NCBI GenBank assembly: GCA_035285805.1
Contig: JAYKJE010000021.1
Span: forward strand, 156,956 to 220,955
Source of the DNA: a bacterium
GTDB taxonomy: Bacteria > Cyanobacteriota > Sericytochromatia > S15B-MN24 > UBA4093
DNA: 64,000 nt
Direction of reading: 5' to 3'
The position numbers were made by a program, and so were the translations under genes. Under the pieces are notes generated by a model. That model saw nothing but the letters and a program-made list of their open reading frames with translations, was not told the origin of the DNA and searched no databases. How positions within the stretch are numbered: the stretch's first letter is position 1; every line of letters begins with the position of its first letter. Below, in pieces: positions 1-64,000 of the stretch.

Positions 1-426
1 CAGCTCGCCCACATGTGGGCGGTGCACTCGACGTGCTCCCGTGCCCGGGTCGGTGCCGTGATCACCACGGGTGATCTGCGCCGAACCGTCGCCCACGGAT
101 ACAACGGCGGCGGCGTCGGGATGGGGGACAACGCCTGTGCCCACGGGGGTACGTTGCCCGGCGCCTGCGAGCACCTGCACGCCGAAGAGAATGCGCTCCT
201 GTTCTGCAACTACGAGGGGCCGAAACTCCTGTTCGTGACCATCGAACCGTGCCTGATGTGCGCCAAGCGCATCGTCAACAAGGGCCAGATCCAGCGGGTC
301 TATTACGGGCGTCAGGCTTACCGCGACAAGCGCGGGATCGAGTATCTCGACCGTGCCCGCATCGAGGTGGTGTACTTCCCGGACCCTGGCTCAGTGGACG
401 GGATTTCGACTGAACAGCGCCCATAG
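1..426 (+). CDS. dCMP (deoxycytidylate) deaminase, 5'-truncated by window edge
   Basis: Zinc-binding cytidine/dCMP deaminase motifs HAEENA and PCLMCAK in the translation. The frame is open from nt 1 (QLAHMWAVH...), so the N-terminus lies upstream of the window. Confidence 0.75.
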   Translation, partial: QLAHMWAVHSTCSRARVGAVITTGDLRRTVAHGYNGGGVGMGDNACAHGGTLPGACEHLHAEENALLFCNYEGPKLLFVTIEPCLMCAKRIVNKGQIQRVYYGRQAYRDKRGIEYLDRARIEVVYFPDPGSVDGISTEQRP

Positions 427-1293
427 TCTCAGGACGGCCGGCCCGAGCGTCACGACGAACAGGGCCGGGAAGATGCAGAACACCAGCGGAAACAGCAACT
501 TCACGGGCGCCTGAAGGGCACGTTCCTTCGCCTGTTGCCGGCGGGTCTCGCGGATGCGATCGCGCTGTCCGCGCAACGTGCGCGTGAGTCCGGCGCCCGT
601 CTCCTCGGCCTGGACCCAGGCGTGGACGACGGCTTCCCAGGCAGGGACGCCCAGAGACCGCGCCCTGGAAAGCAGGGTCGAACGTCGGTCGGCTCCGAGA
701 GCCACGGCTGACTGCCATGCGCCGAGTTCTCCGGCGAGATCGGGGGCCAGGTGCCGGCCTCGCGTCACGAGACGGTGTACGGCTGCCTCGAATCCCTGTC
801 CTGCTTCGAGGCAGGCGATCCACAGATCCAGGACGTCGGGCAGGGAACGCGAGATGGCCTGGCTGCGGGCCGTACCCAGGCGCTGGACTCTCCAGACGGG
901 CCCGACCGCCCCCGCGATCGCCCCCGCGATCGCCCCGACCGCCCCTGCTCCGACGGCACCCAGGACGCCGCCGGTCAGGGCCAGCACGCCCGCCGAGAGC
1001 ACCAGCTGCTCGTGTTGACCCGGCGCGTCGAGGCCTGCCCGGCTCATCAGGGATTCGAACCGGTTCCACCGAGGGGTTCCAGGACCTCCGATGAGCCACC
1101 GCAGCGAGCCCGGGCGGAGCAGTCGTCGGAAGAGCGGCACCGAGAGTCGCCGCTCCCTCGCCGTTCGTGCTCCGTCCGTCGCTCCGCTCCTTCCGAGGGC
1201 CTCCAGACGTCGCTGGGCTCGGTCGGACGGACCTCCGAGGAAGAGCCAGGCGAGCAGCGTCGTGAGCACGAAACCCGTCCCTATCAAGGCCAT
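391..1293 (-). CDS. tadC: Tad pilus assembly inner-membrane protein TadC (GspF-like domain)
   Basis: Hydrophobic N-terminus and GspF/T2SS-F-like architecture. Follows tadB with a 3-nt gap inside the tad operon. Its 3' end converges on and overlaps the dCMP deaminase gene. Confidence 0.7.
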   Translation of the reverse strand: MALIGTGFVLTTLLAWLFLGGPSDRAQRRLEALGRSGATDGARTARERRLSVPLFRRLLRPGSLRWLIGGPGTPRWNRFESLMSRAGLDAPGQHEQLVLSAGVLALTGGVLGAVGAGAVGAIAGAIAGAVGPVWRVQRLGTARSQAISRSLPDVLDLWIACLEAGQGFEAAVHRLVTRGRHLAPDLAGELGAWQSAVALGADRRSTLLSRARSLGVPAWEAVVHAWVQAEETGAGLTRTLRGQRDRIRETRRQQAKERALQAPVKLLFPLVFCIFPALFVVTLGPAVLRLWALFSRNPVH

Positions 1294-1296
1294 GGA

Positions 1297-2220
1297 TCAG
1301 TCCTCCACCCGGATGGCCCGTCGCATCCAGACCACACCCACGAGTTGCAGCGCGATCGCCGACAGCAGGATCGTGCGTCCGACCGTGGCCGACCACATCG
1401 GACCCAGGTAGCCCGGGTCGATGGCCTGCAGGGCGGCGGCGACGGCGGCGGGCAACGCCCCCAGGACCCAGGCGGAAAGACGCCCCTGGGCCGTGAGGGC
1501 TTTCACCTCGGCGGCCAGGCGTCGACGCTCGCGCAGCGTGTCGTGAAGCCCGGTCAGGATCTCGCCGAGGTTGCCTCCCCAGGTTCGCTGGACGGCGATC
1601 GCCTCGACCATCAGATCCACCTCGGGGGCGCGGAGACCCCGCGCGAAATGGCCCAGCGCATCCTCGACCGGCAGGCCCCAGGCCGTCTCTTCCAGCACGT
1701 CCTGCCAGGGTCGCGCGGCCGCACCTCGCTGCTCGTCCGTGGCTCGCTGCCAGGCGGCCAGGAAACCTTGCCCCGACCTGAGTGCCCCGGTCATCGTCCA
1801 CAGGGCCGACGGCAGTCCGTCCAGGATCTCCCTCCGCACCCGCTCCGCGCTGGAGGCGAGCCAGGCGATGCTTCCTGCCAGCACGAGCAGGGCAGCCAGG
1901 GCCCCCGGAACGGGGGCCCGCATCGCGGAACCCACGACGAATCCGGCCACCAGCGCCGTGAGGCCGGTGATCACCCACCATTCTCGCCCCGTGAGGGACC
2001 ATCCGGCCCGATCGAGCCGGGTCTCGATCCATCCCACCCGCGATCGTCCGGGGCGGCGGGCCTCCTGGCGCTTCGACGCGGAGCGGGGCTTCGCCACGCC
2101 GTGCTCGAGGCGCGCCAGCCTGTTGAGGAGGTGCCTGTCGGTCAGCAGACCACCCGGCGCCGTCAGGGCGATCGGCACCAAGGTCCCGGCGGCGATCGCC
2201 GCGACGTGCCAGGTCAACAT
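1297..2220 (-). CDS. tadB: Tad pilus assembly inner-membrane protein TadB
   Basis: Membrane protein with T2SS-F-like topology. Overlaps cpaF by 7 nt (translational coupling). Canonical position between the ATPase and tadC. Confidence 0.7.
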   Translation of the reverse strand: MLTWHVAAIAAGTLVPIALTAPGGLLTDRHLLNRLARLEHGVAKPRSASKRQEARRPGRSRVGWIETRLDRAGWSLTGREWWVITGLTALVAGFVVGSAMRAPVPGALAALLVLAGSIAWLASSAERVRREILDGLPSALWTMTGALRSGQGFLAAWQRATDEQRGAAARPWQDVLEETAWGLPVEDALGHFARGLRAPEVDLMVEAIAVQRTWGGNLGEILTGLHDTLRERRRLAAEVKALTAQGRLSAWVLGALPAAVAAALQAIDPGYLGPMWSATVGRTILLSAIALQLVGVVWMRRAIRVED

Positions 2221-3560
2221 GAGGCCGTTTCCTCCGGTTCGATGAGCCGGTCCAGGGCGGCCGGTCGGATCCCCGTTGCCTCGTGCCGCTCACGGATGGG
2301 TACCCATCGGTGGAGTTCCTGCATCTGGATGATGTCACCTTCCATCCCGACCACCTCGGCCACACCCGTCACGCGACGCCGACCTTCCCGGCCCCGTTCG
2401 ACCTGGACGACGAGGTCGATCGCGCTGCGGATCTGTTCCCGGATCGCCCGGAGGGGGAGCTCGTGTCCTGCCATCAGGACCATCGTCTCGAGTCGCGACA
2501 GGGCATCCCGGACCGAGTTCGCGTGCAGCGTGGCGAGCGAGCCCTCGTGGCCCGTGTTCATGGCCTGGAGCATCGCGAGGGCCTCGGCACCGCGGACCTC
2601 ACCCAGGATGATCCGGTCCGGGCGCATGCGGAGGGCATGGCGCAGCAACTCGGACTGCGGAATGGCGCCCTGACCCTCGAGGTTGGGCGCCCGGGTCTCG
2701 AGGCGGACGACATGGGGTTGCTGGAGCTGCAACTCGGCCGCGTCCTCGATCGTCACCAGCCGTTCGCGCGGCGGGATGAACCCTGACAGGACGTTCAGCA
2801 AGGTGGTCTTTCCCGAACCCGTGCCGCCCGAGATCAGGATGTTGAGCTTGCTCTCGACCGCGCGCCGGAGGAAGGTCGCGATCCCGTCATCCCAGGAACC
2901 CCAGGCGAGCAACTCATCCGGGCGGATGGGGTCGCGCCGGAACTTCCGGATCGTCAGGCACGGCCCGTCGATCGCGAGCGGTGGCAGGATGGCATGAATG
3001 CGACTTCCGTCGGCGAGGCGAGCGTCGCAGGCCGGAGTGCTCTCGTCGACGCGACGGCCGACGGCCGACACGATCCGGTCGATGATCGTGCGCAGGTGCG
3101 TCACGTCCCGGAAGGCCACCTCGGTGAGCGTGAGCCGTCCCTCGCGCTCCACGTAGACCCGGTGGGGCCCGTTGACCATGATCTCGGTGACCCCGTCTTC
3201 CGCCAGCAACGGTTCTATCGGCCCCAGCCCCCGGACCTCGTGGAGGATGGCGCGAACGAGCGTGTCACGTTCCTGGGCGGCCCGGATCCGCCAGCTGGGC
3301 GGGGTGCCTGGCGCCTGCAGCACGCCCTGCAACTCGAGGGCGATCGCCGCTTCGAGCGCCTCCTGGGGCGTCTGCTCGTCGAGGGCGTGGGTCCGCATGT
3401 TGTCGACCAGGCAGCGATGGACCCGGGCTCGCAGCGCGTGGCCGGCCTCGATCTCCTCAGCGGGAGGGGTAGGCCGTCCGGGGTTCAGACCCGGTGCGGC
3501 GGGTGCGAGAGTCGCGATGGTCGCGGGGGGCGGCGGGGCGGGGCGAGCTCGTCGGAACAT
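2214..3560 (-). CDS. cpaF: Tad/Flp pilus secretion ATPase CpaF/TadA
   Basis: Walker A ISGGTGSGKTT, and the Asp/His boxes of T2SS-E-type ATPases (VTIEDAAEL..., LQAMNTGHEGSLATLHAN). Confidence 0.9.
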   Translation of the reverse strand: MFRRARPAPPPPATIATLAPAAPGLNPGRPTPPAEEIEAGHALRARVHRCLVDNMRTHALDEQTPQEALEAAIALELQGVLQAPGTPPSWRIRAAQERDTLVRAILHEVRGLGPIEPLLAEDGVTEIMVNGPHRVYVEREGRLTLTEVAFRDVTHLRTIIDRIVSAVGRRVDESTPACDARLADGSRIHAILPPLAIDGPCLTIRKFRRDPIRPDELLAWGSWDDGIATFLRRAVESKLNILISGGTGSGKTTLLNVLSGFIPPRERLVTIEDAAELQLQQPHVVRLETRAPNLEGQGAIPQSELLRHALRMRPDRIILGEVRGAEALAMLQAMNTGHEGSLATLHANSVRDALSRLETMVLMAGHELPLRAIREQIRSAIDLVVQVERGREGRRRVTGVAEVVGMEGDIIQMQELHRWVPIRERHEATGIRPAALDRLIEPEETASC

Positions 3561-3561
3561 G

Positions 3562-4725
3562 TCATCTCCTCCTCAGCCAGTCGAGCCAGGCGGCAGGCCC
3601 GGTGCGGACGGGGACCATGGCGCGCGTGGGCCCGAGTTCCCGGGCCAGCGTCTGGATCCGGCGGGACAGGGGATGGGACGGCGCCGCGACCAGGAGCGGT
3701 TCCCCGCGGTCGAGCGCCGTCTGGGTCGCCTCGGGGGCATGGGGCAACCGGTGACGGATGCGGCGCCCGATGGCCCGCTCGATGCTCTCCGGCTCGAAGC
3801 GACTGGGGGCATCCCAGAGCACGACGTTCCAGCGGGAGGTGTCCACCCCCTGGGCCTGCCAAACCTGTTCGGCCTGGCGGAGCTCCCGGAAGGCGATCAG
3901 ATCCGGGAACAGGGGCACGAAGGTGGTGTCCGCCGCCTGGAGCGTCTCGAGGGCCGCCTCCTGCGGTTCGCTCGGGACGTCCACCACGACCCATCCTCCC
4001 CGGGAGGTCAGCGTCGAGAGGGTGCGCCGGAAGCAGCCCTGGTGGATCAGGGTCGTCTCATCCGGTGATCGGGTCACGGCCAGCCAGCGGAGCCCGGAGG
4101 GGTGCGCGAGCGTCGCTTCCTCCAGCTCGTCGCCCCGGCCGGCCCGGACCAGCTCGGCGAGCGTCAGGGTCGGCTCCAGGTTCAGGACGAGATCGAGCGC
4201 CGGATAGGCAGGAACGGCCTCGAGCAGGGTGACTCCGCCCGGGACCATCCGCGTCAGGGCGATCGCCAGGTTGGTGGCGAGCGTCGTCTTGCCCGAGCCC
4301 CCTCGGGGCCCGTGGACGGCGATGATGCGTCCGGGTTCCTCGGGGCCCGGATCGGGGACGGCCCGTCGGAGACGCTCCTGGAACCTGGCCGCCCTGGCGA
4401 TCGCCGGTCCGAGCTCCGCCGGGCTTCCCACGACCTCGCGGATGCCCCCCTGCATGACCTCTGCCAGCTCCCGGGCTTCCAGGGTGGTCCCGACCAGCAG
4501 GACGGACAGCGTCGGATGACTGGCGAGCCAGACGTCCAGCGTCGCCTGGACGAGCGGAATCGGGAGGGGGAAGGGGGCTCTCCAGACGATCAGGTCGATT
4601 TCCCGGGGGGTGCCCGAGGCCTCGGCCCGTCGTTCGACGTCTCCCACGAGTTCGTGGGCGGCCAGAACCTCGTTCCAGGTTTCCAGGTCGGGGCCCGTCC
4701 CGACCAGCCAGGTCTTCAGTGCCAT
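3562..4725 (-). CDS. cpaE: CpaE/TadZ-type pilus assembly ATPase-like protein (N-terminal receiver-like domain plus MinD/ParA-type P-loop)
   Basis: Deviant Walker A VHGPRGGSGKTTLATNLA. N-terminal receiver-like region. Adjacent to cpaF with a 1-nt gap. Confidence 0.8.
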   Translation of the reverse strand: MALKTWLVGTGPDLETWNEVLAAHELVGDVERRAEASGTPREIDLIVWRAPFPLPIPLVQATLDVWLASHPTLSVLLVGTTLEARELAEVMQGGIREVVGSPAELGPAIARAARFQERLRRAVPDPGPEEPGRIIAVHGPRGGSGKTTLATNLAIALTRMVPGGVTLLEAVPAYPALDLVLNLEPTLTLAELVRAGRGDELEEATLAHPSGLRWLAVTRSPDETTLIHQGCFRRTLSTLTSRGGWVVVDVPSEPQEAALETLQAADTTFVPLFPDLIAFRELRQAEQVWQAQGVDTSRWNVVLWDAPSRFEPESIERAIGRRIRHRLPHAPEATQTALDRGEPLLVAAPSHPLSRRIQTLARELGPTRAMVPVRTGPAAWLDWLRRR

Positions 4726-4738
4726 GTCGCGTGCTCCC

Positions 4739-5686
4739 TCATCGCACAGCCGCGACGGGCGCGGGCACCGTCTCGTCGGCGAGCCTCACGGCGTACCGGA
4801 GCGCCGTACCGGCCACCTGGTCCTGATCCAGGGTCTCGAGGTAACGCCCCACGACCTCTCCGCGTCGCGTCGTGTAGCTGAGGTACACGCGTGCGAAACC
4901 GGCGATTGTGACGTTCGAGCGGCCCGAGGCCTCGAAGAAGTCCCGGTCCAGCAGGGCGACCGTGATCACCCGCGGGGTGCGCGTGCCGAGCTCGGCCTCC
5001 AGGAAGGACGTGGTGTCTCGCCCGATCAGCTGCTGCAGCGTCGCGGCCGTGGGACCGGCCATGTCTCCTGGTTCCGTGGGGATCATCTCCCCCTTCCTGA
5101 GCGTCCGCCGGGCCCCGTCGAGCAAGCTGGAACGGTAGGTCCGGGCTCCGGGACCATCGATCGCGAGGGCCTGGAAGTTGCCACGGATGTTGCCTGGACC
5201 GCTCCGTTTCAGCAGGATTTCCTCCCCTCGGGCATGTCGCTGGCCCGGCAGCCCCAGGGGACGCAGCCCCTGGGTGACGTCCACGCAATGGAGGTCCGCG
5301 ATCGAGCGAGCCCCGATCGCGAGCTGGCCAGGGCGTTCGCGTTCCGACGGCAGCAATCTCGACAGCTTCCCCACCCAGCTGGCCACGGGAGTGCGAAGCC
5401 GCACCGTCACGCGGCTCCCCTGCGTGATCGTGATGTCACCGTCCGCCGGAAGAAAGCCGTTCTGGCGGGCCAGGTCCCGGACGGCCTTGCGGGCCTGATC
5501 CGGCCCCTGCATCAGCCCCCGGGCACCGGCGAGAGCCGCCGCATCGCAGGCGCTCTGGAGCCGGGTGCGCTCGAGCGTGACGGCTCCCACGTCTGCCACC
5601 AGGCCGAGCACGAGCGTCAGGCCCAGGCCCCAGAAGGCCGTGATGACCATGGTGCTTCCGCATTCGGGATCGTGCATCGGCTTCAC
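4739..5686 (-). CDS. TadG-like pseudopilin/pilus assembly protein with TadE/G-like N-terminal domain
   Basis: N-terminal TM segment followed by ...LQSACDAAALAGARGL..., typical of the TadE/TadG-like family. Overlaps the secretin gene by 4 nt. Confidence 0.55.
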   Translation of the reverse strand: MKPMHDPECGSTMVITAFWGLGLTLVLGLVADVGAVTLERTRLQSACDAAALAGARGLMQGPDQARKAVRDLARQNGFLPADGDITITQGSRVTVRLRTPVASWVGKLSRLLPSERERPGQLAIGARSIADLHCVDVTQGLRPLGLPGQRHARGEEILLKRSGPGNIRGNFQALAIDGPGARTYRSSLLDGARRTLRKGEMIPTEPGDMAGPTAATLQQLIGRDTTSFLEAELGTRTPRVITVALLDRDFFEASGRSNVTIAGFARVYLSYTTRRGEVVGRYLETLDQDQVAGTALRYAVRLADETVPAPVAAVR

Positions 5687-6978
5687 CTCGCGGGGGGGGA
5701 GGGGGACGAGGACGGAGACGTGGAGGAAGTGGCCACGGGTGACGGGGGGGGCATGGTCCCGGAGGTCCCCAGGACGGTGGGGGTCACGAGGATGGCGAGT
5801 TCGGTCTCCTGGTGCTGGTATCGCGTCGATCGGAACAGTTCCCCGAGAATGGGTACGTCGCCCAGGAAGGGGAGCTTCTCCACGAGCTGCGAGCTGACGT
5901 CCTGCAGCAATCCCCCGATGGCGAGGCCCTCGCCCTGGGCCAGCACGACCTGGGTCTGGGCCCGGCGGGTCGTGATGGCCGGAACGACGAAATTGGCCAG
6001 GCGTACGGCATTGGCGACGTCGAGCTGGGAGACTTCCGGGGCGACCTGGAGCGAGACGCGTCCGTCATCCAGCACCTGCGGCGCCATGTCCAGCTTGATC
6101 CCGTAGGGTTTCCATTCGAAGGTGACCTGGTTGAGCTGCTGGCTCACCGGCACCGGGACCTCGCCCCCGGCCAGAAAGCTGGCCTTGCCTCCACTGACGG
6201 CGACCAGCTTGGGTCGGGCCAGGACGCGGGCATCGCCCCGGGCCACGAGCATGCTCAGGCGGGCGGCGATCCGCTCGTAGAGCCCGAAGGCCGTGCCGCC
6301 GAGGTCGGAAAGGGGCTGACCGGCTCGCGGGTTGCGGGCATCAGCCTGGGTGAGCCCCAGGTTGTCGGGCTCGAAACGGTCTTCGCCGTTCGACGAGCGG
6401 TTCATCTGGCCCCACTTGATTCCGAGCTCGTGACTGGCCGTCTTGCCCAGCTCCACCACCTGCACGTCGACCTGGACCTGCTGGACCGAGTCGGCCTCGA
6501 GCAGGTTGACGACCCGCGGGGCGAAGCTCTGGGCCAGCTTTTCCGCCTGCTGGGCCTGGCTCGTTCGGGCCACCCGACCCGTCAGCAAGACGGTGTCCTG
6601 GACGACCTGGACGCCGAGACCCCGGGCGCCCGTCACCCGGGCGATCGTGTCCTTCAGGAGGCTGGCGTCGAGACGCACCGAGACCTCGTACCGGGTCAGG
6701 CCCCGCTCCGTCCAGACGAAGCAATGGGTGCTACCGGCCCGCTTGCCGTTGACGAGCACGGCGTGACCGTCGAGGACCGCAACGTCCGCGATCGTCGGGT
6801 CCGTGACCGAGACTTTCGTGATGCGCGGCCCCGATCGGACGACCTCGGAATGCCCGACGTCCAGAGGCAAGGACATCGAGGCGATCGCCTCGGTACCCTG
6901 TGCCCTGGCGGGCGTCCAGGGGTGGAGGGTGATCCACAGGCATGGCAGGATCCAGCCGCGCAGCGTTCTGGAATTCAA
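5683..6978 (-). CDS. cpaC: Flp pilus secretin CpaC/RcpA
   Basis: Signal peptide, BON-like N-terminal region and a C-terminal secretin domain (LARPKLVAVSGGKASFLAGGEVPVP... VTPTVLG). Confidence 0.85.
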   Translation of the reverse strand: MNSRTLRGWILPCLWITLHPWTPARAQGTEAIASMSLPLDVGHSEVVRSGPRITKVSVTDPTIADVAVLDGHAVLVNGKRAGSTHCFVWTERGLTRYEVSVRLDASLLKDTIARVTGARGLGVQVVQDTVLLTGRVARTSQAQQAEKLAQSFAPRVVNLLEADSVQQVQVDVQVVELGKTASHELGIKWGQMNRSSNGEDRFEPDNLGLTQADARNPRAGQPLSDLGGTAFGLYERIAARLSMLVARGDARVLARPKLVAVSGGKASFLAGGEVPVPVSQQLNQVTFEWKPYGIKLDMAPQVLDDGRVSLQVAPEVSQLDVANAVRLANFVVPAITTRRAQTQVVLAQGEGLAIGGLLQDVSSQLVEKLPFLGDVPILGELFRSTRYQHQETELAILVTPTVLGTSGTMPPPSPVATSSTSPSSSPSPPAR

Positions 6979-7823
6979 CGGTTCACCTCTTCTGTTTGGG
7001 TGCCGCGGATGACGAGGATCCCCCGGGGTGCGGAAGGACGCTCGACGACCCGGACGGTCACGGGGACCCGGACGGGTACCCGGACCACGCGCTGGGCAGG
7101 CCCGGAATCGGGGGCCCGACGCGGGACCCCGAGCAGCGTATCGGGAGTCACCCCGGACGTCCTGGCCGTGCTGCTTTCGGCGTTCGAACGCATGGCGAGC
7201 CTGATCTTGCCGCGGTCGGCGGCCAGGATGAGACGTTCGGTGTCGGCCGGGGTCACGGCTAGCGTCGCCGACGACACCACCCGGGCGCCCTCACCGGAAG
7301 CCCGGTCGGCCTCCTGGGCGCAAGCCAGGACCCGGACGCGCTGGAGGAGGAAGTGCGTCGTCGTTTCACCCTCGACGTCCATCGTGCTCACCACGTCGAC
7401 CACCATGCCGGGTTGAACGAATCCCGCCACCCCGACGACCTCGTCGACGGCGACGGTCACGGCACGCATCCCGGGCGGAACGGGCAAGATCGCACGTTCC
7501 CTTTGACCGCGTGGCCAGAGGTGTTCCTCGAGCACGGGTTCTCCGGGAACCAGAGCGATGCGTCCCGAGCGCCCGATCAGGCCCTCGATCGAGTCCGTGG
7601 CTCCTGCCGGGGTGAAGCGTTCCGGGCGATCCTGCAGGGTCAGGTCGCGCGGGCCGATGGGTTCGTTCGGGGCCACGGTACGCAGGGCCACGACGACGGG
7701 GCGCGTGGCCTCCGGTGCGGCCTCGGAGGCCTGGACGCGGCTGAACCACCAGGTCATGCCGGCGCTCGAGGCGAGTCCGAGCCCGGCGGCGATGACGATC
7801 CGGGGAATGCGAACGGGGTTCAT
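6975..7823 (-). CDS. cpaB: Flp pilus assembly protein CpaB/RcpC
   Basis: N-terminal membrane anchor and CpaB-like composition. Overlaps the secretin gene by 4 nt, directly downstream of the tadE-like gene. Confidence 0.75.
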   Translation of the reverse strand: MNPVRIPRIVIAAGLGLASSAGMTWWFSRVQASEAAPEATRPVVVALRTVAPNEPIGPRDLTLQDRPERFTPAGATDSIEGLIGRSGRIALVPGEPVLEEHLWPRGQRERAILPVPPGMRAVTVAVDEVVGVAGFVQPGMVVDVVSTMDVEGETTTHFLLQRVRVLACAQEADRASGEGARVVSSATLAVTPADTERLILAADRGKIRLAMRSNAESSTARTSGVTPDTLLGVPRRAPDSGPAQRVVRVPVRVPVTVRVVERPSAPRGILVIRGTQTEEVNR

Positions 7824-8209
7824 GGAGCCTCCTGGCGCATCGTGGCCGTGGCGGCGAGCCAGAGCGGGACGGGAAGCCCGGGGATGCGCACGGTCACCTC
7901 GAGCGGGTGATCGAGCCGGACCTGCACGTCGGACCCGTCCGACGAGCGGGGGTGGCCGATCGATACCCGGGTCCCGGTGGTCTCGATCCCCGCACCGGAC
8001 AGGTACGCGAGCGTCGTCTCGCGCACCCGGCCGTCGGGGCGACCGAGGGCGCCCAGCCGGGCACCCTCGCGGGCAGCATTCGTGAGCACGAGCTGGGTCC
8101 CGAAAATCTGTCCCAGGGCGAAGATCCCCGTCACCAGGGCCAGGACCAGGGGCAGGGCCAGAGCCGTCTCGACGGTGGCCTGGCCAGAGACATCAGCAAG
8201 TCGCATCAC
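7820..8209 (-). CDS. tadE: TadE-like pilus assembly protein
   Basis: TadE motif ...ATVETALALPLVLALVTGIFALG...AREGARLGA. Start is GTG at 8209 or ATG at 8206. Confidence 0.7.
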   Translation of the reverse strand: MMRLADVSGQATVETALALPLVLALVTGIFALGQIFGTQLVLTNAAREGARLGALGRPDGRVRETTLAYLSGAGIETTGTRVSIGHPRSSDGSDVQVRLDHPLEVTVRIPGLPVPLWLAATATMRQEAP

Positions 8210-8218
8210 GTGTTTCCG

Positions 8219-8392
8219 TTACTTGCTGGTGCTGCTCAGCGTGTTGGCGATTGCTGATAGCATCTTGTTGACATTTGTGCCCATCATGGTCAGCGCACCG
8301 ACCGTCACGACGGCGATGAGGCCCAGGATGAGTCCGTACTCGGTCAGCGCCTGGCCGTCCTCGTCCCGGATGAAGTTCGCGAGCATGGTCAT
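8219..8392 (-). CDS. flp: Flp family type IVb pilin
   Basis: 58-aa product MTMLANFIRDEDGQALTEYGLILGLIAVVTVGALTMMG... with the Flp signature G/XXXXEY followed by a hydrophobic helix. GGAGGAG ribosome-binding site 6-7 nt upstream of the ATG at 8392. The ORF track's longer N-terminal extension is unlikely. Confidence 0.8.
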   Translation of the reverse strand: MTMLANFIRDEDGQALTEYGLILGLIAVVTVGALTMMGTNVNKMLSAIANTLSSTSK

Positions 8393-8474
8393 GGGGGATC
8401 TCCTCCTCGGTGGGGGGTGGGGGGCGAACGAGACCATCATCGTCGGCACGCGTGACGTCGCTTTCACGCTCGCG

Positions 8475-9380
8475 TTACGGCAGCTTTCGGATGTCCGTCA
8501 GGCGAGTCCAGGCGACCTCGACCTCGAGGGCGAGTCTCTCGAGTTCGCGGACGCCCCGGAGCCGGGTGCTCGCCCGCTCGAAGAGCCGAAGCCTCGCCCC
8601 GTGCTGGAGTCCGGCGTGCATGAGGGCTTTCAGCGTTGGCTCGCCGAGGCTCGCCCGGACCCCCGCGGGAAGGGTTTCCAGGATGGCTCCTGCTTCTCCC
8701 TCGATCCCCGTCAGTCGCGAGAGCACGCGATCGAGCAATTCGACCGGTGCCGAGGCACGGGCCCTCACCCGCAGGACGTGGTCATAGAAGGCAATCTCGG
8801 GGGCCAGTCGCTTCACGTGCATCGACAGGTCGGGCGTCCGGAGCACGAATCGCGGCTCGCGTCTCCCGCGGACGACATCCTCGATGTGGAAGCATCCGAG
8901 GTCCATCGCCGCCACGAAGTGCCACTTCAGTCCGAATCTGCGGTGCTGGACCAGGAAGGCATGGACATCCGCATCGGAGAGCCAGAGGAGTTGCTCGATG
9001 CGCCTCCGGACGGTGCGCAGGTCGCTCGAGTAAAGCACCGGGTGCGTGTGAAAGGCGCCCAGTTCCGCATGGACGAGGTCGTGGGGGCGGCAGCGATAGC
9101 GGACTCCGATCGTTCCGGTTCCCGGCGCCCGGACGGTCGCGGTCGTGAGGTTCTGGTACTCGAGGATCCGGTCTTCACAACCTCCCATCATCCCGGCCCG
9201 CTCGTCGAAGACCGGCAGCCGACGATGAAGGGATGAGGCGGAGGCAGTCAGGGTGTTGAGCATGCTCAGCCCGAACTCGTCGATGAGCCGGGCATGCATC
9301 GAGGCCGAAACGCGCAAGGGTTCTCCAGGGTGCACGGACGGAGGGGATCCGTTCCAAGGGGTATCCATCCTGGAGATCAC
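8475..9380 (-). CDS. hypothetical cytoplasmic protein (301 aa), first gene upstream of flp and divergent from dam
   Basis: Long ORF with GTG start (or ATG at 9368). No recognisable motifs. Coding-like codon bias. The promoter region is the GATC-rich AT-rich intergenic segment. Confidence 0.5.
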   Translation of the reverse strand: MISRMDTPWNGSPPSVHPGEPLRVSASMHARLIDEFGLSMLNTLTASASSLHRRLPVFDERAGMMGGCEDRILEYQNLTTATVRAPGTGTIGVRYRCRPHDLVHAELGAFHTHPVLYSSDLRTVRRRIEQLLWLSDADVHAFLVQHRRFGLKWHFVAAMDLGCFHIEDVVRGRREPRFVLRTPDLSMHVKRLAPEIAFYDHVLRVRARASAPVELLDRVLSRLTGIEGEAGAILETLPAGVRASLGEPTLKALMHAGLQHGARLRLFERASTRLRGVRELERLALEVEVAWTRLTDIRKLP

Positions 9381-9516
9381 GTGTTATTGTAAACATCGAG
9401 TTACGGAGACATCGATCACAGAGCACATTTGATCTATTGATCACATATTTCTGTCGATCAGCGTGATCAAATGTCTCCAGATGATCGTTGGCACTTACCC
9501 GGAGGACCCCCCGCGC
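9375..9516. promoter_or_regulatory. AT-rich divergent intergenic/promoter region with a dense cluster of seven GATC (Dam) sites
   Basis: GATC at about 9375, 9414, 9431, 9439, 9456, 9465 and 9483, including repeated TGATCA half-palindromes. About 85 bp of under 40% GC inside a roughly 70% GC genome. Lies between the 301-aa gene (start 9380, minus) and dam (start 9517, plus). Confidence 0.6.
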
Positions 9517-10347
9517 ATGGCCCGTACACGTTCCCTGTCTCTCCCCACCAAGGCGCAGCCCTTCCTGAAATGGGCGGGGGGGAAGACTCGCCTGCTGGCC
9601 CAGTTCGAGCCGATGTTTCCGCGGCGGTTCCGGCGCTACCACGAACCCTTCATCGGGGCGGGAGCCGTGTTCTTCCACCTGCAGGCACGCGAGGCCTTCA
9701 TCTCGGACACCAATCCGGACCTCATCACGTGTTACCAGGTCCTCCAGGCGGACCCGGCCAGCCTGATCGAGGTGCTCCGGTTGTACCGTCATGATCGCGA
9801 TTTCTACTATCACGTTCGCGATCTCGATCCCCGCGAGCTGAGTCCCGTCCAGCGGGCCGCGCGGATGATCTTTCTCAACAAGACCTGCTTCAACGGCCTC
9901 TGGCGCGTCAACCGGCAGGGGCGCTTCAACGTGCCATTCGGAGATTACAAGAATCCCCGGATCGTCGATGCCGACAACCTGGCTCTCGTTCACGCAGCCT
10001 TGCAGGACGTCCACATCCGGCAGGCCGGGTTCGAGCAGGCCCTGGCCGACGTCGAACGCGGGGATTTCGTGTACCTCGACCCGCCCTATCATCCGGTCAG
10101 CACGACGGCCCGATTCACGAGTTACGGGGCCGATGACTTCCGGGAAGCCGACCAGCGTCGACTCGCGGAGGAGTTTCGTCGCCTGGATGCGCGCGGTGCC
10201 CGGGTCATGCTGTCGAACTCCGACACGCCCCTGGTGCACGAGCTCTATGCCGGTTATCGGCTCGACCTCGTCACCTGCAACCGGGCGATCAACCGGGATG
10301 CCTCCAAGCGTGGCGCCATCCACGAGGTGGTCGTCCGGAACTACTGA
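9517..10347 (+). CDS. dam: DNA adenine methyltransferase (Dam family, GATC-specific N6-adenine MTase)
   Basis: FLKWAGGK AdoMet-binding motif and catalytic DPPY (YLDPPYHP), Dam-like length. GGAGGA ribosome-binding site 10 nt upstream of the ATG at 9517. The ORF track's start at 9463 (GTG) lies inside the AT-rich region. Confidence 0.85.
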   Translation: MARTRSLSLPTKAQPFLKWAGGKTRLLAQFEPMFPRRFRRYHEPFIGAGAVFFHLQAREAFISDTNPDLITCYQVLQADPASLIEVLRLYRHDRDFYYHVRDLDPRELSPVQRAARMIFLNKTCFNGLWRVNRQGRFNVPFGDYKNPRIVDADNLALVHAALQDVHIRQAGFEQALADVERGDFVYLDPPYHPVSTTARFTSYGADDFREADQRRLAEEFRRLDARGARVMLSNSDTPLVHELYAGYRLDLVTCNRAINRDASKRGAIHEVVVRNY

Positions 10348-10543
10348 GGTCGATCCGGAGCCGCTTCCGGGTATCTCTCTTCCGGGGGGAGGGCGATATC
10401 GATGCGTGGTGTTCCCGTGACCTGGAGGGGCCTCTGGCGATCGGCCGTGCTCGCGCTCTGGGCGTTGAGCCTCGTCGCCTGTCGGACGGATGTGCGAAAT
10501 TTCTGGGACCTGCCCTAGGCTTCGCGAGGTGGCCCCGGGCGTC

Positions 10544-11431
10544 TCACTTCGCGAGCATCTCGCCTGGCAGGTGATGGGTCCACACGAGCCCCGCGATGAG
10601 CAGGCCGAGGGCGATGCGGTAGCCGATGAAGCCCCACATCGACCGCTGCTGCAGGAACTGCATCAGGAACCGGATGCAGAGGTATCCCACGACGCCCGAG
10701 GTCACGATTCCCACGGCGAACGCCGGCAACTGCGGGCTCGCGAGGATGTGGTTCAAGATGCCGGCGGGTTGGGTTCCCTGCAGCCGGCTAGCGACGCCCT
10801 CGACGGTATCCTTGGCCTTGAACAGGCAACTGGCCAGGATGATGGGGAAGCCTAGCAGGAACGAGAACCGGGCGGCGGACTCGCGGCTGAACCCCATGAA
10901 CATCGCAGCCGTCATGGTCGCACCGGAACGCGAGGTGCCCGGTATCAGCGCGCAGGCCTGGGCGATCCCGATGGCGATCGCCTGGGGCAGGCGCAGGTGG
11001 GTGAGTTCCCGGACTCTCGACCCCACGACCTCGGCGAGCCCGAGCAGGAAGGCGACCCCGATGAGCATCGTGGAGATGACGAGGGGAGAACGGAAGGTGG
11101 TCTCGACGGCCTCTTCGAGCATGAGGCCGGCGGCGGCGGCAGGCACGCACCCCAGCACGACCATCCAGGCCAGGCGTGCCTCGTCGTTCCAGGCAGCCCG
11201 TCCCTTCGTCACGCTCAGCAGTCCTGCCCGTCCCATTCCGATGAAGTCGCGCCAGAAGTAAACCGCGACGGCGGTGAACGTGCCGAGATGCAGGGCCACG
11301 TCGAACGTCAGACCAGGGTCTTTCCAGCCCAGGAGTGCCGGGACGAGGATGAGATGTGCCGTGCTGGAAATGGGGAGGAATTCACTCACTCCCTGGACGG
11401 CGCCGAGCACGGCTGCCTGGAAGAGATCCAC
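10544..11431 (-). CDS. uppP: undecaprenyl-diphosphate phosphatase
   Basis: BacA/UppP family signature (VSEFLPISSTAHLIL...; multi-pass membrane protein). Confidence 0.9.
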   Translation of the reverse strand: MDLFQAAVLGAVQGVSEFLPISSTAHLILVPALLGWKDPGLTFDVALHLGTFTAVAVYFWRDFIGMGRAGLLSVTKGRAAWNDEARLAWMVVLGCVPAAAAGLMLEEAVETTFRSPLVISTMLIGVAFLLGLAEVVGSRVRELTHLRLPQAIAIGIAQACALIPGTSRSGATMTAAMFMGFSRESAARFSFLLGFPIILASCLFKAKDTVEGVASRLQGTQPAGILNHILASPQLPAFAVGIVTSGVVGYLCIRFLMQFLQQRSMWGFIGYRIALGLLIAGLVWTHHLPGEMLAK

Positions 11432-11522
11432 CGGATGGCCTTTCGGAAGGGGGGCGACGGACGCTCATGCTAGCACGGCGGACCTCCGCGGAGGCCCGCC
11501 GCATCGGCATGGCGAGTTCTTG

Positions 11523-12092
11523 TCAGTAGGAAATGCTCGATCCGAGGCCGATCGCCGCCTGGGACAGCAGGGCGAGTTCCTGCATGCTCGGCGGGGTGTA
11601 GGAGCGCCCCTCGTTGGCAGCGATCTCGAAAGCCTTGGCCGTCAGGGCCGCGAACAGCACGCCGCGCTGGATGTCCTGACCGAAGCCGGACCCCGAGTAG
11701 CGTGAGAGGTCACCGGGGCTCCGGATGCCCGACCGGACCATCAGGTGCGCGGCATCCGGGGACATGTTCCGGATTCGCATCATGTCGGCCATCTGACCGT
11801 ATACGATGAGCCGGTCGGCAGGGATGCCGGTGAGGAAGGACGTGATCGATCGTCGGAACCCTCCGCCCGTCGCAAAGCGCAACATGAACGGGTTTCCGGC
11901 GCCGACCATCCGCAACCGGTGAAGGTCCTGGTCGTTCCCGAGCAACCGGCTCATCAGGTACAGGTTAGCACTGCCCTGGCTTTCCATCACGGGCTGCCGG
12001 GCCAGGACGGGGGCGGCGCCACCTGCCTGGACGGCGCTGGTGGCCAGCGCGGGGCGTGCATAGGTGAGGGACGGGATGCCCTGGACTTGCAT
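11523..12092 (-). CDS. hypothetical protein (189 aa)
   Basis: ORF only. No recognisable motif. Moderate coding-like bias. Confidence 0.35.
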   Translation of the reverse strand: MQVQGIPSLTYARPALATSAVQAGGAAPVLARQPVMESQGSANLYLMSRLLGNDQDLHRLRMVGAGNPFMLRFATGGGFRRSITSFLTGIPADRLIVYGQMADMMRIRNMSPDAAHLMVRSGIRSPGDLSRYSGSGFGQDIQRGVLFAALTAKAFEIAANEGRSYTPPSMQELALLSQAAIGLGSSISY

Positions 12093-12243
12093 GGGGGTCC
12101 TCCTGCCACTGGACGGTCTGACGAGGGGCTTATCGGACCGGAGATGTTCCAGCTTTCTTAAGTCGGGTTCAAGCCCAGATGAACTCCCGGGTCATGCCAG
12201 GGTTTGACAACCTGCCCTGTCGCACGATAGGCTCCAGATGTCG

Positions 12244-12320
12244 CGGGGCGTAGCGCAGCTTGGTAGCGCATCTGCTTTGGGAGCAGAGGGTCGTGGGTTC
12301 GAATCCCACCGCTCCGACCA
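12244..12320 (+). tRNA. tRNA-Pro (anticodon TGG)
   Basis: Cloverleaf folded by hand. Acceptor CGGGGCG/CGCTCCG, D-arm GCGCAGCTTGGTAGCGC, anticodon stem-loop TCTGC-TTTGGGA-GCAGA, T-arm GTGGGTTCGAATCCCAC, 3' ACCA encoded. Confidence 0.85.
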
Positions 12321-12325
12321 GTCGC

Positions 12326-12397
12326 GCGGGTGTAACTCAGCGGTAGAGTTCCTGCCTTCCAAGCAGGATGTCGTGGGTTCGAATCCCATCGCCCGCT
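12326..12397 (+). tRNA. tRNA-Gly (anticodon TCC)
   Basis: Acceptor GCGGGTG/CGCCCGC, D-stem ACTC/GAGT, anticodon stem-loop CCTGC-CTTCCAA-GCAGG, T-arm GTGGGTTCGAATCCCAT. CCA not encoded. Confidence 0.85.
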
Positions 12398-12414
12398 CTC
12401 ACAGGTCGCTCACG

Positions 12415-12450
12415 CCGAGCCCTCCTCCTGGAGGGCTCGGTTGTTGTTCG
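12415..12450 (+). terminator. hairpin (GAGCCCTCC-tcc-t-GGAGGGCTC) plus TTGTTGTT after the tRNA pair
   Basis: Perfect 9-bp GC-rich stem followed by a T-rich stretch immediately downstream of tRNA-Gly. Confidence 0.45.
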
Positions 12451-12569
12451 AGGACCTCGGGTTCCTGCACGGCTTTGAGAAAATACCATTAAGTTTCCGT
12501 TTGCCCCCGTAAGCTTGCGTTTCGGCGGGGAAAAAACAGGCATGTCGGGACCGGTCAACGGAGAGTGTC

Positions 12570-13367
12570 ATGAGCAGTGCCATCCACGTCATTCCTGATC
12601 CTGCCCAGCTTCTGGCCGAGGCACGTGCTGCGATCGTCAAGAGCCGGTACTTCCAGCACGGCAGGACGGACCGCTACGGCCATGTCGTGGGGTTGCGCGA
12701 GTATCCCGCCGGACGCGTGCCCACGGATCATCAGGTTCATCACTACGACCAGGCCGGGCGAGTCATCCTGTTCGAGAAATACACGAGAGATTTCTCGAAG
12801 CCCACGTATCGACTGTATCGCTATGCTGGAAACGTCATGAACGAGGCCATCTGGATCGACCGCTATGGCCACATCGAACATCATCACTGCTTCCAGTACG
12901 ACCGGGTCACCGGTCAGATGGTCTGGCGGGCCGAGTACCAGCCCGACGGGACGCTGTTCTACAGCGTCGCATCCACCTACGACTCGGTCGGAAACCTCAT
13001 CGAGGATGCCTATTTCGACCGGAATGACGTGTTCGTGAAGCGGGAGGCTTACGAGCACGACAAGGCGGGAGATGTCACCCGCGAACGTTTCTATGACCAC
13101 GAGAATGCCCTGGTGGGGTTCAACACGTTCACCTACGACAAGCAGAGGCGGCTGACCGCTCGCATCTGGCATGGACCGGATGGCGTGCGACGTTCCCGTT
13201 TCGCCTACACCTACGATCGCCAGGACAGGCTGTCTCGTCTCACCGTGTATGGTCCCACCGACAAGAATCCTCTGGTCCAGGAGTTCACGTATGACGACGT
13301 GGGTAGCGTCACCCGGGAACGCTGGATGGAGGCCTCGGGACAGGTCGTCAAGGAACTCGTCTTCTGA
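12570..13367 (+). CDS. YD-repeat (Rhs/teneurin-type repeat) protein, 265 aa, no signal peptide
   Basis: At least six YD-type repeats (HYDQAGRV, YDSVGNL, YEHDKAGDV, YDKQRRL, YTYDRQDRLSRL, YDDVGSV). No Rhs core or toxin domain. The AT-richer region 12476-12545 upstream is a likely promoter. Confidence 0.7.
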   Translation: MSSAIHVIPDPAQLLAEARAAIVKSRYFQHGRTDRYGHVVGLREYPAGRVPTDHQVHHYDQAGRVILFEKYTRDFSKPTYRLYRYAGNVMNEAIWIDRYGHIEHHHCFQYDRVTGQMVWRAEYQPDGTLFYSVASTYDSVGNLIEDAYFDRNDVFVKREAYEHDKAGDVTRERFYDHENALVGFNTFTYDKQRRLTARIWHGPDGVRRSRFAYTYDRQDRLSRLTVYGPTDKNPLVQEFTYDDVGSVTRERWMEASGQVVKELVF

Positions 13368-13402
13368 GGCCTGCCGGTCTCACATTTCCCCCTGGAGGAG
13401 CC

Positions 13403-14479
13403 ATGAGCGATATCTCGGGTATCGATCCCATCAAACAGACCGTCAAGATCAATGCGGCGGCGATCGCCGCCGCCGCGGCGTCCGCGCAAGCCGTGCCCGG
13501 GGCCACCGAGGCCCCTGCCCGCGATCAGGTCAGCATCCAGACATCCGATGCGTCCGACCTGGGCCTGGGGGAAGCCGCAGGTCCCGGGGGGCAGCGCGGG
13601 CGCATCCTGCCCGAGGCCGCTCCTGCCGATCTCATGTCGGCCATCGGTAGCGCTCCCGTCGCGAGCGCGATGCCGGGGATGAGCGCTCCAGGCAAGTCGA
13701 TCGAGGTGCCACGACCCAAGCCGGCCCCCCCCATCCAGTCCACGCCTCGGTCGGACGTGCCCTCGAGCGTGTCCTACAGCTCTCCTTCCTCGGTCAAGCC
13801 CGAACCGCGCTATCTCGACGTCCAGGGCTGCACCGGCATGGGGGCCGCCTCGGGGAAGTCTTACAAGGTGCTCGAGAGTGATGCGATCGCCATGTACTCG
13901 CTGCTCAAGGAGAAGCCCCTCTGGAAGATGGATGAACTGAAGTACGCCCTCCAGGCCTACTTCGGGATCGAGGCCGAGGTGACCAAGGTGGATGGCCGCA
14001 ACGCCATCGTCGGGACCGACGGACGCATCATCGCTGTCGACACGGAGGGCAACGGGGCGATCGACATCAACGATCTCCAGTTCGGTCAGGCCCTCTCTGC
14101 GGCAGGCGTCGACATCTCGCAGATCAAGAGTGCCAGCGAGATGATGAAGGACCGTCTGAACGCGATGAATCTCGCGCTCAAGGTGTCGGAAGATCTCCAG
14201 AAGATGAACCAGGAGATCGCGGAACGCGAGATGACGATGGCCTCCATCCGAGCCAGCGCGGAAGCCGCCGATGCGAAGGCACGCGGTGCGGCTGCCGCGG
14301 TCGCAGCTTCCGGCCTGACCTCGGTGACCCCGTCCTCGAATCCGGGTTCTTCGTCGTCCTCGTCCTCGTCTTCGCCGTCGCCAGGGGCCTCGTCCGCCGG
14401 CGCGGCGGCCGCTGCGGCGGGGGCGTCGGCCGCCGCAGCACCGTCGGCACCTTCCGGCGGTGGTAAGGGAATGGCCTGA
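13403..14479 (+). CDS. hypothetical protein (358 aa) with Ala/Ser/Pro-rich N- and C-terminal low-complexity regions
   Basis: ORF 35 nt after the YD-repeat gene. Its stop overlaps the next start (ATGA). The C-terminus is SSSSSSSSPSPGASSAGAAAAAAGASAAA. Confidence 0.55.
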   Translation: MSDISGIDPIKQTVKINAAAIAAAAASAQAVPGATEAPARDQVSIQTSDASDLGLGEAAGPGGQRGRILPEAAPADLMSAIGSAPVASAMPGMSAPGKSIEVPRPKPAPPIQSTPRSDVPSSVSYSSPSSVKPEPRYLDVQGCTGMGAASGKSYKVLESDAIAMYSLLKEKPLWKMDELKYALQAYFGIEAEVTKVDGRNAIVGTDGRIIAVDTEGNGAIDINDLQFGQALSAAGVDISQIKSASEMMKDRLNAMNLALKVSEDLQKMNQEIAEREMTMASIRASAEAADAKARGAAAAVAASGLTSVTPSSNPGSSSSSSSSSPSPGASSAGAAAAAAGASAAAAPSAPSGGGKGMA

Positions 14480-14757
14480 TGGATACTCCGCTGCTCACCC
14501 GTGCCGAGGTCGTCGAGCGCATCGAGCGCTTCAATGCCTGCCTGGCTCGCGAACACGAACTCAAGAAGAAGCTGGTCACCATGAAGATCCGCGGCGATTT
14601 CCAGCGCGTGCGCGAGATGATGTCCGAGCACGACGCCCTCATCGCCGAGATCAGTCGCATCCAGCTCGAGGAGATGGTGCCCATCATCGTGGAGCTGGAC
14701 CGTTTCACCAAGGCAGGCCTCGCCGTCCTGGAAGCCTACAACCGTGACAAGTCGTAA
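14479..14757 (+). CDS. hypothetical small helical protein (92 aa)
   Basis: Start overlaps the upstream stop (ATGA). The downstream rSAM gene begins 14 nt before its stop, so it is translationally coupled on both sides. Confidence 0.5.
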   Translation: MDTPLLTRAEVVERIERFNACLAREHELKKKLVTMKIRGDFQRVREMMSEHDALIAEISRIQLEEMVPIIVELDRFTKAGLAVLEAYNRDKS

Positions 14758-16588
14758 AGCCCTGCTGGTCTTTCCCCCGCAGTGGACCCCCCAGAATCCG
14801 CACTTCGCCCTGCGCGCTCTGGCGGGTCACCTGCGGGCCAACGGTATCGAGGTCGCCGTGCGCGACCTCAATGTCGAGTACTACGATTCCATCCTGACGC
14901 CGGAAAGCCTCTCGCTGGCCCGGGATCGGATCCGTCTGGACCTGGAGTACCTCGGATATCAGACCATCATCCGGCAGATGATCGACGAGCAGAGCCACCA
15001 GGCGGACGTCGACGCAGCTCGGTTCATGGCCATGAAGCGATTCGAGGACAACCATCCCGGTGCCCTCGATCGCCTGCCGGGCCTGATCCTCGACGCGAAG
15101 GAGACTCTCCGCGATCCACGCCGCTATTACAACCCGGATTACCTGATCGACGCGTTCCGGACCATCGATCTGGCGTTGCAGGCCCTGTCGTTGCCGTACC
15201 ATCCGGCCAACCTCTCGTACATCTACTTCGACCAGCCGGATGCCCGGTTCACGATCCGCACGGCGCACGAGTTCGCCAGCTCACCCACGGCGAACATGTT
15301 TCATGCGTTCTTCGAGGCGCAGATCGATTCGCTCCTGGCCGAGGAGGCATCCTACATCGGCATCTCGATCAACTCGTTCTCCCAGGTGCTGCCGGGCCTC
15401 ACGCTGGCGCACATGCTGCGGAAAGCCGCGCCGCCCGGTGTCCATATCGGACTGGGGGGCAATCACCTGGGGCGCGTCAAGGAGACGTTGCTCGAGAGAC
15501 CCGATTTCTTCGAGTTTTTCGCCCACAGTCTCGCGACCAGCGAGGGCGAGCAGCAACTGGTCCACATGGTCCAGGCCCTCGTGGACGGACGGAGCCTCGA
15601 GGATGTCCCCAACATCTTGTATGTCGGCGAGGACGGCGTGCCCCGGGCCTCGAAGGCGGCGAAGCCGCCGCAGATGGACCGGATCGGTCACCAGGACCTG
15701 GCCGGTCTGCCCATGGACCTCTACTTCTCCCCCGAGCCCTTGCTGACCATCCAGGCCAGCAAGGGGTGCTACTGGGGTAAATGCTCGTTCTGCGATTCGT
15801 TCTTCGGAGTCGATCTCGACTTCAAGTCGATCGACAAGCTCGTCGCCGAGATCCGTCATCTCAAGGAGACCTACGGCGTCCGGTTGTTCCAGTTCATCGA
15901 CGAGGCGCTCCCACCGAACTACATGGAGGCGATGGCCCGACGCTTCATCGAGGAGAAGCTGGACATCCAGTGGTTCAGCAACGGACGCCTCGAGACGGGC
16001 TTCACCCCGGAGCTCATGAGCCTCCTGCATGAGGCCGGTCTGCGCATGGTCCTGTGGGGATACGAGACGGGGGCGCCGCGCATCCACAACCTCATCAAGA
16101 AGGGGGTGGCGTTCAGCCGGCGCCATGACATCCTTCGCGGGGCGGCAGAGGCGGGCATCTTCAATTTCGCGTACATCTTTTTCGGCTTTCCCTCCGAGAC
16201 CCTCGAGGAGGCAAACGCCACGATCGATGCCATGTGCGAGAACACGGACATCATTCACGCGTACGGACGCTCGGTCTTCACCCTCGGCAAGCAGAGCCCG
16301 CTCTACGCCGATCTGGAGAAGAACGGAGACATTCTCGAGGCCGTCGTGGACATCGAGGATCTGTCGTCCAACATCTCGTTCAAGACCCGTGGTGGCATGT
16401 CCGACGAGGAACTGCATGCGGTCATGAAATCGTGCACCACCCGGTGCGCCGAGGCCTATGACCACGCGCTGTGGTTCTACCTCCGGAGCCGGGAGAACAT
16501 CCACTACTACCTGGCCCGGTTCGGGGCCGAGCACGTGCGGAAGGCCACGTTCAAGCGATTCCATGCCCAGCCCGTCGAGCAGGCCTGA
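14744..16588 (+). CDS. B12-binding domain radical SAM protein (class B rSAM-like) with variant CX4CX2C cluster motif
   Basis: N-terminal B12-binding-like region (KALLVFPPQW...). Fe-S motif KGCYWGKCSFCDSF. Elongated TIM-barrel-like rSAM core. 614 aa. Confidence 0.8.
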   Translation: MTSRKALLVFPPQWTPQNPHFALRALAGHLRANGIEVAVRDLNVEYYDSILTPESLSLARDRIRLDLEYLGYQTIIRQMIDEQSHQADVDAARFMAMKRFEDNHPGALDRLPGLILDAKETLRDPRRYYNPDYLIDAFRTIDLALQALSLPYHPANLSYIYFDQPDARFTIRTAHEFASSPTANMFHAFFEAQIDSLLAEEASYIGISINSFSQVLPGLTLAHMLRKAAPPGVHIGLGGNHLGRVKETLLERPDFFEFFAHSLATSEGEQQLVHMVQALVDGRSLEDVPNILYVGEDGVPRASKAAKPPQMDRIGHQDLAGLPMDLYFSPEPLLTIQASKGCYWGKCSFCDSFFGVDLDFKSIDKLVAEIRHLKETYGVRLFQFIDEALPPNYMEAMARRFIEEKLDIQWFSNGRLETGFTPELMSLLHEAGLRMVLWGYETGAPRIHNLIKKGVAFSRRHDILRGAAEAGIFNFAYIFFGFPSETLEEANATIDAMCENTDIIHAYGRSVFTLGKQSPLYADLEKNGDILEAVVDIEDLSSNISFKTRGGMSDEELHAVMKSCTTRCAEAYDHALWFYLRSRENIHYYLARFGAEHVRKATFKRFHAQPVEQA

Positions 16589-16589
16589 C

Positions 16590-18173
16590 GTGGCGCCGGG
16601 GCGATCGGTCTCGTTCTCCCTCCGGGTGGCATGTGCCATCCTCCTGGTCACGGGATGCACGACTGCGGTCCTTCCAGGCACGGGGTCGCCATCCCGCGGG
16701 CAGACACCATCATCGGTGGGCGAGGACGCACGTTCCGTGTCCGTCTCGGGGCAGGTTCTCGGGGAGGATGGAGTCCCCGTGGCCGGGGTGCGCATCCGGA
16801 TCTATCCGGCACCGGAGGATCCGCTCAAGACGGTGGCCCCGCTTCGCACGGTCGCTCCCCTGAAAAGCGTGGCTCCCTACCGCGCCCTCGCTGCCACCGA
16901 CGCCCGTGAGACCGTGACCGATGAGTCCGGGCAATACCGGATGGCGGGGCTTGCCGGGGGGCCCTGGGCCGTGCTGGCCGAGCAAGGTGATCGCCTCAAG
17001 GCCTTTGCCCGGATCGAGGTGGGTGATGGCGCCCCTCCGGGCGTCTCCTTGCGCCTTCAGCCGACCGGTGGCATCCGCGGGGTGGTCACGGCACCCGACC
17101 AGCCCCTCGTGAACGATTTCACGCGGGTGGAAGTGTTCGTCCCCGGTTTACCGTACGTGGTCCGACCTTCCGAGAACGGGACCTTCCTGATCACCGGATT
17201 GCCCGTCGGAGATCACGTGCTGCGCGCTTACCGCGAGGGCCTCGGTGAGGCCGGACGGGGCGAGGTCAGGGTCGAACCCGGCGGGGTCACGGACGTCGGG
17301 GCGATGGTGCTCACCCGGAGGGTGCCGCGTCTGACTCGCCTCGATCCCCCGTACGTGCCAGAAGGCGGCGTCTTGCGGCTGGTCGGCGAGAACCTGGGCA
17401 TCCAGACGGGAGATCCCTTCCAGGTGTACATCGACGGGAAGGTCGTCCGTGGCGCCAGGGCCATCGATGCGGCCACGATCGAGGTGCCAGTCACGTCGGG
17501 CGTGGCTTCCGGCAAGGTCTTCGTCACGGTGGGCTCCCTCGAGAGCAACGAACTGCCGTTCCAGAAGATCGTCGACCTCGCGATCGGCGTTCCGGACGGT
17601 GCTCTCGCCCTGTCGCTCGGGCAAACGCGACGGATTCCCACCGCCATCGGGATTCCGGACGATGGCTACGAACCGGTACACCTGGCCGTCGGTCCGGTCT
17701 GGACCCTCTCGGGAACCGCGGCTACCATGGACGCGGATCGGGTGCTGCGGGCGGTCCGGGAGGGGGACGGCGAACTCTCCCTCACGTGGGGGGAGCTCCG
17801 GGCCACCCGGAACATTCGCGTGTATCCGTCGGATTCGTGGACACCCTCTGCGCTCGTCGGGCAGCATCTCGTCTTGGGGGATGACGATGGACCCGCGGAT
17901 CGAGCGTTCCTGCGCGGCCCGTCGCAACTCGTCTTCGATGCTCGCGGGCGTCTCATCCTCGCAGATGAAAACCCTTCGGAAGACGGCGAGACCTTCGACC
18001 CCGGTCCGGAGGCGAGCCGGCTTCGCATCCTGGACGATGGGGTCCTGCGCCCCTGGAGCGTGCACCTCCCGGGCGGAGAGCCCTTCTCGTTCGTTCAACC
18101 TCGCGGCATGGCCTCGCGCCGGACGGTGGCGTGCTGGTCGCAGACGCCGGTTTGCAGCAAGTCTACCGCGTGA
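16590..18173 (+). CDS. lipoprotein with two CarboxypepD_reg-like domains, an IPT/TIG domain and NHL repeats (5' portion; reading frame appears disrupted near 18110)
   Basis: GTG start 2 nt after the rSAM stop. Signal peptide with lipobox LLVTGC. Motifs VSGQVLGEDGVPVAGVRIRIY, TDESGQYRMAGL (CarboxypepD_reg), GGVLRLVGENLG (TIG), and PSQLVFDARGRLILAD (NHL). The track's ATG at 16458 lies inside the rSAM gene. Confidence 0.7.
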   Translation: MAPGRSVSFSLRVACAILLVTGCTTAVLPGTGSPSRGQTPSSVGEDARSVSVSGQVLGEDGVPVAGVRIRIYPAPEDPLKTVAPLRTVAPLKSVAPYRALAATDARETVTDESGQYRMAGLAGGPWAVLAEQGDRLKAFARIEVGDGAPPGVSLRLQPTGGIRGVVTAPDQPLVNDFTRVEVFVPGLPYVVRPSENGTFLITGLPVGDHVLRAYREGLGEAGRGEVRVEPGGVTDVGAMVLTRRVPRLTRLDPPYVPEGGVLRLVGENLGIQTGDPFQVYIDGKVVRGARAIDAATIEVPVTSGVASGKVFVTVGSLESNELPFQKIVDLAIGVPDGALALSLGQTRRIPTAIGIPDDGYEPVHLAVGPVWTLSGTAATMDADRVLRAVREGDGELSLTWGELRATRNIRVYPSDSWTPSALVGQHLVLGDDDGPADRAFLRGPSQLVFDARGRLILADENPSEDGETFDPGPEASRLRILDDGVLRPWSVHLPGGEPFSFVQPRGMASRRTVACWSQTPVCSKSTA

Positions 18174-18850
18174 GTGCCGACGGCGAGGTGACCCTCGTGG
18201 CCGGATCGGGCGATGAAGGCTTCACGGACGGGCCGGCACTCGCGGCGCGTTTCTCGAATCCCTGGGCGATCGCCGTGGCGTCCGATGGCCGGATCGCCGT
18301 GAGCGATCTCGGCAACCATCGCATCCGGCTCATCGTGAACGGGGCCGTCTCGACTCTTGCCGGGACGGGTCAGGATGCGCTCGTCGATGGGCCTGTCGGA
18401 ACGGGGTGCCTGCATCAGCCGTACGGGCTGGCATGGGCTCCTGATGGCGTCCTCTGGAGCTCGGATGTGGGGGGGAACTGCCTGCGAACCATCGATCCAG
18501 CGGGCGACATCCGGACCGTCAGCCGCAAGGTGGGGCTACTCGACGGGCCCCTGCTCGATGCCCTGTTTGCGTCTCCCACGGCTGAAGGTCCGCTCGGCGA
18601 GGTCGATTTTCGCTGGCCATACGGCATCCGTTTCGACCGGGAGGGCACACTCTGGGTCTGCGACTGGCAGAGTACCCTGATCCGGCGCGTGAAGGACGGC
18701 CTCGTGTCGACCGTCAAGAGACGGGACAGGGAGTTCGTCGAAGGCTTGCCCTTTCAGGGAATCACGGGGAACTACGCGATCGACTTCGATCCGGACGGTC
18801 ACGCGGTCGTCAACAACGTCTGGTGGCACACGATCATCCGTCTGCAGTGA
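18131..18850 (+). CDS. NHL-repeat protein, probably the 3' continuation of the 16590 lipoprotein gene after a frameshift
   Basis: NHL repeats (APDGGVLVADAGLQQVYRV, PWAIAVASDGRIAVSDLGNHRIRLI, PYGLAWAPDGVLWSSDVGGNCLR, PYGIRFDREGTLWVCDWQSTLIRRV). The frame is open upstream to 17969 and, joined with the upstream frame, reconstitutes a perfect NHL repeat. Confidence 0.65.
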   Translation: MLVADAGLQQVYRVSADGEVTLVAGSGDEGFTDGPALAARFSNPWAIAVASDGRIAVSDLGNHRIRLIVNGAVSTLAGTGQDALVDGPVGTGCLHQPYGLAWAPDGVLWSSDVGGNCLRTIDPAGDIRTVSRKVGLLDGPLLDALFASPTAEGPLGEVDFRWPYGIRFDREGTLWVCDWQSTLIRRVKDGLVSTVKRRDREFVEGLPFQGITGNYAIDFDPDGHAVVNNVWWHTIIRLQ

Positions 18851-18856
18851 CAGGTC

Positions 18857-19861
18857 TCAGGTTGCCGAGCGCACGACCAGGTAGCTCTTGACGAGGCGTC
18901 CGTCCGTGCGAGTCTCGGCCTTGCCTGGGACGAGCATGTGGCTCGAACCCCCACCGTCGAGTGCGTAGGCTTCCACGGCGCCGAGGCGCTTCAGCAGGAG
19001 CGCGCCCTCGGCCATGTTGCCGCCGGCCCCGCGATTGCTGCCCTCGCCCAGCGTCACGGCCAGGAGTCGTCCCTGGGCATCGAGCCCCACGAAGGTCCGG
19101 GCGATCGAACTGGCCAGGTCGACGTTCGGGAAGCTCCGGTCGGCCACGCCCCGGTCGAGCCGAGCCCGGAATGCGCCGGTTTCGACGTCGCGTTCGAGCC
19201 GCACGGCCTCTTCGGGACCGAACAGGCGCCCCAGGCCACCGATGAAGCCCTTCACGTCCTGGCGAGCCAGACCCGACTCGACCAGCCCACCCTTCACGAA
19301 CCGGAGGCTGCCATCCTCGAGGGAGGCCAGAGACCAGCGGCGATCGCTGATCTGGTCGTAGCCGCGATTGGGATTGTCCTCGTCGAGAACCGCTTTCCCC
19401 AGGCCCACCAGATCGCCGTAGGTGGCTTCGCCCTGACCCATGCCGAAGAAGGTCGCGTTGACGGCAGCGAGCATGCCCGGAATCTGCCGGATCGCCGAGG
19501 GGGGGACGCCCGTCTTGCCGTCGTAGAAGCCGGCTTCTACCTTCACCTGCCGGGGATCGATCAGCAGCACCCGTGCCAGGGAGCCGTCCGCGGTGCGACG
19601 GGTATCATCCAGCCAGAGGCCCGGGACGACCTCGACCCGCTTGCGGGTGAAGCCCATGAAGCCCCCCATCCAGTCCATGAACCGGAGCACGGGAGAGGGC
19701 CATTCGAAGCGAAGCAACCGTTCGCGCGTGCTCTGGCTCGTTCCGAAGCGAGCGATGTCGCGGGCGGGGGCGCTGGCTGCCCGGAAAGACCCTCCGGACG
19801 CTCGTGGGGCTACTCCTGACGGATGGGCTGTCCGGGGCGGGGCATCGAGACGGGACACCAT
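18857..19861 (-). CDS. phosphodiester glycosidase family protein (NAGPA/DUF2233-like)
   Basis: Family-typical LDGGGSS motif and FFGMGQGEATYGDLVG region. Start uncertain (the N-terminus of the ORF is Arg/Ala-rich, so an internal Met start is likely). Confidence 0.65.
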   Translation of the reverse strand: MVSRLDAPPRTAHPSGVAPRASGGSFRAASAPARDIARFGTSQSTRERLLRFEWPSPVLRFMDWMGGFMGFTRKRVEVVPGLWLDDTRRTADGSLARVLLIDPRQVKVEAGFYDGKTGVPPSAIRQIPGMLAAVNATFFGMGQGEATYGDLVGLGKAVLDEDNPNRGYDQISDRRWSLASLEDGSLRFVKGGLVESGLARQDVKGFIGGLGRLFGPEEAVRLERDVETGAFRARLDRGVADRSFPNVDLASSIARTFVGLDAQGRLLAVTLGEGSNRGAGGNMAEGALLLKRLGAVEAYALDGGGSSHMLVPGKAETRTDGRLVKSYLVVRSAT

Positions 19862-19947
19862 GCGGGACGACCTCCGGATTCAACGAACCTTCACGCCGTC
19901 TTATCTATCGCACACTCTCCCGGTGATCTTGCCTCCCGGAATTCACG

Positions 19948-19983
19948 CGGCGAGCCGGTTTCCGTCAGGAAACCGGCTCGCCG
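19948..19983. terminator. perfect 16-bp inverted repeat hairpin (CGGCGAGCCGGTTTCC-gtcag-GGAAACCGGCTCGCCG) between the glycosidase and grxD genes
   Basis: Seen directly in sequence. No flanking U-tract on either strand. Likely a transcription stop or RNA-stability element downstream of grxD. Confidence 0.4.
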
Positions 19984-20006
19984 GGAATCGCAGGGGCGTG
20001 ACGTGC

Positions 20007-20375
20007 TCAGGCGGGGTTCTTCTCGAAGGCCGCCTTGAGGACTTCCACGATCTCACCGGATTCGGCCATCGGATCGAGGATGTCCGTATCACCGTAGAAC
20101 TCGCCACCGATGAACACCTTGGGGAGCGTTGGCCAGTCGGTCATGCGCGAGAGGAGGTTGCGCTTCGGCATGTTGTGCAGGATGTCGATGACCTTGAACG
20201 GATGACCGTACCGCTCGAAGTAGACGACCGTCTCGCGGGTGAAGCCGCACATGGGCATCTCGCGCGTGCCCTTGCCGTAGATGAGGACCGTGTTCTCGGC
20301 GACCTCGCGACGGATCTCGGCTTCGAGGACGTCCTCGGAAACCGTGGGGGCCATCTTGAAGAGTTCTTCGCTCAT
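20007..20375 (-). CDS. grxD: monothiol glutaredoxin (Grx4/GrxD family)
   Basis: CGFT active site in place of the classical CGFS, and a GG motif. GGAAGG ribosome-binding site upstream of the ATG at 20375. The classic bolA-grxD pair. Confidence 0.85.
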   Translation of the reverse strand: MSEELFKMAPTVSEDVLEAEIRREVAENTVLIYGKGTREMPMCGFTRETVVYFERYGHPFKVIDILHNMPKRNLLSRMTDWPTLPKVFIGGEFYGDTDILDPMAESGEIVEVLKAAFEKNPA

Positions 20376-20425
20376 GAGGGGGACCTTCCTCTGAAGGGGG
20401 GTGGGCGAGGGGAGGGGCGAGCCGC

Positions 20426-20665
20426 TCAACCTTCGGACCGGGGAATCGCCCGGATCTCGAGGGCGTGGATGCGCCCATCTTCCATCGGTTCACGGAGGGC
20501 GGCGTACACGAGCCGCTGGCGGTCGAGGGGTTTGACGCCGGTGAAGGCGGATGACGTGACGGCCACCCGGAAGTGATCCGACATGCCCGTCTTGTCGAGG
20601 ACCTCGACCTCGGCATCGGGCATGGCGGCGCGGATGTGGGCGGCGAGTTCCTCGGGCGCGATCAT
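20426..20665 (-). CDS. bolA: BolA family protein
   Basis: 79 aa, BolA-like helix-turn-helix region (SDHFRVAVTSSAFTG). Overlaps the grxD start by 4 nt. Confidence 0.8.
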   Translation of the reverse strand: MIAPEELAAHIRAAMPDAEVEVLDKTGMSDHFRVAVTSSAFTGVKPLDRQRLVYAALREPMEDGRIHALEIRAIPRSEG

Positions 20666-20817
20666 CGGGGCGCTTCCTTCCGTGCTGGATGCGATCGTGG
20701 CGTGTGCCAGCGTTCATGGTAAGGACCGGTGGTGCCCGTGTCAAAGGTCGGGGTGAGGCGGCCTCGCGGCCCTTGCGCGGATGCCGCTCTTCCGCTACAG
20801 TAGATGAGCGTGCTCTG

Positions 20818-20893
20818 GCGCTCGTAGCTCAGGGGATAGAGCAGCCGCCTTCTAAGCGGCTGGTCGCTGGTTCGAATCCAGCCGGGCGCGCCA
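20818..20893 (+). tRNA. tRNA-Arg (anticodon TCT)
   Basis: Acceptor GCGCTCG/CGGGCGC, anticodon stem-loop GCCGC-CTTCTAA-GCGGC, T-arm GCTGGTTCGAATCCAGC, CCA encoded. Confidence 0.85.
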
Positions 20894-20907
20894 GACTCTC
20901 GATTCAT

Positions 20908-20981
20908 GGTGGGTGTAGCCAAGTGGTTAAGGCACTGGGTTGTGGTTCCAGCATACGTGGGTTCGATTCCCATCATCCACC
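20908..20981 (+). tRNA. tRNA-His (anticodon GTG) with encoded G-1
   Basis: G-1 plus acceptor GTGGGTG/CATCCAC, anticodon stem-loop CTGGG-TTGTGGT-TCCAG, T-arm GTGGGTTCGATTCCCAT, discriminator C. Confidence 0.85.
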
Positions 20982-21050
20982 CCTCGAGAAGCCCTGACTC
21001 CAGTCAGGGCTTCTTCCCTTGTCTTGCGCGTACATGGAAAGGATCCCCGC

Positions 21051-21548
21051 ATGTTCAGAGCCCTCGGTCTCGCCTGCCTTCTCGCCGTGGGCCTCGGAGC
21101 CCCGGCCTGGTCCTATCCGAAGATCGCGCCGGATTTCACGCTGCCGCGCAGCGGAGATGCCCGCCCTGTCAGCCTGAGCGACTTCAAGGGCAAGGTCCGT
21201 CTGGTCAACTTCTGGGCCACCTGGTGCCCACCCTGTCGTGCCGAGATTCCGGCTTTCATCGAGCTGCGCCACCAGCTCGCGGGCAGACCCTTCGAGATCA
21301 TCGGCATCGCGCTCGACCGTGAAGGCGACGAGGCGGTCAGCCCCTTCATCCGTGAACATGGGATGGATTATCCCGTCGTGATCGGAGATTCCGGCGTCAC
21401 CCGTGCCTACGGCGGGATCCGAGGTATTCCGACCACCTTTCTCCTGGATCGTCAGGGCAAGGTCGTCCACCGCTGGGTGGGGCCGCCCGGCGGCGAAGAG
21501 GCTGCGATCATCCCCACGCTGATGCAGCACATCAAGCCGCTCCTCTGA
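21051..21548 (+). CDS. TlpA/ResA-like thiol:disulfide oxidoreductase (thioredoxin fold), secreted
   Basis: Signal peptide MFRALGLACLLAVGLGAPAWS. WCPPC active site. GGAAAGGA ribosome-binding site. The upstream part of the ORF track entry overlaps tRNA-His and is not coding. Confidence 0.8.
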   Translation: MFRALGLACLLAVGLGAPAWSYPKIAPDFTLPRSGDARPVSLSDFKGKVRLVNFWATWCPPCRAEIPAFIELRHQLAGRPFEIIGIALDREGDEAVSPFIREHGMDYPVVIGDSGVTRAYGGIRGIPTTFLLDRQGKVVHRWVGPPGGEEAAIIPTLMQHIKPLL

Positions 21549-22084
21549 TGCTGATACCCCTCTCTTCCGTCCTGGCGGCTGCGGCGCCTCCGGCCTCCCC
21601 CTCTGCTCCGTCCGCGGCGGCACTTCATCAGCCCGCCACCCTCCTGCTGAAGCACGGAGCCTGGGAAGCCTTCTTGCGCCCGGTTGCGGCACGACCCGAT
21701 ATCCTGTTCGATCGCGGAGTCGAGGTCGAGGGGCCCGATGACGCGGGCGAGGGCCGGCATTTTCTCCTGAAGGGTTACGCGCCCTTCGAGGGGGGGATCG
21801 ATCTGTACACGGACTCCCGCGGTTTCGTGACCGAGGGCGTGTTTTACCTGGTGGCCGGTCCCCTGTACCTCCAGTCCCAGATCGACGAGGCGTGCAAGCA
21901 GGGTTCCCCCTGGACGCTCTCCGATCTCGAGACCGTCTATGGTCCCCCTGACACCCGCGGAGTGGCGAAACGAACGGGGGCAACGTTCGCCACCTGGAAG
22001 CGCGGGGCTCATCTCTTGCGCGTGCAGACCCTTCCGGGTTCCGCCGGGGTGCATCGCCTCGAGGTCACCCGGGATGCCTTCTGA
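21548..22084 (+). CDS. hypothetical secreted protein (178 aa)
   Basis: Start overlaps the upstream stop (TGATG). Ala/Pro-rich, N-terminus looks like a signal peptide. Confidence 0.45.
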   Translation: MLIPLSSVLAAAAPPASPSAPSAAALHQPATLLLKHGAWEAFLRPVAARPDILFDRGVEVEGPDDAGEGRHFLLKGYAPFEGGIDLYTDSRGFVTEGVFYLVAGPLYLQSQIDEACKQGSPWTLSDLETVYGPPDTRGVAKRTGATFATWKRGAHLLRVQTLPGSAGVHRLEVTRDAF

Positions 22085-22241
22085 GCACCTGGCCAGTGGG
22101 CTCCACTATCTTGAGCGTATATTTCTTCAAGGTTAACCGTCGCTTGAGGTTCAGGGCGTCAGCCCTTCAGGTGCCTGGTGGATAGATGTTGATCGGCGTC
22201 GCCTTGCGCCGTCGGGGAACCGGATGGTATCGTGAGGACGT

Positions 22242-22314
22242 GCGCCTGTAGCTCAGTGGATAGAGCGCTTGCCTCCGGAGCAAGAAGTCGCAAGTTCGAG
22301 TCTTGCCAGGCGCG
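22242..22314 (+). tRNA. tRNA-Arg (anticodon CCG)
   Basis: Acceptor GCGCCTG/CAGGCGC (perfect), D-stem GCTC/GAGC, anticodon stem-loop CTTGC-CTCCGGA-GCAAG, T-arm GCAAGTTCGAGTCTTGC. Confidence 0.85.
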
Positions 22315-22323
22315 CTGTGCGAG

Positions 22324-22362
22324 GTCCAGCCTTCGAAAGGAGGCTGGACCTTCGTCTTTTGG
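22324..22362 (+). terminator. rho-independent terminator-like hairpin GGTCCAGCCT-tcgaaagg-AGGCTGGACC plus TTCGTCTTTT
   Basis: 10-bp perfect stem followed by a T-rich tract directly after tRNA-Arg(CCG). Confidence 0.6.
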
Positions 22363-22951
22363 GCCGCGTTCACCGGACGTCCTGGCCCGGGATGTTTTCC
22401 TCGCGTTGCGTCCCTGGCAAATCTTGATGTCTTTCCCCGGCAGAAGCCCGAGTCGGGGAATACGAAACTCGGGTTCACGGTCCAATGGCGGACCAACCGG
22501 AGAGGGGCGACCCGATGGACGTCCGGAGCAAGCAAGGCGCGATGGCGCGTCAGCTGTGGCAGGAATTGCAGGACTCGACCTTGCAGGCCGGTCAGGCGCG
22601 CCGGCGAGAGCGCGCAGACGCCCTCGAGGCCAGGGAACGATCTTCCGGGACGGCCTCGAACCGGCCGGGAGCGGCTCCCGGCCCCGCGGGAGCCGCGGCG
22701 ACCAGGCCAGAAGCTCCGGGCCAGCTTTCTGCCGGGACCCGGTCCGGGGCCGGGGGGGCGCGCCCGCAGGTGCCCGAAATCCCCCGTCAACGTGAGGCGA
22801 CTGAAATCTCGGGTACGGCCAGCCCCGCGCTCAGAGCTTACCGGGCTGCCATGACGGGCGGCATGGTCCCGCACCAGTGGGACCTTCAGGCCTGAGCCCA
22901 CCGCGGTGTACCTGGACGCCGCGATGGGCTTGCGGGCGTGGCCCGTACGGA

Positions 22952-23518
22952 TCAGCGAACGTGCGGGACCGGGAAGGTGTCGAGGTCGAACAAGTAGTTC
23001 TTGCCGTCATTCGAGTCCCAGGTCAGGTAGCCATGACGGTCCGCACCGAAGAACGCAAACTCGATGTGAAGCGGGTTGTCCTGGGTGAGGGCCTGACGGA
23101 ACCGCTCGTCCATGCGGAAAGCCGTCGGATCCCCTTCGAATCCTTTGACCCGGCTGAGCATCGCCTGCGGCTTCTCGATCACCTCACCGCTTTCCATCAC
23201 CAGCCGGACATAGGCATAGATGATGTCGCGCTGCCCGAAGAAGTTCGTGCGGTCCGTGTAACGCATGAGGATCCGACCATCCGGATCGAGTCCGCGGTTG
23301 TAGTCGAACTTCGGCATCGTGAAATCGAGGTCGAGCTGGTTACCGGTGGTGGTCGGCAGGCGCATCTGCCAGCGATGGGTGTCGGGAGTGACGGCGCTGG
23401 CGTTCATCTTGGTCCCGGCGGTGGGGGGCAGAGAGGGCATCAGCCCGCATCCGGTCAGCATCACGAGGGCAGCGGGGGGCAGGGCACGGCGGAACACGCA
23501 TACTCCGATCTTCAGCAA
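22952..23518 (-). CDS. hypothetical lipoprotein (188 aa)
   Basis: Signal peptide with lipobox LVMLTGC. No other motif recognised. Confidence 0.55.
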   Translation of the reverse strand: MLKIGVCVFRRALPPAALVMLTGCGLMPSLPPTAGTKMNASAVTPDTHRWQMRLPTTTGNQLDLDFTMPKFDYNRGLDPDGRILMRYTDRTNFFGQRDIIYAYVRLVMESGEVIEKPQAMLSRVKGFEGDPTAFRMDERFRQALTQDNPLHIEFAFFGADRHGYLTWDSNDGKNYLFDLDTFPVPHVR

Positions 23519-23600
23519 GGCTTTACCATATCTTTATAGATGCAAGGTGGGTGATCTTGCGCAACCGCGTGAGCGCCTCCGGGGTGAAAGGAGCCAGCGC

Positions 23601-24215
23601 GTGAAGGTCGTACTGTTCGGTGCCACGGGGCGGACGGGGCGCCTGCTGCTCGAGGGGGCCGTCCAGCGCGGCTGGACGGTCACGGCAGCGGTGCGGGAGC
23701 CTGGAAAGCTCGAGCCCGTCCCCCCGGGCGTCGAGGTGGTCCGCATCGAGGCACGGGACGGCGAATCCATCGCGCGGGCGATCGCCGGTCAGGAGGTCGT
23801 CCTCAGCGCGCTCGGGGGTGAGGGGCTCTCCCGGTCGGACGTCCTTGCCACCGCGATGCGATACATCGTGGCGGGCATGAACGCCCACGGGGTCCAGCGG
23901 ATCGTCTGGATTGCCTCGGCCGGGATCGATGGCGAGATCCCGGGGCCCTTCGGCTGGCTCGTCCAGTTCATCCTGCGCCACGTGCTGGCAGACCACCGGG
24001 GTGCGGTCGAGCAACTCAGGGCGAGCAGTCTCGCCTGGACCGTGCTCAGGCCGATGGGCCTCACGGATGGGCCGCTGACCCGGAACGTCCGGCTGGCTCT
24101 CGAGGGCATTCCGCCAGGGGGGCGCAACGTCTCGCGCGCGGATGTCGCCCATGTCGTTCTCGAGGCGATCGCGCAAGCGAGCCACGTGCGTGAAGCTCCG
24201 GCCGTGTCCGGTTGA
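23601..24215 (+). CDS. NAD(P)H-binding protein, SDR/NmrA-like
   Basis: GTG start preceded by GAAAGGAG. Rossmann motif VVLFGATGRTG. The track's upstream ATG is out of context. Confidence 0.7.
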   Translation: MKVVLFGATGRTGRLLLEGAVQRGWTVTAAVREPGKLEPVPPGVEVVRIEARDGESIARAIAGQEVVLSALGGEGLSRSDVLATAMRYIVAGMNAHGVQRIVWIASAGIDGEIPGPFGWLVQFILRHVLADHRGAVEQLRASSLAWTVLRPMGLTDGPLTRNVRLALEGIPPGGRNVSRADVAHVVLEAIAQASHVREAPAVSG

Positions 24216-24385
24216 ACCTTTTCTGGTGGTTCCTGCGTGACGGGCATCATCGGCAAATTCACATTTTGGGAGGTAAAGTGCTCATGACGTGCAATGCTCC
24301 GGTGTTGCAGGGGTACACAGGGCATCAGGTAGTCGTGTCTCTTGCCGGGCTCCAGTCCCGGTGACATGGGGGTTGGGTAGTTGCC

Positions 24386-26053
24386 ATGATTCGGGTGCGT
24401 GATTGGGCGTTGCCGGCCGTGCTGGCGTCGGGAATCCTCGGCGGAGGATTGTGGGTCCACTCCGGGCTCGAGTTGCTGTCGCGCCAGGAGGCGCTGCTGA
24501 CCACCCACCTCGAAAAACTCAGTAAGGCCGCCAATCCGGGGTCGGCCGTTTCCGAGGCTTGGCTGTCCGAGATGCAGGACAGCCGGAAGGCGATCGCCAC
24601 CCACGTGGCCACCACGCGCCAGCAACTGCTGCTCGGCGTCTCGGCCCTGGCCCTGCTTTCCCTCTTTGTCGGCTTCCTCGTCTCCCGGCGGACCCGGCGT
24701 GGGGCCGAGCGGCTGCTCATGGAAGCCGACCGGCTGGTCTCGGGCTCTGGGGCCGATACCCAGGCGTTCTCCCGGGAACTCGGGGGGGTCGGCGACGGAC
24801 TCATCCGGCTGGTCGACCATTTCCACGAGTCTCTGACCGAGGTCGGCCAGGCCGCGCGCATCGTCGCCCAGAACCTCGAGCAGATCGGGGCCGGTACCGA
24901 GGAACTTGCCCAGACCTCCAAGATCCAGGCCTCCACCGCGGCGGACACCACCCGCGCCGTCGAGCAGATGGCTCGCAACGGTGAATTGCTTGCCCGGAAC
25001 GCCTCGGACCTCTCGGCCCAGGTCGAACTGACCTCGACGGCCCTGCAGCAGATCGTCGCGGGGACCTCGTCGGTCGTGTCCAATGCGGACGTCCTGTCAG
25101 GCGTCGTCAACCAGATGGGTGCGGCCATCCAGGAGATGTCCGCCTCGATCGATTTCGTGGCCCAGAACGTTCGCGAGGCGGCGAACGACGCGGTGCAGAC
25201 CTCCGAAGCCGCTCGCGAGGGCCGGGAGGCCGTTGACGCCACCGTGGCGGGCATCCAGGACGTGTTCCAGGTCATGTCTGGGATCCGCGTCGCCATCGAC
25301 CTGCTGGGCCAGCGGTCGAAGCAGATCGGGACCATCCTGGGGGTCATGGAGGACATCGCGGCCCAGACGAACATGCTGGCCCTGAATGCCAGCATCGAGG
25401 CGGCGCGCGCCGGTGAGGCCGGACGCGGTTTCAGCATCGTCGCCGTCGAGGTTCGAAAGATGGCGGACCGGGCAGCGGCATCGACTGCCGAGATCCGTGA
25501 CCTGGTCAAGGCCATCCAGACGGATACCCAGAGTGCGATGCGGATCAGCCACGAGGGCGAACTCGCCATCTCGGCGGGTGCCGACGTCGCGGGCCAGGCG
25601 GGCTACTATCTGGAGACGATCGTCAAGCGGATCGAAGATCTCGCCACCCGCATCTCCGTCATCGACCGGGCGACCCACGAGCATGCGATCGTGGCCCGGG
25701 ACACCCTGAGCGCCACGGAGCGTCTCGACCAGGGCACGCGTCGCATGACCGAATCTGCCCATCAGCAGGACGTGGCCAGCCAGCGGATCGGCAACTCGGC
25801 CGCGGCGATGCGAGATGTCGTGTTGCAGGTGGCATCCAGTTCCCTTGACCAGCAGAACCAGGCCCGCGAGATGGTGACCGTCATCCAGGGGATGAACTTC
25901 TCGGCTCAGGAATCGGCGATCGCCACCGATACGATCGCCCAGTCGGCCGTCATCTTGCAGAACCAGGCCCATCGCCTGCTCGAGGTGCTCCGCAAGTATG
26001 ACCTGCATGACGAACACACGGTCTCGAACTCGCGGTCGCTGGCGCTTCGCTGA
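24386..26053 (+). CDS. methyl-accepting chemotaxis protein (orphan)
   Basis: N-terminal TM and sensor region, HAMP-like segment, and a highly conserved MCP signalling domain ([72 protein letters not shown]). Confidence 0.9.
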
Positions 26054-26073
26054 CGCTGGCCAGCACCAGGTTC

Positions 26074-26113
26074 GAGACGGGGGGGGCCACCACGTGGTGG
26101 CCCTCCCCGTCTC
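26074..26113 (+). terminator. nested palindromic hairpin GAGACGGGGGGGGCCACCACGTGGTGGCCCTCCCCGTCTC after the MCP gene
   Basis: About 18-bp perfect palindrome nested in an outer 9-bp stem, 20 nt after the MCP stop. No U-tract. Confidence 0.45.
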
Positions 26114-26497
26114 GCTTGCGTGACCGCGACGGAACCGCCGGTTCAGAACCCATCGGACATGCGCACGCCATCCTCTTCGCCCCAGTGGGCCCAGAGAGGG
26201 GACCATTCCCCGTCTTCCCAGGGGAGTTCATCGTCCCAGGTTTCACGGGAGCATCCCTCCGAGGGTTCCCAGGGGGACGTGACCGGGACGAGCATGGGGG
26301 TGAAGGAGCGAGAATCCAGATTCATGGGCACCTGCCAGCAGAATGACGGGGGATGAACATGAATCAATTATACATGATATTTTATTATTTCAAAACGATT
26401 TCATAAAAATCAGGCACGAAATGGGGGCTCAAGTGCGGGGTGAGCTTGACGATGTGATCGGTGTCACCGCTTCACTGACTTCGAAAGGAGCCCGACC

Positions 26498-26695
26498 ATG
26501 ACCTGCCTGCACGGCCACCCGTCGAAACTGGCCCCCCGCACCATCGAACTCGAACTGCCACATCCGCGCGGACTCGCTCGGTTCGAAGGGGTTCCTGCTC
26601 TCGTCTGTCCGGCGTGCGGCTTCGTGGCCATCGAGCGCGCCACGTCACGTGCCATCGATGGCTGGATGGAAAGGCTGGGGCGGGAGGCTGCCTGA
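26498..26695 (+). CDS. YgiT-type zinc-finger protein (MqsA-N-terminal-like, antitoxin-type), 65 aa
   Basis: FEGVPALVCPACGF matches the YgiT-type zinc-finger consensus (..EGVPALVCxxCGE..). N-terminal C-x-H-x-H pair. AAGGAG ribosome-binding site 8 nt upstream. Sits in an AT-rich islet. Confidence 0.6.
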   Translation: MTCLHGHPSKLAPRTIELELPHPRGLARFEGVPALVCPACGFVAIERATSRAIDGWMERLGREAA

Positions 26696-27009
26696 GGAGG
26701 CGTCAGCGAGCCGTCGCGAGGTCGGGTGCGACCCAGATCTCGTGGATCTGACGCTCGATCGACTCGCGGTCGGGGCCAGTGAGGCCTGGACCCGCAGAGT
26801 CCAGACGCTGACCGGACCAGCTGTCCGCGGTCTCGCGCTGCACCATCAGAACAATCACTTCGCGGTCGCGCACGTTCGCCTCCTGCATGGGATCCCGTTA
26901 CGGGATCAATACGTTGTCTATACCACGGATGTCTCTTTTTCGAACGGGATGGCTGGATTCCGGAACCCTGACGGCCTGAAACGTCACGTTCATCCCCTAT
27001 GATGGGGGC

Positions 27010-28752
27010 ATGCATGTCATGGACAGCCTGATGGTGGCCGCCACCATCCACGAGCTACGCCACATGGTCGTCGGGTCTCGCATCGACCGGATCCATCTCC
27101 CCACGGCCTGGGAGATGGTGTGGATCCTCCGCGGCCCGGGAGGGCCGCGTCGCCTCCTGTTCTCGGCCCGGGGCGTGCATGCGCGCCTCCATCTCACGGA
27201 GCGTCGCTTCGAGAATCCGGCTCAGCCCCCGGCTTTCTGCATGCTGCTGCGCAAGCATCTCGAGGGGGCTCGCATCCTCCGGATCGAGCAACCCGGTCTC
27301 GAGCGGGTCGTCCAGATCGTCTGTACCGGTCGGGACGAACTCGGGGACCCCACGGAACGCGCGCTGGTGGCCGAGATCACCGGCAAGCATGCCAACTGGC
27401 TGCTGCTCGATCGGCCCTGGGGAAACATCCTGGGCCTCCTCCGTCCCGTCAGCGAACGCGAGAGCCGGGAGCGCCAGTTGCTTCCCGGTCTCCCCTACGA
27501 TCCTCCCCCAGTTCCGGCTGATCGTCTCGATCCGGGAGCGTTCGATCCCTTTTCCCTGCCCGTGGGGCCCGGAGCGACAGAACGCCCTGTCCGGGAGGTC
27601 CTTCTGGCACGGGTGCACTCTCTCTCGCGGGCCGCGCTCGGGGAACTGCTCGCAGCGGCCGGGATCGACCCGACGCTCCCGGCATGCCAGCTCGAAGTGA
27701 CGGCGCGTTCGCGCCTGGCCGAGGTCTGGGAGACTTTCCGGAAGGAACTGGCAGAGGGGGACTTCCGGCTCACGCGAACCGCCGAGGGTTTCGAGGTGCT
27801 GCGGCTGGGCCGTCCGGGGGATTCACTGCCGCCGGGGGAGACCCTGGATGCCTGGTTCGGTGCTCGCTGGGACCGGGAGGCCATCGAGCGCCAGCGCCAG
27901 CACCTGCAGCGCGAGGTTCGGGAGCGGTTCGACCGGCTCGATTCCCGACGTCATGCTCTTGAAGGGGCGCTCGAGCGCGTCGATACGGCTACCGACTGGA
28001 AACTCTGGGGAGATCTGCTCCTCACCTTCGCCCACGAAGTGCCACGCGGTGTCTCGAGTCATGCGCTTCCGGACATCCAGAGCGACGACTCCCGGCTCGT
28101 CACCATCCCTCTCGACCCCACGCTGGATGCCACCCAGAACGCCCAGCGCCACTACCGGCGCTATCAGAAGGCGCGCTCGGGCGAGCAGGTCACGCGCGAC
28201 CTGCTCGCAGCCGCCTCGGTAGAGCGGGCTTACTGGGAGGGGGTCGCCATCGCGGTCGAGCGTGCCACCGACCTCGAAACCCTCGCGGAAATCTCTCATG
28301 AGGTCCGGCCACCCGTGTCCCTGCCGGGGCGCCAGCGAACCCGTTCACCCGAGCCTCGGCCGCTTCAACTCGTGTCCCGGGATGGTTTCACCGTCTGGCT
28401 CGGCCGCAACAATCGCCAGAACGACTGGTTGACCTTCAAGCTTGCCCGTCCCGAGGACTGGTGGTTCCATGCGCGCAACATTCCGGGCTCGCACGTCCTC
28501 GTGCGCGCTGAAGGCCAGGGCGAGCTTCCGGAGCGCACCCTGCTGGATGCAGCCATGCTCGCTGCTGGATTCAGCCAGGCTCGCCTGTCGAGCGGCGTCC
28601 CCGTCGTCTACACGCGTCGGAAGCACGTCTGGAAACCCTCGGGGGCGCTACCGGGCTTCGTTCATTACGAGCGGGAGCGTACGGTCCACGTGACGCCCGA
28701 CGCCGATCCTGTGGCCCTGTTTCAGGTCGGGGCCAGCGCATCCAGGGAGTAG
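27010..28752 (+). CDS. rqcH: Rqc2/RqcH homologue (NFACT family, fibronectin-binding protein A-like) ribosome quality-control protein
   Basis: NFACT-N region (..LRKHLEGARI..) and C-terminal NFACT-R/DUF814 (GFTVWLGRNNRQNDWLTFKLARPEDWWFHARNIPGSHVLV). Confidence 0.85.
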   Translation: MHVMDSLMVAATIHELRHMVVGSRIDRIHLPTAWEMVWILRGPGGPRRLLFSARGVHARLHLTERRFENPAQPPAFCMLLRKHLEGARILRIEQPGLERVVQIVCTGRDELGDPTERALVAEITGKHANWLLLDRPWGNILGLLRPVSERESRERQLLPGLPYDPPPVPADRLDPGAFDPFSLPVGPGATERPVREVLLARVHSLSRAALGELLAAAGIDPTLPACQLEVTARSRLAEVWETFRKELAEGDFRLTRTAEGFEVLRLGRPGDSLPPGETLDAWFGARWDREAIERQRQHLQREVRERFDRLDSRRHALEGALERVDTATDWKLWGDLLLTFAHEVPRGVSSHALPDIQSDDSRLVTIPLDPTLDATQNAQRHYRRYQKARSGEQVTRDLLAAASVERAYWEGVAIAVERATDLETLAEISHEVRPPVSLPGRQRTRSPEPRPLQLVSRDGFTVWLGRNNRQNDWLTFKLARPEDWWFHARNIPGSHVLVRAEGQGELPERTLLDAAMLAAGFSQARLSSGVPVVYTRRKHVWKPSGALPGFVHYERERTVHVTPDADPVALFQVGASASRE

Positions 28753-29744
28753 CGCGACCGCGCGGCCAGGTCCGGGGTGGCCACGCGGCCCACGCGGAGC
28801 AGCTCGGTCCCCAGTCCCGCGATCATGGCGGCATTGTCGGTGCATAGCTCCATCGGAGGGGCGACGAACGTCCATCCCCGCTTCTCGGCCACCGTGGCCA
28901 GCCGCGCCCGGAGTTCCCGGTTGGCGGCCACACCTCCCGCGACGGCCAGGACCTCGAGGCCTTCCTGTTCCGCCAGTTTCTCCATCCGGTGCGCGAGGAC
29001 GTCCACGATGGCGCGCTGGAAACTGGCCGCCACGTCTGCCACCGGGATGGGCATCCCTGCCTCGACGTGACGCTCGGCCAGGCGCCGGACGGCGGTCTTG
29101 AGGCCCGAAAACGACATGTCGAGCCCCTCGGACATGCTGGCCCGCGGAAAGGCGAACGCATTCGGATTGCCCTCGGCGGCCAGTCGGTCGATGGCGGGTC
29201 CACCCGGGTAGCCGAGGCCGAGCAGACGTGCCGTCTTGTCATAGGCCTCGCCCACGGCATCGTCGCGGGTCCGGGCCAGACTCCGGAAGTGCTCGGGGCC
29301 GTCCACCCGAACGACCTCGGTGTGCCCGCCCGAAACCAGGAGGCACAGGAACGGCAGGGGCAGATCATGATGGGCCATCCGGTTGGCCCAGATGTGGGCC
29401 GCCAGGTGATGCACCCCCACCAGAGGCACGTCGAGGCCCCAGGCCAGCCCCTTGGCGGTCATCAGACCGACGAGGAGTGCACCTTGCAGGCCTGGGGCGA
29501 AGGTCGTGGCGATTGCATCCAGGTCTTGCAGGCGACAGTCTGCGCGGTCGAGGGCTTCCACCAGCAGCGGACCGATGGCCTCGATGTGGCCGCGAGAGGC
29601 GATCTCGGGCACGACGCCGCCGAACCGTTCATGCAGACCGATCTGGGAGGAGACGACATTCGAGAGGATCTTCCGCCCGTCCTCGACGATCGCGAGCGAG
29701 GTCTCGTCGCACGAGGATTCGATCCCGAGCACGCGTACCGGCAT
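28722..29744 (-). CDS. tsaD: tRNA N6-adenosine threonylcarbamoyltransferase
   Basis: Kae1/TsaD signatures (LGIESSCDETS..., HIEAIG, ..GGVAAN..). Confidence 0.9.
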   Translation of the reverse strand: MPVRVLGIESSCDETSLAIVEDGRKILSNVVSSQIGLHERFGGVVPEIASRGHIEAIGPLLVEALDRADCRLQDLDAIATTFAPGLQGALLVGLMTAKGLAWGLDVPLVGVHHLAAHIWANRMAHHDLPLPFLCLLVSGGHTEVVRVDGPEHFRSLARTRDDAVGEAYDKTARLLGLGYPGGPAIDRLAAEGNPNAFAFPRASMSEGLDMSFSGLKTAVRRLAERHVEAGMPIPVADVAASFQRAIVDVLAHRMEKLAEQEGLEVLAVAGGVAANRELRARLATVAEKRGWTFVAPPMELCTDNAAMIAGLGTELLRVGRVATPDLAARSRYSLDALAPT

Positions 29745-30622
29745 CAGATCTCCCCCGTGACGAGGGTGACCTCGGGTTCGTCCACGTCCGTCGACGCACC
29801 TGGCTTACCCGAGAGGGACCGGTAATAGGCGATCGCCCCGTGACCAAGCGCGAGCGTGCCCGCGTACCCCACCAGCGAACCGAGCAACCACCGGGGCCCG
29901 GGTATGCGCCGGGAAAGCCAGCGAACCAGGCCTCGCAGGCCGTATCCGCCCCCCACCACGAGGGCGCCTTCCGGCGTGCGCGACCAGTCCACGGGCTGGC
30001 CGAAGAGCGCCGCGATCCTCAGCAGCATTTTCACCTGGTTGGCCGTCATCAGAGGCATGTCCGCTCCGAGGACCGGTAGCAGCCCCAGCATCCCATTCTG
30101 CTTGGCGGTATCTCGCACTTCCCATCTGGCCAGGTGGACCTGCAGCAGAGGAAATTGCCGGGATAGCGGCAGCACCAGGTCCCCGTGATGCGTGACGAGC
30201 AGGTCGGCCAGACAGCGGGGAAGATCCTGCCAGGACAGCGGGGTCAGGACCCGTTCGGCGGGAAGTTCAAGGGTCTGGCGGATCGCCTGGGCCCGGGCGT
30301 GCACGGGCCCTCGGGCAGCACCCGGCACGATCGCCACCGTATGGGTGGGCGGGCACTCCCGGGCTGCCCGGAGACGTTCGGCGCCTGCCAGGACCAGGTA
30401 CAGTTCGGCCACGGGAACGGCCTCGGCCAGGGGATCGGCCACCAGGACCCGGTGAGGATGCGGGCTGTCCAGCTGAAGGTGCTCCAGCAGGCTCTCCCGC
30501 TCCGCTCCCGGTTCCGCGATGACGACGACATGCACCGGGTGGTCCCGGGCCGCCTCCAGTTCACGCCAGATCCGGTAGAGGTCCTGCAGGGGGGTGGTCC
30601 AGTCCGCGCTCAAGGGCATCAC
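29744..30622 (-). CDS. hypothetical protein with degenerate GTPase-like N-terminal region and DUF697-like C-terminal segment
   Basis: Overlaps the tsaD start by 1 nt (coupled). C-terminal amphipathic/hydrophobic region (ANQVKMLLRIAALFGQPVDW...GGGYGLRGLVRWL) resembles DUF697. Low-certainty call. Confidence 0.45.
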   Translation of the reverse strand: MMPLSADWTTPLQDLYRIWRELEAARDHPVHVVVIAEPGAERESLLEHLQLDSPHPHRVLVADPLAEAVPVAELYLVLAGAERLRAARECPPTHTVAIVPGAARGPVHARAQAIRQTLELPAERVLTPLSWQDLPRCLADLLVTHHGDLVLPLSRQFPLLQVHLARWEVRDTAKQNGMLGLLPVLGADMPLMTANQVKMLLRIAALFGQPVDWSRTPEGALVVGGGYGLRGLVRWLSRRIPGPRWLLGSLVGYAGTLALGHGAIAYYRSLSGKPGASTDVDEPEVTLVTGEI

Positions 30623-30724
30623 CTCCGTGGGGTGGTGGGCATCATATCACGCCCGACCCGGTTGCCGGCGATCGCCCGGAGGACCTACCATGCGAGTGTC
30701 GCCCGGCCTTCCGGAGGTGCTCTC

Positions 30725-32212
30725 TTGTTCCGCATCCCTCGTATCCTGTCCACGGGCTTGCTCGTCTCGCTCCTGTTCGCCGCACAGGCTCCCGCGCTGG
30801 GCGTCCCGCAGGATCTGACGATCCTGCATACCAATGACACGCACGATCACCTGTTACCTTTCGATACACGGCATGGCCGGGATCTCGGCGGCATCGCGCG
30901 CCGGGCGACCCTGATCCGTCGCATCCGTGCCGAGGCGACCCGCTCGCTGGTGCTCGATGCGGGGGATACGTTCCAGGGAACGCCGATCTTCACCTTTTTC
31001 GAGGGGGAGGCCGACACGCTCACGATGGACATGGCCGGGTACGATGCGAGCACCGTCGGCAACCACGACCTCGACAACGGACTTCCCAATCTCCAGAAGC
31101 AGCTGGCCGGGCACCACTTCCGCATGATCTGCTCCAACCTGGTTGACCAGGTGTCAGGCGAGCCCATCTTCGAACCGTCCCATGTCTTCGAGCGCGATGG
31201 CCTCAAGATCGGTGTGTTCGGGATCATGGGCGAGGATGCCCTGGAGGCCGTGGCCCGCAAGAACCGCCCCACCATCCGGTACCTCGATCCGGTCGAGGTG
31301 GCGCGTGAGCAGGTGCGTGACCTCCGGTCGCGGGTCGATCTCGTCGTCATGCTCTCGCACTCGGGCTTCGAGCAAGATCTGGACCTGGCCTCCCGGGTCG
31401 AGGGCATCCACCTGATCCTGGGGGGGCACTCCCACACCCGGGTCGATGAGCCGCGTCCCGTCCGGTGTGGTGCCTGGACGACCTACGTCGCGCAGGATTT
31501 CCAGTGGGGTGAACTGCTGGGACGGATCGATCTCACGGTCGACGAGGGCCGGATCACCGCGTTACGAGGACGTCTGCTGCCAGTCGATGCCTCGATCCCG
31601 GCCGACCGGTCCTTGCAGGACGTGGTCAACCTGTACGACAGCCAGATCCGCACGCGGATGGCCGAGATCGTGGCTCAGGCTCCCGCCGGGCTGGCCTCCG
31701 ACGACAAGTACGCCCGGGATTGCGAGCTCGGCAACTGGACGGCGGATGTCATCCGCGGGAAGACCGGGGCCGAGATCGGCATCATGAATGCGGGCGGCCT
31801 GCGGGCTCCTCTCCTGCCCGGTCCGGTGTCGGTCGGCACGCTGTACAGCATCTTCCCGTTCGACAATGCCCTCGTGACGGTCTCTCTGCCGGGCAAGACC
31901 TTGCAGGCGCTGTGCGATGCGAATGCTTCCGATCCGGCGCGACTGGGAGCCCTCCAGTTCTCGAACCTGACGTTCCGGGCGTCGGGTGGTCGGGCCGTGG
32001 ACGTGAGGGTCGGTGACAGACCGCTGGATGCCGGACGGGACTACCGGGTGGGCACCATCGATTACCTGGCTGACGGGAACGACGGGTATCGTCTGTTCAA
32101 GGACGGGAAGGATGCCCGGGCGATGGGGGTGCTTCTCCGGGACGCCGTGCTGGAGGCCGCGCGCCACCAGAAGGTGCTGCGTTCGCCCGGAACGGGGCGG
32201 ATCCGCGGCTGA
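30725..32212 (+). CDS. 5'-nucleotidase / UDP-sugar hydrolase family metallophosphoesterase, secreted
   Basis: TTG start preceded by GGAGGTG. Signal peptide FRIPRILSTGLLVSLLFAAQAPALG. Metallophosphatase motifs (ILHTNDTHDHL, GDTFQG, GNHDLDNG) and a C-terminal 5'-nucleotidase domain. The upstream part of the ORF track entry overlaps the convergent 29744-30622 gene. Confidence 0.8.
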   Translation: MFRIPRILSTGLLVSLLFAAQAPALGVPQDLTILHTNDTHDHLLPFDTRHGRDLGGIARRATLIRRIRAEATRSLVLDAGDTFQGTPIFTFFEGEADTLTMDMAGYDASTVGNHDLDNGLPNLQKQLAGHHFRMICSNLVDQVSGEPIFEPSHVFERDGLKIGVFGIMGEDALEAVARKNRPTIRYLDPVEVAREQVRDLRSRVDLVVMLSHSGFEQDLDLASRVEGIHLILGGHSHTRVDEPRPVRCGAWTTYVAQDFQWGELLGRIDLTVDEGRITALRGRLLPVDASIPADRSLQDVVNLYDSQIRTRMAEIVAQAPAGLASDDKYARDCELGNWTADVIRGKTGAEIGIMNAGGLRAPLLPGPVSVGTLYSIFPFDNALVTVSLPGKTLQALCDANASDPARLGALQFSNLTFRASGGRAVDVRVGDRPLDAGRDYRVGTIDYLADGNDGYRLFKDGKDARAMGVLLRDAVLEAARHQKVLRSPGTGRIRG

Positions 32213-32220
32213 AGCGACTG

Positions 32221-32748
32221 CTACGGAATGGGGGGCATGAGGCGGACCAGTACGGTCGCCTCCCCTCGGCCGTTGCGCCCTATCCCCCAGACACGACCGC
32301 GTGCGGGCCCCTGGCGTTCGATCATCACGAGGCCTGGACGATTGCCCATCTGGCTTCGAAGCTCTTCCGGGGCAGGCCCGGCGTCCGTCTGGGCCCGATC
32401 CAGGTTCACGACGGGGATGGCCCCGCCTCCCCCCAACTCGGCCGGGTCATCCGGGAGGGCCCCCCCGTGGTCGTGCTGATAGCGCACCAGCCTTTCCTGG
32501 ATCTTCAGCGTGCTCGCGAAGACCTCCGCCTGGCCGGTCACCATGGGCTCGGACGCCACGAGTGGCCTCCGGCTCACCTCTGGATCGGGCCGACGGAGCA
32601 AGATGATGCCGCCCGCCCCGAGGCCCAGCAAGGCTCCCAGCACGACCAGGCGCCGGACGAGATAGGTGTTCCTGAAGGGCTTTTGCTTCCCGTTTCTACC
32701 CGTCCGGGATGCACCGCGACTGCGCGTGTCCTTATGCCCGGTCGTCAT
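32221..32748 (-). CDS. hypothetical membrane-anchored protein (175 aa)
   Basis: Basic N-terminus then one TM helix (LVVLGALLGLGAGGIILL). Overlaps the tcdA stop by 4 nt. Confidence 0.45.
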   Translation of the reverse strand: MTTGHKDTRSRGASRTGRNGKQKPFRNTYLVRRLVVLGALLGLGAGGIILLRRPDPEVSRRPLVASEPMVTGQAEVFASTLKIQERLVRYQHDHGGALPDDPAELGGGGAIPVVNLDRAQTDAGPAPEELRSQMGNRPGLVMIERQGPARGRVWGIGRNGRGEATVLVRLMPPIP

Positions 32749-33509
32749 CGTGCTCCTCCCGGCATGTCGCTACCCAGCAGGTATCGGATCCCCTCGGCCG
32801 CGAGCATCAGCCCGAAGATCGGGGGCATGTAGCTGATCGTCCCGTTCACGGTCTTCTGGGGCCCTGCTCCGGGAACGAACTCCCGTTCCGGATGAGGGAG
32901 CGGTCGCTCGGGTGAGAACACGGCGCGCACTCCGGTCTGGACTCCCCACCGCCTGGCCAGCTTCCGGACGGCCGTCGCCATCGGACAGCCGTGGGTCTCG
33001 TACAGATCGCCCACCCGGACCTGGGAGGGATCCAGCCGGGCAGCGGCCCCCATGCTTCCTGCCACGAAGATCCCCCGTTCCTGGGCGGCCCGGTAAAGGG
33101 CGACCTTCGAGGTGATGGCATCGATGCAGTCCAGGACCACGTCGACGCCTTCCGGCAGGAAATCGGGAATCTCGGGGGGGCTCAACCGTCTCGCCTCGCA
33201 GACGAGGGTGATACCCGGTTGGATGTCTCGCGCCCGCTCGGCCATCACCTCGACCTTGAGGCAATCGAGGGTCGAGTGCAGGGCCACGACCTGTCGGTTG
33301 CAGTTGCTGGCCACGACCCGATCGAAATCGACGAGCGTCAGCTTGCCGACCCCCGCTCGCGCCAGGGCCTCCACGCAGTTCCCGCCGACGCCTCCGACGC
33401 CGGCGACCAGCACGTGGGCCTCCGATAACCTTTTTATCCCGACATCTCCGAGCAGCAGGTGGGTGCGCTCGTTGGCGAGGGTCCGGTGCCGGTGAGCCAT
33501 AGGGGTCAT
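32745..33509 (-). CDS. tcdA: tRNA threonylcarbamoyladenosine dehydratase (ThiF/MoeB-family, TcdA/CsdL-like)
   Basis: Rossmann motif VLVAGVGGVGGNCVEALARAGVG and E1-like fold. Start taken at the internal Met (MTPMAH), giving a 4-nt overlap with tatD. Confidence 0.75.
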   Translation of the reverse strand: MTPMAHRHRTLANERTHLLLGDVGIKRLSEAHVLVAGVGGVGGNCVEALARAGVGKLTLVDFDRVVASNCNRQVVALHSTLDCLKVEVMAERARDIQPGITLVCEARRLSPPEIPDFLPEGVDVVLDCIDAITSKVALYRAAQERGIFVAGSMGAAARLDPSQVRVGDLYETHGCPMATAVRKLARRWGVQTGVRAVFSPERPLPHPEREFVPGAGPQKTVNGTISYMPPIFGLMLAAEGIRYLLGSDMPGGAR

Positions 33510-34264
33510 GGGCGCGAGGTCTCCAGGAAGGATGGCGGGAGGCGATACAGGCGGCAAGCATTGTCCCATGTGCGGGCAGCGACCGTCTCGAGATCGCGGT
33601 CACAGAGGCGGGCCACCGCGCTGGCGACGGGTTCCAGGTCGAGGCCCATCAGGGGGGCCGTCGCGTCGCGTACCGGGGCATCGCTCTCCAGCACGAGGTG
33701 GTCGAGTCCCACGGCCCGGACCGTATCCGCCAGCCGTGGCGATCTGAGAATCTGGCGCCCCACGCCCAGCTTGTAACCCCGTCGCACGTACTCGCGAGCC
33801 AGGTCGGGTGCCCCCGTGAAGGCGTGCACCACTCCGGCGGGAGGACGGATGCGGTCCAGGATCTCGAGCACCTGGCCGTGCGCGTGGACGACGTGCAGGA
33901 TGACGGGGAGATCGTGATCCCTGGCGAGCTCGCACTGTCGCGCCAGGACGTCCACATCTCCCGGATGTCGGTGCCCCCGATCGAGGCCGCACTCGCCCAC
34001 CGCCACCCGTTGATGACGTTCGAGAGAGCGGGCCATCGTGTCCAGGTCGGTCGGCGATGCCGGGTACCACGGGTGAAGCCCGATCGCGCGTCCGATCCAG
34101 GTTCCACCGGGAAGGGGGCCGGGCAGACGGGACGGTTCTCCCCGGACGCCGGGCACGACCCACGCGCGCGGCCCCATGTTCGCCAGGGCAGCCATCCGCG
34201 CTTCCCAGCCGGGTTCGAGGCCAGGATCGTCCAGGTGGGCATGGGTGTCGAACCACCGGTGCAT
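33506..34264 (-). CDS. tatD: TatD family metal-dependent hydrolase
   Basis: FDTHAHLD N-terminal motif at the internal Met. (EH..)GLDxxH-type motifs. The ORF track's N-terminal extension overlaps the divergent desulfurase gene start. Confidence 0.8.
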   Translation of the reverse strand: MHRWFDTHAHLDDPGLEPGWEARMAALANMGPRAWVVPGVRGEPSRLPGPLPGGTWIGRAIGLHPWYPASPTDLDTMARSLERHQRVAVGECGLDRGHRHPGDVDVLARQCELARDHDLPVILHVVHAHGQVLEILDRIRPPAGVVHAFTGAPDLAREYVRRGYKLGVGRQILRSPRLADTVRAVGLDHLVLESDAPVRDATAPLMGLDLEPVASAVARLCDRDLETVAARTWDNACRLYRLPPSFLETSRP

Positions 34265-34305
34265 GGTCGTATCGTACCCGAGAGCGGCCGTGTTAGGCTG
34301 GGAGC

Positions 34306-35457
34306 ATGTCCGACCCGCTCGTCTATCTCGATCACAACGCCACATCCCCTCCCGACCCCCGGGTCCTCGAAGCGATGGCGGAGTTCGAGCATACCCCTCA
34401 CGCCAACTCCCGCAGTGCTCACCTTCCGGGACGGGAGGTGGCACGGGCCATCCAGGAGGCCCGCGAACGGGTCGCGACGTGTCTGGGGTGTGAACCCGAC
34501 GAGGTCGTCTTCACCAGCGGGGGGACCGAGGCCAACAACCTGGCCATCAAGGGGCTTGCATGGTCCCGAGGCGGGGTGTCACGGTTCGCCCACCTTGCCG
34601 TGGAACATTACAGCGTGACCCGGGCCATGGCCTTCCTGGCGCGCCAGGCGCATGGTGTGGACATCATCGCGGTTCAGACCACGGGCTTGCCCGACGCCGC
34701 GAGCCTGGACCGTGCGCTCGCTGCTCGCCCCGCGCTCGTGGCCATCCAGCACGCCAACAACGAGGTCGGAACCGTCCAGGACGTGTCCGGTCTAGCCGCC
34801 CGGATTCACGAGAGAGACGGCCTGATCCTGGTCGATGCCGCCCAGTCGGTGGGAAAGTTGCCGATCCGGTTCCGGGCCGATGGTCTCGATTTTCTGACGG
34901 GATCGGGCCACAAGTTCGGGGGCCCGGGTGGCATCGGATTCCTGGTGCGGCGCCAGGGGATCTCACTCGAGCCCCTGCACCACGGTGCGGGTCACGAGGA
35001 AGGGCTGCGTTCGGGGACCCATGCCGCGGCCCTGATCGTCGGCCTCGGCAAGGCCTGCGAACTCGCGGGTCGCGAGCAGGTGGCCGATGCAACCCGGATG
35101 GCCGCCTTGCGCGATCGCCTCCAGGCGCACTTGCAGGCAGGGTTACCTGAGCTCGTCGTGAACGGACATCCGACCCTGCGCTTGCCCCACACCCTCAACG
35201 TATCCGTCCCGGGTTTGCTCGGTCTCGAGTGGCTCCAGGCGACTCCGAGGGTCGCCGCGACCACGGGAGCGGCCTGTCATTCCGACCGCGTTGAGCCGTC
35301 CGCTGTCATGAAGGCGCTCGGAGTTCCCCTCGCCGTTGCAGGCGGCGCCATCCGCCTCAGCCTCGGGCGCGCCTCCACCATGGACCAGGTGGACGAGGCC
35401 GCCGGTTTGCTCGTCGCCTCGGCGCGGGCGTTGCTCGACCGCGTCGAGAAGGAGTGA
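34306..35457 (+). CDS. cysteine desulfurase (class V aminotransferase, IscS/NifS-like)
   Basis: VYLDHNATSP N-terminus, SGGTEANN. PLP-lysine region SGHKFGGPGGIGFL. Active-site loop ..ATTGAACHS... Confidence 0.85.
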   Translation: MSDPLVYLDHNATSPPDPRVLEAMAEFEHTPHANSRSAHLPGREVARAIQEARERVATCLGCEPDEVVFTSGGTEANNLAIKGLAWSRGGVSRFAHLAVEHYSVTRAMAFLARQAHGVDIIAVQTTGLPDAASLDRALAARPALVAIQHANNEVGTVQDVSGLAARIHERDGLILVDAAQSVGKLPIRFRADGLDFLTGSGHKFGGPGGIGFLVRRQGISLEPLHHGAGHEEGLRSGTHAAALIVGLGKACELAGREQVADATRMAALRDRLQAHLQAGLPELVVNGHPTLRLPHTLNVSVPGLLGLEWLQATPRVAATTGAACHSDRVEPSAVMKALGVPLAVAGGAIRLSLGRASTMDQVDEAAGLLVASARALLDRVEKE

Positions 35458-35460
35458 CCC

Positions 35461-36747
35461 ATGGCCGGTTCTTCCGCTTCGTCCTTCCGGGAAGCCTTGC
35501 AGGTCCTCAGGCCCGGCCCCTTCCGTCGCTACATCGTGGGCGAGGGGATCTCCATGACGGGCACCTGGATGCAGACCATGGCCCAGAGCTTCGTCATGGC
35601 CTCGCTGACGGACCGGGCAGTCTGGCTCGGGGCGGTCAATCTGGCCTCGGGGATTCCCATGCTGCTTCTCACGATGGTGGGGGGTACCGTCGCAGACCGT
35701 GCGGACAAGCGCCTGGTGCTGATCATCTGCCAGCTCGTGCAGATCGCGCTTGCCGTGGGGATGGGCACGCTCGTGGCCACGCATCGTCTCGATGCCTCGA
35801 CCATCTGGCTGGTTCCTACCTTCGCGCTCGTGCTGGGCGTGTCGAATGCCTTCGAGATGCCTGCCGCATCCGCCCTCGTGCCGGAACTCGTCGACAGGAC
35901 GGAAATCGGTTCGGCCGTGGCGATCGACCGGGCCGTGTTCCATGCCACCCGGCTCGTGGGACCTGCTGTCGCCGGCATTGCGGTGGCGACGCTCGGGCCT
36001 GCCGTGGCTTACTACGTCAATGCATTGACCTTCCTGGCCCTCATCGTCGCCCTCTGGAGCCTGCCCGTCTCCCGCTCACCTCGGGCCGAGGAGGAGAACC
36101 ACGATGGTGGAGGCTTCAAAGCGGGAGTGCGGCACGTCGTATCGGATCGACCCACCCTCGCGATGGTCTCGATGCTCGCGATGACGACGGTCTTCGTCTT
36201 TCCGTTCGTGCTGATCCTCATGCCCCTCTACGTGACCCGTGAGTTGCACCTGCAGGCCACCCAGATGGGGTTCCTCATGTCGATGGCCGGAGTCGGTTCG
36301 CTCAGCGGGGCCGTCGGCCTGCTGAGCATTCCGCGGTCGCGCCGTCCTGCTGCGCTCACCCTGGCGCTCTTTCTCGTGGCCTCCGCCCTGGCTTGCCTCA
36401 GCTTGGCGCACCATCTGGTGGTCGTGGCTGTCTGTCTGGTCCTCATGACGGCGAGCGTCTCGACGATGGTCGGAATAGGCAACACCATCGTCCAGGAAAG
36501 GGCGCCCTCGGCCATCCGCGGACGCGTTTCCGCCGTGGCAGGGCTGAGCTTTTTCGGGCTGCAGCCGATCGCCGGCATGGTCATGCCGTCCCTGTCTGAC
36601 CACATCGGCATGCGGCCGACGCTCCAGCTGGCCGTCTTCTGCTTCCTGCTCGGGGCGAGCTACCTGCTCTTCGGCCCGGCGCGGGTCCTGTCCCATGCGA
36701 GTCAAGAGCCGGAGGTCGAACCTCGGGACCTTCCCACCGGGGCCTAG
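35461..36747 (+). CDS. MFS transporter
   Basis: 12-TM topology, MFS motif A-like (GTVADRADKR). Confidence 0.85.
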   Translation: MAGSSASSFREALQVLRPGPFRRYIVGEGISMTGTWMQTMAQSFVMASLTDRAVWLGAVNLASGIPMLLLTMVGGTVADRADKRLVLIICQLVQIALAVGMGTLVATHRLDASTIWLVPTFALVLGVSNAFEMPAASALVPELVDRTEIGSAVAIDRAVFHATRLVGPAVAGIAVATLGPAVAYYVNALTFLALIVALWSLPVSRSPRAEEENHDGGGFKAGVRHVVSDRPTLAMVSMLAMTTVFVFPFVLILMPLYVTRELHLQATQMGFLMSMAGVGSLSGAVGLLSIPRSRRPAALTLALFLVASALACLSLAHHLVVVAVCLVLMTASVSTMVGIGNTIVQERAPSAIRGRVSAVAGLSFFGLQPIAGMVMPSLSDHIGMRPTLQLAVFCFLLGASYLLFGPARVLSHASQEPEVEPRDLPTGA

Positions 36748-37382
36748 ACGGCCCTGAAGCGGCGTTCCGCTTCGCGCATCGCCCCGTCGTCGAACAGTTC
36801 GAGCTCCAGTGCAATCACCCGGAAAGCCAGTCGTACCTCCAGCAGATCGTGGACGATGGCGACGAAGATGCAGGTCAGCCCCCCCAGGAAGGTGACTCTC
36901 GGCCCCCATGCTTGCCATGAGGTGCGGCCGGGCAATGTCTGGACGGCCGCCAGCGCCACGGAGGTGACGACCAGGAATCCGATCGCTGCGTAGAGAAGAA
37001 ACTGCGAGTCCCTGAGGTGTCTGGCACGCCGCACGAGGAGGGCGATCTGGCGTTCCACGCTGCGGATCCGCGTGGCGCTCTGGGGCGAAAGGACCTGTTC
37101 GCCGGACAGCTGCCGTCGTTCCGCATGCAGGCCCCGGATCCGATCGACCAGGGCCGAGTACTTGCTCTGGGTCTGGGAGGCCAGAACGGCGGAGCCTGAC
37201 ACCCCGAGCATCGGGGCGAGGGCGGCCGAGATGAAGGACGAGGGATCCAGCAGCGGGCTCATGGCGACCATGCTAGGTCGTGTCGCACCGCGTGACAAGC
37301 CGATCTTCCCCATTTGCCTGACTTGCGACATCCCGGACCGTATCCGGTGGAGAATCCGCCATGGCGCCACCCTCGGGGGCAA
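36744..37382 (-). CDS. hypothetical membrane protein (DUF2721-like); start uncertain (alternative Met starts at 37331 and 37271)
   Basis: Two C-terminal TM helices and an amphipathic middle. Overlaps the MFS stop by 4 nt on the opposite strand. Confidence 0.4.
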   Translation of the reverse strand: MPPRVAPWRILHRIRSGMSQVRQMGKIGLSRGATRPSMVAMSPLLDPSSFISAALAPMLGVSGSAVLASQTQSKYSALVDRIRGLHAERRQLSGEQVLSPQSATRIRSVERQIALLVRRARHLRDSQFLLYAAIGFLVVTSVALAAVQTLPGRTSWQAWGPRVTFLGGLTCIFVAIVHDLLEVRLAFRVIALELELFDDGAMREAERRFRAV

Positions 37383-37414
37383 GGCATCCTGGGGGCCACC
37401 GAGAGGAGGACCGC

Positions 37415-38149
37415 ATGCCTGGGCCGATATCCGGGAGCCGGTACGCGTGGGGGCTTGCCTTGCTCATCGTCACCGCGTGTGGGGGAGCGGTTCCGCATGC
37501 CGTGTCATCCGGGGGCCACGCCCTTGTCCGGCCCCACGGCCAGCTCCCCCCCTATCCAGCAGGTACCCTCATCGATCCCGTTCTCGCACCGATGGAGGTC
37601 GGAGGGGGCATCCTCGACCGCGGTCGGCCCGCCGCGGGAGTGGAGGTGTCCCTGGTGGAAGAACGCACATGGCGATCGATCTCGCTCAGGACGGGGGCCG
37701 ACGGGGTTTACCGGTCGCGGATCATGCGTCCGGGAAGGTATCACATCCACTATTACAACGATCGCGATCAGGACCGGGTGGGATTCTGGAAAACGCGCAC
37801 CCTGGTCCTGCTCGCAGGGCAATCAGGGGTCTGGCCAGCCTGGGACGTGCATCTGCGCGGGATGCGAAATGACCCTCCCCAGGGGGCGACGGTCGCCCTT
37901 CCCCTGTCCGTGCGTATCGTGCCACACCCTCAGGCCCTGCGAGTCTGGTTTCGGCTTCATGACCGGGGTGGCCCCGGCGGTCAGGCCCATTTCGTGAGTC
38001 CGGTGCTGGCGGGCCAGGGTCTGGAAAGGTACACGTACCCATCCGGAGCAGCTCGCCCCGGCTTCCAGCTCTGGGGTTACCAGTGGGATGCCGGGGCGGC
38101 TGGAGAGGGCGGCTGCCTCTTCCAGGACGTGTCGATTCGCGGTCAGTAG
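37415..38149 (+). CDS. lipoprotein with CarboxypepD_reg-like domain
   Basis: GAGAGGAGGA ribosome-binding site. Lipobox LLIVTACGG. AAGVEVSLVEE...TGADGVYRS motif. Confidence 0.55.
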   Translation: MPGPISGSRYAWGLALLIVTACGGAVPHAVSSGGHALVRPHGQLPPYPAGTLIDPVLAPMEVGGGILDRGRPAAGVEVSLVEERTWRSISLRTGADGVYRSRIMRPGRYHIHYYNDRDQDRVGFWKTRTLVLLAGQSGVWPAWDVHLRGMRNDPPQGATVALPLSVRIVPHPQALRVWFRLHDRGGPGGQAHFVSPVLAGQGLERYTYPSGAARPGFQLWGYQWDAGAAGEGGCLFQDVSIRGQ

Positions 38150-39513
38150 AACCGATCCGGATTCACCGCGCGTCCGTTCATCCGCACCTCGAAGTGCAGA
38201 TGAGGACCCGTCGCGTGGCCCGTCTGGCCCACGGTGGCGATGCGTTCGCCGCGCGACACGCGGTCGCCCTCGCCGACGTAGAGCCTGGCGCAGTGGGCGT
38301 AGCGCGTCACCATCCCGTTGGCATGGCGGATGTCGATCATGCGGCCGTAAGCACCGCTCCAGCCAGCCGACACGACGACTCCGTCCCGGACGGCCTTGAT
38401 GGGGGTACCCACGGTGTTGCAGATGTCCAGTCCCTGGTGCATGTGGCCATCACGCACCCCGAACCCGCTGGAAACGCGACCCGCTGCGGGCCACAGGAGA
38501 CGCTTCGCGGCCAGTCGCCCCAGGTCACCCAGGAGCCCACGCGAGGCGATCTTGCGACCATCCCGGAGACGGTACTTCCGGTCGAGACCTACGCTTCCGT
38601 CTTTCCCGGTGCTCTTCAACGTGGCATCGGTCGGCACGACGAGCAGGTCCCCGATCTGGAGCCGTGAGTGCGGCGTGAGACCGTTTGCTGCCAGGAGCGC
38701 CCGTGTCTTGACCCCGAGGCGATGGGCGATGACGGACGGGTTGTCGCCGGACTGGACCCGGTAGGTGCCAGGGCGACGGGAAGCGGCAGCGCGATGGCTT
38801 GCTCGGTCACCCTCATGACTCTCTGCCCGGGCGATCTCGTGGCGCTCCTGCGGGCGGTTCGCCCGGGCGAGCACGCGACTGACGGTTTCACCGCGCCGAA
38901 CGGCTGCGAGTTGCCCGGCCGCCTCCGTGCCGGTATAGCCTCCGCGATGCACCTCGTAGGTCGCGGCCAGGGCCGAACCGTCGCCCGTGCCCGGTTCGGT
39001 GGTGAAGACGACGATCCCCTCGGGCAGGCGGAGGACATCACCGGGGTGAAGGCGTCGCGGATCGACTCCGGGGTTGGCCTGCCGCAGCACGCGGGTCTTG
39101 ATCCCGAAGCGATGCGCGATGCCCGACAGGGTGTCTCCCGGACGGACGGCCACCTGCGTCAGGGGCACGGCGCGCGTCACGGGGGACGACGGCTTTGACG
39201 CCTGACGGAAAGTCAGCAGACGCGGACCGCCCAGCAGCACGGTCGGGAGCATCACGAGCACCGCCCCGGCAAGCAAGGCCCGGCGAGCAGCGGCACGGCG
39301 CACGATCGGGCGACGCCGACCCGGGTTGGTCATCGCGTATCTGAGGACACCCATTCCATCGAAGCTCGGCTGTTCCTGGTGAGTGGCCTTCTTGCGCGGG
39401 ATCCAGCGCTCCCAGCGATGCGTGGGCTCGCGGCGGCGCCGCGAATCGACCTGGAAGGCCGAGATCTCGGGCAGATCGGACGTGCTCGTGGGTGCGTTGT
39501 CAGACTCGAACAA
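38143..39513 (-). CDS. LysM-domain M23 family peptidoglycan endopeptidase
   Basis: Three LysM repeats (e.g. VRPGDTLSGIAHRFGIKTRVLRQANP). C-terminal M23 domain (HQGLDI...GTP..., HLHFEV). Confidence 0.85.
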   Translation of the reverse strand: MFESDNAPTSTSDLPEISAFQVDSRRRREPTHRWERWIPRKKATHQEQPSFDGMGVLRYAMTNPGRRRPIVRRAAARRALLAGAVLVMLPTVLLGGPRLLTFRQASKPSSPVTRAVPLTQVAVRPGDTLSGIAHRFGIKTRVLRQANPGVDPRRLHPGDVLRLPEGIVVFTTEPGTGDGSALAATYEVHRGGYTGTEAAGQLAAVRRGETVSRVLARANRPQERHEIARAESHEGDRASHRAAASRRPGTYRVQSGDNPSVIAHRLGVKTRALLAANGLTPHSRLQIGDLLVVPTDATLKSTGKDGSVGLDRKYRLRDGRKIASRGLLGDLGRLAAKRLLWPAAGRVSSGFGVRDGHMHQGLDICNTVGTPIKAVRDGVVVSAGWSGAYGRMIDIRHANGMVTRYAHCARLYVGEGDRVSRGERIATVGQTGHATGPHLHFEVRMNGRAVNPDRFY

Positions 39514-39549
39514 GCAAGAACCTCCAGGAAATGAACCGGCGGAAAACCA

Positions 39550-41694
39550 TCAGGAGTCGCTGATGGCCATCAGGAATTCGGCGTTGGACTTGGTCCGGCT
39601 GAGGCGATCGGCCAGGAACTCGGTGACCTCCGCGGTGTCACCTGCGTCCATCGTCTTGCGCAGGATGCGCTGCTTGCGCAGCTCTTCCGGGGAGAGCAAG
39701 AGCTCTTCCTTGCGCGTGCTGCTGCGCTTGATGTCGATCGCCGGGAAAATTCGACGATCGGCCAGCCGGCGATCGAGCGTGAGCTCGGAGTTGCCGGTCC
39801 CCTTGAACTCTTCGTAGATCACCTCGTCCATCCGCGAACCGGTGTCGATCAGCGCCGTCGCGATGATCGTGAGGGATCCCGACCGCTCGAGCTTGCGAGC
39901 CGCACCGAAGAAGCGCTTGGGCTTGTGCATCGCGTTGGGGTCGAGACCGCCCGAGAGGGTTCTCCCCGAGGGAGGCATGGCCGAATTGTAAGCCCGGGCC
40001 AGCCGCGTGATGGAATCCAGCAGGATCACGACATCGTGGCCGAGTTCGACCATCCGCTTGGCTCGTTCCATGACCAGCTCGGCGACCCGGACGTGATTTT
40101 CGGGCAACTCGTCGAAGGTCGAGGCGATGACCTCACCCTTGATCGAGCGCTGCATGTCCGTGACTTCCTCGGGGCGTTCGTCGATCAGCAGGGCCATCAG
40201 GTGCACTTCCGGATGGTTGTCCGTGATCGAGTTGGCCACCTGCTTGAGCAGCGTGGTCTTGCCTGCCTTGGGCGGCGACACGATCAGGGCGCGCTGGCCC
40301 TTGCCGAGCGGATTGAACAGGTCCATCAGCCGCATGCTGAGGTTGCTCGCGGTGGTCTCCAGGCGAAGGCGCTCGCACGGGTAAATCGGCGTGCGATTTT
40401 CGAAGGGGACGCGCCGCATGGCCTGGTCAGTGGGTTGTCCATTGACCGTTTCGGGACGGACGAGCACCTGGAACTTCTCACCCTCGCGGGGCGACCGGAT
40501 CTCACCCGCGACGATGTCGCCGGCCCAGAGGTCGTGCCGACGGATCATGCCCTGGCTGACGTAGATGTCGTCCGGCGACGGCAGATATTCGGAGACCCGC
40601 AAGAAACCGTATCCCTCACCGAGAATCTCGAGCACCCCGGAAGTGCGGACCGGCGTCCCTTCGGTCTGCCGGGTCTGGAGGACACGGATGACGAGTTCAC
40701 TGCGCCGCATCTTGCGGTAATTCCAGATACGCAGGGCCCGTGCGAGCTCGTGGAGCTCGGTGATGTCCATCTGAGGGACTGCCTGCGGATCGAACTGGAC
40801 CTCCGGGATTTCCGCATCCAGCCCCTGTTCGGCCATGATCGCTTCGTGAAGTTCCCGAGCCTCGCGGAGCTCGCGCATCTCGCGTTCGTTGGCCCGGTTG
40901 CCCCGGTTGTCGTCACGGAAGCCTGGATGAGGACGTCCGCCTCCACGGTTGTCCTGTCCGCGGCCACCGCGATCGCGTCCCCTGTCCCGATCCCGATCCC
41001 GATCCCGATCCCGGTCACGGTCACGGTGGCGTCCACCTTCCCGGAATCCCTGCTGCTGGCGGCCTTCACGCCCTCCCTCGGTGCGCTGTCCTTCCGGACG
41101 GCCTTCACGGCCTCCCTCGGTGCGCTGTCCTTCCGGACGGCCTTCACGGCCTCCTTCGGTGCGCTGTCCTTCCGGACGGCCTTCGCGGCTTCCCTCGGTG
41201 CGCTGTCCCTCCGGACGGCCTTCACGGCTTCCTTCGGGGCGCTGTCCCTCCGGGCGTCCTTCACGGGTGCCTTCCGGACGTCCGGCGCGGGGACCTTCGG
41301 CACGCTCGGTCTCCCTCGGTGCCCGCTCGCGACTTTCACCACGTGGCGGTCGTGAGGGCTGCGTCCCTGGCTCACCGTCGCTTTCGGGTCGCCTGACCGC
41401 GTTCTGGGCAGGAGCAGAACCTCCAGCCGGGGCCACTGCGGATTCCGTGGCAGGAGCGGACTCCTTACGTCGGGAGGTGCGCTGGGTGCGGGCAGGAGGG
41501 GTGGATTCAGCTGCAGCGGGGCTCTGTTCGGTCACGACAGGGGCCGAGGCAGCCTCGGCCTGAGCGGCCTGCCGGGCCTGAGCGGCGCGCGTGGGGCGTC
41601 GGCGGCTGCTGGTGGCAGGTTGGGTGTCCGGAAGGGCAGCAGAGCCGGGGGCCGTGGCGTCGGACGGAGCCGGACGCGTCGCGGAAGTATCCAA
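39550..41694 (-). CDS. rho: transcription termination factor Rho with about 290-aa N-terminal R/E/G-rich low-complexity insertion domain
   Basis: C-terminal about 420 aa is canonical Rho (CSD-like RNA-binding domain, Walker [13 protein letters not shown] loops, [20 protein letters not shown]). The N-terminus contains ([13 protein letters not shown])x5 and (RD)x8. Confidence 0.95.
40985..41265. repeat. in-frame tandem repeats inside rho: about five copies of a 39-bp unit (GGCCTTCACGGCCTCCCTCGGTGCGCTGTCCTTCCGGAC) and a (CCCGAT)n hexanucleotide run
   Basis: Seen directly in lines 40981-41280. Encodes the [13 protein letters not shown] and RDRDRD repeats of the Rho N-terminal insertion. Confidence 0.8.
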
Positions 41695-41814
41695 GAGCCA
41701 GTCTCTCGCTTTCGAAGAGGAGATCCCCCTGAAGTCGCAGGCTTGAAATCAGATGTCAGGGGAAGTGACCACGGTCACCGTGCCACGCTAGCACGGCTGA
41801 CCTCAGTACGTCAA

Positions 41815-42078
41815 TCAGAAGGCTGCGGTCGCGAGCACGCGAACGAGCACCTGGACGACCAGCTGATAGACGAATACGGCGATCAGGGGCGAAATATCGA
41901 TGCCCCCGAGCGGCACGAGTCCCCGGAAGGGGCGCAGGGTCGGTTCCAGCAATCGATCCAGCAGCTGGACGGCCGGATGGTGCCGAGGAACGGACGGAAT
42001 CCAGGACAGGATGACCCAGATGAACAGCGCGAGTTGCCAGACCTGGAACACGTTCTGCACGAAGCGGGCGAGAAACAT
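41815..42078 (-). CDS. yggT: YggT family membrane protein (Ycf19-like)
   Basis: YggT signature (..VWQLALFIWVILSWIP...LEPTLRPFRGLVPLGGIDISPLIA..). Start at the internal Met avoids overlap with proC. Confidence 0.7.
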   Translation of the reverse strand: MFLARFVQNVFQVWQLALFIWVILSWIPSVPRHHPAVQLLDRLLEPTLRPFRGLVPLGGIDISPLIAVFVYQLVVQVLVRVLATAAF

Positions 42079-42079
42079 G

Positions 42080-42895
42080 TCAGGGGGCCTCCTGTCGACC
42101 GAGTTCACGCGAGCGGAGTGTCGCTGCCTTGACGGCCAGACAGAGCGTGGCGCGCACGGCAGCCTCTTCCAGGACCTGCAGGCCGGCCGCGGTGGTACCG
42201 GCGGGCGTGACGACCTGGTCCTTCAGTTCCGCAGGATGTTTGCCTGATTCCTGAACCAGGCGCGCTGCGCCGATGACGGTCTGGCAGACGAGATCGCGGG
42301 CGATCCGCCGCGGCAGGCCTTGCTGGACCCCGGCATCGATGAGGGCTTCCAGGATCAGAGTGACATAAGCGGGACCGCTGCCTGACAGCCCCGTCACGGC
42401 ATCAAAGTAGGCCTCGGGCAGGTCGAGAACTCGTCCGACGGCCCGGAACAGGCTCCTGGCCCGCTCCATGTGCGGTTCGGTCACGCTGGCGTTGCCGGCG
42501 AGGGCAGAAATGCCCTCGCCGATGACGCAGGGGGTGTTCGGCATGGAGCGGATCACGGGGGTGCCCGGGGGCAGTGCCTGTTCGAACCGCTCGAGACGGG
42601 CGCCGGCCACGATCGAGATTCCGAGTGTCCCCGGGCGCCAGGCCGACCCGACTTCGTGAAGGACCAGATCCAGCTGGACGGGCTTGATCGCGAACACCAC
42701 GGTCTCGCTGGACAGCGAGACCCGATTGTCAGTCGTGGTTCTCACTCCGTAGGTCGCGTTCAACCAGTCGAGACGCGCGTCGAGCGGGTCCGATACGGTG
42801 ATGCGGTGCGGCTGGACGCCATGCGTCACGAGGCCCTTGATGAGGGCCTCGGCCATGGTTCCACCACCTATCAGGGAGAGGGAACCCTCGACCAT
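42080..42895 (-). CDS. proC: pyrroline-5-carboxylate reductase
   Basis: LIGGGTMAEALIKGL Rossmann motif and ProC C-terminal dimerisation domain (..PAGTTAAGLQVLE..). Start is ATG at M25 of the track ORF, overlapping the sepF stop by 1 nt. Confidence 0.85.
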   Translation of the reverse strand: MVEGSLSLIGGGTMAEALIKGLVTHGVQPHRITVSDPLDARLDWLNATYGVRTTTDNRVSLSSETVVFAIKPVQLDLVLHEVGSAWRPGTLGISIVAGARLERFEQALPPGTPVIRSMPNTPCVIGEGISALAGNASVTEPHMERARSLFRAVGRVLDLPEAYFDAVTGLSGSGPAYVTLILEALIDAGVQQGLPRRIARDLVCQTVIGAARLVQESGKHPAELKDQVVTPAGTTAAGLQVLEEAAVRATLCLAVKAATLRSRELGRQEAP

Positions 42896-43377
42896 CAGCG
42901 AACGCGCCAGAACAGCTTGTCGTTGCTCGCTGCGGCTGCGGGAGCCTGCACCTGGGCCACCATCCACTGGGTGTCGTGGGAGAGGGCATTGATCTTCACG
43001 TTCGACGGCGTGAAGAGGAAGATGGCCTCACCGATCCGTTCCTGGTGTCCGTCGAGAGCGTGGCAGGCGCCAGAGACGAAGTCCACGAGCCGCTGGGACT
43101 GTTCGGAGGTCAGGCCCTGGAGGTTGAGGATCACGGCGCGGCGCGTGCGCAGGTTGTCGATGATGCTCAGTGCGTCATCGAACGATCGCGGCTCGAGGAC
43201 GACCATCTCGGACTGGGGCGCCGTCGGGAAGCCCACGATGTTGTTGCCCGGAGTCTTGTTGCTGCCCGGACGCGTGGCCTTGGGTTCGTCCGTCTGCTCC
43301 TCGACCTGATCGTGCTCGAACGTCTCGTCCGGCTCGAAGCCGAGAAACTTCTGCAAGTTACTCCAAATGGCGCTCAT
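42895..43377 (-). CDS. sepF: cell division protein SepF
   Basis: N-terminal amphipathic helix MSAIWSNLQKFLGF. Conserved C-terminal SepF domain (..AVILNLQGL...RLVDFVSGA..). Confidence 0.8.
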   Translation of the reverse strand: MSAIWSNLQKFLGFEPDETFEHDQVEEQTDEPKATRPGSNKTPGNNIVGFPTAPQSEMVVLEPRSFDDALSIIDNLRTRRAVILNLQGLTSEQSQRLVDFVSGACHALDGHQERIGEAIFLFTPSNVKINALSHDTQWMVAQVQAPAAAASNDKLFWRVR

Positions 43378-44105
43378 GGACCCTCCTGAATGTGTGACCC
43401 CGCTCCCGTGGGGCGTTCGCCGAAAATTGCCCTGCCGATTCGCACCAGGGTCGCCCCTTCCTCGATGGCCACCTCGAAATCCGTCGACATCCCCATCGAC
43501 AGTTCGAGACCGCCCGGCCAGTCCGTGACGTCCTGCAGATCCTGCGTCGCGAACTCTCTCAACCTCCTGAAGACCGGTCTGACCTCCTCCGGATCATCGA
43601 CCCGGGGCGGAATGGTCATGAGCCCCCTGACGCGAACCCCTGACCAGCCTTGACAAGTTTTGAGTGCGGTCGCTACCTGGTCAAGCATGAAGCCTGACTT
43701 GGTCACCTCCCGGGCGACGTTGACCTGGAGGAGGACGTCCTGAACCCCGTTCGACGAACGAGCGCACCGGTCGATCGAGGCCAGGAGTTCCAGGCTGTCG
43801 ACCGAGTGGATGAGCTTGAACCGGGAACCACAGCGCCCCACCTTGTTGCGCTGCAGGTGTCCGATGAAGTGCCATTCGAAGTCGCAGTCAGCCAGGGCTT
43901 CCTGTTTCTCGATGGCCTCGACCACCCTGCTCTCTCCCACGAGGGCCCCTTCCAGCCATGCGGCTTGCCGCACCGTCGCGGCTGGAACCCCTTTGGTGAC
44001 CAGAACGACACGAACCGCCTCGGCGGGTCGCCCCGATCGTTCGGCCCGGGCACGCACGCGCGCCAGAACCTCGGTCATCCGTTCGTGGACAGAGAGCTTG
44101 TTCAC
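43374..44105 (-). CDS. yggS: YggS family pyridoxal-phosphate homeostasis protein (alanine racemase N-terminal-like fold)
   Basis: Motifs VVLVTKG...LEGALVGESRVVEA, HFIGHLQRNKV, SVDS. Overlaps the sepF start by 4 nt. Confidence 0.85.
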   Translation of the reverse strand: MNKLSVHERMTEVLARVRARAERSGRPAEAVRVVLVTKGVPAATVRQAAWLEGALVGESRVVEAIEKQEALADCDFEWHFIGHLQRNKVGRCGSRFKLIHSVDSLELLASIDRCARSSNGVQDVLLQVNVAREVTKSGFMLDQVATALKTCQGWSGVRVRGLMTIPPRVDDPEEVRPVFRRLREFATQDLQDVTDWPGGLELSMGMSTDFEVAIEEGATLVRIGRAIFGERPTGAGSHIQEGP

Positions 44106-44301
44106 GGCATCAAGTCAACATCACGTCTTGATTGCACTCTATCACCTCACGGTGACTCAGACAATAAACCGCGCCGTCGTTCCGTTCGGTAACCCCGATC
44201 ACGCGTCTCACGAAGTCCTCCGTGCGGGCTGGACGATGCGTTTTCCCTGCTCGATCGTCACGATCCGGGACCACGCCCGGCTGGCGGGGCGGGAGGTGTC
44301 C

Positions 44302-45366
44302 ATGCGTCCTGGGATCCTGCGGTCAGGTTCGTGTGCCGTGCTGGTGAGCCTGGTCCAGGCCTGTGCCGTGTCTCAACCGTTCATGGTGTCACATGCCGCA
44401 TGGTCCATCCAGGCAACCGTCTCGCAGGCGAAGGGAGAGACCCCTCCGTACCCGGAGTCGTGGGTCTTGCAGCGGATCCGGGGGCCCCGTTCCGTATCCG
44501 TCGAGGGCGCAGGTCCCGTCGTCGCGGTCCTGGACACGGGGGTCGATCCTGACCACCCTGCCTGGAAGGGGCGCGTGCTTCCCGGGATCGATCTCCTGGG
44601 TGGGGAAGTCTGGCAGCATCAGGGACAGCGTTTCGAGTATCGCGGCCGCGATGGTCACGGACACGGAACCCACGTGACGGGACTCGTCCTCGCGTCGACC
44701 ACGGCCTGTCCGGGGATCCGGGTCCTGCCCATCAAGGCCATGAGCCTCGCAGGCACGGGTGAGGACGATACGCTGGCTCGCGCCGTCCGCGAAGCGCTGC
44801 GCTGGCGAGGTTCCACCGGGGAGCGCGTTCGCGTGATCAATCTCTCGGTGGGGTCCAGGGCTCCCTCGTGGACGCTCAGGGAGGCACTCGCGGAGGCCTT
44901 GCGAGCCGGGGTGCTCACGGTCGTGGCCGCAGGCAACCGGGATCTCGGGATCGACTATCCGGCCGCCTGGCCCGAGGCCCTCGCGGTGGGGGCGACCACC
45001 CGGGACGATCTGCTGGCCCCGTATTCCAATCGCGGGAGCCAGCTGGCCATGTGCGCTCCAGGCGGCGATGAACTGGAGCCGGTACCTTCCTCATGGCCTT
45101 CCTATCTGACCTCGGTGGATCGGCAGACTGGTAGGGAAACCGTCCACCTGGTGGGTCATCTCGCGGGTACCTCGATGGCTGCCCCGCTCGTCAGCGGTGC
45201 AGCTGCCATGCTCTTCGCTCTCGCACCGGGGGCCTCTCCGGAGCAGGTGCGCGTGCACTTGCTCTCGCGGGCCGTGCCGCTGGGGCCTCAAGGTCCCGAT
45301 CCGTACTTCGGGGCCGGACGTCTCGACCTGACACGCCTGCTCGCGCCCTGGCTGGGGGCCTCGTGA
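44302..45366 (+). CDS. S8 family (subtilisin-like) serine peptidase, secreted
   Basis: GGGAGGTG ribosome-binding site. Signal peptide. Catalytic triad contexts VAVLDTGVD, HGTHVTG, GTSMAAPLVSGAAA. The upstream part of the track ORF overlaps yggS on the other strand. Confidence 0.85.
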   Translation: MRPGILRSGSCAVLVSLVQACAVSQPFMVSHAAWSIQATVSQAKGETPPYPESWVLQRIRGPRSVSVEGAGPVVAVLDTGVDPDHPAWKGRVLPGIDLLGGEVWQHQGQRFEYRGRDGHGHGTHVTGLVLASTTACPGIRVLPIKAMSLAGTGEDDTLARAVREALRWRGSTGERVRVINLSVGSRAPSWTLREALAEALRAGVLTVVAAGNRDLGIDYPAAWPEALAVGATTRDDLLAPYSNRGSQLAMCAPGGDELEPVPSSWPSYLTSVDRQTGRETVHLVGHLAGTSMAAPLVSGAAAMLFALAPGASPEQVRVHLLSRAVPLGPQGPDPYFGAGRLDLTRLLAPWLGAS

Positions 45367-46235
45367 AAGCAGGGCGTGTCAAGTCCATGCGGTTCATCGC
45401 GCTACTGCTGGTGACGGGCATCCCGTCTTGCTCCGGCACCGGTCCGCTCCTGGCCGAGTTCCGGGTGGTCGATCCCGCCGGTCAGCCGATCCCGGGTGCC
45501 GTCGTGTTCGATGGTGCCCGGTCGTGCCTGACGGACGATCGGGGTCACGTGCGGGTGAATGCCGGTGTCCTGAGGATCCACAAGCCCGGATACCTCGAGG
45601 TGCGAAGCGAGCGGCACTCCCGGGCAGACGTGAGGCTCGCCACCACGAGCCTGTCCATCGACGTCGATGCCCGGGGAGACGAGGTTCCCTGGAAGGTGAG
45701 TCAGCGTTCCGGCGAGCGCATCTTTACCCGGCCTGATGGTCGTCCTTCCGCGGGGCAAGTCTGGGTGACCCATGCCCGCAAGGGCCTCGATCCCTCCTGG
45801 CGGGAGTGGGTTGCGGCCGGCCATACTGCCTGCCTGGTCGTGGGGCCTCCTTCTGACCTCGAGCAAGATCTGGCCTCGGTGCGCGACTTTCTGGCGGGGT
45901 CGGGACTGGAGGTCCTTTCCGGGGTCATCTGGCCGGTGGGTGGTGAACCGGGGGGGGGCGTCCCCCTCCTCGTGGGACGCGAGCTCGGGATCTCCGGGGT
46001 GGCGATCGCCGCCTACCGGCCTGGACGCCTCGGTGGACGCTCTCCTGCCCGGATGCTCGCGGCCACGGCAATGCCCACTTGGACCGTGATGGGGGCCGAG
46101 GCGACGGCACCTTCCAGCGTGACCTGGGTCGCAGGGGCCGGGCCGCTCGGGGCGGGAAAGGTCACGGTCCTGGTCGATTCGAGTCCCCTCGGGTCCGGGA
46201 GCACGCCGCTGCTCGAGGCCCTGCTGAGGTACTGA
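45363..46235 (+). CDS. hypothetical lipoprotein with CarboxypepD_reg-like N-terminal domain
   Basis: Start overlaps the S8 peptidase stop (4 nt). Lipobox LLVTGIPSCS. PIPGAVVFDGARSCLTDDRGHVRV motif. Confidence 0.5.
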   Translation: MKAGRVKSMRFIALLLVTGIPSCSGTGPLLAEFRVVDPAGQPIPGAVVFDGARSCLTDDRGHVRVNAGVLRIHKPGYLEVRSERHSRADVRLATTSLSIDVDARGDEVPWKVSQRSGERIFTRPDGRPSAGQVWVTHARKGLDPSWREWVAAGHTACLVVGPPSDLEQDLASVRDFLAGSGLEVLSGVIWPVGGEPGGGVPLLVGRELGISGVAIAAYRPGRLGGRSPARMLAATAMPTWTVMGAEATAPSSVTWVAGAGPLGAGKVTVLVDSSPLGSGSTPLLEALLRY

Positions 46236-46246
46236 ATCCGTGGACG

Positions 46247-48133
46247 ATGGCCCGGGTACCAGGTACCATGGTGCCTGTCGCCCCCAGCCTCAGAGAGCCG
46301 ATGCCGAGCCCCGATTCCGTCACGCGGAACCGAACCGTCAAGAACGTCGACCCGCGCAAGCGTCGCGTCGAGATTGCCGTCATCCTGCTCAAATACGGCT
46401 GGGATACCCTCATCTACCTGCTGTCGCTCTCGGAGTTCGTGCCATCCGGCCTGCGACAGAAGCTGGCCGTCTCGTCTTTCCTCCGGCAGGAAGTGGAGGC
46501 AGGTTCCGAGGAACTGCCCGACCTGAGCTTGCCGCTGCCGAGCGTGCTGCGTCAGATACTCGAGGAGCTCGGTCCCACCTTCGTCAAGCTGGGTCAGGTC
46601 CTCTCGACCCGCCCCGATCTGCTGCCTCCCGAGTACGTCGAAGAACTCTCGAAGTTGCAGGAGCAGGTCCGCCCGGCCCCCTGGTCGGACATGGAGCAGG
46701 TTCTGCTCAGCGAATGGAACCAGCGCCAGGGTGTGCGCGCCCTCGCGACCTCCGTCCGGGACATCTTTCCCGAGTTCGATACCATCCCGCTGGCTGCCGG
46801 GTCCCTGGGGCAGGTTTACAAGGCCAGGCTCGCGGATCCCGACGGTGCCCAGCGGACCGTCATCGTCAAGCTGCTGCGTCCCAACATCGAGGAGACGGTA
46901 GAGGGTGACATCGCGGTCCTCATGGACTTTGCGCGCACCCTCGCGACGCGAACACGCTGGGGTCAGTGGAACAACGTCGAGGGGCTCGCGGCGGAGTTTT
47001 CCCAGGTCATCCGCAACGAGCTCGACTTCACCCGCGAGGCGGAACATACCGAGGAAATCGGTCGAAATCTCCACCGCGATGGCGGCACCTGGATCAAGGT
47101 TCCACACATCCATCGCGAGCACTCGTCGCGTCGCATGATGACCGTCGAGTTCGTCACGGGTGTCAAGGTTTCGCAGCTATTCCCGGGGCGAGACGGCTCT
47201 CCTCCCGTCGTCGCGCTGACGCTACCCCAGCGCCAGAAGCTCGCCGAGACGCTCACGCACGCCTTTCTGCGTCAGATCTTCGTCGACGGGTTCTTCCATG
47301 CCGACCCGCACCCCGGCAACGTCATGTTCCAGTTCAGGGATGGTGACACCACGCGGCTTCCCATCCTGGTCCTGATCGATTTCGGGATGGTGGGGCGCCT
47401 CGATCCGCGATCCCGAGACATTCTCATCGACTTTCTGCTGGCTCTGCTGCAGTTCGATGCCGCTCGGGCCACCGAGCGGATCCTCGAGTACGGCTTCCCG
47501 CAGCAGCTCGTGGACAAGTACCGCCTGACGGTCGAGCTCGACCACGTCATGCGAGAGTTCCTCGGACGTCCTGTCAGCGAGATCCAGATCGGAGCGCTGC
47601 TCAACCAGGTGACGTCCTTGCTCATGCAGTATCGGGTCCGGATGCCGACCTCGTTCCTGCTGATCGCCCGCGTCCTGGCCCTCACGGAAGGGATCTGTCG
47701 CCAGCTCGACCCGCATTACATGCTCATCGAGGTGGCCGGCCCCTTCATCACGGGGATGATGCGCCGGCAGTTCACGGACCTGTTCAAGGGGCCCGAGCTG
47801 ATGCGCCTGGGCCTCGATCTCAAGAACGTGCTCATCCGCTCGCCTCGACGGTTCGATGACCTGCTGACGGCGCTCAATTCCGGTCAGCTCCGCTTCGAGA
47901 CGGAGGTGCGCCATCTGGCGCGCCTCGAGCGTACGCTCGTCACGATCGGGAACAAGGCGGCATTCAGCGTGCTGAACGCCGGCCTCGTCCTGGCAGGAGC
48001 GCTGCTGGCTCCACTTCCCGGGGGACCGCACGTGCTGGGCATTCATGTCCTCGGCTTGCTCCTGCTCGGTGTCAGCGGGGTCCTCGGCCTCGGCCTCCTC
48101 TGGGCGATCCTGCGTTCCGGCACCCTCAGGTAG
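46247..48133 (+). CDS. ABC1/UbiB family atypical protein kinase
   Basis: LGPTFVKLGQVLSTRPDLLP, IPLAAGSLGQVYKA and HADPHPGN motifs. C-terminal TM helices. Confidence 0.85.
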   Translation: MARVPGTMVPVAPSLREPMPSPDSVTRNRTVKNVDPRKRRVEIAVILLKYGWDTLIYLLSLSEFVPSGLRQKLAVSSFLRQEVEAGSEELPDLSLPLPSVLRQILEELGPTFVKLGQVLSTRPDLLPPEYVEELSKLQEQVRPAPWSDMEQVLLSEWNQRQGVRALATSVRDIFPEFDTIPLAAGSLGQVYKARLADPDGAQRTVIVKLLRPNIEETVEGDIAVLMDFARTLATRTRWGQWNNVEGLAAEFSQVIRNELDFTREAEHTEEIGRNLHRDGGTWIKVPHIHREHSSRRMMTVEFVTGVKVSQLFPGRDGSPPVVALTLPQRQKLAETLTHAFLRQIFVDGFFHADPHPGNVMFQFRDGDTTRLPILVLIDFGMVGRLDPRSRDILIDFLLALLQFDAARATERILEYGFPQQLVDKYRLTVELDHVMREFLGRPVSEIQIGALLNQVTSLLMQYRVRMPTSFLLIARVLALTEGICRQLDPHYMLIEVAGPFITGMMRRQFTDLFKGPELMRLGLDLKNVLIRSPRRFDDLLTALNSGQLRFETEVRHLARLERTLVTIGNKAAFSVLNAGLVLAGALLAPLPGGPHVLGIHVLGLLLLGVSGVLGLGLLWAILRSGTLR

Positions 48134-48233
48134 GACGGGGAGGACGACCAGGGATGGCCATCCCGTACACCCTTCCTGGCATCCTGCTCGCCCAGCATGG
48201 GAACTCGTCCCCGAGTTTCCTGGAGGTGCTGAC

Positions 48234-49658
48234 ATGAACGTCTGCGTGATCGGTACCGGATATGTCGGTCTCGTCACGGGAGTCTGTCTGGCCCACGTGG
48301 GGCACGACGTCCGGTGCGTCGACCGGGACGCGTCCAAGATCGCCCTGCTCGAGCGCGGTCAGTCGCCCATCTACGAGCCCCATCTGGACGACCTTCTCGC
48401 CACGGTCCAGGCCAGCGGAAATCTGCAATTCACCCTCGATCTGCAGGCTGGGCTGCATGATGCCCAGGTGGTCATCATCGCGGTCGGCACTCCTCCCCTG
48501 CCATCCGGTGAGCCCGACCTCTCCGCGGTTGAGCAGGTGGCGCTGTCCATCGGAGAGGCGATCGCCGCGCATCCGGATGCCCCCCTGCGGATCATCGTCA
48601 ACAAGAGCACCGTCCCCATCGGCTCGGGCAACTGGGTGGAGGCCCTCGTGGATGAAGGGGGAGCACGCCTCCTGGCGCGTGCCGGAGGCAGATCCGACGA
48701 ACGGCCCCGGGGGGGCACCGGGCCCCTGACGGGACGGTTCATCGTGGCGTCCAATCCCGAGTTCCTCCGGGAGGGCTCGGCGATCGCCGACACCTTCTAT
48801 GCGGACCGCATCGTCCTCGGGGCGAGCGACTCCAGGGCGATCGCCGCCCTGCGCGAGATGTACGCGCCCATTCTCGAGCAGACGTTCACGCCGCCGATGT
48901 TCCTGCCCCGGCCCGAACAGCTGACGGGGGTGCCGCTCGTCACGACCGATCTGCAATCCGCCGAGCTCATCAAGTACGCCGCCAATGCCTTCCTCGCGAC
49001 CAAGATCTCGTTCATCAACGAGATGTCGAGCCTCTGCGAGAAGGTGGGCGCGGACATCCTCGAGGTCGCTCGCGGCATCGGGCTCGATCCGCGCATCGGG
49101 CACCGCTTCCTGCAGGCGGGGGCCGGCTGGGGCGGGTCATGTTTCGGCAAGGATCTCAGTGCGCTGATGGCCACCCAGCGCGAGTACCATCTGGAACCGC
49201 GCATCCTGGAGGCGGCGGTGGCCGTCAACCGGGCGCAGCGTGATCGCATCGTCATCAAGCTGCAGGAAGGCCTCAAGGTCCTCAAGGGACGGACCATCGG
49301 GGTCCTGGGCCTCGCCTTCAAACCGGGGACGGACGACCTTCGGGATGCGCCGGCCCTGGACATCGCCAGGAGTCTCGTGCGGCTGGGCGCCCGCGTGCGG
49401 GTTCACGATCCCGTCGCGATGACACGGTGCCGGCAGCAGCATCCGGACCTCGACGTCGTCTATGCCGACGACCCCGTCGACCTGGCTGCAGGCACGGACG
49501 CCCTGGTTCTCGTCACGGAATGGGAAGCTTACCGCGTGCTGGACTGGCGCGAACTGACCGCGGTCAGTCGCGGCCGACTGGTGGTCGACGCTCGCAATGC
49601 GCTCGATCGCGAGCGGATCGTGGCTGCAGGCTGGACCTGGGTCGGCGTCGGTCGCTAG
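48234..49658 (+). CDS. ugd: UDP-glucose 6-dehydrogenase
   Basis: GGAGGTG ribosome-binding site. [16 protein letters not shown] Rossmann motif. Catalytic GGSCFGKD. C-terminal UDP-binding domain. Confidence 0.9.
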
Positions 49659-49676
49659 TCGCCTGGAGGAACGTTC

Positions 49677-50636
49677 TTGCGCGTCGTCTTGACCGGCGGA
49701 GCCGGTTTCATCGCCTCCCACTGGATCGACCGTCTGCTCGCCGACGGGCACGAGGTCGTGGCCCTCGACGACCTGAGCACGGGAGACCTCACCAACCTGG
49801 CCCATCACGAGGGAAATCCGCGGCTCCACTTCCGGCGACACGACGTGTGCGATCCGTTCGACGTGGAGGGCCGGGTGGATCGGGTGTTGCACCTCGCCAG
49901 CCCGGCCAGCCCCATCGATTATCTCCGGCTTCCGGTGCAGACCCTGCGTGTGGGATCGGAAGGCACCCGGCATGCCCTCGAACTGGCGAGGCGAAAGGGG
50001 GCGACGTTCCTGCTCGCTTCCACCTCGGAGGTATATGGCGATCCGCTGGAGCACCCGCAGCGCGAGACTTACTGGGGCCACGTGAATCCGATCGGGCCGC
50101 GGTCGGTCTATGACGAGGCCAAGCGATATGCCGAGGCCATCACGATGGCCTATCACCGCGCCCACGATGTCGACACGCGCATCGTCCGGATCTTCAACAC
50201 GTACGGACCTCGCAACCGGCTCGACGATGGCCGGGTCGTGCCTACCCTGATCGCCCAGGCCCTTCGCGGGGAGGCGCTCACCATCTTCGGAGATGGCTCT
50301 CAGACCCGGAGCTTTCTTTACGTGGAAGATCTCGTGGCAGGGTTCGAGGCCGTCCTGGCCCATCCCTCGGGAGACCCCTTCAACCTGGGGATTCCCCGTG
50401 AGACGACGGTCCTCGAGTTTGCCGAACGCATTCGCGAGATCACCGGTTCTCGCAGTCCGATCGTCTTCCGACCTTTGCCGCAGGACGATCCGAAGCAGCG
50501 GCGCCCCGACATCTCGCGCGCCCGAGAGGTGCTGGGCTGGGAGCCTCGCGTGACGCTGGCAGACGGTCTGGCCCGGACCATTGCCTGGTACCGGAACCGC
50601 ATCGCTCAGGAGGTCGCCCATCCGGATCGGGTTTGA
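49677..50636 (+). CDS. uxs: UDP-glucuronate decarboxylase (UDP-xylose synthase)
   Basis: TTG start after [16 protein letters not shown] motif, YDEAKR, and the UXS-typical RIFNTYGPR. Confidence 0.85.
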
Positions 50637-51729
50637 CGCGCGCCTCCAGGACCATACGGGGATCGGGCGCTACATCCACGGTCTGTTGCCGGCTCTGGCG
50701 GAGCAGGGGGTGGAGGTGTTCGCCTGGATGAGTCCCGAGCAGGTCGAAAGAGGCAACTTGCCCGGGGTCCGGGCCATCCCGGTGCCGGAGGCGCCCCCGC
50801 TCACCTTGCGCGGACAGCGGGCGATCGCCCGGGCGATCGCCCGGGAACGGGTCGACCTGGTCCACTTTCCGCACCTTGACGTGCCTCGCTGGGTTCGCTC
50901 ACCGCACGTCGTGACCGTACACGACCTCATCCCGCTTCGCGTCGCGGATCCCACGCGACCGCCGTGGAAGCGCCTCGCCTTCCGGTGGGTGGCCTCCACC
51001 GTCCCTCGCCGTGCGACTCGTGTCTTCACGGTTTCGCACCACACGCGCCAGGATCTCGAGACGTACCTCGGTCTGCCGCCGGGACGCATCCTCGTCACGC
51101 CTCCCGGGGTCGAGGAACGGTTCTTCGACCCGGTTCCGGACGGGGCGATCGCCGAGCTGCGGACCCGGATGGCCCTCCCCGGTCCTTTCGTCCTGGTCGT
51201 GGGACAGACGAAGCCCCACAAGAATCTCGACCTGCTGTTCGAGGTCTTCGCTGCGCTCGAAGACCGGTATCCCGCCCTGCGCCTGGTGGTGGCCGGAATG
51301 CCCGATTCTGCCTCCAGGCTGGAATCGCGCATCCTGGAGCGCGGTCTGGCCGCGCGCGTCCGCCTGGTGGGTCGGGTCGACGAGGACGACCTGCACGGTC
51401 TCATGGCCGCGGCGACCTGCCTGGCTTTCCCGTCGTGGTACGAGGGTTTCGGCCTGCCTCCGCTCGAGGCCATGGCCCACGGCACCCCCGTGCTGGCCAG
51501 TTCGGCCACTTCCGTACCGGAAGTCGTCGGAGATGCGGGGCTGCTGCTCGATCCGGCCAACATGCTAGAATGGCGCTCGGCCCTCGAGCGTATCCTCGAA
51601 TCGGCCGAACTCCGTGACGCCCTGCGGTCCAGGGGGCAAGCCAGGGCCCGCATGTTTCGCTGGAGCGAGACGGCTCGCGTGACGGTCGAGGGGTACCGCG
51701 CCACGCTCGGCTTGGCGCCCGGGGACTGA
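50581..51729 (+). CDS. glycosyltransferase family 4
   Basis: IRIGFDAR N-terminus typical of GT4. C-terminal [17 protein letters not shown] motif. The ATG at 50581 overlaps the uxs 3' end by 56 nt, so the true start may be internal. Confidence 0.75.
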
Positions 51730-51749
51730 AGACTGGGGACTTCGATACC

Positions 51750-52862
51750 TTGAAGGTCGCGATCATCCACGACTGGCTGACCACGCTGGGTGGCTCGGAA
51801 CGCGTGGTCTGGGCCCTTCACGAGATGTTCCCCGGGGCGCCGGTGTTCACGAGCGTCCATCGACGTGGGTTGCTCCCGCGCCCGTTCGAGGAACTGGACG
51901 TCCGGACCTCGTTCTTGCAGCGGCTCCCGGGATCCACGCGACTCTATCCGCGCCTGTTGCCGCTGATGCCTCTGGCCTTCGAGCAGTTCGATCTCTCCGA
52001 GTTCGACCTGGTGATCTCTTCCAGCCATGCCTGCGCCAAGGGTGTCATCACGCGCCCCGACCAGGTCCACGTCAGCTATGTCCACGCCCCCATGCGCTAT
52101 GCCTGGGATCTCACGCACGCCTACCAGCGAAGCCTGCCAGCCCCCCTCCGGCCCGCGGCGGCGATGCTGCTCAGCGGCCTGCGCCAGTGGGACGTACTCA
52201 GCGCCAACCGGGTCGATGCCTTCGTGGCCAACAGTCGCGAGGTGGCCGGGCGCATCCGCAAGCATTACCGTCGCGAGGCGACCGTGGTGCATCCCCCCGT
52301 CGACGTCGACCGCTTCGAGGTCCTGCCCGCATCGCACGTCGGCGACCACCTGGTGGTGCTTTCCCGGCTGGTCCCTTACAAGCGCGTGGATATCTGCATC
52401 GAGGCGGCCAACCGCACGGGCCGCCGTCTCAGGGTCATCGGCGACGGGCCGCTCTATCGCGACCTCCGGGCCCAGGCCGGACCCACCGTCACCTTCCTGG
52501 GCAACCTGCCGGACGAGGCCGTTGCCCGGGAGCTGGCCGGGGCCTCGGCGCTGCTGTTCGCGGCCTTCGAGGATTTCGGGATCGTGCCCGTCGAGGCGAT
52601 GGCGTGCGGGCGTCCCGTGATCGCCCTCGGGCATGGTGGGGTCCGGGATACCGTCCTGGACGGAGTGACGGGCACGTGGTTCGACGAGCCCCGGCTCGAG
52701 AGTCTCGTCGCCGCGCTGGAACGTCATGACCGCTTCGAGTGGGATCCCGCGCAGATCCGGACGCATGCCGAGCGATTTTCCCCGGCGGCCTTCCGGCGGG
52801 GCATGCAGGCCGTGATCGATGGGGCGCTGGCACGGGAGGTGGGCGAGGTGACCCTTGTCTGA
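51750..52862 (+). CDS. glycosyltransferase family 4
   Basis: MKVAIIHDWL N-terminus. C-terminal EDFGIVPVEAMACGRPVIA motif. Confidence 0.8.
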   Translation: MKVAIIHDWLTTLGGSERVVWALHEMFPGAPVFTSVHRRGLLPRPFEELDVRTSFLQRLPGSTRLYPRLLPLMPLAFEQFDLSEFDLVISSSHACAKGVITRPDQVHVSYVHAPMRYAWDLTHAYQRSLPAPLRPAAAMLLSGLRQWDVLSANRVDAFVANSREVAGRIRKHYRREATVVHPPVDVDRFEVLPASHVGDHLVVLSRLVPYKRVDICIEAANRTGRRLRVIGDGPLYRDLRAQAGPTVTFLGNLPDEAVARELAGASALLFAAFEDFGIVPVEAMACGRPVIALGHGGVRDTVLDGVTGTWFDEPRLESLVAALERHDRFEWDPAQIRTHAERFSPAAFRRGMQAVIDGALAREVGEVTLV

Positions 52863-54384
52863 ACCCGTGCTCCAGATCCCGCTCATCGACGATTCCTCCG
52901 CCTCGCGGGTGTCTCGCTTCGACTGGTTGCGGCGGCACGTCTTCACGGTCGGGCGTCCCCTCGTCGTCCTCGCCGACTGGCTGGTCGTGTTCAGCGTCTT
53001 CCAGCTCGTTTACCAGGTGCGATTCGTGTGGAAGGCGTGGGCTGCCGTCGAACAGGCCCCTCCCGTCGGTCCTTATCAGGTGGCCACGGCGGTGGTTGCG
53101 ACGGTGCTCATCGGTGTGCTGGCCGTGCTCGGCCTGTACCGGATCCGGCGCCTCGCCTCCCGTTTCGATGATACCGTTATCCTCGTCACGGGCCTCACCC
53201 TGGGCGCCTTGCTGGCGCTCGGCCTGGGCTTCTTCTACCGCGGTTTCAGCTACTCCCGTCTGGTCTTCGTGACGAGTCTCGGGGCCAGCTTCCTGGCACT
53301 CTGGATCGGTCACCTCGGGTTGCGGTGGCTCCAGGACCGGCTTCATGCCCGGGGCTGGGGAACCCTCAACGTGGTCATCGTGGGCTGCAACTCCCTCGGC
53401 AACCTGATGGCCGAGCGATTTCGCCGTGCTCCTCAGATGGGGTACCGGGTCGTGGGCTTCGTGCCCGCTCCGGGTGAGTGGATCGAGGGTGATTCCTGGC
53501 TCACGACGATCCGGACCGGAGAGCTCCGGGAGACGCCACGCGAGGTCTGTGGACCGTTCCTGGGGGACTTCGATCGGCTCCCGGAGATCCTGAGCTGGAT
53601 CGCGCTCGACATGCTGGTCGTGGCGCGTCCCGGAGCCAGCCTGTCCTCGCTGTTCGAGACGATCCTGGCCTCGGGGGTCGGCCCGGACGTGACCATCCGC
53701 ATCGTGCCGGATCTGCTGGAACTGATGACGGCGAAGATCCGGATGGTCGAACTCGACGGAGTCCCCACGCTCGAACTGGGCGAGGTGCCCCTCCGACGCT
53801 GGACCAACCGCTTCCTCAAGCGGGCCATGGACATCGTGCTCTCGGCCATGGGCCTGCTCGGAACCTTGCCCGTGATGCTGGTGGCGGCCGTGCTGGTCAA
53901 GCTCTCCAGTCCTGGACCCGTCTTCTATCGTCAGGAACGCATGGGCCGCGACGGTCGCCTGTTCAACATCTACAAGTTCCGGTCCATGCGCGTCGATGCC
54001 GAGGCCTCCACGGGGCCCGTCTGGGCGACTCCCGGTGATGCACGCGTCACTCCCGTGGGGCAGTTCCTCCGGCGAACCAGCATCGACGAGCTTCCCCAGC
54101 TCTGGAACGTCCTCGTGGGGGACATGTCCCTCGTGGGGCCGCGCCCGGAGCGTCCGCACTTCATCGAGCAGTTCCGCCAGCAAGTGCCCAAGTACATGGA
54201 CCGGCATCTCGTGCGCAGCGGCCTGACGGGCTGGGCCCAGGCCAACGGGCTGCGGGGTGAAGAGGGGACGATCGAGGAGCGGACGCGGTACGACATCTAC
54301 TACATCGAGAACTGGTCGCTGCTCTTCGATCTGCGGATCATCTTCAAGACGGCGCTCGAGGTTCTCGGACACCGGGCATACTGA
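52855..54384 (+). CDS. undecaprenyl-phosphate hexose-1-phosphate transferase (WbaP/polyprenyl glycosylphosphotransferase family)
   Basis: N-terminal TM helices plus a conserved C-terminal sugar transferase domain ([22 protein letters not shown]...[24 protein letters not shown]). Confidence 0.9.
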
Positions 54385-54416
54385 GGCACGGACCTCTGGA
54401 ACGGAGAACGGAGCGC

Positions 54417-55415
54417 ATGGCGAAGGGCAAGATCCTGGTGGTAGGAGGGGCGGGCTACATCGGCTCGCACGCCGTGAAGGCACTGGACGCGCGGGGATAT
54501 GACCTCGTGGTCCTCGATGATCTCTCGACCGGCTTCCGGGACGCCGTCGTGGCCGGGACCTTCGTCGAGGGCGACCTCGGCGATCGCCCGACGCTCGACC
54601 GTCTGTTCACGTCGCATGCCATCGAGGCGGTCATGCACTTCGCGGCCTTCGCCTACGTGGGTGAGAGCGTCCAGCAGCCCGGCAAGTATTACCGGAACAA
54701 CGTCGCGGCCACGCTCACGTTGCTCGAGGCGATGCGCGACCACGGGATCCGGAACTTCATCTTCTCGTCCACCTGTGCGACGTATGGCATCCCGCAGCAG
54801 GTCCCGATCCCCGAAACGCATCCGCAGTGGCCCATCAACCCGTACGGCTGGACCAAGCTGATGGTCGAGCGGATGCTGGCCGACTTCGACCGGGCCCACG
54901 GTCTTCGCTACGTCGCCTTCCGGTATTTCAACGCGGCCGGTGCGGATCCGGACGGTTTCCTCGGGGAACGCCACGATCCCGAGACGCATCTGATCCCGCT
55001 CGTGCTCCGGGCGGCGGACGGGGGTGAACCGCTCAAGGTGTTCGGGGACGACTACCCCACGCCGGATGGCACCTGCATCCGCGACTACATCCACGTCTCG
55101 GATCTCGCCGATGCTCACGTGCTCGGCCTCGAACGCCTGCTGGCCGGGGGAGAGAGCACGGTCTACAACCTGGGCAACGGTCAGGGGTTCTCCGTCAAGG
55201 AGGTCATCGCGGCCGCGGAGCGGGTGACCGGGCGGCCGGTCCCGCATGCGTTCGCCCCGCGCCGGGAAGGCGATCCGCCTGCCCTGGTCGGCTCGGCCGG
55301 GCGGGCCCGCGAGGAGCTCGGCTGGCAGCCTCGCTTCGCGGACCTCGAGACGATGATCGCGACGGCCCACCGCTTTCACCAGCGGCGTGTCCCGATGGGA
55401 GGACATCATGGGTAA
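54417..55415 (+). CDS. galE: UDP-glucose 4-epimerase
   Basis: VVGGAGYIGSH, YxxxK (YGWTK) and full-length GalE-like sequence. Confidence 0.9.
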   Translation: MAKGKILVVGGAGYIGSHAVKALDARGYDLVVLDDLSTGFRDAVVAGTFVEGDLGDRPTLDRLFTSHAIEAVMHFAAFAYVGESVQQPGKYYRNNVAATLTLLEAMRDHGIRNFIFSSTCATYGIPQQVPIPETHPQWPINPYGWTKLMVERMLADFDRAHGLRYVAFRYFNAAGADPDGFLGERHDPETHLIPLVLRAADGGEPLKVFGDDYPTPDGTCIRDYIHVSDLADAHVLGLERLLAGGESTVYNLGNGQGFSVKEVIAAAERVTGRPVPHAFAPRREGDPPALVGSAGRAREELGWQPRFADLETMIATAHRFHQRRVPMGGHHG

Positions 55416-56769
55416 GTACTTCGGCACCGACGGCATCCGGGGCCTCGCCAACCATGAGCTGCAGCCCGAACTGGCCTTCCGGCTGGGTCGCGCCGTCGCG
55501 GACGTGCTGGTCGGCGAGTCCAGCGGGCGCCCGGTCTTCTTCATCGGTCGGGACACCCGTCGCTCGGGCTCCATGCTCGAAGCTGCCCTCGCCGCCGGAC
55601 TGGCCTCGGCCGGGGTCGATGTCGAGTTGCTGGGCGTCGTGCCCACGCCGGCGGTCGCATGGCTGGTCGCCCGGCACGGGGCCGCGGCAGGGGCCATGAT
55701 CTCGGCCTCGCACAACCCCGCTCCCGACAACGGCATCAAGCTCTTCAGCGCTTCCGGTCACAAGCTGCCTGACGCCGTCGAGGCCCGGATCGAGGCGCTC
55801 CTCGATGCCGCCCTCGATACGTTGCCCCGACCCACGGGGGAAGGCGTCGGCGTCGTCACCGCGCGCGAGGATCGTGTCGAGACCTACGTCCAGCACCTGC
55901 TCACCCAGGCAGGTTCCAGGTTCGAGGGCAAGCGCGTCGTGCTGGATGTCGGTCACGGGGCTGCCACGGCCCTGGCGCCGCGGGTCCTGCGCGTGCTGGG
56001 GGCCGAGGTGACGGTGCTCCACGACGCTCCTGATGGAGACAACATCAACCGTGGGTGTGGCTCGACCCACCTGGAGGTGTTGCAGCAGGCGGTCCTCGAG
56101 GGATCCTACGACCTGGGGATCGCCTTCGACGGGGATGCCGATCGGATGCTCGCCGTGGACGAACGCGGGCGCATCGTGGATGGCGATCGCCTCCTGTTGA
56201 TCGCGCTCAGGCACGGGCTCGAGACGGGGCGCTACCCGATGCCTCGCGTGGTTTCCACGGTGATGAGCAACCTCGGGTTCGAGGAGGCCGTCCGGAATCT
56301 CGGAGGCGAACTGGTGCGGACCCCGGTCGGCGATCGGTACGTTCTCGAGGCCATGCGCGAGCAGGGGATCCTGCTCGGGGGCGAGCAGAGCGGCCACGTG
56401 ATCTTCCTGGATGCCAATACCACGGGTGACGGGCTGCTCTCGGCGGTCCGGCTCCTCGCAGCCGTGGTGGCGGCAGGTAACCGGCTCTCTGAACTGGCGG
56501 ACACGATGGTCGATTTTCCGCAGATTCTCCGGAACGTGCGGGTGCGCTCGACGGCCGGCTGGCAGGATCACGCCGTCATCCGGGAGGCGATCGCCGTCGC
56601 CACCTCCGAGCTGGAGGGGGTCGGTAGGGTGCTGGTCCGGGCTTCCGGCACGGAACCGCTCATTCGCATCATGGTCGAGGCGCGGGACGCGACGCTCGTG
56701 GAGTCGACGGTCACCCGCCTGGCCGACGTCATCACGGCCGCTCTGGAGGCCGTCGAACCCGTCGCCTAG
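55408..56769 (+). CDS. glmM: phosphoglucosamine mutase
   Basis: MGKYFGTDGIRG N-terminus and active-site serine loop. GGGAGGA ribosome-binding site. Overlaps the galE 3' end by 8 nt. Confidence 0.9.
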   Translation: MGKYFGTDGIRGLANHELQPELAFRLGRAVADVLVGESSGRPVFFIGRDTRRSGSMLEAALAAGLASAGVDVELLGVVPTPAVAWLVARHGAAAGAMISASHNPAPDNGIKLFSASGHKLPDAVEARIEALLDAALDTLPRPTGEGVGVVTAREDRVETYVQHLLTQAGSRFEGKRVVLDVGHGAATALAPRVLRVLGAEVTVLHDAPDGDNINRGCGSTHLEVLQQAVLEGSYDLGIAFDGDADRMLAVDERGRIVDGDRLLLIALRHGLETGRYPMPRVVSTVMSNLGFEEAVRNLGGELVRTPVGDRYVLEAMREQGILLGGEQSGHVIFLDANTTGDGLLSAVRLLAAVVAAGNRLSELADTMVDFPQILRNVRVRSTAGWQDHAVIREAIAVATSELEGVGRVLVRASGTEPLIRIMVEARDATLVESTVTRLADVITAALEAVEPVA

Positions 56770-57827
56770 CGCTCGGGCCGGATGAATCCCTGGAGGCGCT
56801 TCCGGAAGTCCTCCAGGGAGAGGCTCTCGATGCCACCGGACGCTTCGCGCGTGCGTACGGGGCTGGACTTTCCGTTCGTCGTGCTGCCCGTGAGCCCCGT
56901 GTTTCCCCATGGATTGCGGAAGATCACGCGGTTGCCCTCGATCTTGAGGACGAGCACCATGTGCTCCGAGTGCGTCTTTTCGCCCTGGCCGCGCCAGTCG
57001 AGCATGACGGGCGCTTCTCCGTGGCGCGCCAGTGTCTCGCGCAACCCCTTCATCAGGCCATCGATGCCCCAGTTCGTGAAGGGCACCCGCCCGAGCAGAG
57101 GGACGACTTCCACGGCTTCATGCGGCTTGCCTGTCAGAGCCGTGGCGGCACGGGCCACCTGGATGCTCAGCAGACCGCCCGGGAAGGGCGTCCATGGGCC
57201 AAAACCGTGGCGGTCCGCGCCGTTGCGGTAGTCGACGACGCCGTTGGCCAGGTCCATCATGGCCGCCTCGAACAACCGGCTTGCGGCCGTCCGGCTCGAG
57301 CGATCGTCCTGGAGGCTGTCCTCCACCCGTACCAGGTCTTTCCCACCCGCCGTCTTGACCCGGCCTGAAGGGCTCGCCAGGCCCGTGACGAGACGGACGT
57401 ATTCGGCCGGATCCCGTCTGGCCAGGCTGTACTCGAGGGTGGTGACCGTGCAGGTGCCCCGGTCTCCCTGCTGGATCAGCCCCGGATCGGCGACCTGCTG
57501 CACCAGGTCGCTCATCAGACGGCCCCGGTCGAGACCGGGCGCGAGGGGCGCCGTGGCCAGCCTCGCAAGTTGCTCGAGCAGCGAGGGCTTGCCGCCGGGA
57601 TCCCGCTGGCCGTCGAGGGCGCCGGAGCGGTCGAGGCGTTCGAGGGCCACGGTCCCTGGCCAGTCGAGCACGTGTTTCACGGTGGCCAGCCGCTGGCTGC
57701 GGATGCCGCGGGTGTAGACGTCCTGCGTGCTGCTCTCCCGAGCCGCCACGGGGTTCGTGGACGGGCCCGGTGGTGGGCCCTTGCGCTGGCGGGGTTCGAG
57801 TGGATTCGGGGCGATCGCGAGACGCAT
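56766..57827 (-). CDS. hypothetical protein with papain-like (clan CA) cysteine-peptidase signature
   Basis: Candidate catalytic Cys in IQQGDRGTCTV (Gln six residues upstream, like the papain oxyanion Gln). Candidate His/Asn in HSEHMVLV...VIFRNPWGN (compare papain H...NSWG). GGAGAGGTG ribosome-binding site before the ATG at 57827. Confidence 0.45.
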   Translation of the reverse strand: MRLAIAPNPLEPRQRKGPPPGPSTNPVAARESSTQDVYTRGIRSQRLATVKHVLDWPGTVALERLDRSGALDGQRDPGGKPSLLEQLARLATAPLAPGLDRGRLMSDLVQQVADPGLIQQGDRGTCTVTTLEYSLARRDPAEYVRLVTGLASPSGRVKTAGGKDLVRVEDSLQDDRSSRTAASRLFEAAMMDLANGVVDYRNGADRHGFGPWTPFPGGLLSIQVARAATALTGKPHEAVEVVPLLGRVPFTNWGIDGLMKGLRETLARHGEAPVMLDWRGQGEKTHSEHMVLVLKIEGNRVIFRNPWGNTGLTGSTTNGKSSPVRTREASGGIESLSLEDFRKRLQGFIRPER

Positions 57828-57964
57828 GCGGACACCTCTCCTTCGAGGGATTCTTCCTCCGTTGTCGGTGCACCGAGGGAGTGCTGACGTGAAGAAGCTG
57901 TTAACTTCTGGGGTCGGGGCCTCGGATAGCCCTGGCGGCCCTGCGGGTATGAACAAGTTGAGGA

Positions 57965-58834
57965 GTGGACCTCATGGTGCGGAACATCGACCCCTCTCGA
58001 GGGCGCCAGCCCTTGCCCGTCACCGGACAGGCCGTCGGCCCCGTGCCAGTCGCCCCTTCCGGTGCGCGCGCGAAGCCACGGCCGGCCAGACGTTCCTGGA
58101 TGCAGGAACTGCTTTTCGAGGCCGGGCTTGCCCGGGGTGAGGACCCATCAGCCACGGAATCCGGACCGGGAGAACGTGCCGGACGCGCGCTCCAGCCCTC
58201 CCGCGAGGCGTTGCTGGCTCTGACCTCCGAACCGGGTCGGGTCATCGCTTCCGTCGAAGAGTATCGCCGTCTCTTGCACGCGCGGTTCGATCCGGCCGTG
58301 CACCGCGCCATCGAATTGCTCGCATCCGAGCCCGTCATGTCGGCGGCCGTCCGGGTCTGGCGACCCGGGCACGGTCAGGACAACCGGCGCATCGGGGAAT
58401 CCCTCGTGACGTATCTGGGACAGGCCCTCGGGGAAGCGTACGGCTTCGATCCCGTGCCCGTCGTGTTCGATGACCAGCGTGCGGCAGGCTTCCGGGGCCT
58501 CTACGACCGACGCTTCGATCGCGTGTATCTGCCAAACCGGCTGACAGCCGGCTCGCTCCACGACTTCCTTGACGTCGTGACCCACGAGCAGATGCACGCC
58601 TTCCAGGATCGCCTGATCGGTCGTCTCCAGTTGCTGAAGGGAGAACCGCTCCCGACTCTCGACCGGATGCTCGCCACCTACTGGAAGCACGAGGAAGGGA
58701 AGTACCGGGCCCTGATGGCCAGCGGTTCGGACATGAGTGCGGAGACTCGTGAGAAGTACCGCAACATCGGACAGGAATATCACGCGATCGCCACGGGCCT
58801 GGCGATCGCGGGGGCACTGGATCCCCGAGAGTGA
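57965..58834 (+). CDS. hypothetical protein with HExxH (zincin-like) motif
   Basis: VVTHEQMHAFQD motif. No signal peptide. Translationally coupled to the downstream gene (GTGATGA overlap). Confidence 0.45.
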   Translation: MDLMVRNIDPSRGRQPLPVTGQAVGPVPVAPSGARAKPRPARRSWMQELLFEAGLARGEDPSATESGPGERAGRALQPSREALLALTSEPGRVIASVEEYRRLLHARFDPAVHRAIELLASEPVMSAAVRVWRPGHGQDNRRIGESLVTYLGQALGEAYGFDPVPVVFDDQRAAGFRGLYDRRFDRVYLPNRLTAGSLHDFLDVVTHEQMHAFQDRLIGRLQLLKGEPLPTLDRMLATYWKHEEGKYRALMASGSDMSAETREKYRNIGQEYHAIATGLAIAGALDPRE

Positions 58835-60093
58835 TGAACCGGGGCTACCTGGCAGGAATCGCCGTGAACGTCGTCGTGCTGGGTTTCGTTCTTTCCGGTC
58901 CCGCCCGGGCAGACGAGGTTTCTCCGGGTTTGCCGTTCCCCGCTTCCCCCGGTTATCCATCGGCCTCCGGTGCGTCGGCCCCATCCACGTCCCGCGGGAC
59001 CGCTCCCGCCGTGCTGGCGGTCGACTCGCGAATCGAGCTGGTGCAGCAGCCCCGTCCCGACCCGTCGTGGGTTCTTCCGGAGCTGGCCGGGTTGCTCCCG
59101 CAGGCCTGGATGGGGCGTGTTTCGCGACTGGGACTGACTCTCGAGCAGGATCTTCTGCCGGGCGTGCGAGGCGTGATCGCCGCCCGGGCCGTCCAGGACC
59201 TCGAAGAACCGCTCTTGAACCCCGACTGGCATGACACGGCCCGGAACCGCCTGGAGGCCCTCCGGCGGGGTGGTTCCGACCTCCGTCCCCTGTATCTCCC
59301 CGAACTGCACCGGGCGATGATCGTGTGGCGGGACGTCGAGCGGGGTGGAGAAATCTCCGTCGGGCAGATGGTCGTGCCCATGGACTTCGAGGACGCCTGG
59401 GCAGCCCATCCATCCCCCGCGCTTGCGCCTCGCTTCACGCCCCTCACCACCTGGCTCTCGGGACGGTCGACAAGCCTGTATGAACCCTCCATCGGCAGCC
59501 GGTTCCGGGATGTCGGGGCCAGAATGGCCGTCGATACGGGGCCCTTCCCGTGGTCGATCGGCCTGTTCAACGGCAGCGGTCCCAACCGCCTGGACGATGG
59601 TCCCGAGAAGCACGTCTTTGCCCGCCTCGACTGGCGCGCACGCCCCACCGACCGGATCGGGGCAAGTCTGTTCTGGGGAACCGAGACCCTGCATCCGTCC
59701 GGATTCGACGTGCCCGGAGTCCGGCTCGACCGAAAGCGCTGGAACGTCCATGCCGAGTTCGAGACCGGGGGACTCACCTGGCGCGGTGTCTGGGGGCGGG
59801 ACGACCGGGGCGACGGTCAGGCCTTGCGAGAAGGCGGATGTTTCGAGGTCGCGCAGCCTGCGGGAGACGGCGGACGCTGGTATGCGAGAGGCAGCTGGTT
59901 CACGGACCCGAAGGCGATGTCCGACGTCGATTACCGGACCCGCGAGGCCCTGGTGGGTTTTTCCCGGGCCTGGACTCCCGGCTGGACCTGGCGCAGCGAG
60001 GCGTGTTACCGGTGGGAAGATGCCGGGACCACCCACACGGAAGATCTCCGGTGGCTCTCGGCTCTCGATCTGCGCTGGACCATCGAACCGTGA
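58831..60093 (+). CDS. hypothetical secreted protein, possibly an outer-membrane beta-barrel
   Basis: Signal peptide (AGIAVNVVVLGFVLSGPARA). C-terminal alternating aromatic/hydrophilic beta-strand-like pattern ending ...LSALDLRWTIEP. Confidence 0.4.
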   Translation: MMNRGYLAGIAVNVVVLGFVLSGPARADEVSPGLPFPASPGYPSASGASAPSTSRGTAPAVLAVDSRIELVQQPRPDPSWVLPELAGLLPQAWMGRVSRLGLTLEQDLLPGVRGVIAARAVQDLEEPLLNPDWHDTARNRLEALRRGGSDLRPLYLPELHRAMIVWRDVERGGEISVGQMVVPMDFEDAWAAHPSPALAPRFTPLTTWLSGRSTSLYEPSIGSRFRDVGARMAVDTGPFPWSIGLFNGSGPNRLDDGPEKHVFARLDWRARPTDRIGASLFWGTETLHPSGFDVPGVRLDRKRWNVHAEFETGGLTWRGVWGRDDRGDGQALREGGCFEVAQPAGDGGRWYARGSWFTDPKAMSDVDYRTREALVGFSRAWTPGWTWRSEACYRWEDAGTTHTEDLRWLSALDLRWTIEP

Positions 60094-60100
60094 GGTTGCC

Positions 60101-60691
60101 ATGATACCCATCCCTCGACATGCACCCCTCGTCCTGGCCTCGGCGTCTCCGCGCCGCGCCCAGTTGCTCGAGCAGGCCGGGATCCCTTTCCAGGTCGACG
60201 TGAGTGCCATCGAGGAGATCCTCGATCCGACGTGGTCTCCCGCCGAGGCCGTGGTGGAACTCGCGAGGCAGAAGGCGCGTGACGTGGCCGTCCGGCATCT
60301 CGGTGGGGAGGTCGTGCTCGCCGCAGATACCGTCGTCGTCGTCGAGGGCCGCATTCATGGAAAGCCACGGGATGAGGCCGACGCGCGCCACATGCTGGCG
60401 GCCCTGTCGGATCGCTGGCACGAGGTCTACACGGGCTGGTGTCTCGTCCTCCCGGAGGGTGAGCGCGTCGGTGTCGAGCGCACGGATGTGCACTTCGCCC
60501 CGCTCGACGAGGAGACCATTGCACGCTACGTGGCGACCGGTGAGCCGCTCGACAAGGCCGGGGCCTATGCCATCCAGGGGCGGGGCAGCCTGTTCGTGGA
60601 CGCCATCCGCGGAGACTACCACAACGTCGTCGGCTTGCCCGTCCACGCCATCGGGCGAGCCTTGCTTCAATCGGGCTTTCTCGTGATATAA
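60101..60691 (+). CDS. maf: Maf-like nucleoside triphosphate pyrophosphatase
   Basis: [11 protein letters not shown]-terminal motif. 196 aa. Directly upstream of mreBCD, the conserved arrangement. Confidence 0.85.
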
Positions 60692-60731
60692 CCCTATTTC
60701 GAGTGCGTCCACACCGTCAGGGAGCCCCGGA

Positions 60732-61766
60732 GTGTTCAACCAGCTGATCAGCCGCTTCTCGCGCGATATCGGGATCGATCTCGGTACCGCGAATACCCTC
60801 GTGTACATGCGGGGCAAGGGCATCGTGCTGCGGGAACCCTCCGTCGTCGCGCGTCACGCTCACGGCGGTCGCGGGGGGGCCGTGGCGGTCGGTGAAGACG
60901 CGAAGATGATGATCGGCAGGACCCCGGGCGATATCGAGGCCGTGCGCCCGCTCAAGGATGGCGTCATCGCGGACATCGATTGCGCCGAGCACATGCTCAA
61001 GCACTTCATCGAGAAGGTGCACGCCAAGTCGGGTATCTGGCGCCCGTACATGGTCATCGGGATCCCTTCGGGTGTCACCGAGGTCGAAAAGCGTGCCGTC
61101 GAGAATGCTGCCCAGCAGGCGGGAGCCCGCAACACGCCATTCCTGATCCCGGAGCCGATGGCCGCCGCGATCGGCGCCGACCTGCCCGTCGAGGAGCCCA
61201 CCGGCTCGATGATCGTCGATATCGGTGGAGGGACCACCGAGGTGGCCGTCATCTCCCTCGGTGGGATCGTCGTCGCCCGGTCGGTTCGCGTCGCAGGTGA
61301 CGAGTTCACTGACGCGATCATCCAGTACATGCGCAAGGTGCACAACCTCAGCATCGGTGAGCGCACGGGCGAGGACATCAAGATCAAGCTCGGTTCCGCC
61401 TATCCGCGCATCGATGACCAGGAGATGGAAGTTCGCGGACTCAACCTGCTCTCGGGACTTCCCAGGACCGTCCGGGTCAACGGCGCGGAGATCCGCGAGG
61501 CACTTCAGGAGCCCGTCCAGCAGATCGTCGATGCCGTCCGGGACACCCTGGAAAGGACGCCTCCCGAACTCGCGGCCGACATCATCGACCGCGGCATCGT
61601 GCTGGCTGGCGGCGGTGCGCTTCTCCAGGGACTCGACGAACTGATCGCGCACGATACCGAGATCTCGGTCCACGTCGCGGATGATCCCCTCTCGTGTGTC
61701 GCCCTCGGAACGGGGAAGATCGTCGAAAACCCCAGGCTGCACCACGCGTTGCGGAACTCTCGCTAG
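60732..61766 (+). CDS. mreB: rod shape-determining protein MreB
   Basis: Actin-fold phosphate motifs ([29 protein letters not shown]). Full-length MreB-like. Confidence 0.95.
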
Positions 61767-61776
61767 GGACACGTAA

Positions 61777-62589
61777 GTGTCCACCTTCCGCCGGGTCGCC
61801 ACCCGGGATGTCGTCTTCGTCCTGGCCTTGATCGGTTCGGCGCTCCTGCTGGGTTTGATGACCGGGAGAAGTGCGCTCCTGGTCCAGCTGCTGGCCCCTG
61901 CATGGCGCGTCGTCGAGCAGGCGGTGGCGAGCGGGAAACTCGTCGTCGGCCGCTTCGAGCGGGTTTCGTCGTTACAGGCAGAGAATGTCCGGTTGCGAGA
62001 CCAGGTGTCGGCCTTGCAGGTGGATCTGGCCCGCGTCCGCGAACACGTCCTCGAGACCGAACGTCTTGCCCACTTGACGAACCTGGTCACGCCCGGGGTC
62101 GAACAGGGGGTAGTGGCCCACGTCGTGGCACGCTCACCCGTCAACTGGCACCAGGTCTGCACGATCGACCGCGGTGCCGAGGACGGAATCGGGGTCGATT
62201 CGGTCGTGCTTTCGGGGGACGGGGTCTGTGGACGCGTGCAGAGGGTGAGTGCCCACGCGGCCGTCGTCGGCCTGCTCACCGACATCGGTCAGGCCTGTGG
62301 CATTCTCGACCAGCGCTCGCGGAGTCCCGCCGTGCTGCAGGGGCAAGGCAACCTGTCCCTGCAACTGGCTTTCATGCCCCAGCAGGTGGACTGGCGCGTG
62401 GGGGACCTGCTCGTCACCTCGGGGTACGGGGGCATCTACCCCAGGGGCCTACCCGTCGGCCGCGTCGCCCGGGTCGAGCAGTCTCCGGGTGATCCCTCAC
62501 CCACCGTCGAGGTCTCGCTCACCACGGACCTGGATCGACTCGAGATCGTGCGGGTGCTGGCCCCGCGTCAGCGCTTCGAGGAACCCTGA
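61777..62589 (+). CDS. mreC: rod shape-determining protein MreC
   Basis: N-terminal TM and coiled-coil, C-terminal beta-rich domains. Position between mreB and mreD. Confidence 0.85.
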   Translation: MSTFRRVATRDVVFVLALIGSALLLGLMTGRSALLVQLLAPAWRVVEQAVASGKLVVGRFERVSSLQAENVRLRDQVSALQVDLARVREHVLETERLAHLTNLVTPGVEQGVVAHVVARSPVNWHQVCTIDRGAEDGIGVDSVVLSGDGVCGRVQRVSAHAAVVGLLTDIGQACGILDQRSRSPAVLQGQGNLSLQLAFMPQQVDWRVGDLLVTSGYGGIYPRGLPVGRVARVEQSPGDPSPTVEVSLTTDLDRLEIVRVLAPRQRFEEP

Positions 62590-62590
62590 C

Positions 62591-63091
62591 GTGCGCATCG
62601 TCGTCCCCCTGGTCTGGATCCTGGCTGCGCTCTTCTTGCAGGCTTCCGCCCTGAACCAGATCCTGCCCTTTCGCCTGGATCTGATGCTCGGGTTCTCCAT
62701 CGTGTGGGCGGCCCTGGCAGGGCCCGCACCCGGCGCGCTCACCGGTTTTTTCGGTGGGGCGGCGCTCGGCTGGGTGGCCGGTGGTGGATGGATACGGCCC
62801 GCGGTTCGATTCCTGATCGGCTACGGGATCGGGGCGCTCAAGCCGGTCCTGTACACGCGGCAGTCGGTGCTCCTGCCCCTGGTGGCGATCGCCACCGTCC
62901 TCGAAGAGACGATCGCTTCGCTCGTCTGGCTACTTTCCGGGCATCTCGCTCCCATCGAGGCCCTACCGCGGACGCTTTCCTGGCTCGTTCCGGGGAACGT
63001 GCTGCTCGTCTGGCCGTTGCTGGGCCTCATCAAGATCACCTTCGAGTTCCAGCGGGACCGCTGGGTCGAACGTTCCGAGCGGCTCGTCTGA
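62591..63091 (+). CDS. mreD: rod shape-determining protein MreD
   Basis: GTG start 1 nt after the mreC stop. 167-aa polytopic membrane protein. The track's upstream ATG lies inside mreC. Confidence 0.65.
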   Translation: MRIVVPLVWILAALFLQASALNQILPFRLDLMLGFSIVWAALAGPAPGALTGFFGGAALGWVAGGGWIRPAVRFLIGYGIGALKPVLYTRQSVLLPLVAIATVLEETIASLVWLLSGHLAPIEALPRTLSWLVPGNVLLVWPLLGLIKITFEFQRDRWVERSERLV

Positions 63092-64000
63092 TGTTCGCCT
63101 CGCGTGGTCGGTTCCAGGGCGCACTCATCCTGGTGGCCCTGGCGACGGGGATCCTGGTGGCCCGGCTCGTCTACCTCCAGATCGTGGGGCAGGCCGATTT
63201 CTCGGCCCGTGCCGACGGGAATCGTCTGCGAGTCGTCTTCATTCCCGCCCCGCGTGGCGTGATCCGCGATCGCAACGGGGTCATCCTGGCAGCCAATCGC
63301 CTGTCGTACGCTGTCACCCTGTATCCAAGCGATTCCCCCCCCGAGGAGCGCGACAGGGTGGCGACTCGGCTGGCAAAACTGCTGGGCCTCGATCGCGAGG
63401 AGATCCGGCTGCGGTGGCGCAAGGCCAACCGCTCGGCGCGACCGGTCCAGCTGCTGCAAGATGTCTCGCCCGAGAACATCGCGATCATCACCGAGAACCA
63501 GCGCGTGCTCGGGGGGGTGACCATCGAACCCGTCACCGTGCGCTTCTACCCGCGAGGGCCCCTGGCCTCTCACCTGATCGGGTACACGGGGGAGATCGCG
63601 GATCAGGACCTCGAACGCCTCTCGGAGCAGGGATACCGGGCGGGTGATATAATCGGGAAGACGGGGGTGGAACGTGTCTATGACCTCGAGCTCCGGGGGA
63701 CCCCGGGGCGACAGCAGATCGAGGTCGATGCGCGAGGCAAGCTCATCCGGATCCTGGCGAAGGTGCCGCCCATCCCGGGCAAGGATCTGACCCTCACCCT
63801 CGATAGTCGACTCCAGGAAGTCGCCGACAGGATGCTCACGGGATCGCGTGGCTCTCTGGTCGCCATGGATCCTGGCAATGGTGAGGTACTCGCTCTGGCT
63901 TCGGCACCGGCATTCGATCCCAACTGGTTCGTGGGGCGCATCACCCCGGACCGCTGGAAGGTCCTCAATGGCCCCGACCATCCGCTGCTGAATCGGGCGA
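63091..64000 (+). CDS. mrdA: penicillin-binding protein 2 (MrdA), 3'-truncated by window edge
   Basis: ATG overlaps the mreD stop (TGATG). N-terminal TM anchor. PBP dimerisation-domain motifs (RGVIRDRNG, RFYPRGPLASHLIGY, GKTGVE). Open to the window end. Confidence 0.8.
   Translation, partial: MFASRGRFQGALILVALATGILVARLVYLQIVGQADFSARADGNRLRVVFIPAPRGVIRDRNGVILAANRLSYAVTLYPSDSPPEERDRVATRLAKLLGLDREEIRLRWRKANRSARPVQLLQDVSPENIAIITENQRVLGGVTIEPVTVRFYPRGPLASHLIGYTGEIADQDLERLSEQGYRAGDIIGKTGVERVYDLELRGTPGRQQIEVDARGKLIRILAKVPPIPGKDLTLTLDSRLQEVADRMLTGSRGSLVAMDPGNGEVLALASAPAFDPNWFVGRITPDRWKVLNGPDHPLLNRA

Follow-up and report, generated by a model that had tools for sequence, protein, structure and literature searches.

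Two adjacent open reading frames in an uncultured Sericytochromatia genome read as one NHL-propeller lipoprotein gene split by a single lost base

Two overlapping open reading frames lie on the plus strand of a 64-kb stretch of Sericytochromatia DNA (64,000 nucleotides, hereafter the window; G+C about 67%), raising the question of whether they are two genes or one and, if one, how it came to be interrupted. Frame 0 starts at GTG 16590, 1 nt past the stop codon (16586-16588) of a radical-SAM gene, and reaches its stop at 18173, the end of the frame reading ...PFSFVQPRGMASRRTVACWSQTPVCSKSTA before the stop codon. In frame 2 the sequence stays open from 17969 to a stop at 18850, reading ...SRHGLAPDGGVLVADAGLQQVYRV..., and the earliest start codon there is GTG 18131. 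Reading base 18113 twice, which amounts to inserting one base, joins the two frames through the junction FVQPRGMALAPDGGVLVADAGLQQVYRV and yields a repaired gene of 753 codons plus stop from GTG 16590. The frames, stops and junction described in a first-pass annotation of this DNA were all present on re-reading the sequence. That annotation further proposed that the two frames form one gene of about 750 codons, broken at 18108-18113, where one missing base, possibly a C in GGCC, would restore a textbook NHL repeat. Our analysis leads to the same gene model: 16590-18850 reads as a single gene for a 753-aa exported lipoprotein, split by one lost base. The features of this model are listed below.

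16590..16658 (+): start and lipoprotein signal peptide, read from the sequence; L001 (ATG), L004 and P0023 agree
16740..17310 (+): two CarboxypepD_reg (transthyretin-like) domains, Pfam PF13620 in two stretches
16590..18113 (+): 5′ part, read in frame 0: codons 1-508, up to ...FSFVQPRGMA (sequence, omega)
18111..18113 (+): lesion, the Ala508 codon without its third base (nucleotide alignments)
18114..18173 (+): out-of-frame tail of the truncated product, SRRTVACWSQTPVCSKSTA and TGA, absent from all orthologues
18113..18850 (+): 3′ part, read in frame 2: codons 509-753 and the stop codon, covering NHL blades 2-6 (sequence, omega)
17889..18850 (+): six-bladed NHL beta-propeller domain (AlphaFold model of P0001, Foldseek, Pfam NHL)

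Whether orthologues are split at the same place had been named as the comparison to make, and none is. The repaired junction ...FVQPRGMALAPDGGVLVAD... is identical in every intact orthologue recovered, namely the proteins P0001, P0023 and P0025 and the loci L005 and L003. Searching proteins with the repaired translation recovered P0001, a single 704-aa protein with 90% amino acid identity and the junction FSFVQPRGMALAPDGGVVVADAGLQRIYRV. Two further members of the same 90% cluster are intact at about 90% amino acid identity: P0023, with 753 aa and the N-terminus MAPGRSVSF, and P0025, with 704 aa. At greater distance, the Candidatus Sericytochromatia metagenome-assembled genome (MAG) L003 encodes the protein in one uninterrupted frame at 63% amino acid identity and reads ...APRGMALAPDGHVLVVD... 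through the junction. The gene is also intact in L005 (Ga0208788_1000889), which is 97.2% identical in nucleotide sequence to window positions 13602-20401; the Lake Mendota Sericytochromatia MAG L004 covers the 5′ part only. The out-of-frame tail at 18114..18173 occurs in no orthologue. It does form the end of P0002, a 100% identical match from the same protein search, which is the truncated 478-aa call of the window itself. Since no relative is split and the junction is as predicted, in four independent lines of data, the two frames are one gene.

The first approximately 90 codons of the gene are mosaic. Over window positions 16590-16860 (L005 2989-3260), which span the signal peptide, the linker and the beginning of domain one, identity of the window is 75.6% to L005 and 91.1% to L001, and over the rest of the lipoprotein gene it is 96.7-98.1% identical to L005 and 90-92.8% identical to L001. 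This pattern suggests that recombination exchanged the allele at the 5′ end in the L005 lineage.

Nucleotide alignment places the break at a single codon. Relative to L001 and L005, the window has a 1-nt gap at 18112/18113, where the third (wobble) base of codon Ala508 is missing, as the aligned junctions show.

Window: GGC ATG GC- CTC GCG CCG GAC
L005: GGC ATG GCG CTC GCG CCG GAC
L001: GGC ATG GCC CTC GCC CCT GAC
L003: GGG ATG GCC CTG GCT CCC GAT

Judging from these alleles, and depending on which allele is ancestral, the lost base would be either a C from a CCC run or a G flanked by C's. The Ala508 deletion is the sole net indel across 6.8 kb in the full indel list against L005, and the sole frame-breaking indel within a gene across 13.2 kb against L001; the remaining gaps relative to these two sequences are compensating pairs in divergent stretches, intergenic, or in a low-complexity gene. 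The site had been described as a homopolymeric G/C context, a description that hardly fits, as GGCC consists of two 2-nt runs. Pfam NHL repeats lie on both sides of the break, and the lesion cuts the six-bladed propeller between blades 1 and 2, at the first strand of blade 2 (P0001 residue ~459).

The repaired gene encodes a predicted lipoprotein with the signal peptide MAPGRSVSFSLRVACAILLVTG followed by Cys23, the last residue of a lipobox VTGC (read from the sequence; pattern [LVI][ASTVI][GAS]C). The same lipobox is present in L001, L004 and P0023, and L003 carries LVAC. Downstream, Pfam identifies CarboxypepD_reg (PF13620) in two stretches with E values of 8e-14 to 1.4e-15, above the curated cutoff, and the C-terminal region matches NHL (PF01436) at 57.6 bits (cutoff 20) and TEN_NHL at 35.4 (cutoff 27.1). 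The overall layout is thus signal peptide and lipobox, two CarboxypepD_reg domains, two beta-rich segments and a six-bladed NHL propeller. A TIG label given in the first-pass annotation found no support, with no PF01833 match at E <= 1 for the whole protein or at E <= 10 for the isolated segment; the AlphaFold model of that segment is of low confidence, and an Ig-like fold is neither shown nor excluded there. The AlphaFold model of the orthologue P0001 assigns a pLDDT of 85-95 to residues ~385-704 and low confidence to the N-terminal domains (shallow alignment). Foldseek matches the P0001 propeller to PknD, the TRIM71 NHL domain, Pizza6 and the teneurin NHL domain, with E values down to 1e-13 and target TM-scores of 0.8-0.85, and the propeller is accordingly modelled as a closed, six-bladed NHL fold. 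The sensor domain of Mycobacterium tuberculosis PknD (PDB 1rwi/1rwl) is likewise a six-bladed NHL propeller (TM-score ~0.8), and the teneurin-like TTR and NHL scaffold (PDB 9ifo) likewise places transthyretin-like domains N-terminal to the propeller. Unlike either, the protein described here is a predicted lipoprotein, and is neither a kinase nor a YD-shell toxin.

Two further features of the protein were observed. The order of TTR-like domains (CarboxypepD_reg, with a weak TTR_TEN1-4 match) followed by the NHL propeller across 16740-18850 recalls the N-terminal scaffold of teneurins; the best PDB fold match is a 'Teneurin-Like Protein' (9ifo), and a weak YD/RHS-repeat protein is encoded further upstream in this cluster. 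The first CarboxypepD_reg domain also contains, at window positions 16840-16900, an inserted short peptide repeat, PLKTVAPLRTVAPLKSVAP, made of three PL[KR][TS]VA units; it is kept in all relatives including L003 and is not a DNA tandem repeat by TRF.

Is the missing base a real mutation, or is it missing only from the data? The first-pass annotation had left the cause between an error, a pseudogene and a programmed slip; of these the programmed slip falls away, as shown below, and an assembler artefact is unlikely. L002, which Logan assembled from run SRR19514065, matches window positions 12370-20852 at 100% identity, over 8,483 bp with 0 mismatches and 0 gaps, and it carries the deletion and the same two gene calls as the window. 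A k-mer assembler such as that used by Logan outputs only k-mers that occur in reads. An identical Logan assembly built from such k-mers therefore means that the deletion is present in reads and did not arise as an assembler artefact. The ends of L002 fall inside tRNA genes (tRNA-Gly and tRNA-Arg) and are repeat-induced assembly breaks, as expected from accurate reads assembled at short k. We consider it probable that the deletion is an ordinary, recent inactivating loss of 1 nt that is real in the sampled population.

The principal alternative is a read-level or consensus sequencing error, in which the organism's gene is intact and the base is missing just in the data; we judge this unlikely, although it retains more weight than any other competing explanation. 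Only a single base is involved, and the downstream frame is perfectly kept, with signatures of purifying selection, no stops and no second lesion. In addition, the strain has been seen in one run only: when P0002 and the radical-SAM and NAGPA proteins were looked up by exact sequence, each returned only SRR19514065, so that both assemblies probably rest on the same reads. A literature search for this run found nothing. Against an error stands the identical sequence obtained by an independent assembler over all 8,483 bp. The context is also not a long homopolymer: in the zone where both frames are open the longest run is 4 nt and the deletion site itself is CC, and systematic indel errors are rare at such a site. 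Finally, the comparisons over 13.2 kb (L001) and 6.8 kb (L005) contain no other frame-breaking indel, and a coarse screen of the 64-kb window, consisting of a self-trained codon-usage gene call and Pfam analysis of overlapping same-strand pairs, found no other split genes. The two other same-strand overlaps of more than 20 nt in the window each involve two unrelated genes that are complete and match Pfam families over their full length. With no other frame-breaking indel or split gene, the assembly is not indel-prone, and we rejected that explanation because neither the indel lists against L001 and L005 nor the whole-window gene call shows a second break. On balance, we infer a biological deletion rather than a read-level error.

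Selection on the 3′ part bears on the age of the lesion. In the repaired frame, comparison with L001 and L003 gives omega values of 0.21 and 0.165, respectively, for the 3′ part, and of 0.28 and 0.27 for the 5′ part. No stop codon or second indel was found in the 3′ part (18113-18850). With L001 as outgroup, the window branch downstream of the lesion carries 3 nonsynonymous and 2 synonymous substitutions, and the intact L005 branch carries 4 and 3 over the same region, few substitutions in either case. We thus found neither relaxed selection nor secondary lesions downstream of the break, where omega is no higher than upstream. This absence of decay would fit a very recent mutation and, equally well, a sequencing error; if real, the lesion is very recent.

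A genuine deletion could also be one allele of an on/off polymorphism, with the NHL lipoprotein lost recently in only part of a freshwater Sericytochromatia population. We regard this more specific reading as improbable. If it were true, intact and broken alleles would coexist in the sample, and the pressure behind the loss could come, for instance, from phages or grazers that target a receptor on the cell surface.

Could the two frames instead be translated separately, as an N-terminal lipoprotein and a 239-aa NHL protein that begins at GTG 18131 or by reinitiation at GTGA 18170-18173? NCBI annotates two coding sequences, and at 18170-18173 a frame-2 GTG overlaps the frame-0 TGA in an arrangement that could allow termination-reinitiation. 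However, no relative is split, and the break would divide a propeller whose six blades form a closed fold. The first piece is exported, but a signal peptide is lacking from the second, and the GTGA is also found in the intact L001 and is thus coincidental. The 20 nt before 18131 (gcctcgcgccggacggtggc) contain no GGAG, GAGG or AGGA core, in agreement with the first-pass remark that this GTG has no obvious ribosome-binding site, and no such core precedes 18170; neighbouring genes do carry one. Given the intact relatives, the lack of a signal peptide on the second piece and the coincidental GTGA, we rejected a functional split as very unlikely.

Least credible of all is a device by which a fraction of molecules or cells would still yield the full-length protein, whether programmed recoding (-1 ribosomal frameshifting or transcriptional slippage) or a phase-variable contingency tract. 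The shift needed is indeed -1, and where both frames are open there are two in-frame X XXY YYZ heptamers, A AAC CCT at 17969 and C CCG GGC at 18068. Both, however, lie off the lesion, 40-140 nt upstream, where a shift would swap 13 to 48 conserved residues for out-of-frame sequence; CCCGGGC moreover recurs in frame in ordinary genes of the window, and since every relative has the protein in a single frame, no recoding signal is conserved. No slippery heptamer is present at the junction itself, where the sequence is G GCC TCG, and no stimulatory RNA structure was detected across 18075-18200 (folding energy -54.2 kcal/mol; mean of shuffled sequences -53.1; z = -0.30). The resemblance to the programmed -1 frameshifting of dnaX and IS3-family transposases is confined to the -1 direction and the overlap of two frames; a slippery heptamer where the frame changes, a stimulatory structure and conservation in orthologues are all missing here. 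We rejected programmed -1 frameshifting on the misplaced heptamers, the fold z of -0.30 and the single-frame orthologues, and a phase-variation or slippage tract on the finding of no homopolymer of at least 5 in the zone where both frames are open and no TRF tandem repeat in 16400-19000.

Under the preferred reading of a genuine deletion, the consequences for the protein can be proposed as follows. Loss of the Ala508 wobble base would be followed by 19 out-of-frame codons and the stop at 18173, giving a truncated lipoprotein with the N-terminal domains and propeller blade 1 only; the C-terminus of this product reads ...GMASRRTVACWSQTPVCSKSTA. The remaining five blades (18113-18850) have neither a signal peptide nor a Shine-Dalgarno core before GTG 18131, and for this reason their synthesis probably fails or takes place in the wrong compartment. 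Propeller function would be lost either way. The agreement of two assemblers places the deletion in the reads, and it most likely arose as a real inactivating mutation of very recent date.

In the public databases the locus appears as two ordinary proteins. MEB3186894.1 (478 aa, 'carboxypeptidase-like regulatory domain-containing protein') is the 5′ piece, its C-terminus being the out-of-frame tail, and MEB3186895.1 (239 aa, 'hypothetical protein', locus tag VKP72_05580) is the 3′ piece from GTG 18131; both are on a 390,049-bp MAG contig of Candidatus Sericytochromatia. These two records are fragments of one 753-aa lipoprotein and are to be merged or flagged as a frameshifted pseudogene, with the corrected gene model 16590-18850, 753 aa, frameshifted at 18113. 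Frameshift-disrupted genes are a familiar kind of event, but the public annotation does not flag this one and lists two proteins. Like other frameshift-disrupted bacterial and MAG genes, it differs from intact orthologues by a single-nucleotide indel, consists of adjacent same-strand frames that each match half of one protein, and has a second frame with no ribosome-binding site or signal peptide of its own. It differs from them in showing no decay yet and in being annotated as two ordinary proteins, not as a pseudogene. If the mutation is real, an uncultured Sericytochromatia lineage has lost a surface beta-propeller protein very recently, a routine event that offers no mechanistic novelty, and the main value of the finding is curatorial.

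The public start sites also deserve attention. NCBI and JGI calls begin at an internal GTG (16737, not 16590, in the window; 10001, not 9854, in L001), dropping a 49-residue N-terminus that contains the lipoprotein signal peptide; only P0023 (753 aa) includes it.

The lipoprotein gene is the last of a conserved same-strand gene cluster at window positions 12570-18850 (+), which has the same order in L001 and L005. Its other products are a 265-aa protein with sub-threshold RHS/YD-repeat matches, two proteins of 358 aa (low-complexity) and 92 aa, and a radical-SAM enzyme of 614 aa that weakly matches a B12-binding domain; the lipoprotein start follows the stop of the radical-SAM gene at the 1-nt spacing given above. 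Pairs of tRNA genes flank the region, Pro-Gly at 12244-12398 and Arg-His at 20818-20983. Elsewhere in the window, an open reading frame for the Rho termination factor (39550-41748, minus strand) has a ~320-residue N-terminal extension before Rho_N, with a low codon-usage score.

Follow-up and report, generated by a model that had tools for sequence, protein, structure and literature searches.

The question raised by this locus is whether a small gene for a YgiT/MqsA-type zinc finger, preceded by an AT-rich islet, belongs to a toxin-antitoxin (TA) module brought in by horizontal transfer, as a sequence-only reading had suggested, or has another history. The locus lies in a 64-kb stretch of DNA (the window, 67% GC) that was analysed as a whole. 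The favoured reading, to which we give a probability of roughly 58%, is that the 65-aa gene codes for a small zinc-ribbon protein, inherited vertically, restricted to one clade and devoid of a helix-turn-helix (HTH) domain, and that the gene belongs to a set of three small orphans found together at this position.

The order of genes is MCP, 60-aa gene, AT-rich islet, zinc-finger gene, 56-aa gene and NFACT/RqcH. This organization is identical in six diverged lineages (L002, L003/L011, L004, L005, L006-L009 and L013) whose synonymous divergence reaches ~1.5, two of the six being named Candidatus Sericytochromatia MAGs. Scanning 185,579 species genomes yielded just two further loci. Every locus detected occupies the same slot between the MCP and NFACT genes within one clade, and all three small genes are present together in every lineage seen. 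They hold a fixed position between the chemoreceptor and NFACT/RqcH genes in one Candidatus Sericytochromatia group. Note that synteny cannot separate functional linkage from simple inheritance here, because the loci all come from one narrow clade; a metagenome scan with the NFACT N-terminus, aimed at sister lineages that have or lack the block, gave one identical contig only. The zinc-finger gene is on the + strand; the 60-aa gene, divergent from it, and the 56-aa gene, convergent with it, are on the - strand, and each of the three has its own Shine-Dalgarno sequence. Their coding sequences are at native GC (ORF GC by codon position 0.71/0.58/0.73), with GC3 values of 0.72-0.79 compared to 0.79-0.86 in the large neighbours. 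The genes around the locus are housekeeping genes and mobile-element genes are absent.

The zinc-finger gene (26498..26695, + strand) codes for a 65-aa protein that includes FEGVPALVCPACGF and is predicted to be a stand-alone zinc ribbon of the YgiT/MqsA N-terminal fold. Its ATG at 26498 is preceded at 7 nt by the Shine-Dalgarno sequence AAGGAG (26485..26490, + strand), whose AGGAG core is invariant in all lineages. This ORF, its ribosome-binding site, the AT-rich islet and a palindrome between them are all located where the sequence-only reading had placed them. The attribution to YgiT/MqsA-type fingers, made in the same reading, is borne out by profile and fold searches. TIGR03831 gives 19.1 bits for the window protein, under the curated cutoff of 20.2 because its first CxxC has degenerated, and 23.0, 21.1, 20.8 and 21.3 bits for the orthologues P0002, P0003, L004 and L005, respectively. 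Models of MqsA-family antitoxins score lower relative to their own cutoffs (TIGR03830, at most 16.9 bits for a cutoff of 61.8; PF15731, at most 13.9 bits for a cutoff of 30). The fold search with the AlphaFold model (mean pLDDT 85) returned MqsA as the top PDB matches. Like the N-terminal domain of E. coli MqsA (YgiT; PDB 3gn5, 3hi2), the model features two beta-hairpin knuckles and then a helix, after which the chain ends (single C-terminal helix, residues 47-64). An ungapped alignment places residues 3, 6, 37 and 40 opposite the four cysteines that E. coli MqsA has at the same positions, although sequence identity is only 16-19% and the window copy carries a Gly at position 6. In contrast to E. 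coli MqsA, there is no C-terminal HTH-XRE domain: the modelled protein shows the MqsA-N fold without any DNA-binding domain, and for this reason would not bind DNA in the manner of MqsA. The zinc-finger profile searched against PDB sequences gave insignificant rubredoxin-knuckle matches only and did not recover MqsA. A rubredoxin identity was rejected, as the similarity is confined to the knuckle FE(G/D)VPA..VCP.CG (E 0.11-0.8) and the fold search favours MqsA.

The family to which this protein belongs is small. An exhaustive HMM search, covering 1.84 billion representatives, retrieved six proteins at E < 1e-3, and the subfamily makes up one 50%-identity cluster only in that collection. Three distant matches (P0005, P0006 and P0008) are bona fide YgiT fingers, scoring 30-62 bits on TIGR03831; P0005, which is a stand-alone finger, is likewise found without a toxin-like neighbour. 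The protein shares with the stand-alone fingers of TIGR03831 its small size and a mostly two-knuckle finger, but it represents a very divergent, tiny subfamily marked by a His conserved inside its first knuckle, C-x-H-C, and by a TIELELPHP strand peculiar to the family. Its finger has weak similarity to YokU-like putative antitoxins (14-22 bits with PF14122/TIGR03829, whose cutoffs are 27 and 90.85), and the lysine-aminomutase (ablA) neighbourhood of the latter is not seen here. A literature search on stand-alone YgiT-type fingers and ZifS returned nothing usable. The gene is under strong constraint, with dN/dS of 0.05 (vs L002) and 0.13 (vs L003), compared to 0.08 and 0.10, respectively, for the adjacent NFACT N-terminus, and 33 of its 43 differences to L002 fall at third codon positions. 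The sequence-only reading had allowed that the protein could be a widely conserved stand-alone gene at native GC: in the relatives it does stand alone at native GC, but its conservation is that of one small clade.

MqsA binds its toxin through its N-terminal domain. The 65-aa protein would correspond to this partner-binding domain plus a single C-terminal helix, and such an architecture could derive from an ancient MqsRA-type module that lost its toxin and HTH before the clade split, its finger being recruited elsewhere. The MqsA fold, the coincidence of positions 3, 6, 37 and 40 with MqsA cysteine positions and the lack of both HTH and toxin are compatible with a domesticated remnant of this type, whose strong constraint shows that the gene is in use. 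We consider this origin unlikely, given the low identity to MqsA, the failure of the PDB sequence search to find it and the absence of toxin pseudogene traces in the six-frame Pfam scan. YgiT-type fingers also exist independently, stand-alone or in other architectures (P0005, P0006, P0008), so that descent from a full MqsRA module need not be assumed.

The organization of the locus leads us to reject a canonical type II TA pair. It has neither the co-directional operon nor the patchy, mobile distribution of type II systems, and the features of an MqsA antitoxin, namely a C-terminal HTH of XRE type and an adjacent, co-transcribed gene for an MqsR-type (RelE-fold) toxin, are missing; there is no mqsR-like gene here, in contrast to E. 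coli MqsA. The view that no convincing toxin partner adjoins the zinc-finger gene proved right: a six-frame Pfam scan of 26050-27012 (E <= 1) found nothing, toxin remnants included, and the family libraries were blank, PADLOC and PHROGs yielding no informative match for any of the three small proteins. The proposal of a degraded TA module fails on the integrity of the three small genes, which are intact, under purifying selection and not organized as an operon. A YgiT/MqsA-type finger alone does not imply an antitoxin. Our analysis suggests that this domain may also act as a stand-alone protein-binding module, kept under strong selection in toxin-free surroundings. By analogy with MqsA-N, the zinc-finger protein would bind another protein through its beta-sheet, the obvious partner candidates being the products of the two co-conserved neighbouring genes.

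The first of these neighbours is an acidic Trp/Glu-rich orphan gene (26143..26325, - strand) that starts at the ATG at 26325 and is divergent from the zinc-finger gene. The second is a 56-aa orphan gene (26703..26873, - strand) with a GTG start at 26873, convergent with the zinc-finger gene. Both ORFs had been noted in the sequence-only reading; they exist, but with shorter starts, coding for 60 aa rather than 74 and for 56 aa rather than 61. Gene callers give 60 aa for the former in three assemblies, and the 74-aa version with a TTG start is probably too long, since the TATAAT at 26367..26372 abuts this TTG (26367-26365). The 60-aa gene has a dN/dS of 0.20, third codon positions accounting for 27 of its 51 differences, and the carboxyl-terminal half of its product, ELPWEDGEWSPLWAxW...GVRMSDxF, is near-invariant. 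The 56-aa gene, preceded at 5 nt from its GTG by GGAGG (reverse complement of 26879-26883), has the same length in all lineages with zero indels, and a dN/dS of 0.31-0.37. The AlphaFold model of its product (mean pLDDT 81) shows three strands and then a helix, with a weak likeness to HicB-N and dsRBD, folds that HicAB systems employ. Homologues of both proteins are found in the same clade only. Neither has a family match in Pfam, NCBIfam, PADLOC or PHROGs, and their profiles have no match among PDB sequences. The stop codons of the 56-aa and zinc-finger genes are 7 nt apart in the window and 7-11 nt apart across lineages; with this spacing and no terminator in between, the two transcripts would be expected to overlap.

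These neighbours also figure in a further possibility, a new non-canonical, TA-like or three-component module in which the HTH-less finger would neutralise or sequester one of the two neighbouring products, the 56-aa beta3-alpha protein or the 60-aa protein, which is acidic and Trp-rich. Expression would depend on the overlap of the convergent transcripts and on a signal of CRP/FNR type, cyclic nucleotide or redox, that acts through the palindrome. If real, this module would be related to TA systems but fixed in the chromosome of Sericytochromatia and controlled by a signal. The fold match to the toxin-binding domain of MqsA, the co-conservation of the three genes in all lineages seen, the expected overlap of the two convergent transcripts, the orphan status of both neighbours, which have no assigned function, and the weak HicB-N/dsRBD likeness of the 56-aa model all go in this direction. 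They are opposed by the arrangement of the genes, neither co-directional nor operonic and with separate start signals, by a distribution that is strictly syntenic and vertical instead of mobile or patchy, by the absence of any toxin family in every frame and library searched, and by a purifying selection that is stronger on the zinc-finger gene than on either putative partner. We consider such a module quite unlikely. Should the neighbours nevertheless prove to be partners of the zinc-finger protein, the locus would offer a compact case of the toxin-binding domain of MqsA put to use away from classical TA systems, in an uncultured sister group of cyanobacteria that has been little studied.

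The palindrome TGTGATCGGTGTCACC (26453..26468, no strand) has the form TGTGA-N6-TCAC(C) and is similar to operators of the CRP/FNR type. Its core GTGATCGGTGTCAC occupies 26455-26468, two additional bases completing the motif, and 37.5 nt separate its centre from the zinc-finger ATG downstream. It is the best-conserved intergenic block, 15 of its 19 columns being invariant, whereas the rest of the intergenic region has 23 of 86. The longest invariant intergenic runs are CGATGTGAT and TCACC, shared by 5-6 lineages, and the spacer is variable. The operator of MqsA is of the type ACCT...AGGT, from which the TGTGA-N6-TCAC found here differs. The palindrome agrees with CRP/FNR operators at 9 of 10 consensus positions, and three lineages add an inner T/A (GTGAT-N4-ATCAC). 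TGTGAN6TCACA is the CRP consensus both in E. coli and in cyanobacteria (Synechocystis SyCRP1) (PMC2633013). CRP-activated cyanobacterial promoters carry a TAN3T box ~22 bp downstream of the site (PMC2633013), which the palindrome does not have. The distance between the palindrome and the recognisable -10 boxes of either gene corresponds to no standard class II spacing. There is one such site in the 64 kb, where TGTGA-N6-TCAC has 1 match for 0.4 expected, a count that is statistically unremarkable alone. The conservation of the element and its agreement with the CRP/FNR-type consensus are clear from the alignment, and its assignment as a putative CRP/FNR site follows from this consensus match. 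No CRP homologue was found in the 64-kb window by tblastn with E. coli CRP; two weak matches, in an ABC1-kinase gene and in a ParA/BcsQ-like gene, are not CRP-like. The protein that recognises the palindrome would be a distinct dimer of the CRP/FNR family, with its gene at another genomic location, rather than the zinc-finger protein.

Alternatively, the palindrome could function at the RNA level instead of as a DNA operator, forming a hairpin within the 5' UTR of the zinc-finger transcript that controls translation or stability. Its location 30-45 nt upstream of the ATG means that it could be transcribed if the promoter is within the AT-rich islet, and the sole arm difference among lineages (A to G) retains a U.G wobble pair. 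The stem has 5 bp only, however, and shows no compensatory double changes among the lineages compared, while the invariance of CGATGTGAT extends beyond it, as base-specific protein contacts would give. An Rfam scan of 25900-27200 at E <= 1 gave sub-threshold chance matches only, and this RNA-based function appears very unlikely.

The AT-rich islet (26328..26439, no strand) lies between the divergent 60-aa and zinc-finger genes and would be the control region for both. GC content in 60-bp windows is below 40% over its length, with a minimum of 18%, and this is the most extreme GC drop in the 64 kb, where one other stretch falls under 40%, reaching 37%. In the six lineages the islet is found at -137 to -145 from the zinc-finger ATG with 18-25% GC, and their alignment identifies the conserved blocks ATTATAC and ATTTTAAAA. 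A consensus TATAAT (26367..26372, - strand), read from the sequence as a putative -10 box, is the candidate promoter element of the 60-aa gene; ATTATA is kept in five of the six lineages. Recognisable -10-like promoter elements are found for two of the three small genes (60-aa and 56-aa), and a sigma-70 promoter scan gave no convincing promoter for the zinc-finger gene itself. The TTGACG at 26446-26451 was rejected as a promoter part, as it is unconserved and has no matching -10 box. A 52-aa ORF spanning the islet (26343-26501) was likewise dismissed as non-coding (GC3 0.40). The comparison among lineages indicates that the islet is an ancestral region from which both the 60-aa and the zinc-finger genes are predicted to be transcribed divergently, and its foreign origin is rejected; the sharp local GC drop would mark a conserved promoter/operator region, not foreign DNA. 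The sequence-only reading had envisaged a conserved promoter of a longer gene as an alternative to its own proposal: the predicted promoter region is indeed conserved, but it belongs to small genes. The proposal itself, a recently acquired foreign islet with a degraded TA module, could draw on the fall of local GC to 18%, on a GC3 of the small genes somewhat under that of their large neighbours and on the lineage-restricted families, but is extremely improbable, since the low-GC part is ~110 bp of intergenic DNA only, its position is kept in six syntenic lineages across a synonymous divergence of up to ~1.5, no integrase, transposase, tRNA or flanking-repeat signals were seen at the locus amid its housekeeping neighbours, and all ORFs are intact and under selection.

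Two further elements are associated with the 56-aa gene. The putative extended -10-like element TGGTATAGA (26917..26925, - strand), recognised by its consensus, is a candidate promoter of this gene. Five lineages cover this element and all have kept CGTGGTA, four of them with CGTGGTAT, and a conserved TTCGAA is found 16 nt upstream of the CGTGGTA element. The hairpin GATCCCG-TTA-CGGGATC (26891..26907, no strand) lies in the probable 5' UTR of the gene and folds with -12.6 kcal/mol, compared to -5.6 +/- 2.2 kcal/mol for shuffled sequences. The corresponding region is within about half a standard deviation of the shuffle means in L004, L013 and L011, and 1.2-1.9 standard deviations below them in L002 and L005. 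The hairpin reported from the sequence alone is real in the window but inconsistently conserved among relatives. On the other side of the locus, a G+C-rich inverted repeat (26073..26114) separates the MCP gene (+ strand) from the 60-aa gene (- strand). Its 21-bp arms, 95% complementary and 0 nt apart in a repeat search, make it look like a bidirectional terminator, albeit one without a T-run that the terminator scan did not call.

The zinc-finger protein of the window differs from that of most relatives in its first knuckle. The second knuckle, C37-P-A-C40-G, is intact. The first is degenerate, reading C3-L-H-G6(-H7) in the window, L001 and L006-L009, so that the pair of CxxC(G) motifs is incomplete in these copies; all other lineages have C3-x-H-C6, and the family as such is a two-knuckle one. 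The window copy has lost one predicted zinc-binding cysteine (C6G), which makes zinc binding in this genome uncertain. His5 or His7 might replace Cys6 as a ligand. Strains with an R14C change also occur, in which C14 is present beside G6. Together with the natural C6G variant, they provide a small test of how far the ligands of a zinc ribbon can change.

The zinc-finger gene (26498–26695, +; 65 aa) lies in a locus whose gene order is common to every sufficiently long homologous locus: the methyl-accepting chemotaxis protein gene (MCP; 24386–26053, +), a 60-aa gene (26143–26325, −), an AT-rich islet (26328–26439), the zinc-finger gene, a 56-aa gene (26703–26873, −) and NFACT/RqcH (27010–28752, +), the last being followed by tsaD (28722–29744, −). 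Orthologous loci were collected through exact-protein look-ups and pattern scans (L002, L003/L011/L012, L004, L005, L006–L009 and L013), two of them being named Candidatus Sericytochromatia MAGs. The best reading, to which we give a probability of about 0.58, is that of a vertically inherited, clade-restricted MqsA-N-type zinc ribbon without HTH that would act through binding to a protein partner. An ancestral divergent control region, rich in AT and carrying a CRP/FNR-type operator, would drive its gene; the operator would serve a regulator encoded elsewhere.

The small genes were analyzed by dN/dS and codon position, with the NFACT N-terminus as comparison (dN/dS = 0.08 and 0.10). Values are 0.05 and 0.13 for the zinc-finger gene (third-position differences 33/43 and 35/58), 0.20 for the 60-aa gene, and 0.31 and 0.37 for the 56-aa gene, which is free of indels in every lineage. 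Alternative frames of the same DNA mostly give 0.9–4, with the exception of the opposite-strand frame sharing the wobble position (0.41–0.47). By this contrast all three ORFs are real genes, with the strongest constraint on the zinc-finger gene. NCBI entries for the window's own proteins are VKP72_05645 and VKP72_05650. The sequence-only reading had correctly placed the palindrome, the AAGGAG ribosome-binding site of the zinc-finger gene (26485–26490), the 65-aa ORF, the ORF ends at 26703 and 26143, and a hairpin at 26891–26907. Both flanking ORFs that it listed exist, but its 74-aa version of the minus-strand gene, starting at a TTG, gives way to the 60-aa form, whose ATG at 26325 is called in three assemblies. 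The 56-aa gene starts at a conserved GTG (26873), which a GGAGG precedes by 5 nt. The product of the 60-aa gene is rich in Trp and very acidic, has a nearly invariant carboxyl-terminal half (ELPWEDGEWSPLWAxW...GVRMSDxF), and its relatives were detected only inside the clade.

The identification of a YgiT/MqsA-type finger is borne out by the orthologs, four of which score 20.8–23.0 bits on TIGR03831 (YgiT_finger; cutoff 20.2). The window protein reaches 19.1 bits on this model; its Pfam YokU score, 14.2 bits, is likewise under the cutoff (27). Its sub-cutoff TIGR03831 score results from the first knuckle, which is C-L-H-G-H versus C-(L/M)-H-C in other lineages. Family positions 3, 6, 37 and 40 align without gaps with the cysteines at the same positions of MqsA (sequence checked against PDB), which are the MqsA zinc ligands. 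The predicted structure of the protein shows the MqsA-N fold. A PDB sequence-only search did not recover MqsA and returned only insignificant rubredoxin-knuckle matches. The family is rare: a word-indexed search gave three clusters among 5.8 billion proteins, and 1.84 billion representatives searched exhaustively by HMM gave six proteins at E < 1e-3; the distant HMM matches P0005, P0006 and P0008 are clear YgiT fingers (30–62 bits). The zinc-finger protein is a divergent, stand-alone MqsA-N/YgiT-type zinc ribbon. Neither its fold nor its domain family is new, and databases already annotate YgiT-type fingers that stand alone; the novelty lies in a very small and divergent Sericytochromatia subfamily with two co-conserved orphan neighbors and a natural loss of a zinc cysteine. 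Note that this loss (C6G, CLHGH) removes the second zinc-ligand cysteine in the window's lineage. An assembly error at Gly6 is excluded because the same Gly is found in the homologous locus L001 as well as in four contigs from other samples. In the latter, which are near-identical (L006:8227–8424, L007:8227–8424, L008:872–1069, L009:2989–3186), G6 is joined by R14C (APCTIE for APRTIE), which may be either a new cysteine that compensates for the loss or a neutral polymorphism.

The HTH is absent, the protein stopping at residue 65 and full-length MqsA models scoring far under their cutoffs. Descent from an old MqsRA module, as its domesticated remnant, overlaps the preferred reading in present-day function; it is the least improbable of the alternatives, though still unlikely. 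No Pfam family was matched at E ≤ 1 in the six frames of 26050–27012, and the 60-aa and 56-aa proteins have no match in Pfam, NCBIfam, PADLOC, PHROGs or PDB sequences, in agreement with the earlier remark that no convincing partner is present. Alignment-based profile searches with the flanking proteins returned only same-clade orthologs. Both flanking genes are opposite in strand to the zinc-finger gene, and therefore form no operon with it. The proposed degraded toxin–antitoxin module is not supported, the three genes being real by dN/dS and not arranged as an operon; a novel non-canonical module pairing the zinc-finger protein with one neighbor is slightly less probable than the remnant. Likewise, the distant stand-alone finger P0005 has no toxin-like neighbor, and P0006 and P0008 show the finger in tandem arrangement and in fusion with other regions; the finger is therefore an unreliable marker of antitoxins.

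The palindrome GTGATCGGTGTCAC (26455–26468), extended by two bases to TGTGA-TCGGTG-TCAC-C, corresponds by sequence match to the CRP/FNR-type consensus TGTGAN6TCACA, cyanobacterial CRPs included (PMC2633013). Three lineages have the form GTGAT-N4-ATCAC. In a comparison of five lineages, the two longest invariant intergenic runs are CGATGTGAT and TCACC, separated by a variable spacer, and 15/19 columns of the palindrome block are invariant versus 23/86 elsewhere in the intergenic region; both runs stay invariant once a sixth lineage is added. The window has no second match of this kind (chance expectation 0.4), so the weight of the site lies in its conservation and not in enrichment. A search of the 64-kb window gave no CRP-like gene, and no standard −10 box was found at class II spacing from the palindrome. 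MqsA-style autoregulation is unsupported, since a DNA-binding domain is lacking from the zinc-finger protein. An RNA hairpin (5 bp) in place of a DNA operator would concern the regulatory element only and is compatible with the other readings, but compensatory changes are absent and invariance runs past the stem, which makes it rather improbable.

With window GC at 67%, 60-base windows fall below 40% in just two places. The islet is the lowest, at 18%; the other (9379–9489) is far milder and goes no lower than 37%. Across six diverged lineages, the 60-mer of lowest GC 5′ of the zinc-finger ATG starts at −137 to −145 and has 18–25% GC versus a locus background of 63–67%. Conserved blocks include ATTATAC and ATTTTAAAA. 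The minus-strand TATAAT at 26367–26372 (ATTATA on the plus strand) is a consensus −10 box kept in 5/6 lineages, and is a putative −10 positioned to drive the 60-aa gene; it abuts the 74-aa TTG start, which also speaks for the 60-aa start. Composition is native in the coding regions: the zinc-finger gene has a GC of 0.71/0.58/0.73 by codon position, and GC3 is 0.72–0.79 in the three small genes versus 0.79–0.86 in their large neighbors. The wider neighborhood holds housekeeping genes and no mobile-element genes. By these comparisons the islet is not foreign DNA, against the earlier proposal, and its preserved place and GC in six lineages make recent horizontal acquisition highly improbable.

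The 5′ flank of the 56-aa gene has, on its own strand, a conserved CGTGGTA(T) element, an extended −10-like TGGTATAGA (reverse complement of 26917–26925); 16 nt upstream of this element, TTCGAA is conserved too. The hairpin at 26891–26907 would lie in the 5′ UTR of this gene. It folds at −12.6 kcal/mol in the window versus −5.6 ± 2.2 for shuffles; in 3/5 other lineages the region is no better than shuffles, and in L002 and L005 it is better than their shuffles by 1.2–1.9 sd. The stop codons of the zinc-finger (+) and 56-aa (−) genes are 7 nt apart in the window (26693–26705), against 10–11 nt in relatives. The stretch between them gave no terminator-like site, and the two transcripts therefore probably overlap at their 3′ ends, as expected from this arrangement; such overlap, if true, would permit antisense interference. 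A G+C-rich inverted repeat (26073–26114; near-perfect, loop-free 21-bp arms, 95% complementary) separates the MCP gene from the 60-aa gene, which is convergent with it. The repeat resembles a bidirectional terminator, though without a T-run, and is recognizable only in part in L002. In the region 26976–27022, a conserved −10-like TATGAT/TATCAT box (26998–27003), inside CCCCTATGATGGGG, stands only 6 nt upstream of the first NFACT/RqcH ATG, and the mRNA of this gene may have no leader or almost none; in other assemblies the gene as called is 7 codons shorter (573 aa). The convergent 3′ ends of NFACT (+) and tsaD (−) overlap by 31 nt (28722–28752), as they do in L001, L006 and L007.

Follow-up and report, generated by a model that had tools for sequence, protein, structure and literature searches.

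Additions to the Rho termination factor have been surveyed and, in some cases, studied experimentally. An "initial region" is present in 18.7% of Rho sequences; these regions reach up to 352 aa, are associated with high GC content and are predicted to be disordered (PMC11347177). To bind structured, GC-rich Rut RNAs, Mycobacterium tuberculosis Rho depends on its disordered NID (PMC13650167). Disordered regions of Rho that contain tandem repeats are also on record: Schumbera et al. 2023 (PMC10284900) describe 14 copies of YQSRGD in Clostridium symbiosum and 5 copies of RNYQD in Blautia obeum, both Lachnospiraceae. The initial annotation of the DNA analysed here had stated that N-terminal additions to Rho are lineage-specific and have been tied to altered RNA binding and to phase separation, and this agrees with PMC11347177, PMC13650167 and PMC10284900. 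Their presumed benefit is to suit a universal termination motor to the RNA of a given lineage, for example structured GC-rich transcripts, or to stress by way of condensates. Disordered, repeat-bearing Rho additions have already been described, and the tail reported below is a well-documented kind of variation.

The rho gene and the region ahead of its helix bundle

The window, by which we mean the whole 64-kb stretch of DNA analysed (GC content ~62-72%), contains a complete rho gene (Table 1). Its 714-aa product scored 627.5 bits against NF006886 (cut-off 315) and 622.6 bits against TIGR00767 (cut-off 509.45), and is a full-length member of both Rho equivalog families. The match to the curated Rho profiles spans aa 306-712, with profile positions 6-412 of 413 falling on aa 306-710. 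Pfam placed Rho_N, the OB fold and the RecA-type ATPase in this order, the ATPase domain carries the Walker-type invariant columns (alignment A1), and residues 10-414 of Escherichia coli Rho aligned with aa 310-709 (E = 2.9e-138). AlphaFold2 modelled the Rho core with a pLDDT of ~85-95. An exact-product look-up of the 714-aa protein returned no record, and a scan of GTDB genomes with the full protein gave, among the matches listed, only sequences of at most 66% identity from other phyla. A DNA pattern scan of metagenomes returned 10 loci, with Rho present in L087 only. A 476-aa antisense ORF (39925-41355, + strand) runs across the conserved Rho core and was for this reason discarded as an artefact of high GC. 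NCBIfam and Pfam scans of 20 further ORFs of the window revealed no family diagnostic of a taxon.

Table 1. Features of the rho locus, in coordinates of the window
Feature	Position	Strand	Residues and remarks	Basis
rho gene	39550..41694	-	complete, 714 aa, TTG start; end coordinate includes stop codon	ORF listing, NCBIfam, Pfam
N-terminal "initial region"	40780..41694	-	aa 1-305, ahead of the helix bundle of Rho	profile starts at aa 306
Conserved arginine-rich motif	41551..41604	-	aa 31-48	alignment of seven NTEs
A/P/S/T/E-rich low-charge spacer	41290..41550	-	aa 49-135; scattered Arg, grades into R/E-rich sequence	
39-bp in-frame minisatellite	41056..41289	-	aa 136-213; one degenerate and five near-identical 13-aa units	
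(RD)7 dipeptide run	40984..41025	-	aa 224-237	TRF and codon listing
Extra alpha-helix, conserved	40828..40899	-	aa 266-289, directly upstream of the helix bundle	AlphaFold2
Rho_N helix bundle	40669..40770	-	aa 309-342	PF07498, 28.6 bits (cut-off 24.9)
Rho RNA-binding OB fold	40429..40641	-	aa 352-422	PF07497, E = 1.1e-26
RecA-type ATPase domain	39718..40335	-	aa 454-659	PF00006, E = 3.8e-25
yggT-rho spacer/leader, conserved	41695..41814	-	starts TTGACG	alignment of four leaders

With residue 10 of E. coli Rho aligned to aa 310, the additional ~305 aa all lie upstream of Rho_N. The 9-aa gap between the end of Rho_N (aa 342) and the start of Rho_RNA_bind (aa 352) holds no insertion region. Because the extra region precedes the helix bundle, it is an N-terminal extension (NTE) and not an insertion within the N-terminal domain. 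[quoted passage not shown] In the comparison with M. tuberculosis Rho (7oqh), the best matching stretch opened with chain residue 246 facing aa 351 of the present protein, and when the whole set of PDB chain sequences, full-length MtbRho among them, was searched with aa 1-305 by phmmer, no Rho was matched at E <= 10. Among the 120 closest Rho homologues, 28 have at least 50 aa ahead of Rho_N, in stretches that are mostly rich in R/D/E/G. The Rho of P0009, a close relative labelled Sericytochromatia, is a 432-aa protein without the tail.

Disorder is predicted for the tail up to ~aa 263. AlphaFold2 assigned pLDDT values below 50 to aa 1-34, 46-108 and 110-263, so that within the spacer (aa 49-135) only aa 109 is excepted, and the tail falls in the disordered zone of the Uversky charge-hydropathy plot, with 5.6% hydrophobic residues. 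By prediction, then, the protein possesses a long disordered region of the kind found in phase-separating Bacteroides thetaiotaomicron Rho. The arginine-rich motif is the best-conserved element of the disordered part among seven aligned NTEs, and a weak helix (pLDDT ~50) is predicted at aa 37-45; aa 30-45 recall the arginine-rich RNA-binding peptides of the lambda N and Rev type, a resemblance that we take to be a lead only. The spacer contains 21% charged residues at aa 49-105. Directly before the bundle, the extra helix was modelled with block mean pLDDT values of 88 (aa 271-280) and 79 (aa 281-290), and this segment is kept in the window sequence and in L087, L001, P0121, P0003 and P0004.

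In composition the tail is a well-mixed, near-neutral R/E/G polyampholyte and is not prion-like. It is 38% charged, with a net charge per residue of +0.013, the charges of the repeats are very evenly mixed (kappa 0.008-0.03), and its 305 residues include 3 aromatics, 20 Q and 5 N (Q+N 8%).

The initial annotation had described a canonical Rho core behind a long disordered N-terminus, which NCBIfam, Pfam and AlphaFold2 bear out. Its R/E/G-rich N-terminus of 290 aa was long as stated, but the size is corrected to ~305 aa, ~263 of them predicted to be disordered, and the term "insertion" was wrong, since Pfam and the E. coli alignment place the region before the helix bundle, as the initial region of a Rho Type 2a protein. 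The prion-like behaviour that it had raised is unsupported by a composition of this kind; a prion-like domain of the Clostridium botulinum Rho type would be Q/N-rich with few charges.

Translation of the N-terminal region and history of its repeats

Comparison of orthologous sequences showed that the N-terminal region is translated and under purifying selection. Between the window and L001, omega was 0.13 for the NTE, and codon position 3 accounted for 96 of the 140 differences; omega was 0.06 for the repeat part and 0.29 for aa 1-135. Seven related loci have in common a TTG start, an M[D/E]TSA N-terminus and, in the leader, an invariant CGAAAGCGAG box at -20..-11 (41705-41714). The predicted fold of the leader RNA was no better than that of shuffled sequences (z = -0.35), and neither a consensus sigma-70 promoter nor an intrinsic terminator was found around the rho gene. 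GC3 was 0.63 in the NTE vs. 0.84 in the core, an atypically low value that is probably explained by amino-acid and repeat composition.

The 39-bp array is the only strong tandem repeat of the window. TRF reported it at 41060-41266 (5.3 copies, 93% matches, no indels) with a score of 337, the next best score being 76, and the unit had 4 matches at <=3 mismatches vs. 0.00 expected from 100 shuffles. Read in frame, it encodes five 13-aa units, EGQR[P/T]EG[S/G]REGR[P/Q], which occupy aa 149-213 and follow a degenerate unit at aa 136-148; pairwise, the 39-nt units differ by 1-7 nt. A second tract is a pure hexamer run at 40985-41013 with 4.8 copies (TRF); it reads TCCCGA along the + strand and CGGGAT in coding orientation. 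The (RD)7 run is contiguous and continues as RG-RD-RG, and its first two RD are coded CGT GAC.

Both tracts vary among relatives. Against 5 units and (RD)7 in the window, L087, a strain of 98.6% identity, carries six of the 39-bp units (6.3 copies) and (RD)4, and L001, a 91%-identical relative, has five (5.6 copies) and (RD)3; L002 has (RD)2. The six units of L087 stand in a different order from those of the window, with the first and last units identical in the two and flanks that are ~1% different. In a sister lineage, a 10-aa unit is present three times in P0121 and twice in P0001; sister lineages thus carry other tandem repeats, of similar composition, in place of the module. Length differences of +39, -18, -24 and +30 nt were found, all multiples of 3, as are the units of 39 and 6 nt, and the locus does not have the make-up of a phase-variable on/off contingency locus. 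The variants seen (+39, -18, -24 nt) are all in frame, and slippage alters the length of the protein without switching its expression. Between close strains, both tracts gain or lose copies by in-frame slippage or by unequal recombination.

Units were 3.8-4.0 nt apart within a genome vs. 8.6 nt between genomes (window and L001 arrays), and synonymous differences were fixed across all units of an array. A five-unit array is already present at the same site in L001, with a core dS of 0.25. The closer similarity of units within than between genomes argues for concerted evolution as opposed to a simple recent expansion, and indicates that continuing homogenisation keeps an older array uniform.

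Several statements of the initial annotation bear on these tracts. Its five near-identical 13-aa units are confirmed by TRF and by in-frame reading, whereas "perfect" repeats with single-nucleotide differences overstated an array of 93% identity. The hexanucleotide behind its (RD)8 does exist, pure for 4.8 units, but the count was too high by one. The copy-number variation that it had offered as a potential is real, as L087 and L001 differ from the window in repeat counts. Its view that near-perfect repeats imply recent expansion was half right, the array being an older one, shared with L001, that is homogenised continually.

Homologues of the tail were also sought with the NTE alone. A phmmer search of 1.84 billion representatives gave 13 matches and no further NTE homologues; the matches were rejected as spurious repeat-to-repeat pairings with unrelated periodic PEG/EGR-repeat proteins, including dsRBD, EF-hand and polysaccharide deacetylase proteins, and their best stretches fell within aa 125-227. 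A word-indexed search scored 0 homologues among 8000 low-complexity candidates.

Two readings would make the tail or its repeats illusory. If Rho were made from an internal ATG at aa 272, the upstream 270 codons would be untranslated and the repeats would belong to a long leader at the 5' end. The JGI call for P0002, a 98%-identical orthologue, does begin at that Met and yields 442 aa, and a GC-rich genome can contain long open frames by chance, as the 476-aa antisense ORF illustrates. We give this next to no credence, and reject the internal ATG because the Met is not conserved, being Ile or Leu in relatives, and because the frame upstream is under purifying selection, with the third-position bias and low omega given above. 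Further, every indel has a length divisible by 3, seven orthologues of as little as ~60% identity keep the frame open, and the start codon TTG is conserved together with the upstream box and the N-terminal residues. Alternatively, the array or its copy number might be an assembly artefact. Short-read assemblers can collapse or expand near-identical 39-bp units, and all of the sequences compared are metagenome contigs, with copy numbers taken from assemblies and not from reads spanning the array. An artefact is nonetheless very unlikely, because three independent assemblies agree on an array of 5-6 units, in frame and identically placed, and because the longest exact internal repeat, 44-58 nt, is shorter than usual read lengths; it is also below the k = 141 of some contig names. 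Distinguishing SNPs on the units, and the agreement of the terminal units between the window and L087, point the same way.

Automated gene calls shorten such proteins, 442 aa being called where ~706 aa are encoded, and this biases surveys of Rho architecture.

Possible roles of the tail

The best explanation, which taken as a whole we consider reasonably probable, is that the window rho is an ordinary, functional gene whose product carries a ~305-aa initial region and belongs to Rho Type 2a. The tail runs from the conserved N-terminal arginine-rich motif through an Ala/Pro-rich spacer and an R/E/G/D module to the conserved extra helix adjoining the helix bundle. The module, strongly charged and near-neutral, is the product of the 39-bp minisatellite and of the RD-coding hexanucleotide microsatellite. 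In the hexamer, six tails could form a flexible arginine-rich corona beside the primary RNA-binding sites, which might increase avidity for nascent RNA and favour capture of structured GC-rich transcripts. The repeat module may act as a spacer or valency element, with selection on its length and composition and not on its exact sequence. We infer that the tail serves as a disordered RNA-capture corona by analogy with other high-GC Rho factors, experiments on M. tuberculosis and M. luteus Rho having established such a role for their disordered insertions. Speaking against it, the near-neutral tail is not as evident a polycation as the R/G-rich inserts of actinobacteria, it precedes the helix bundle and they follow it, and by phmmer against PDB chains it does not resemble the M. 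tuberculosis insert in sequence.

The tail might instead serve mainly to drive Rho into condensates under stress by liquid-liquid phase separation, by analogy with B. thetaiotaomicron, in which case repeat number would tune the saturation concentration. A long, arginine-rich and predicted disordered tail with multivalent, repeated units is what this reading calls for, phase separation has been widely predicted for additional regions of Rho (PMC11347177, PMC10284900), and a preprint, as cited in PMC13650167, suggests condensates for the M. tuberculosis NID. Its extremely well-mixed charges, net charge of about zero and mere three aromatics make a primary role of this kind doubtful. According to polyampholyte theory, mixed charges, near-zero net charge and few aromatics favour expanded, soluble chains over self-coacervation. 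Condensate formation and RNA capture are compatible and need not exclude one another. A different possibility is that the repeat module has no specific function and is tolerated, slippage-prone filler, in a region of which no more than the N-terminal motif and the helix before the bundle would be of consequence. Copy number drifts among close strains, the repeat sequences differ between lineages without conservation across them, and close relatives labelled Sericytochromatia, such as P0009, have a tail-less Rho. We regard this as rather improbable, as the repeat part has an omega of 0.06 against L001, every tail-bearing lineage keeps an R/E/D/Q/G-rich repeat module, total tail length is held steady at ~210-310 aa across these lineages, and the frame is preserved without exception.

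One may speculate further that a Sericytochromatia-like branch of the Cyanobacteriota kept Rho with a length-tunable disordered tether ending in a conserved arginine-rich motif, and that in-frame slippage of the minisatellite and microsatellite, together with concerted evolution, acts as an evolutionary tuning knob for the reach or valency of an essential, genome-wide termination factor, shifting the termination landscape between strains; this is a long shot. The locus does provide a clean natural series, near-identical strains differing mainly in repeat number (5 vs. 6 units; (RD)3, (RD)4 and (RD)7), and with its help one could examine if Rho activity is tuned by how long the disordered tail is. 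To our knowledge, all studied members of the Cyanobacteriota lack Rho, and the factor is present here in non-photosynthetic relatives of cyanobacteria. Neither its presence there nor the bias in gene calls alters the present understanding of Rho.

Comparison with described Rho additions

The disordered region of B. thetaiotaomicron Rho, which phase separates, and the prion-like domain of C. botulinum Rho are, like the tail, lineage-specific disordered additions to the N-terminal half of the protein. They lie between helix bundle and OB fold and are either E/K-rich plus Q/N-rich or N-rich, in contrast to the low Q+N and high charge content found here. The Lachnospiraceae proteins resemble the present one in that, according to PMC10284900, their disordered regions arose by independent tandem duplication of short peptides rich in R and D/E; the unit described here is instead 13 aa long, has no aromatics and is found at another position. 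We know of no strain-level analysis of copy number or concerted evolution in that paper.

With the NIDs of M. tuberculosis and M. luteus (PMC8828861, PMC13650167) the tail shares a high-GC host and an R+G-rich, hydrophilic, disordered character, and those regions, 150-260 aa in length, are likewise beside the primary RNA-binding site and poorly conserved in sequence save for the part nearest the folded domain. They differ in their location between helix bundle and OB fold, where the tail comes before the bundle, in the nearly complete balance of arginines by acidic residues here, and in sequence, similarity being undetectable.

The closest counterpart is Rho Type 2a (Moreira et al. 2024, PMC11347177), exemplified by Xanthomonas Rho. 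In both, a region of >25 aa stands ahead of the N-terminal domain and nothing is inserted between Rho_N and the RNA-binding domain; both have a biased composition, A/P-rich at first and R-rich after that, predicted disorder and a high-GC host, and the 305 aa found here are inside the reported range (<=352 aa; PMC11347177). The present host is probably a Sericytochromatia-like member of the Cyanobacteriota, for which the survey recorded no Rho, and the charged module differs from the Type 2a regions described in being an R/E/G polyampholyte encoded by a DNA-level 39-bp minisatellite.

Domain layout and predicted disorder

The 714-aa product was identified as Rho by two NCBIfam equivalogs, NF006886 (627.5 bits; cut-off 315) and TIGR00767 (622.6 bits; cut-off 509), and by three Pfam domains in their expected places, which confirms the initial annotation of the gene. 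The Rho profile was nearly complete end to end, yet it was matched solely within aa 306–712, and aa 310–709 align to E. coli Rho residues 10–414. About 305 residues thus lie ahead of the position matching E. coli residue 1, and Rho_N and the OB fold are just 9 aa apart, so the protein carries an N-terminal extension (NTE) and no insertion within the N-terminal domain. The initial annotation was right that a long N-terminus had been added, but it had called this a 290-aa insertion, which understates its length and misplaces it.

Features of the rho locus in the window
Feature	Position	Strand	Remarks
rho	39550-41694	-	714-aa ORF; encloses 40985-41265
rho start codon, TTG	41692-41694	-	
Invariant CGAAAGCGAG box	41705-41714	-	11-20 nt upstream of the rho start (-20..-11); 7/7 loci
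yggT-rho spacer	41695-41814	-	120 nt; TTGACG first, directly after the yggT stop
39-bp tandem repeat	41060-41266		Tandem Repeats Finder: 5.3 copies, 93% matches, no indels, score 337
Pure hexamer run	40985-41013		Tandem Repeats Finder; TCCCGA on the + strand
Antisense ORF (rejected)	39925-41355	+	476 aa; spans Rho core and repeats, which read there as recurring 13-aa units
Rho_N	aa 309-342		Pfam
OB-fold RNA-binding domain	aa 352-422		Pfam
ATPase domain of Rho	aa 454-659		Pfam

AlphaFold2, run with a 39-sequence alignment, returned pLDDT values below 50 at aa 1–34, 46–108 and 110–263, with a weak helix at aa 37–45, a confident helix at aa 266–289 and, starting near aa 305, a confidently predicted Rho fold. 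Alignment of seven NTEs revealed a conserved N-terminus with a basic motif (aa 31–45), an A/P/S/T/E-rich spacer, a variable R/E/D/Q/G-rich module, and a conserved segment ending in (M/I)RE(L/M)REA(R/K)E that corresponds to the extra helix. The NTE contains 19% R, 13% G, 13% E, 12% A and 10% P; hydrophobic residues account for 5.6%, and 3 residues are aromatic. Charged residues make up 38%; the net charge per residue is +0.013, and the charges are distributed very evenly (kappa 0.096 across the NTE, 0.008–0.03 in the repeat parts). The long, R/E/G-rich N-terminus is accordingly predicted to be disordered over most of aa 1–263, as first proposed. Prion-like behavior, which had been mentioned for such Rho domains, finds no counterpart in the composition, as Q+N amounts to only 8%.

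Leader sequence and translation of the extension

The NTE is translated and selectively constrained. Comparison contigs were L087 (98.6% DNA identity over 9.6 kb), L001 (91.2% over 9.3 kb) and L002 (∼79%). Across 297 NTE codons aligned with L001, differences at codon positions 1/2/3 numbered 27/17/96, and omega was 0.13 for the NTE overall, 0.06 for its repeat part and 0.013 for the Rho core. Length differences among related rho loci were all multiples of three, and the reading frame is open in seven orthologues. The 476-aa antisense ORF was rejected as a high-GC artefact and is not a gene.

A TTG start followed by (D/E)TSA is present in all seven loci (the window, L087, L001, L002, L093, L094 and L095), and a clear Shine-Dalgarno sequence was seen near the TTG in none of them. 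Conservation of the TTG and of the CGAAAGCGAG box hints at a conserved translation start that may be deliberately weak or under regulation. For the L001 orthologue (P0002; L001 4001–5329), JGI annotates 442 aa from an internal ATG, where relatives have Ile or Leu in place of the Met; this call leaves ∼264 codons of true coding sequence “intergenic”, and the ENA call for P0001 (L002 398–2473) starts 8 codons late. Public gene calls thus miss or truncate the extension, and surveys that rely on annotated proteins under-count such Rho extensions.

The yggT-rho spacer hardly varies across the window, L087 and L001, and its 3′ half is retained even in L002 (79% identical overall). Its predicted structure was no better than that of shuffled sequence, and Rfam matches across the window were tRNAs only. 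L001 and L093 share the gene order found at 38143–45366 (S8 peptidase, yggS, sepF, proC, yggT, rho, LysM/M23 peptidase), and in L002 and L094 rho is likewise followed by the LysM/M23 peptidase; rho therefore adjoins a conserved cell-division and envelope cluster. Base composition of the rho mRNA switches sharply within 40945–41694 (-): codons 1–135 are C-rich and rut-like (C 0.42, G 0.30), the repeats are rich in purines (G 0.43, A 0.22, T 0.06), and GC3 is 0.63 in the NTE versus 0.84 in the core. Elsewhere the window carries a TadA/VirB11-type secretion ATPase (2214–3560, -), a B12-binding radical-SAM methyltransferase-like protein (14744–16588, +) and an RqcH/FbpA-type ribosome-rescue homologue (27010–28752, +).

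Copy-number variation and concerted evolution of the repeats

The 39-bp array is the sole strong tandem repeat across the 64 kb (runner-up score 76), and its unit gave 4 matches at ≤3 mismatches versus 0.00 expected from shuffles. In frame, a degenerate first unit is followed by five 13-aa units, EGQR(P/T)EG(S/G)REGR(P/Q), a 10-residue stretch and then (RD)7-RG-RD-RG. The five near-identical units of the initial annotation are therefore present; “perfect” is an overstatement, as units differ pairwise by 1–7 nt, and the reported (RD)8 consists of seven contiguous RD plus one separate RD.

The tail is repeat-built and length-polymorphic, and the suggested potential for copy-number variation is realised among close relatives: the window has five 39-bp units and (RD)7 (714 aa), L087 six units and (RD)4 (721 aa), and L001 five units and (RD)3 (706 aa). 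Unit order is A-B-C-D-E in the window versus A-X-D-X-B-E in L087, despite repeat flanks that differ at just 4/405 and 10/1422 nt; the two arrays share their end units, and a single hybrid unit occurs twice in L087. Between the window and L001, units are on average 3.8–4.0 nt apart within a genome versus 8.6 nt between genomes, with same-position units 7–10 nt apart. Several synonymous states are fixed array-wide and differ between the two (e.g. CGC vs. CGT, CGT vs. CGA), which raises dS to 1.04 in the repeat part, compared with 0.25 in the core. This pattern is the signature of concerted evolution via unequal exchange or conversion.

Near-perfect repeats had been taken to imply recent expansion. 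The 39-bp array, however, predates the divergence of the 91% relative, and its uniformity reflects continual homogenisation rather than simple recent expansion. The pure (CGGGAT) run arose in the window lineage by expansion of an RD tract that is older and uses mixed codons. Rho tails vary in copy number outside this lineage too, as a different in-frame 30-bp repeat (10 aa, QRERHEPR(D/E)(G/V)) occurs in the sister lineage in 2 copies in P0001 (L002 820–881) and in 3 in P0121, on another contig; still other arrays, of 15, 18, 21 and 30 bp, are present in more distant relatives. The longest exact internal repeat, 44–58 nt, argues against assembly collapse.

Relatives, possible role and known Rho additions

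A 2024 survey reported Rho absent from 33/33 Cyanobacteriota examined (PMC11347177), and our full-text literature search returned no paper naming Rho factor together with Sericytochromatia. Among named sequences, the closest Rho (71% core identity, 432 aa) belongs to a Sericytochromatia/Tanganyikabacteria MAG and is without the extension; the best named matches of the window GlmM (55387–56769) are all labelled Cyanobacteriota or Sericytochromatia (67–57% identity), above Negativicutes. Judged from these two genes, the DNA probably comes from a Sericytochromatia-like member of Cyanobacteriota. It may be only the photosynthetic branch that has lost Rho. Of the 120 closest Rho homologues, 28 carry ≥50 aa ahead of Rho_N and 17 carry ≥100 aa, and these N-termini are mostly R/D/E/G-rich. 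What the locus adds is a documented strain-level copy-number series of a Rho tail, and the occurrence of Rho in what is probably a non-photosynthetic lineage of cyanobacteria.

Six tails per hexamer would place a flexible arginine-rich corona beside the primary RNA-binding sites, which could make the capture of structured GC-rich transcripts more efficient. In this model the repeats might act as a spacer or valency element, with selection acting on composition and length, and the conserved arginine-rich motif near the N-terminus could form a functional tip, at present only a lead. [quoted passage not shown]

The tail belongs to a well-described class of Rho additions. In position it agrees on both counts with Type 2a Rho of Moreira et al., in which an additional region lies ahead of the N-terminal domain and none of more than 25 aa separates that domain from the RNA-binding domain, and it differs from the classical NID of M. 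tuberculosis, M. luteus and Bacteroides, which lies between the helix bundle and the OB fold. Such initial regions occur in 18.7% of Rho sequences, reach 352 aa, are compositionally biased and predicted to be disordered or phase-separating, and are associated with high GC (PMC11347177); tandem repeats in disordered regions of Rho have likewise been described previously (PMC10284900). No sequence similarity of the NTE to the M. tuberculosis insert was found. That insert, proven to be disordered and RNA-binding and required for >97% of selected Rut substrates, structured GC-rich ones especially (PMC13650167), is the best functional analogue of the extension described here.
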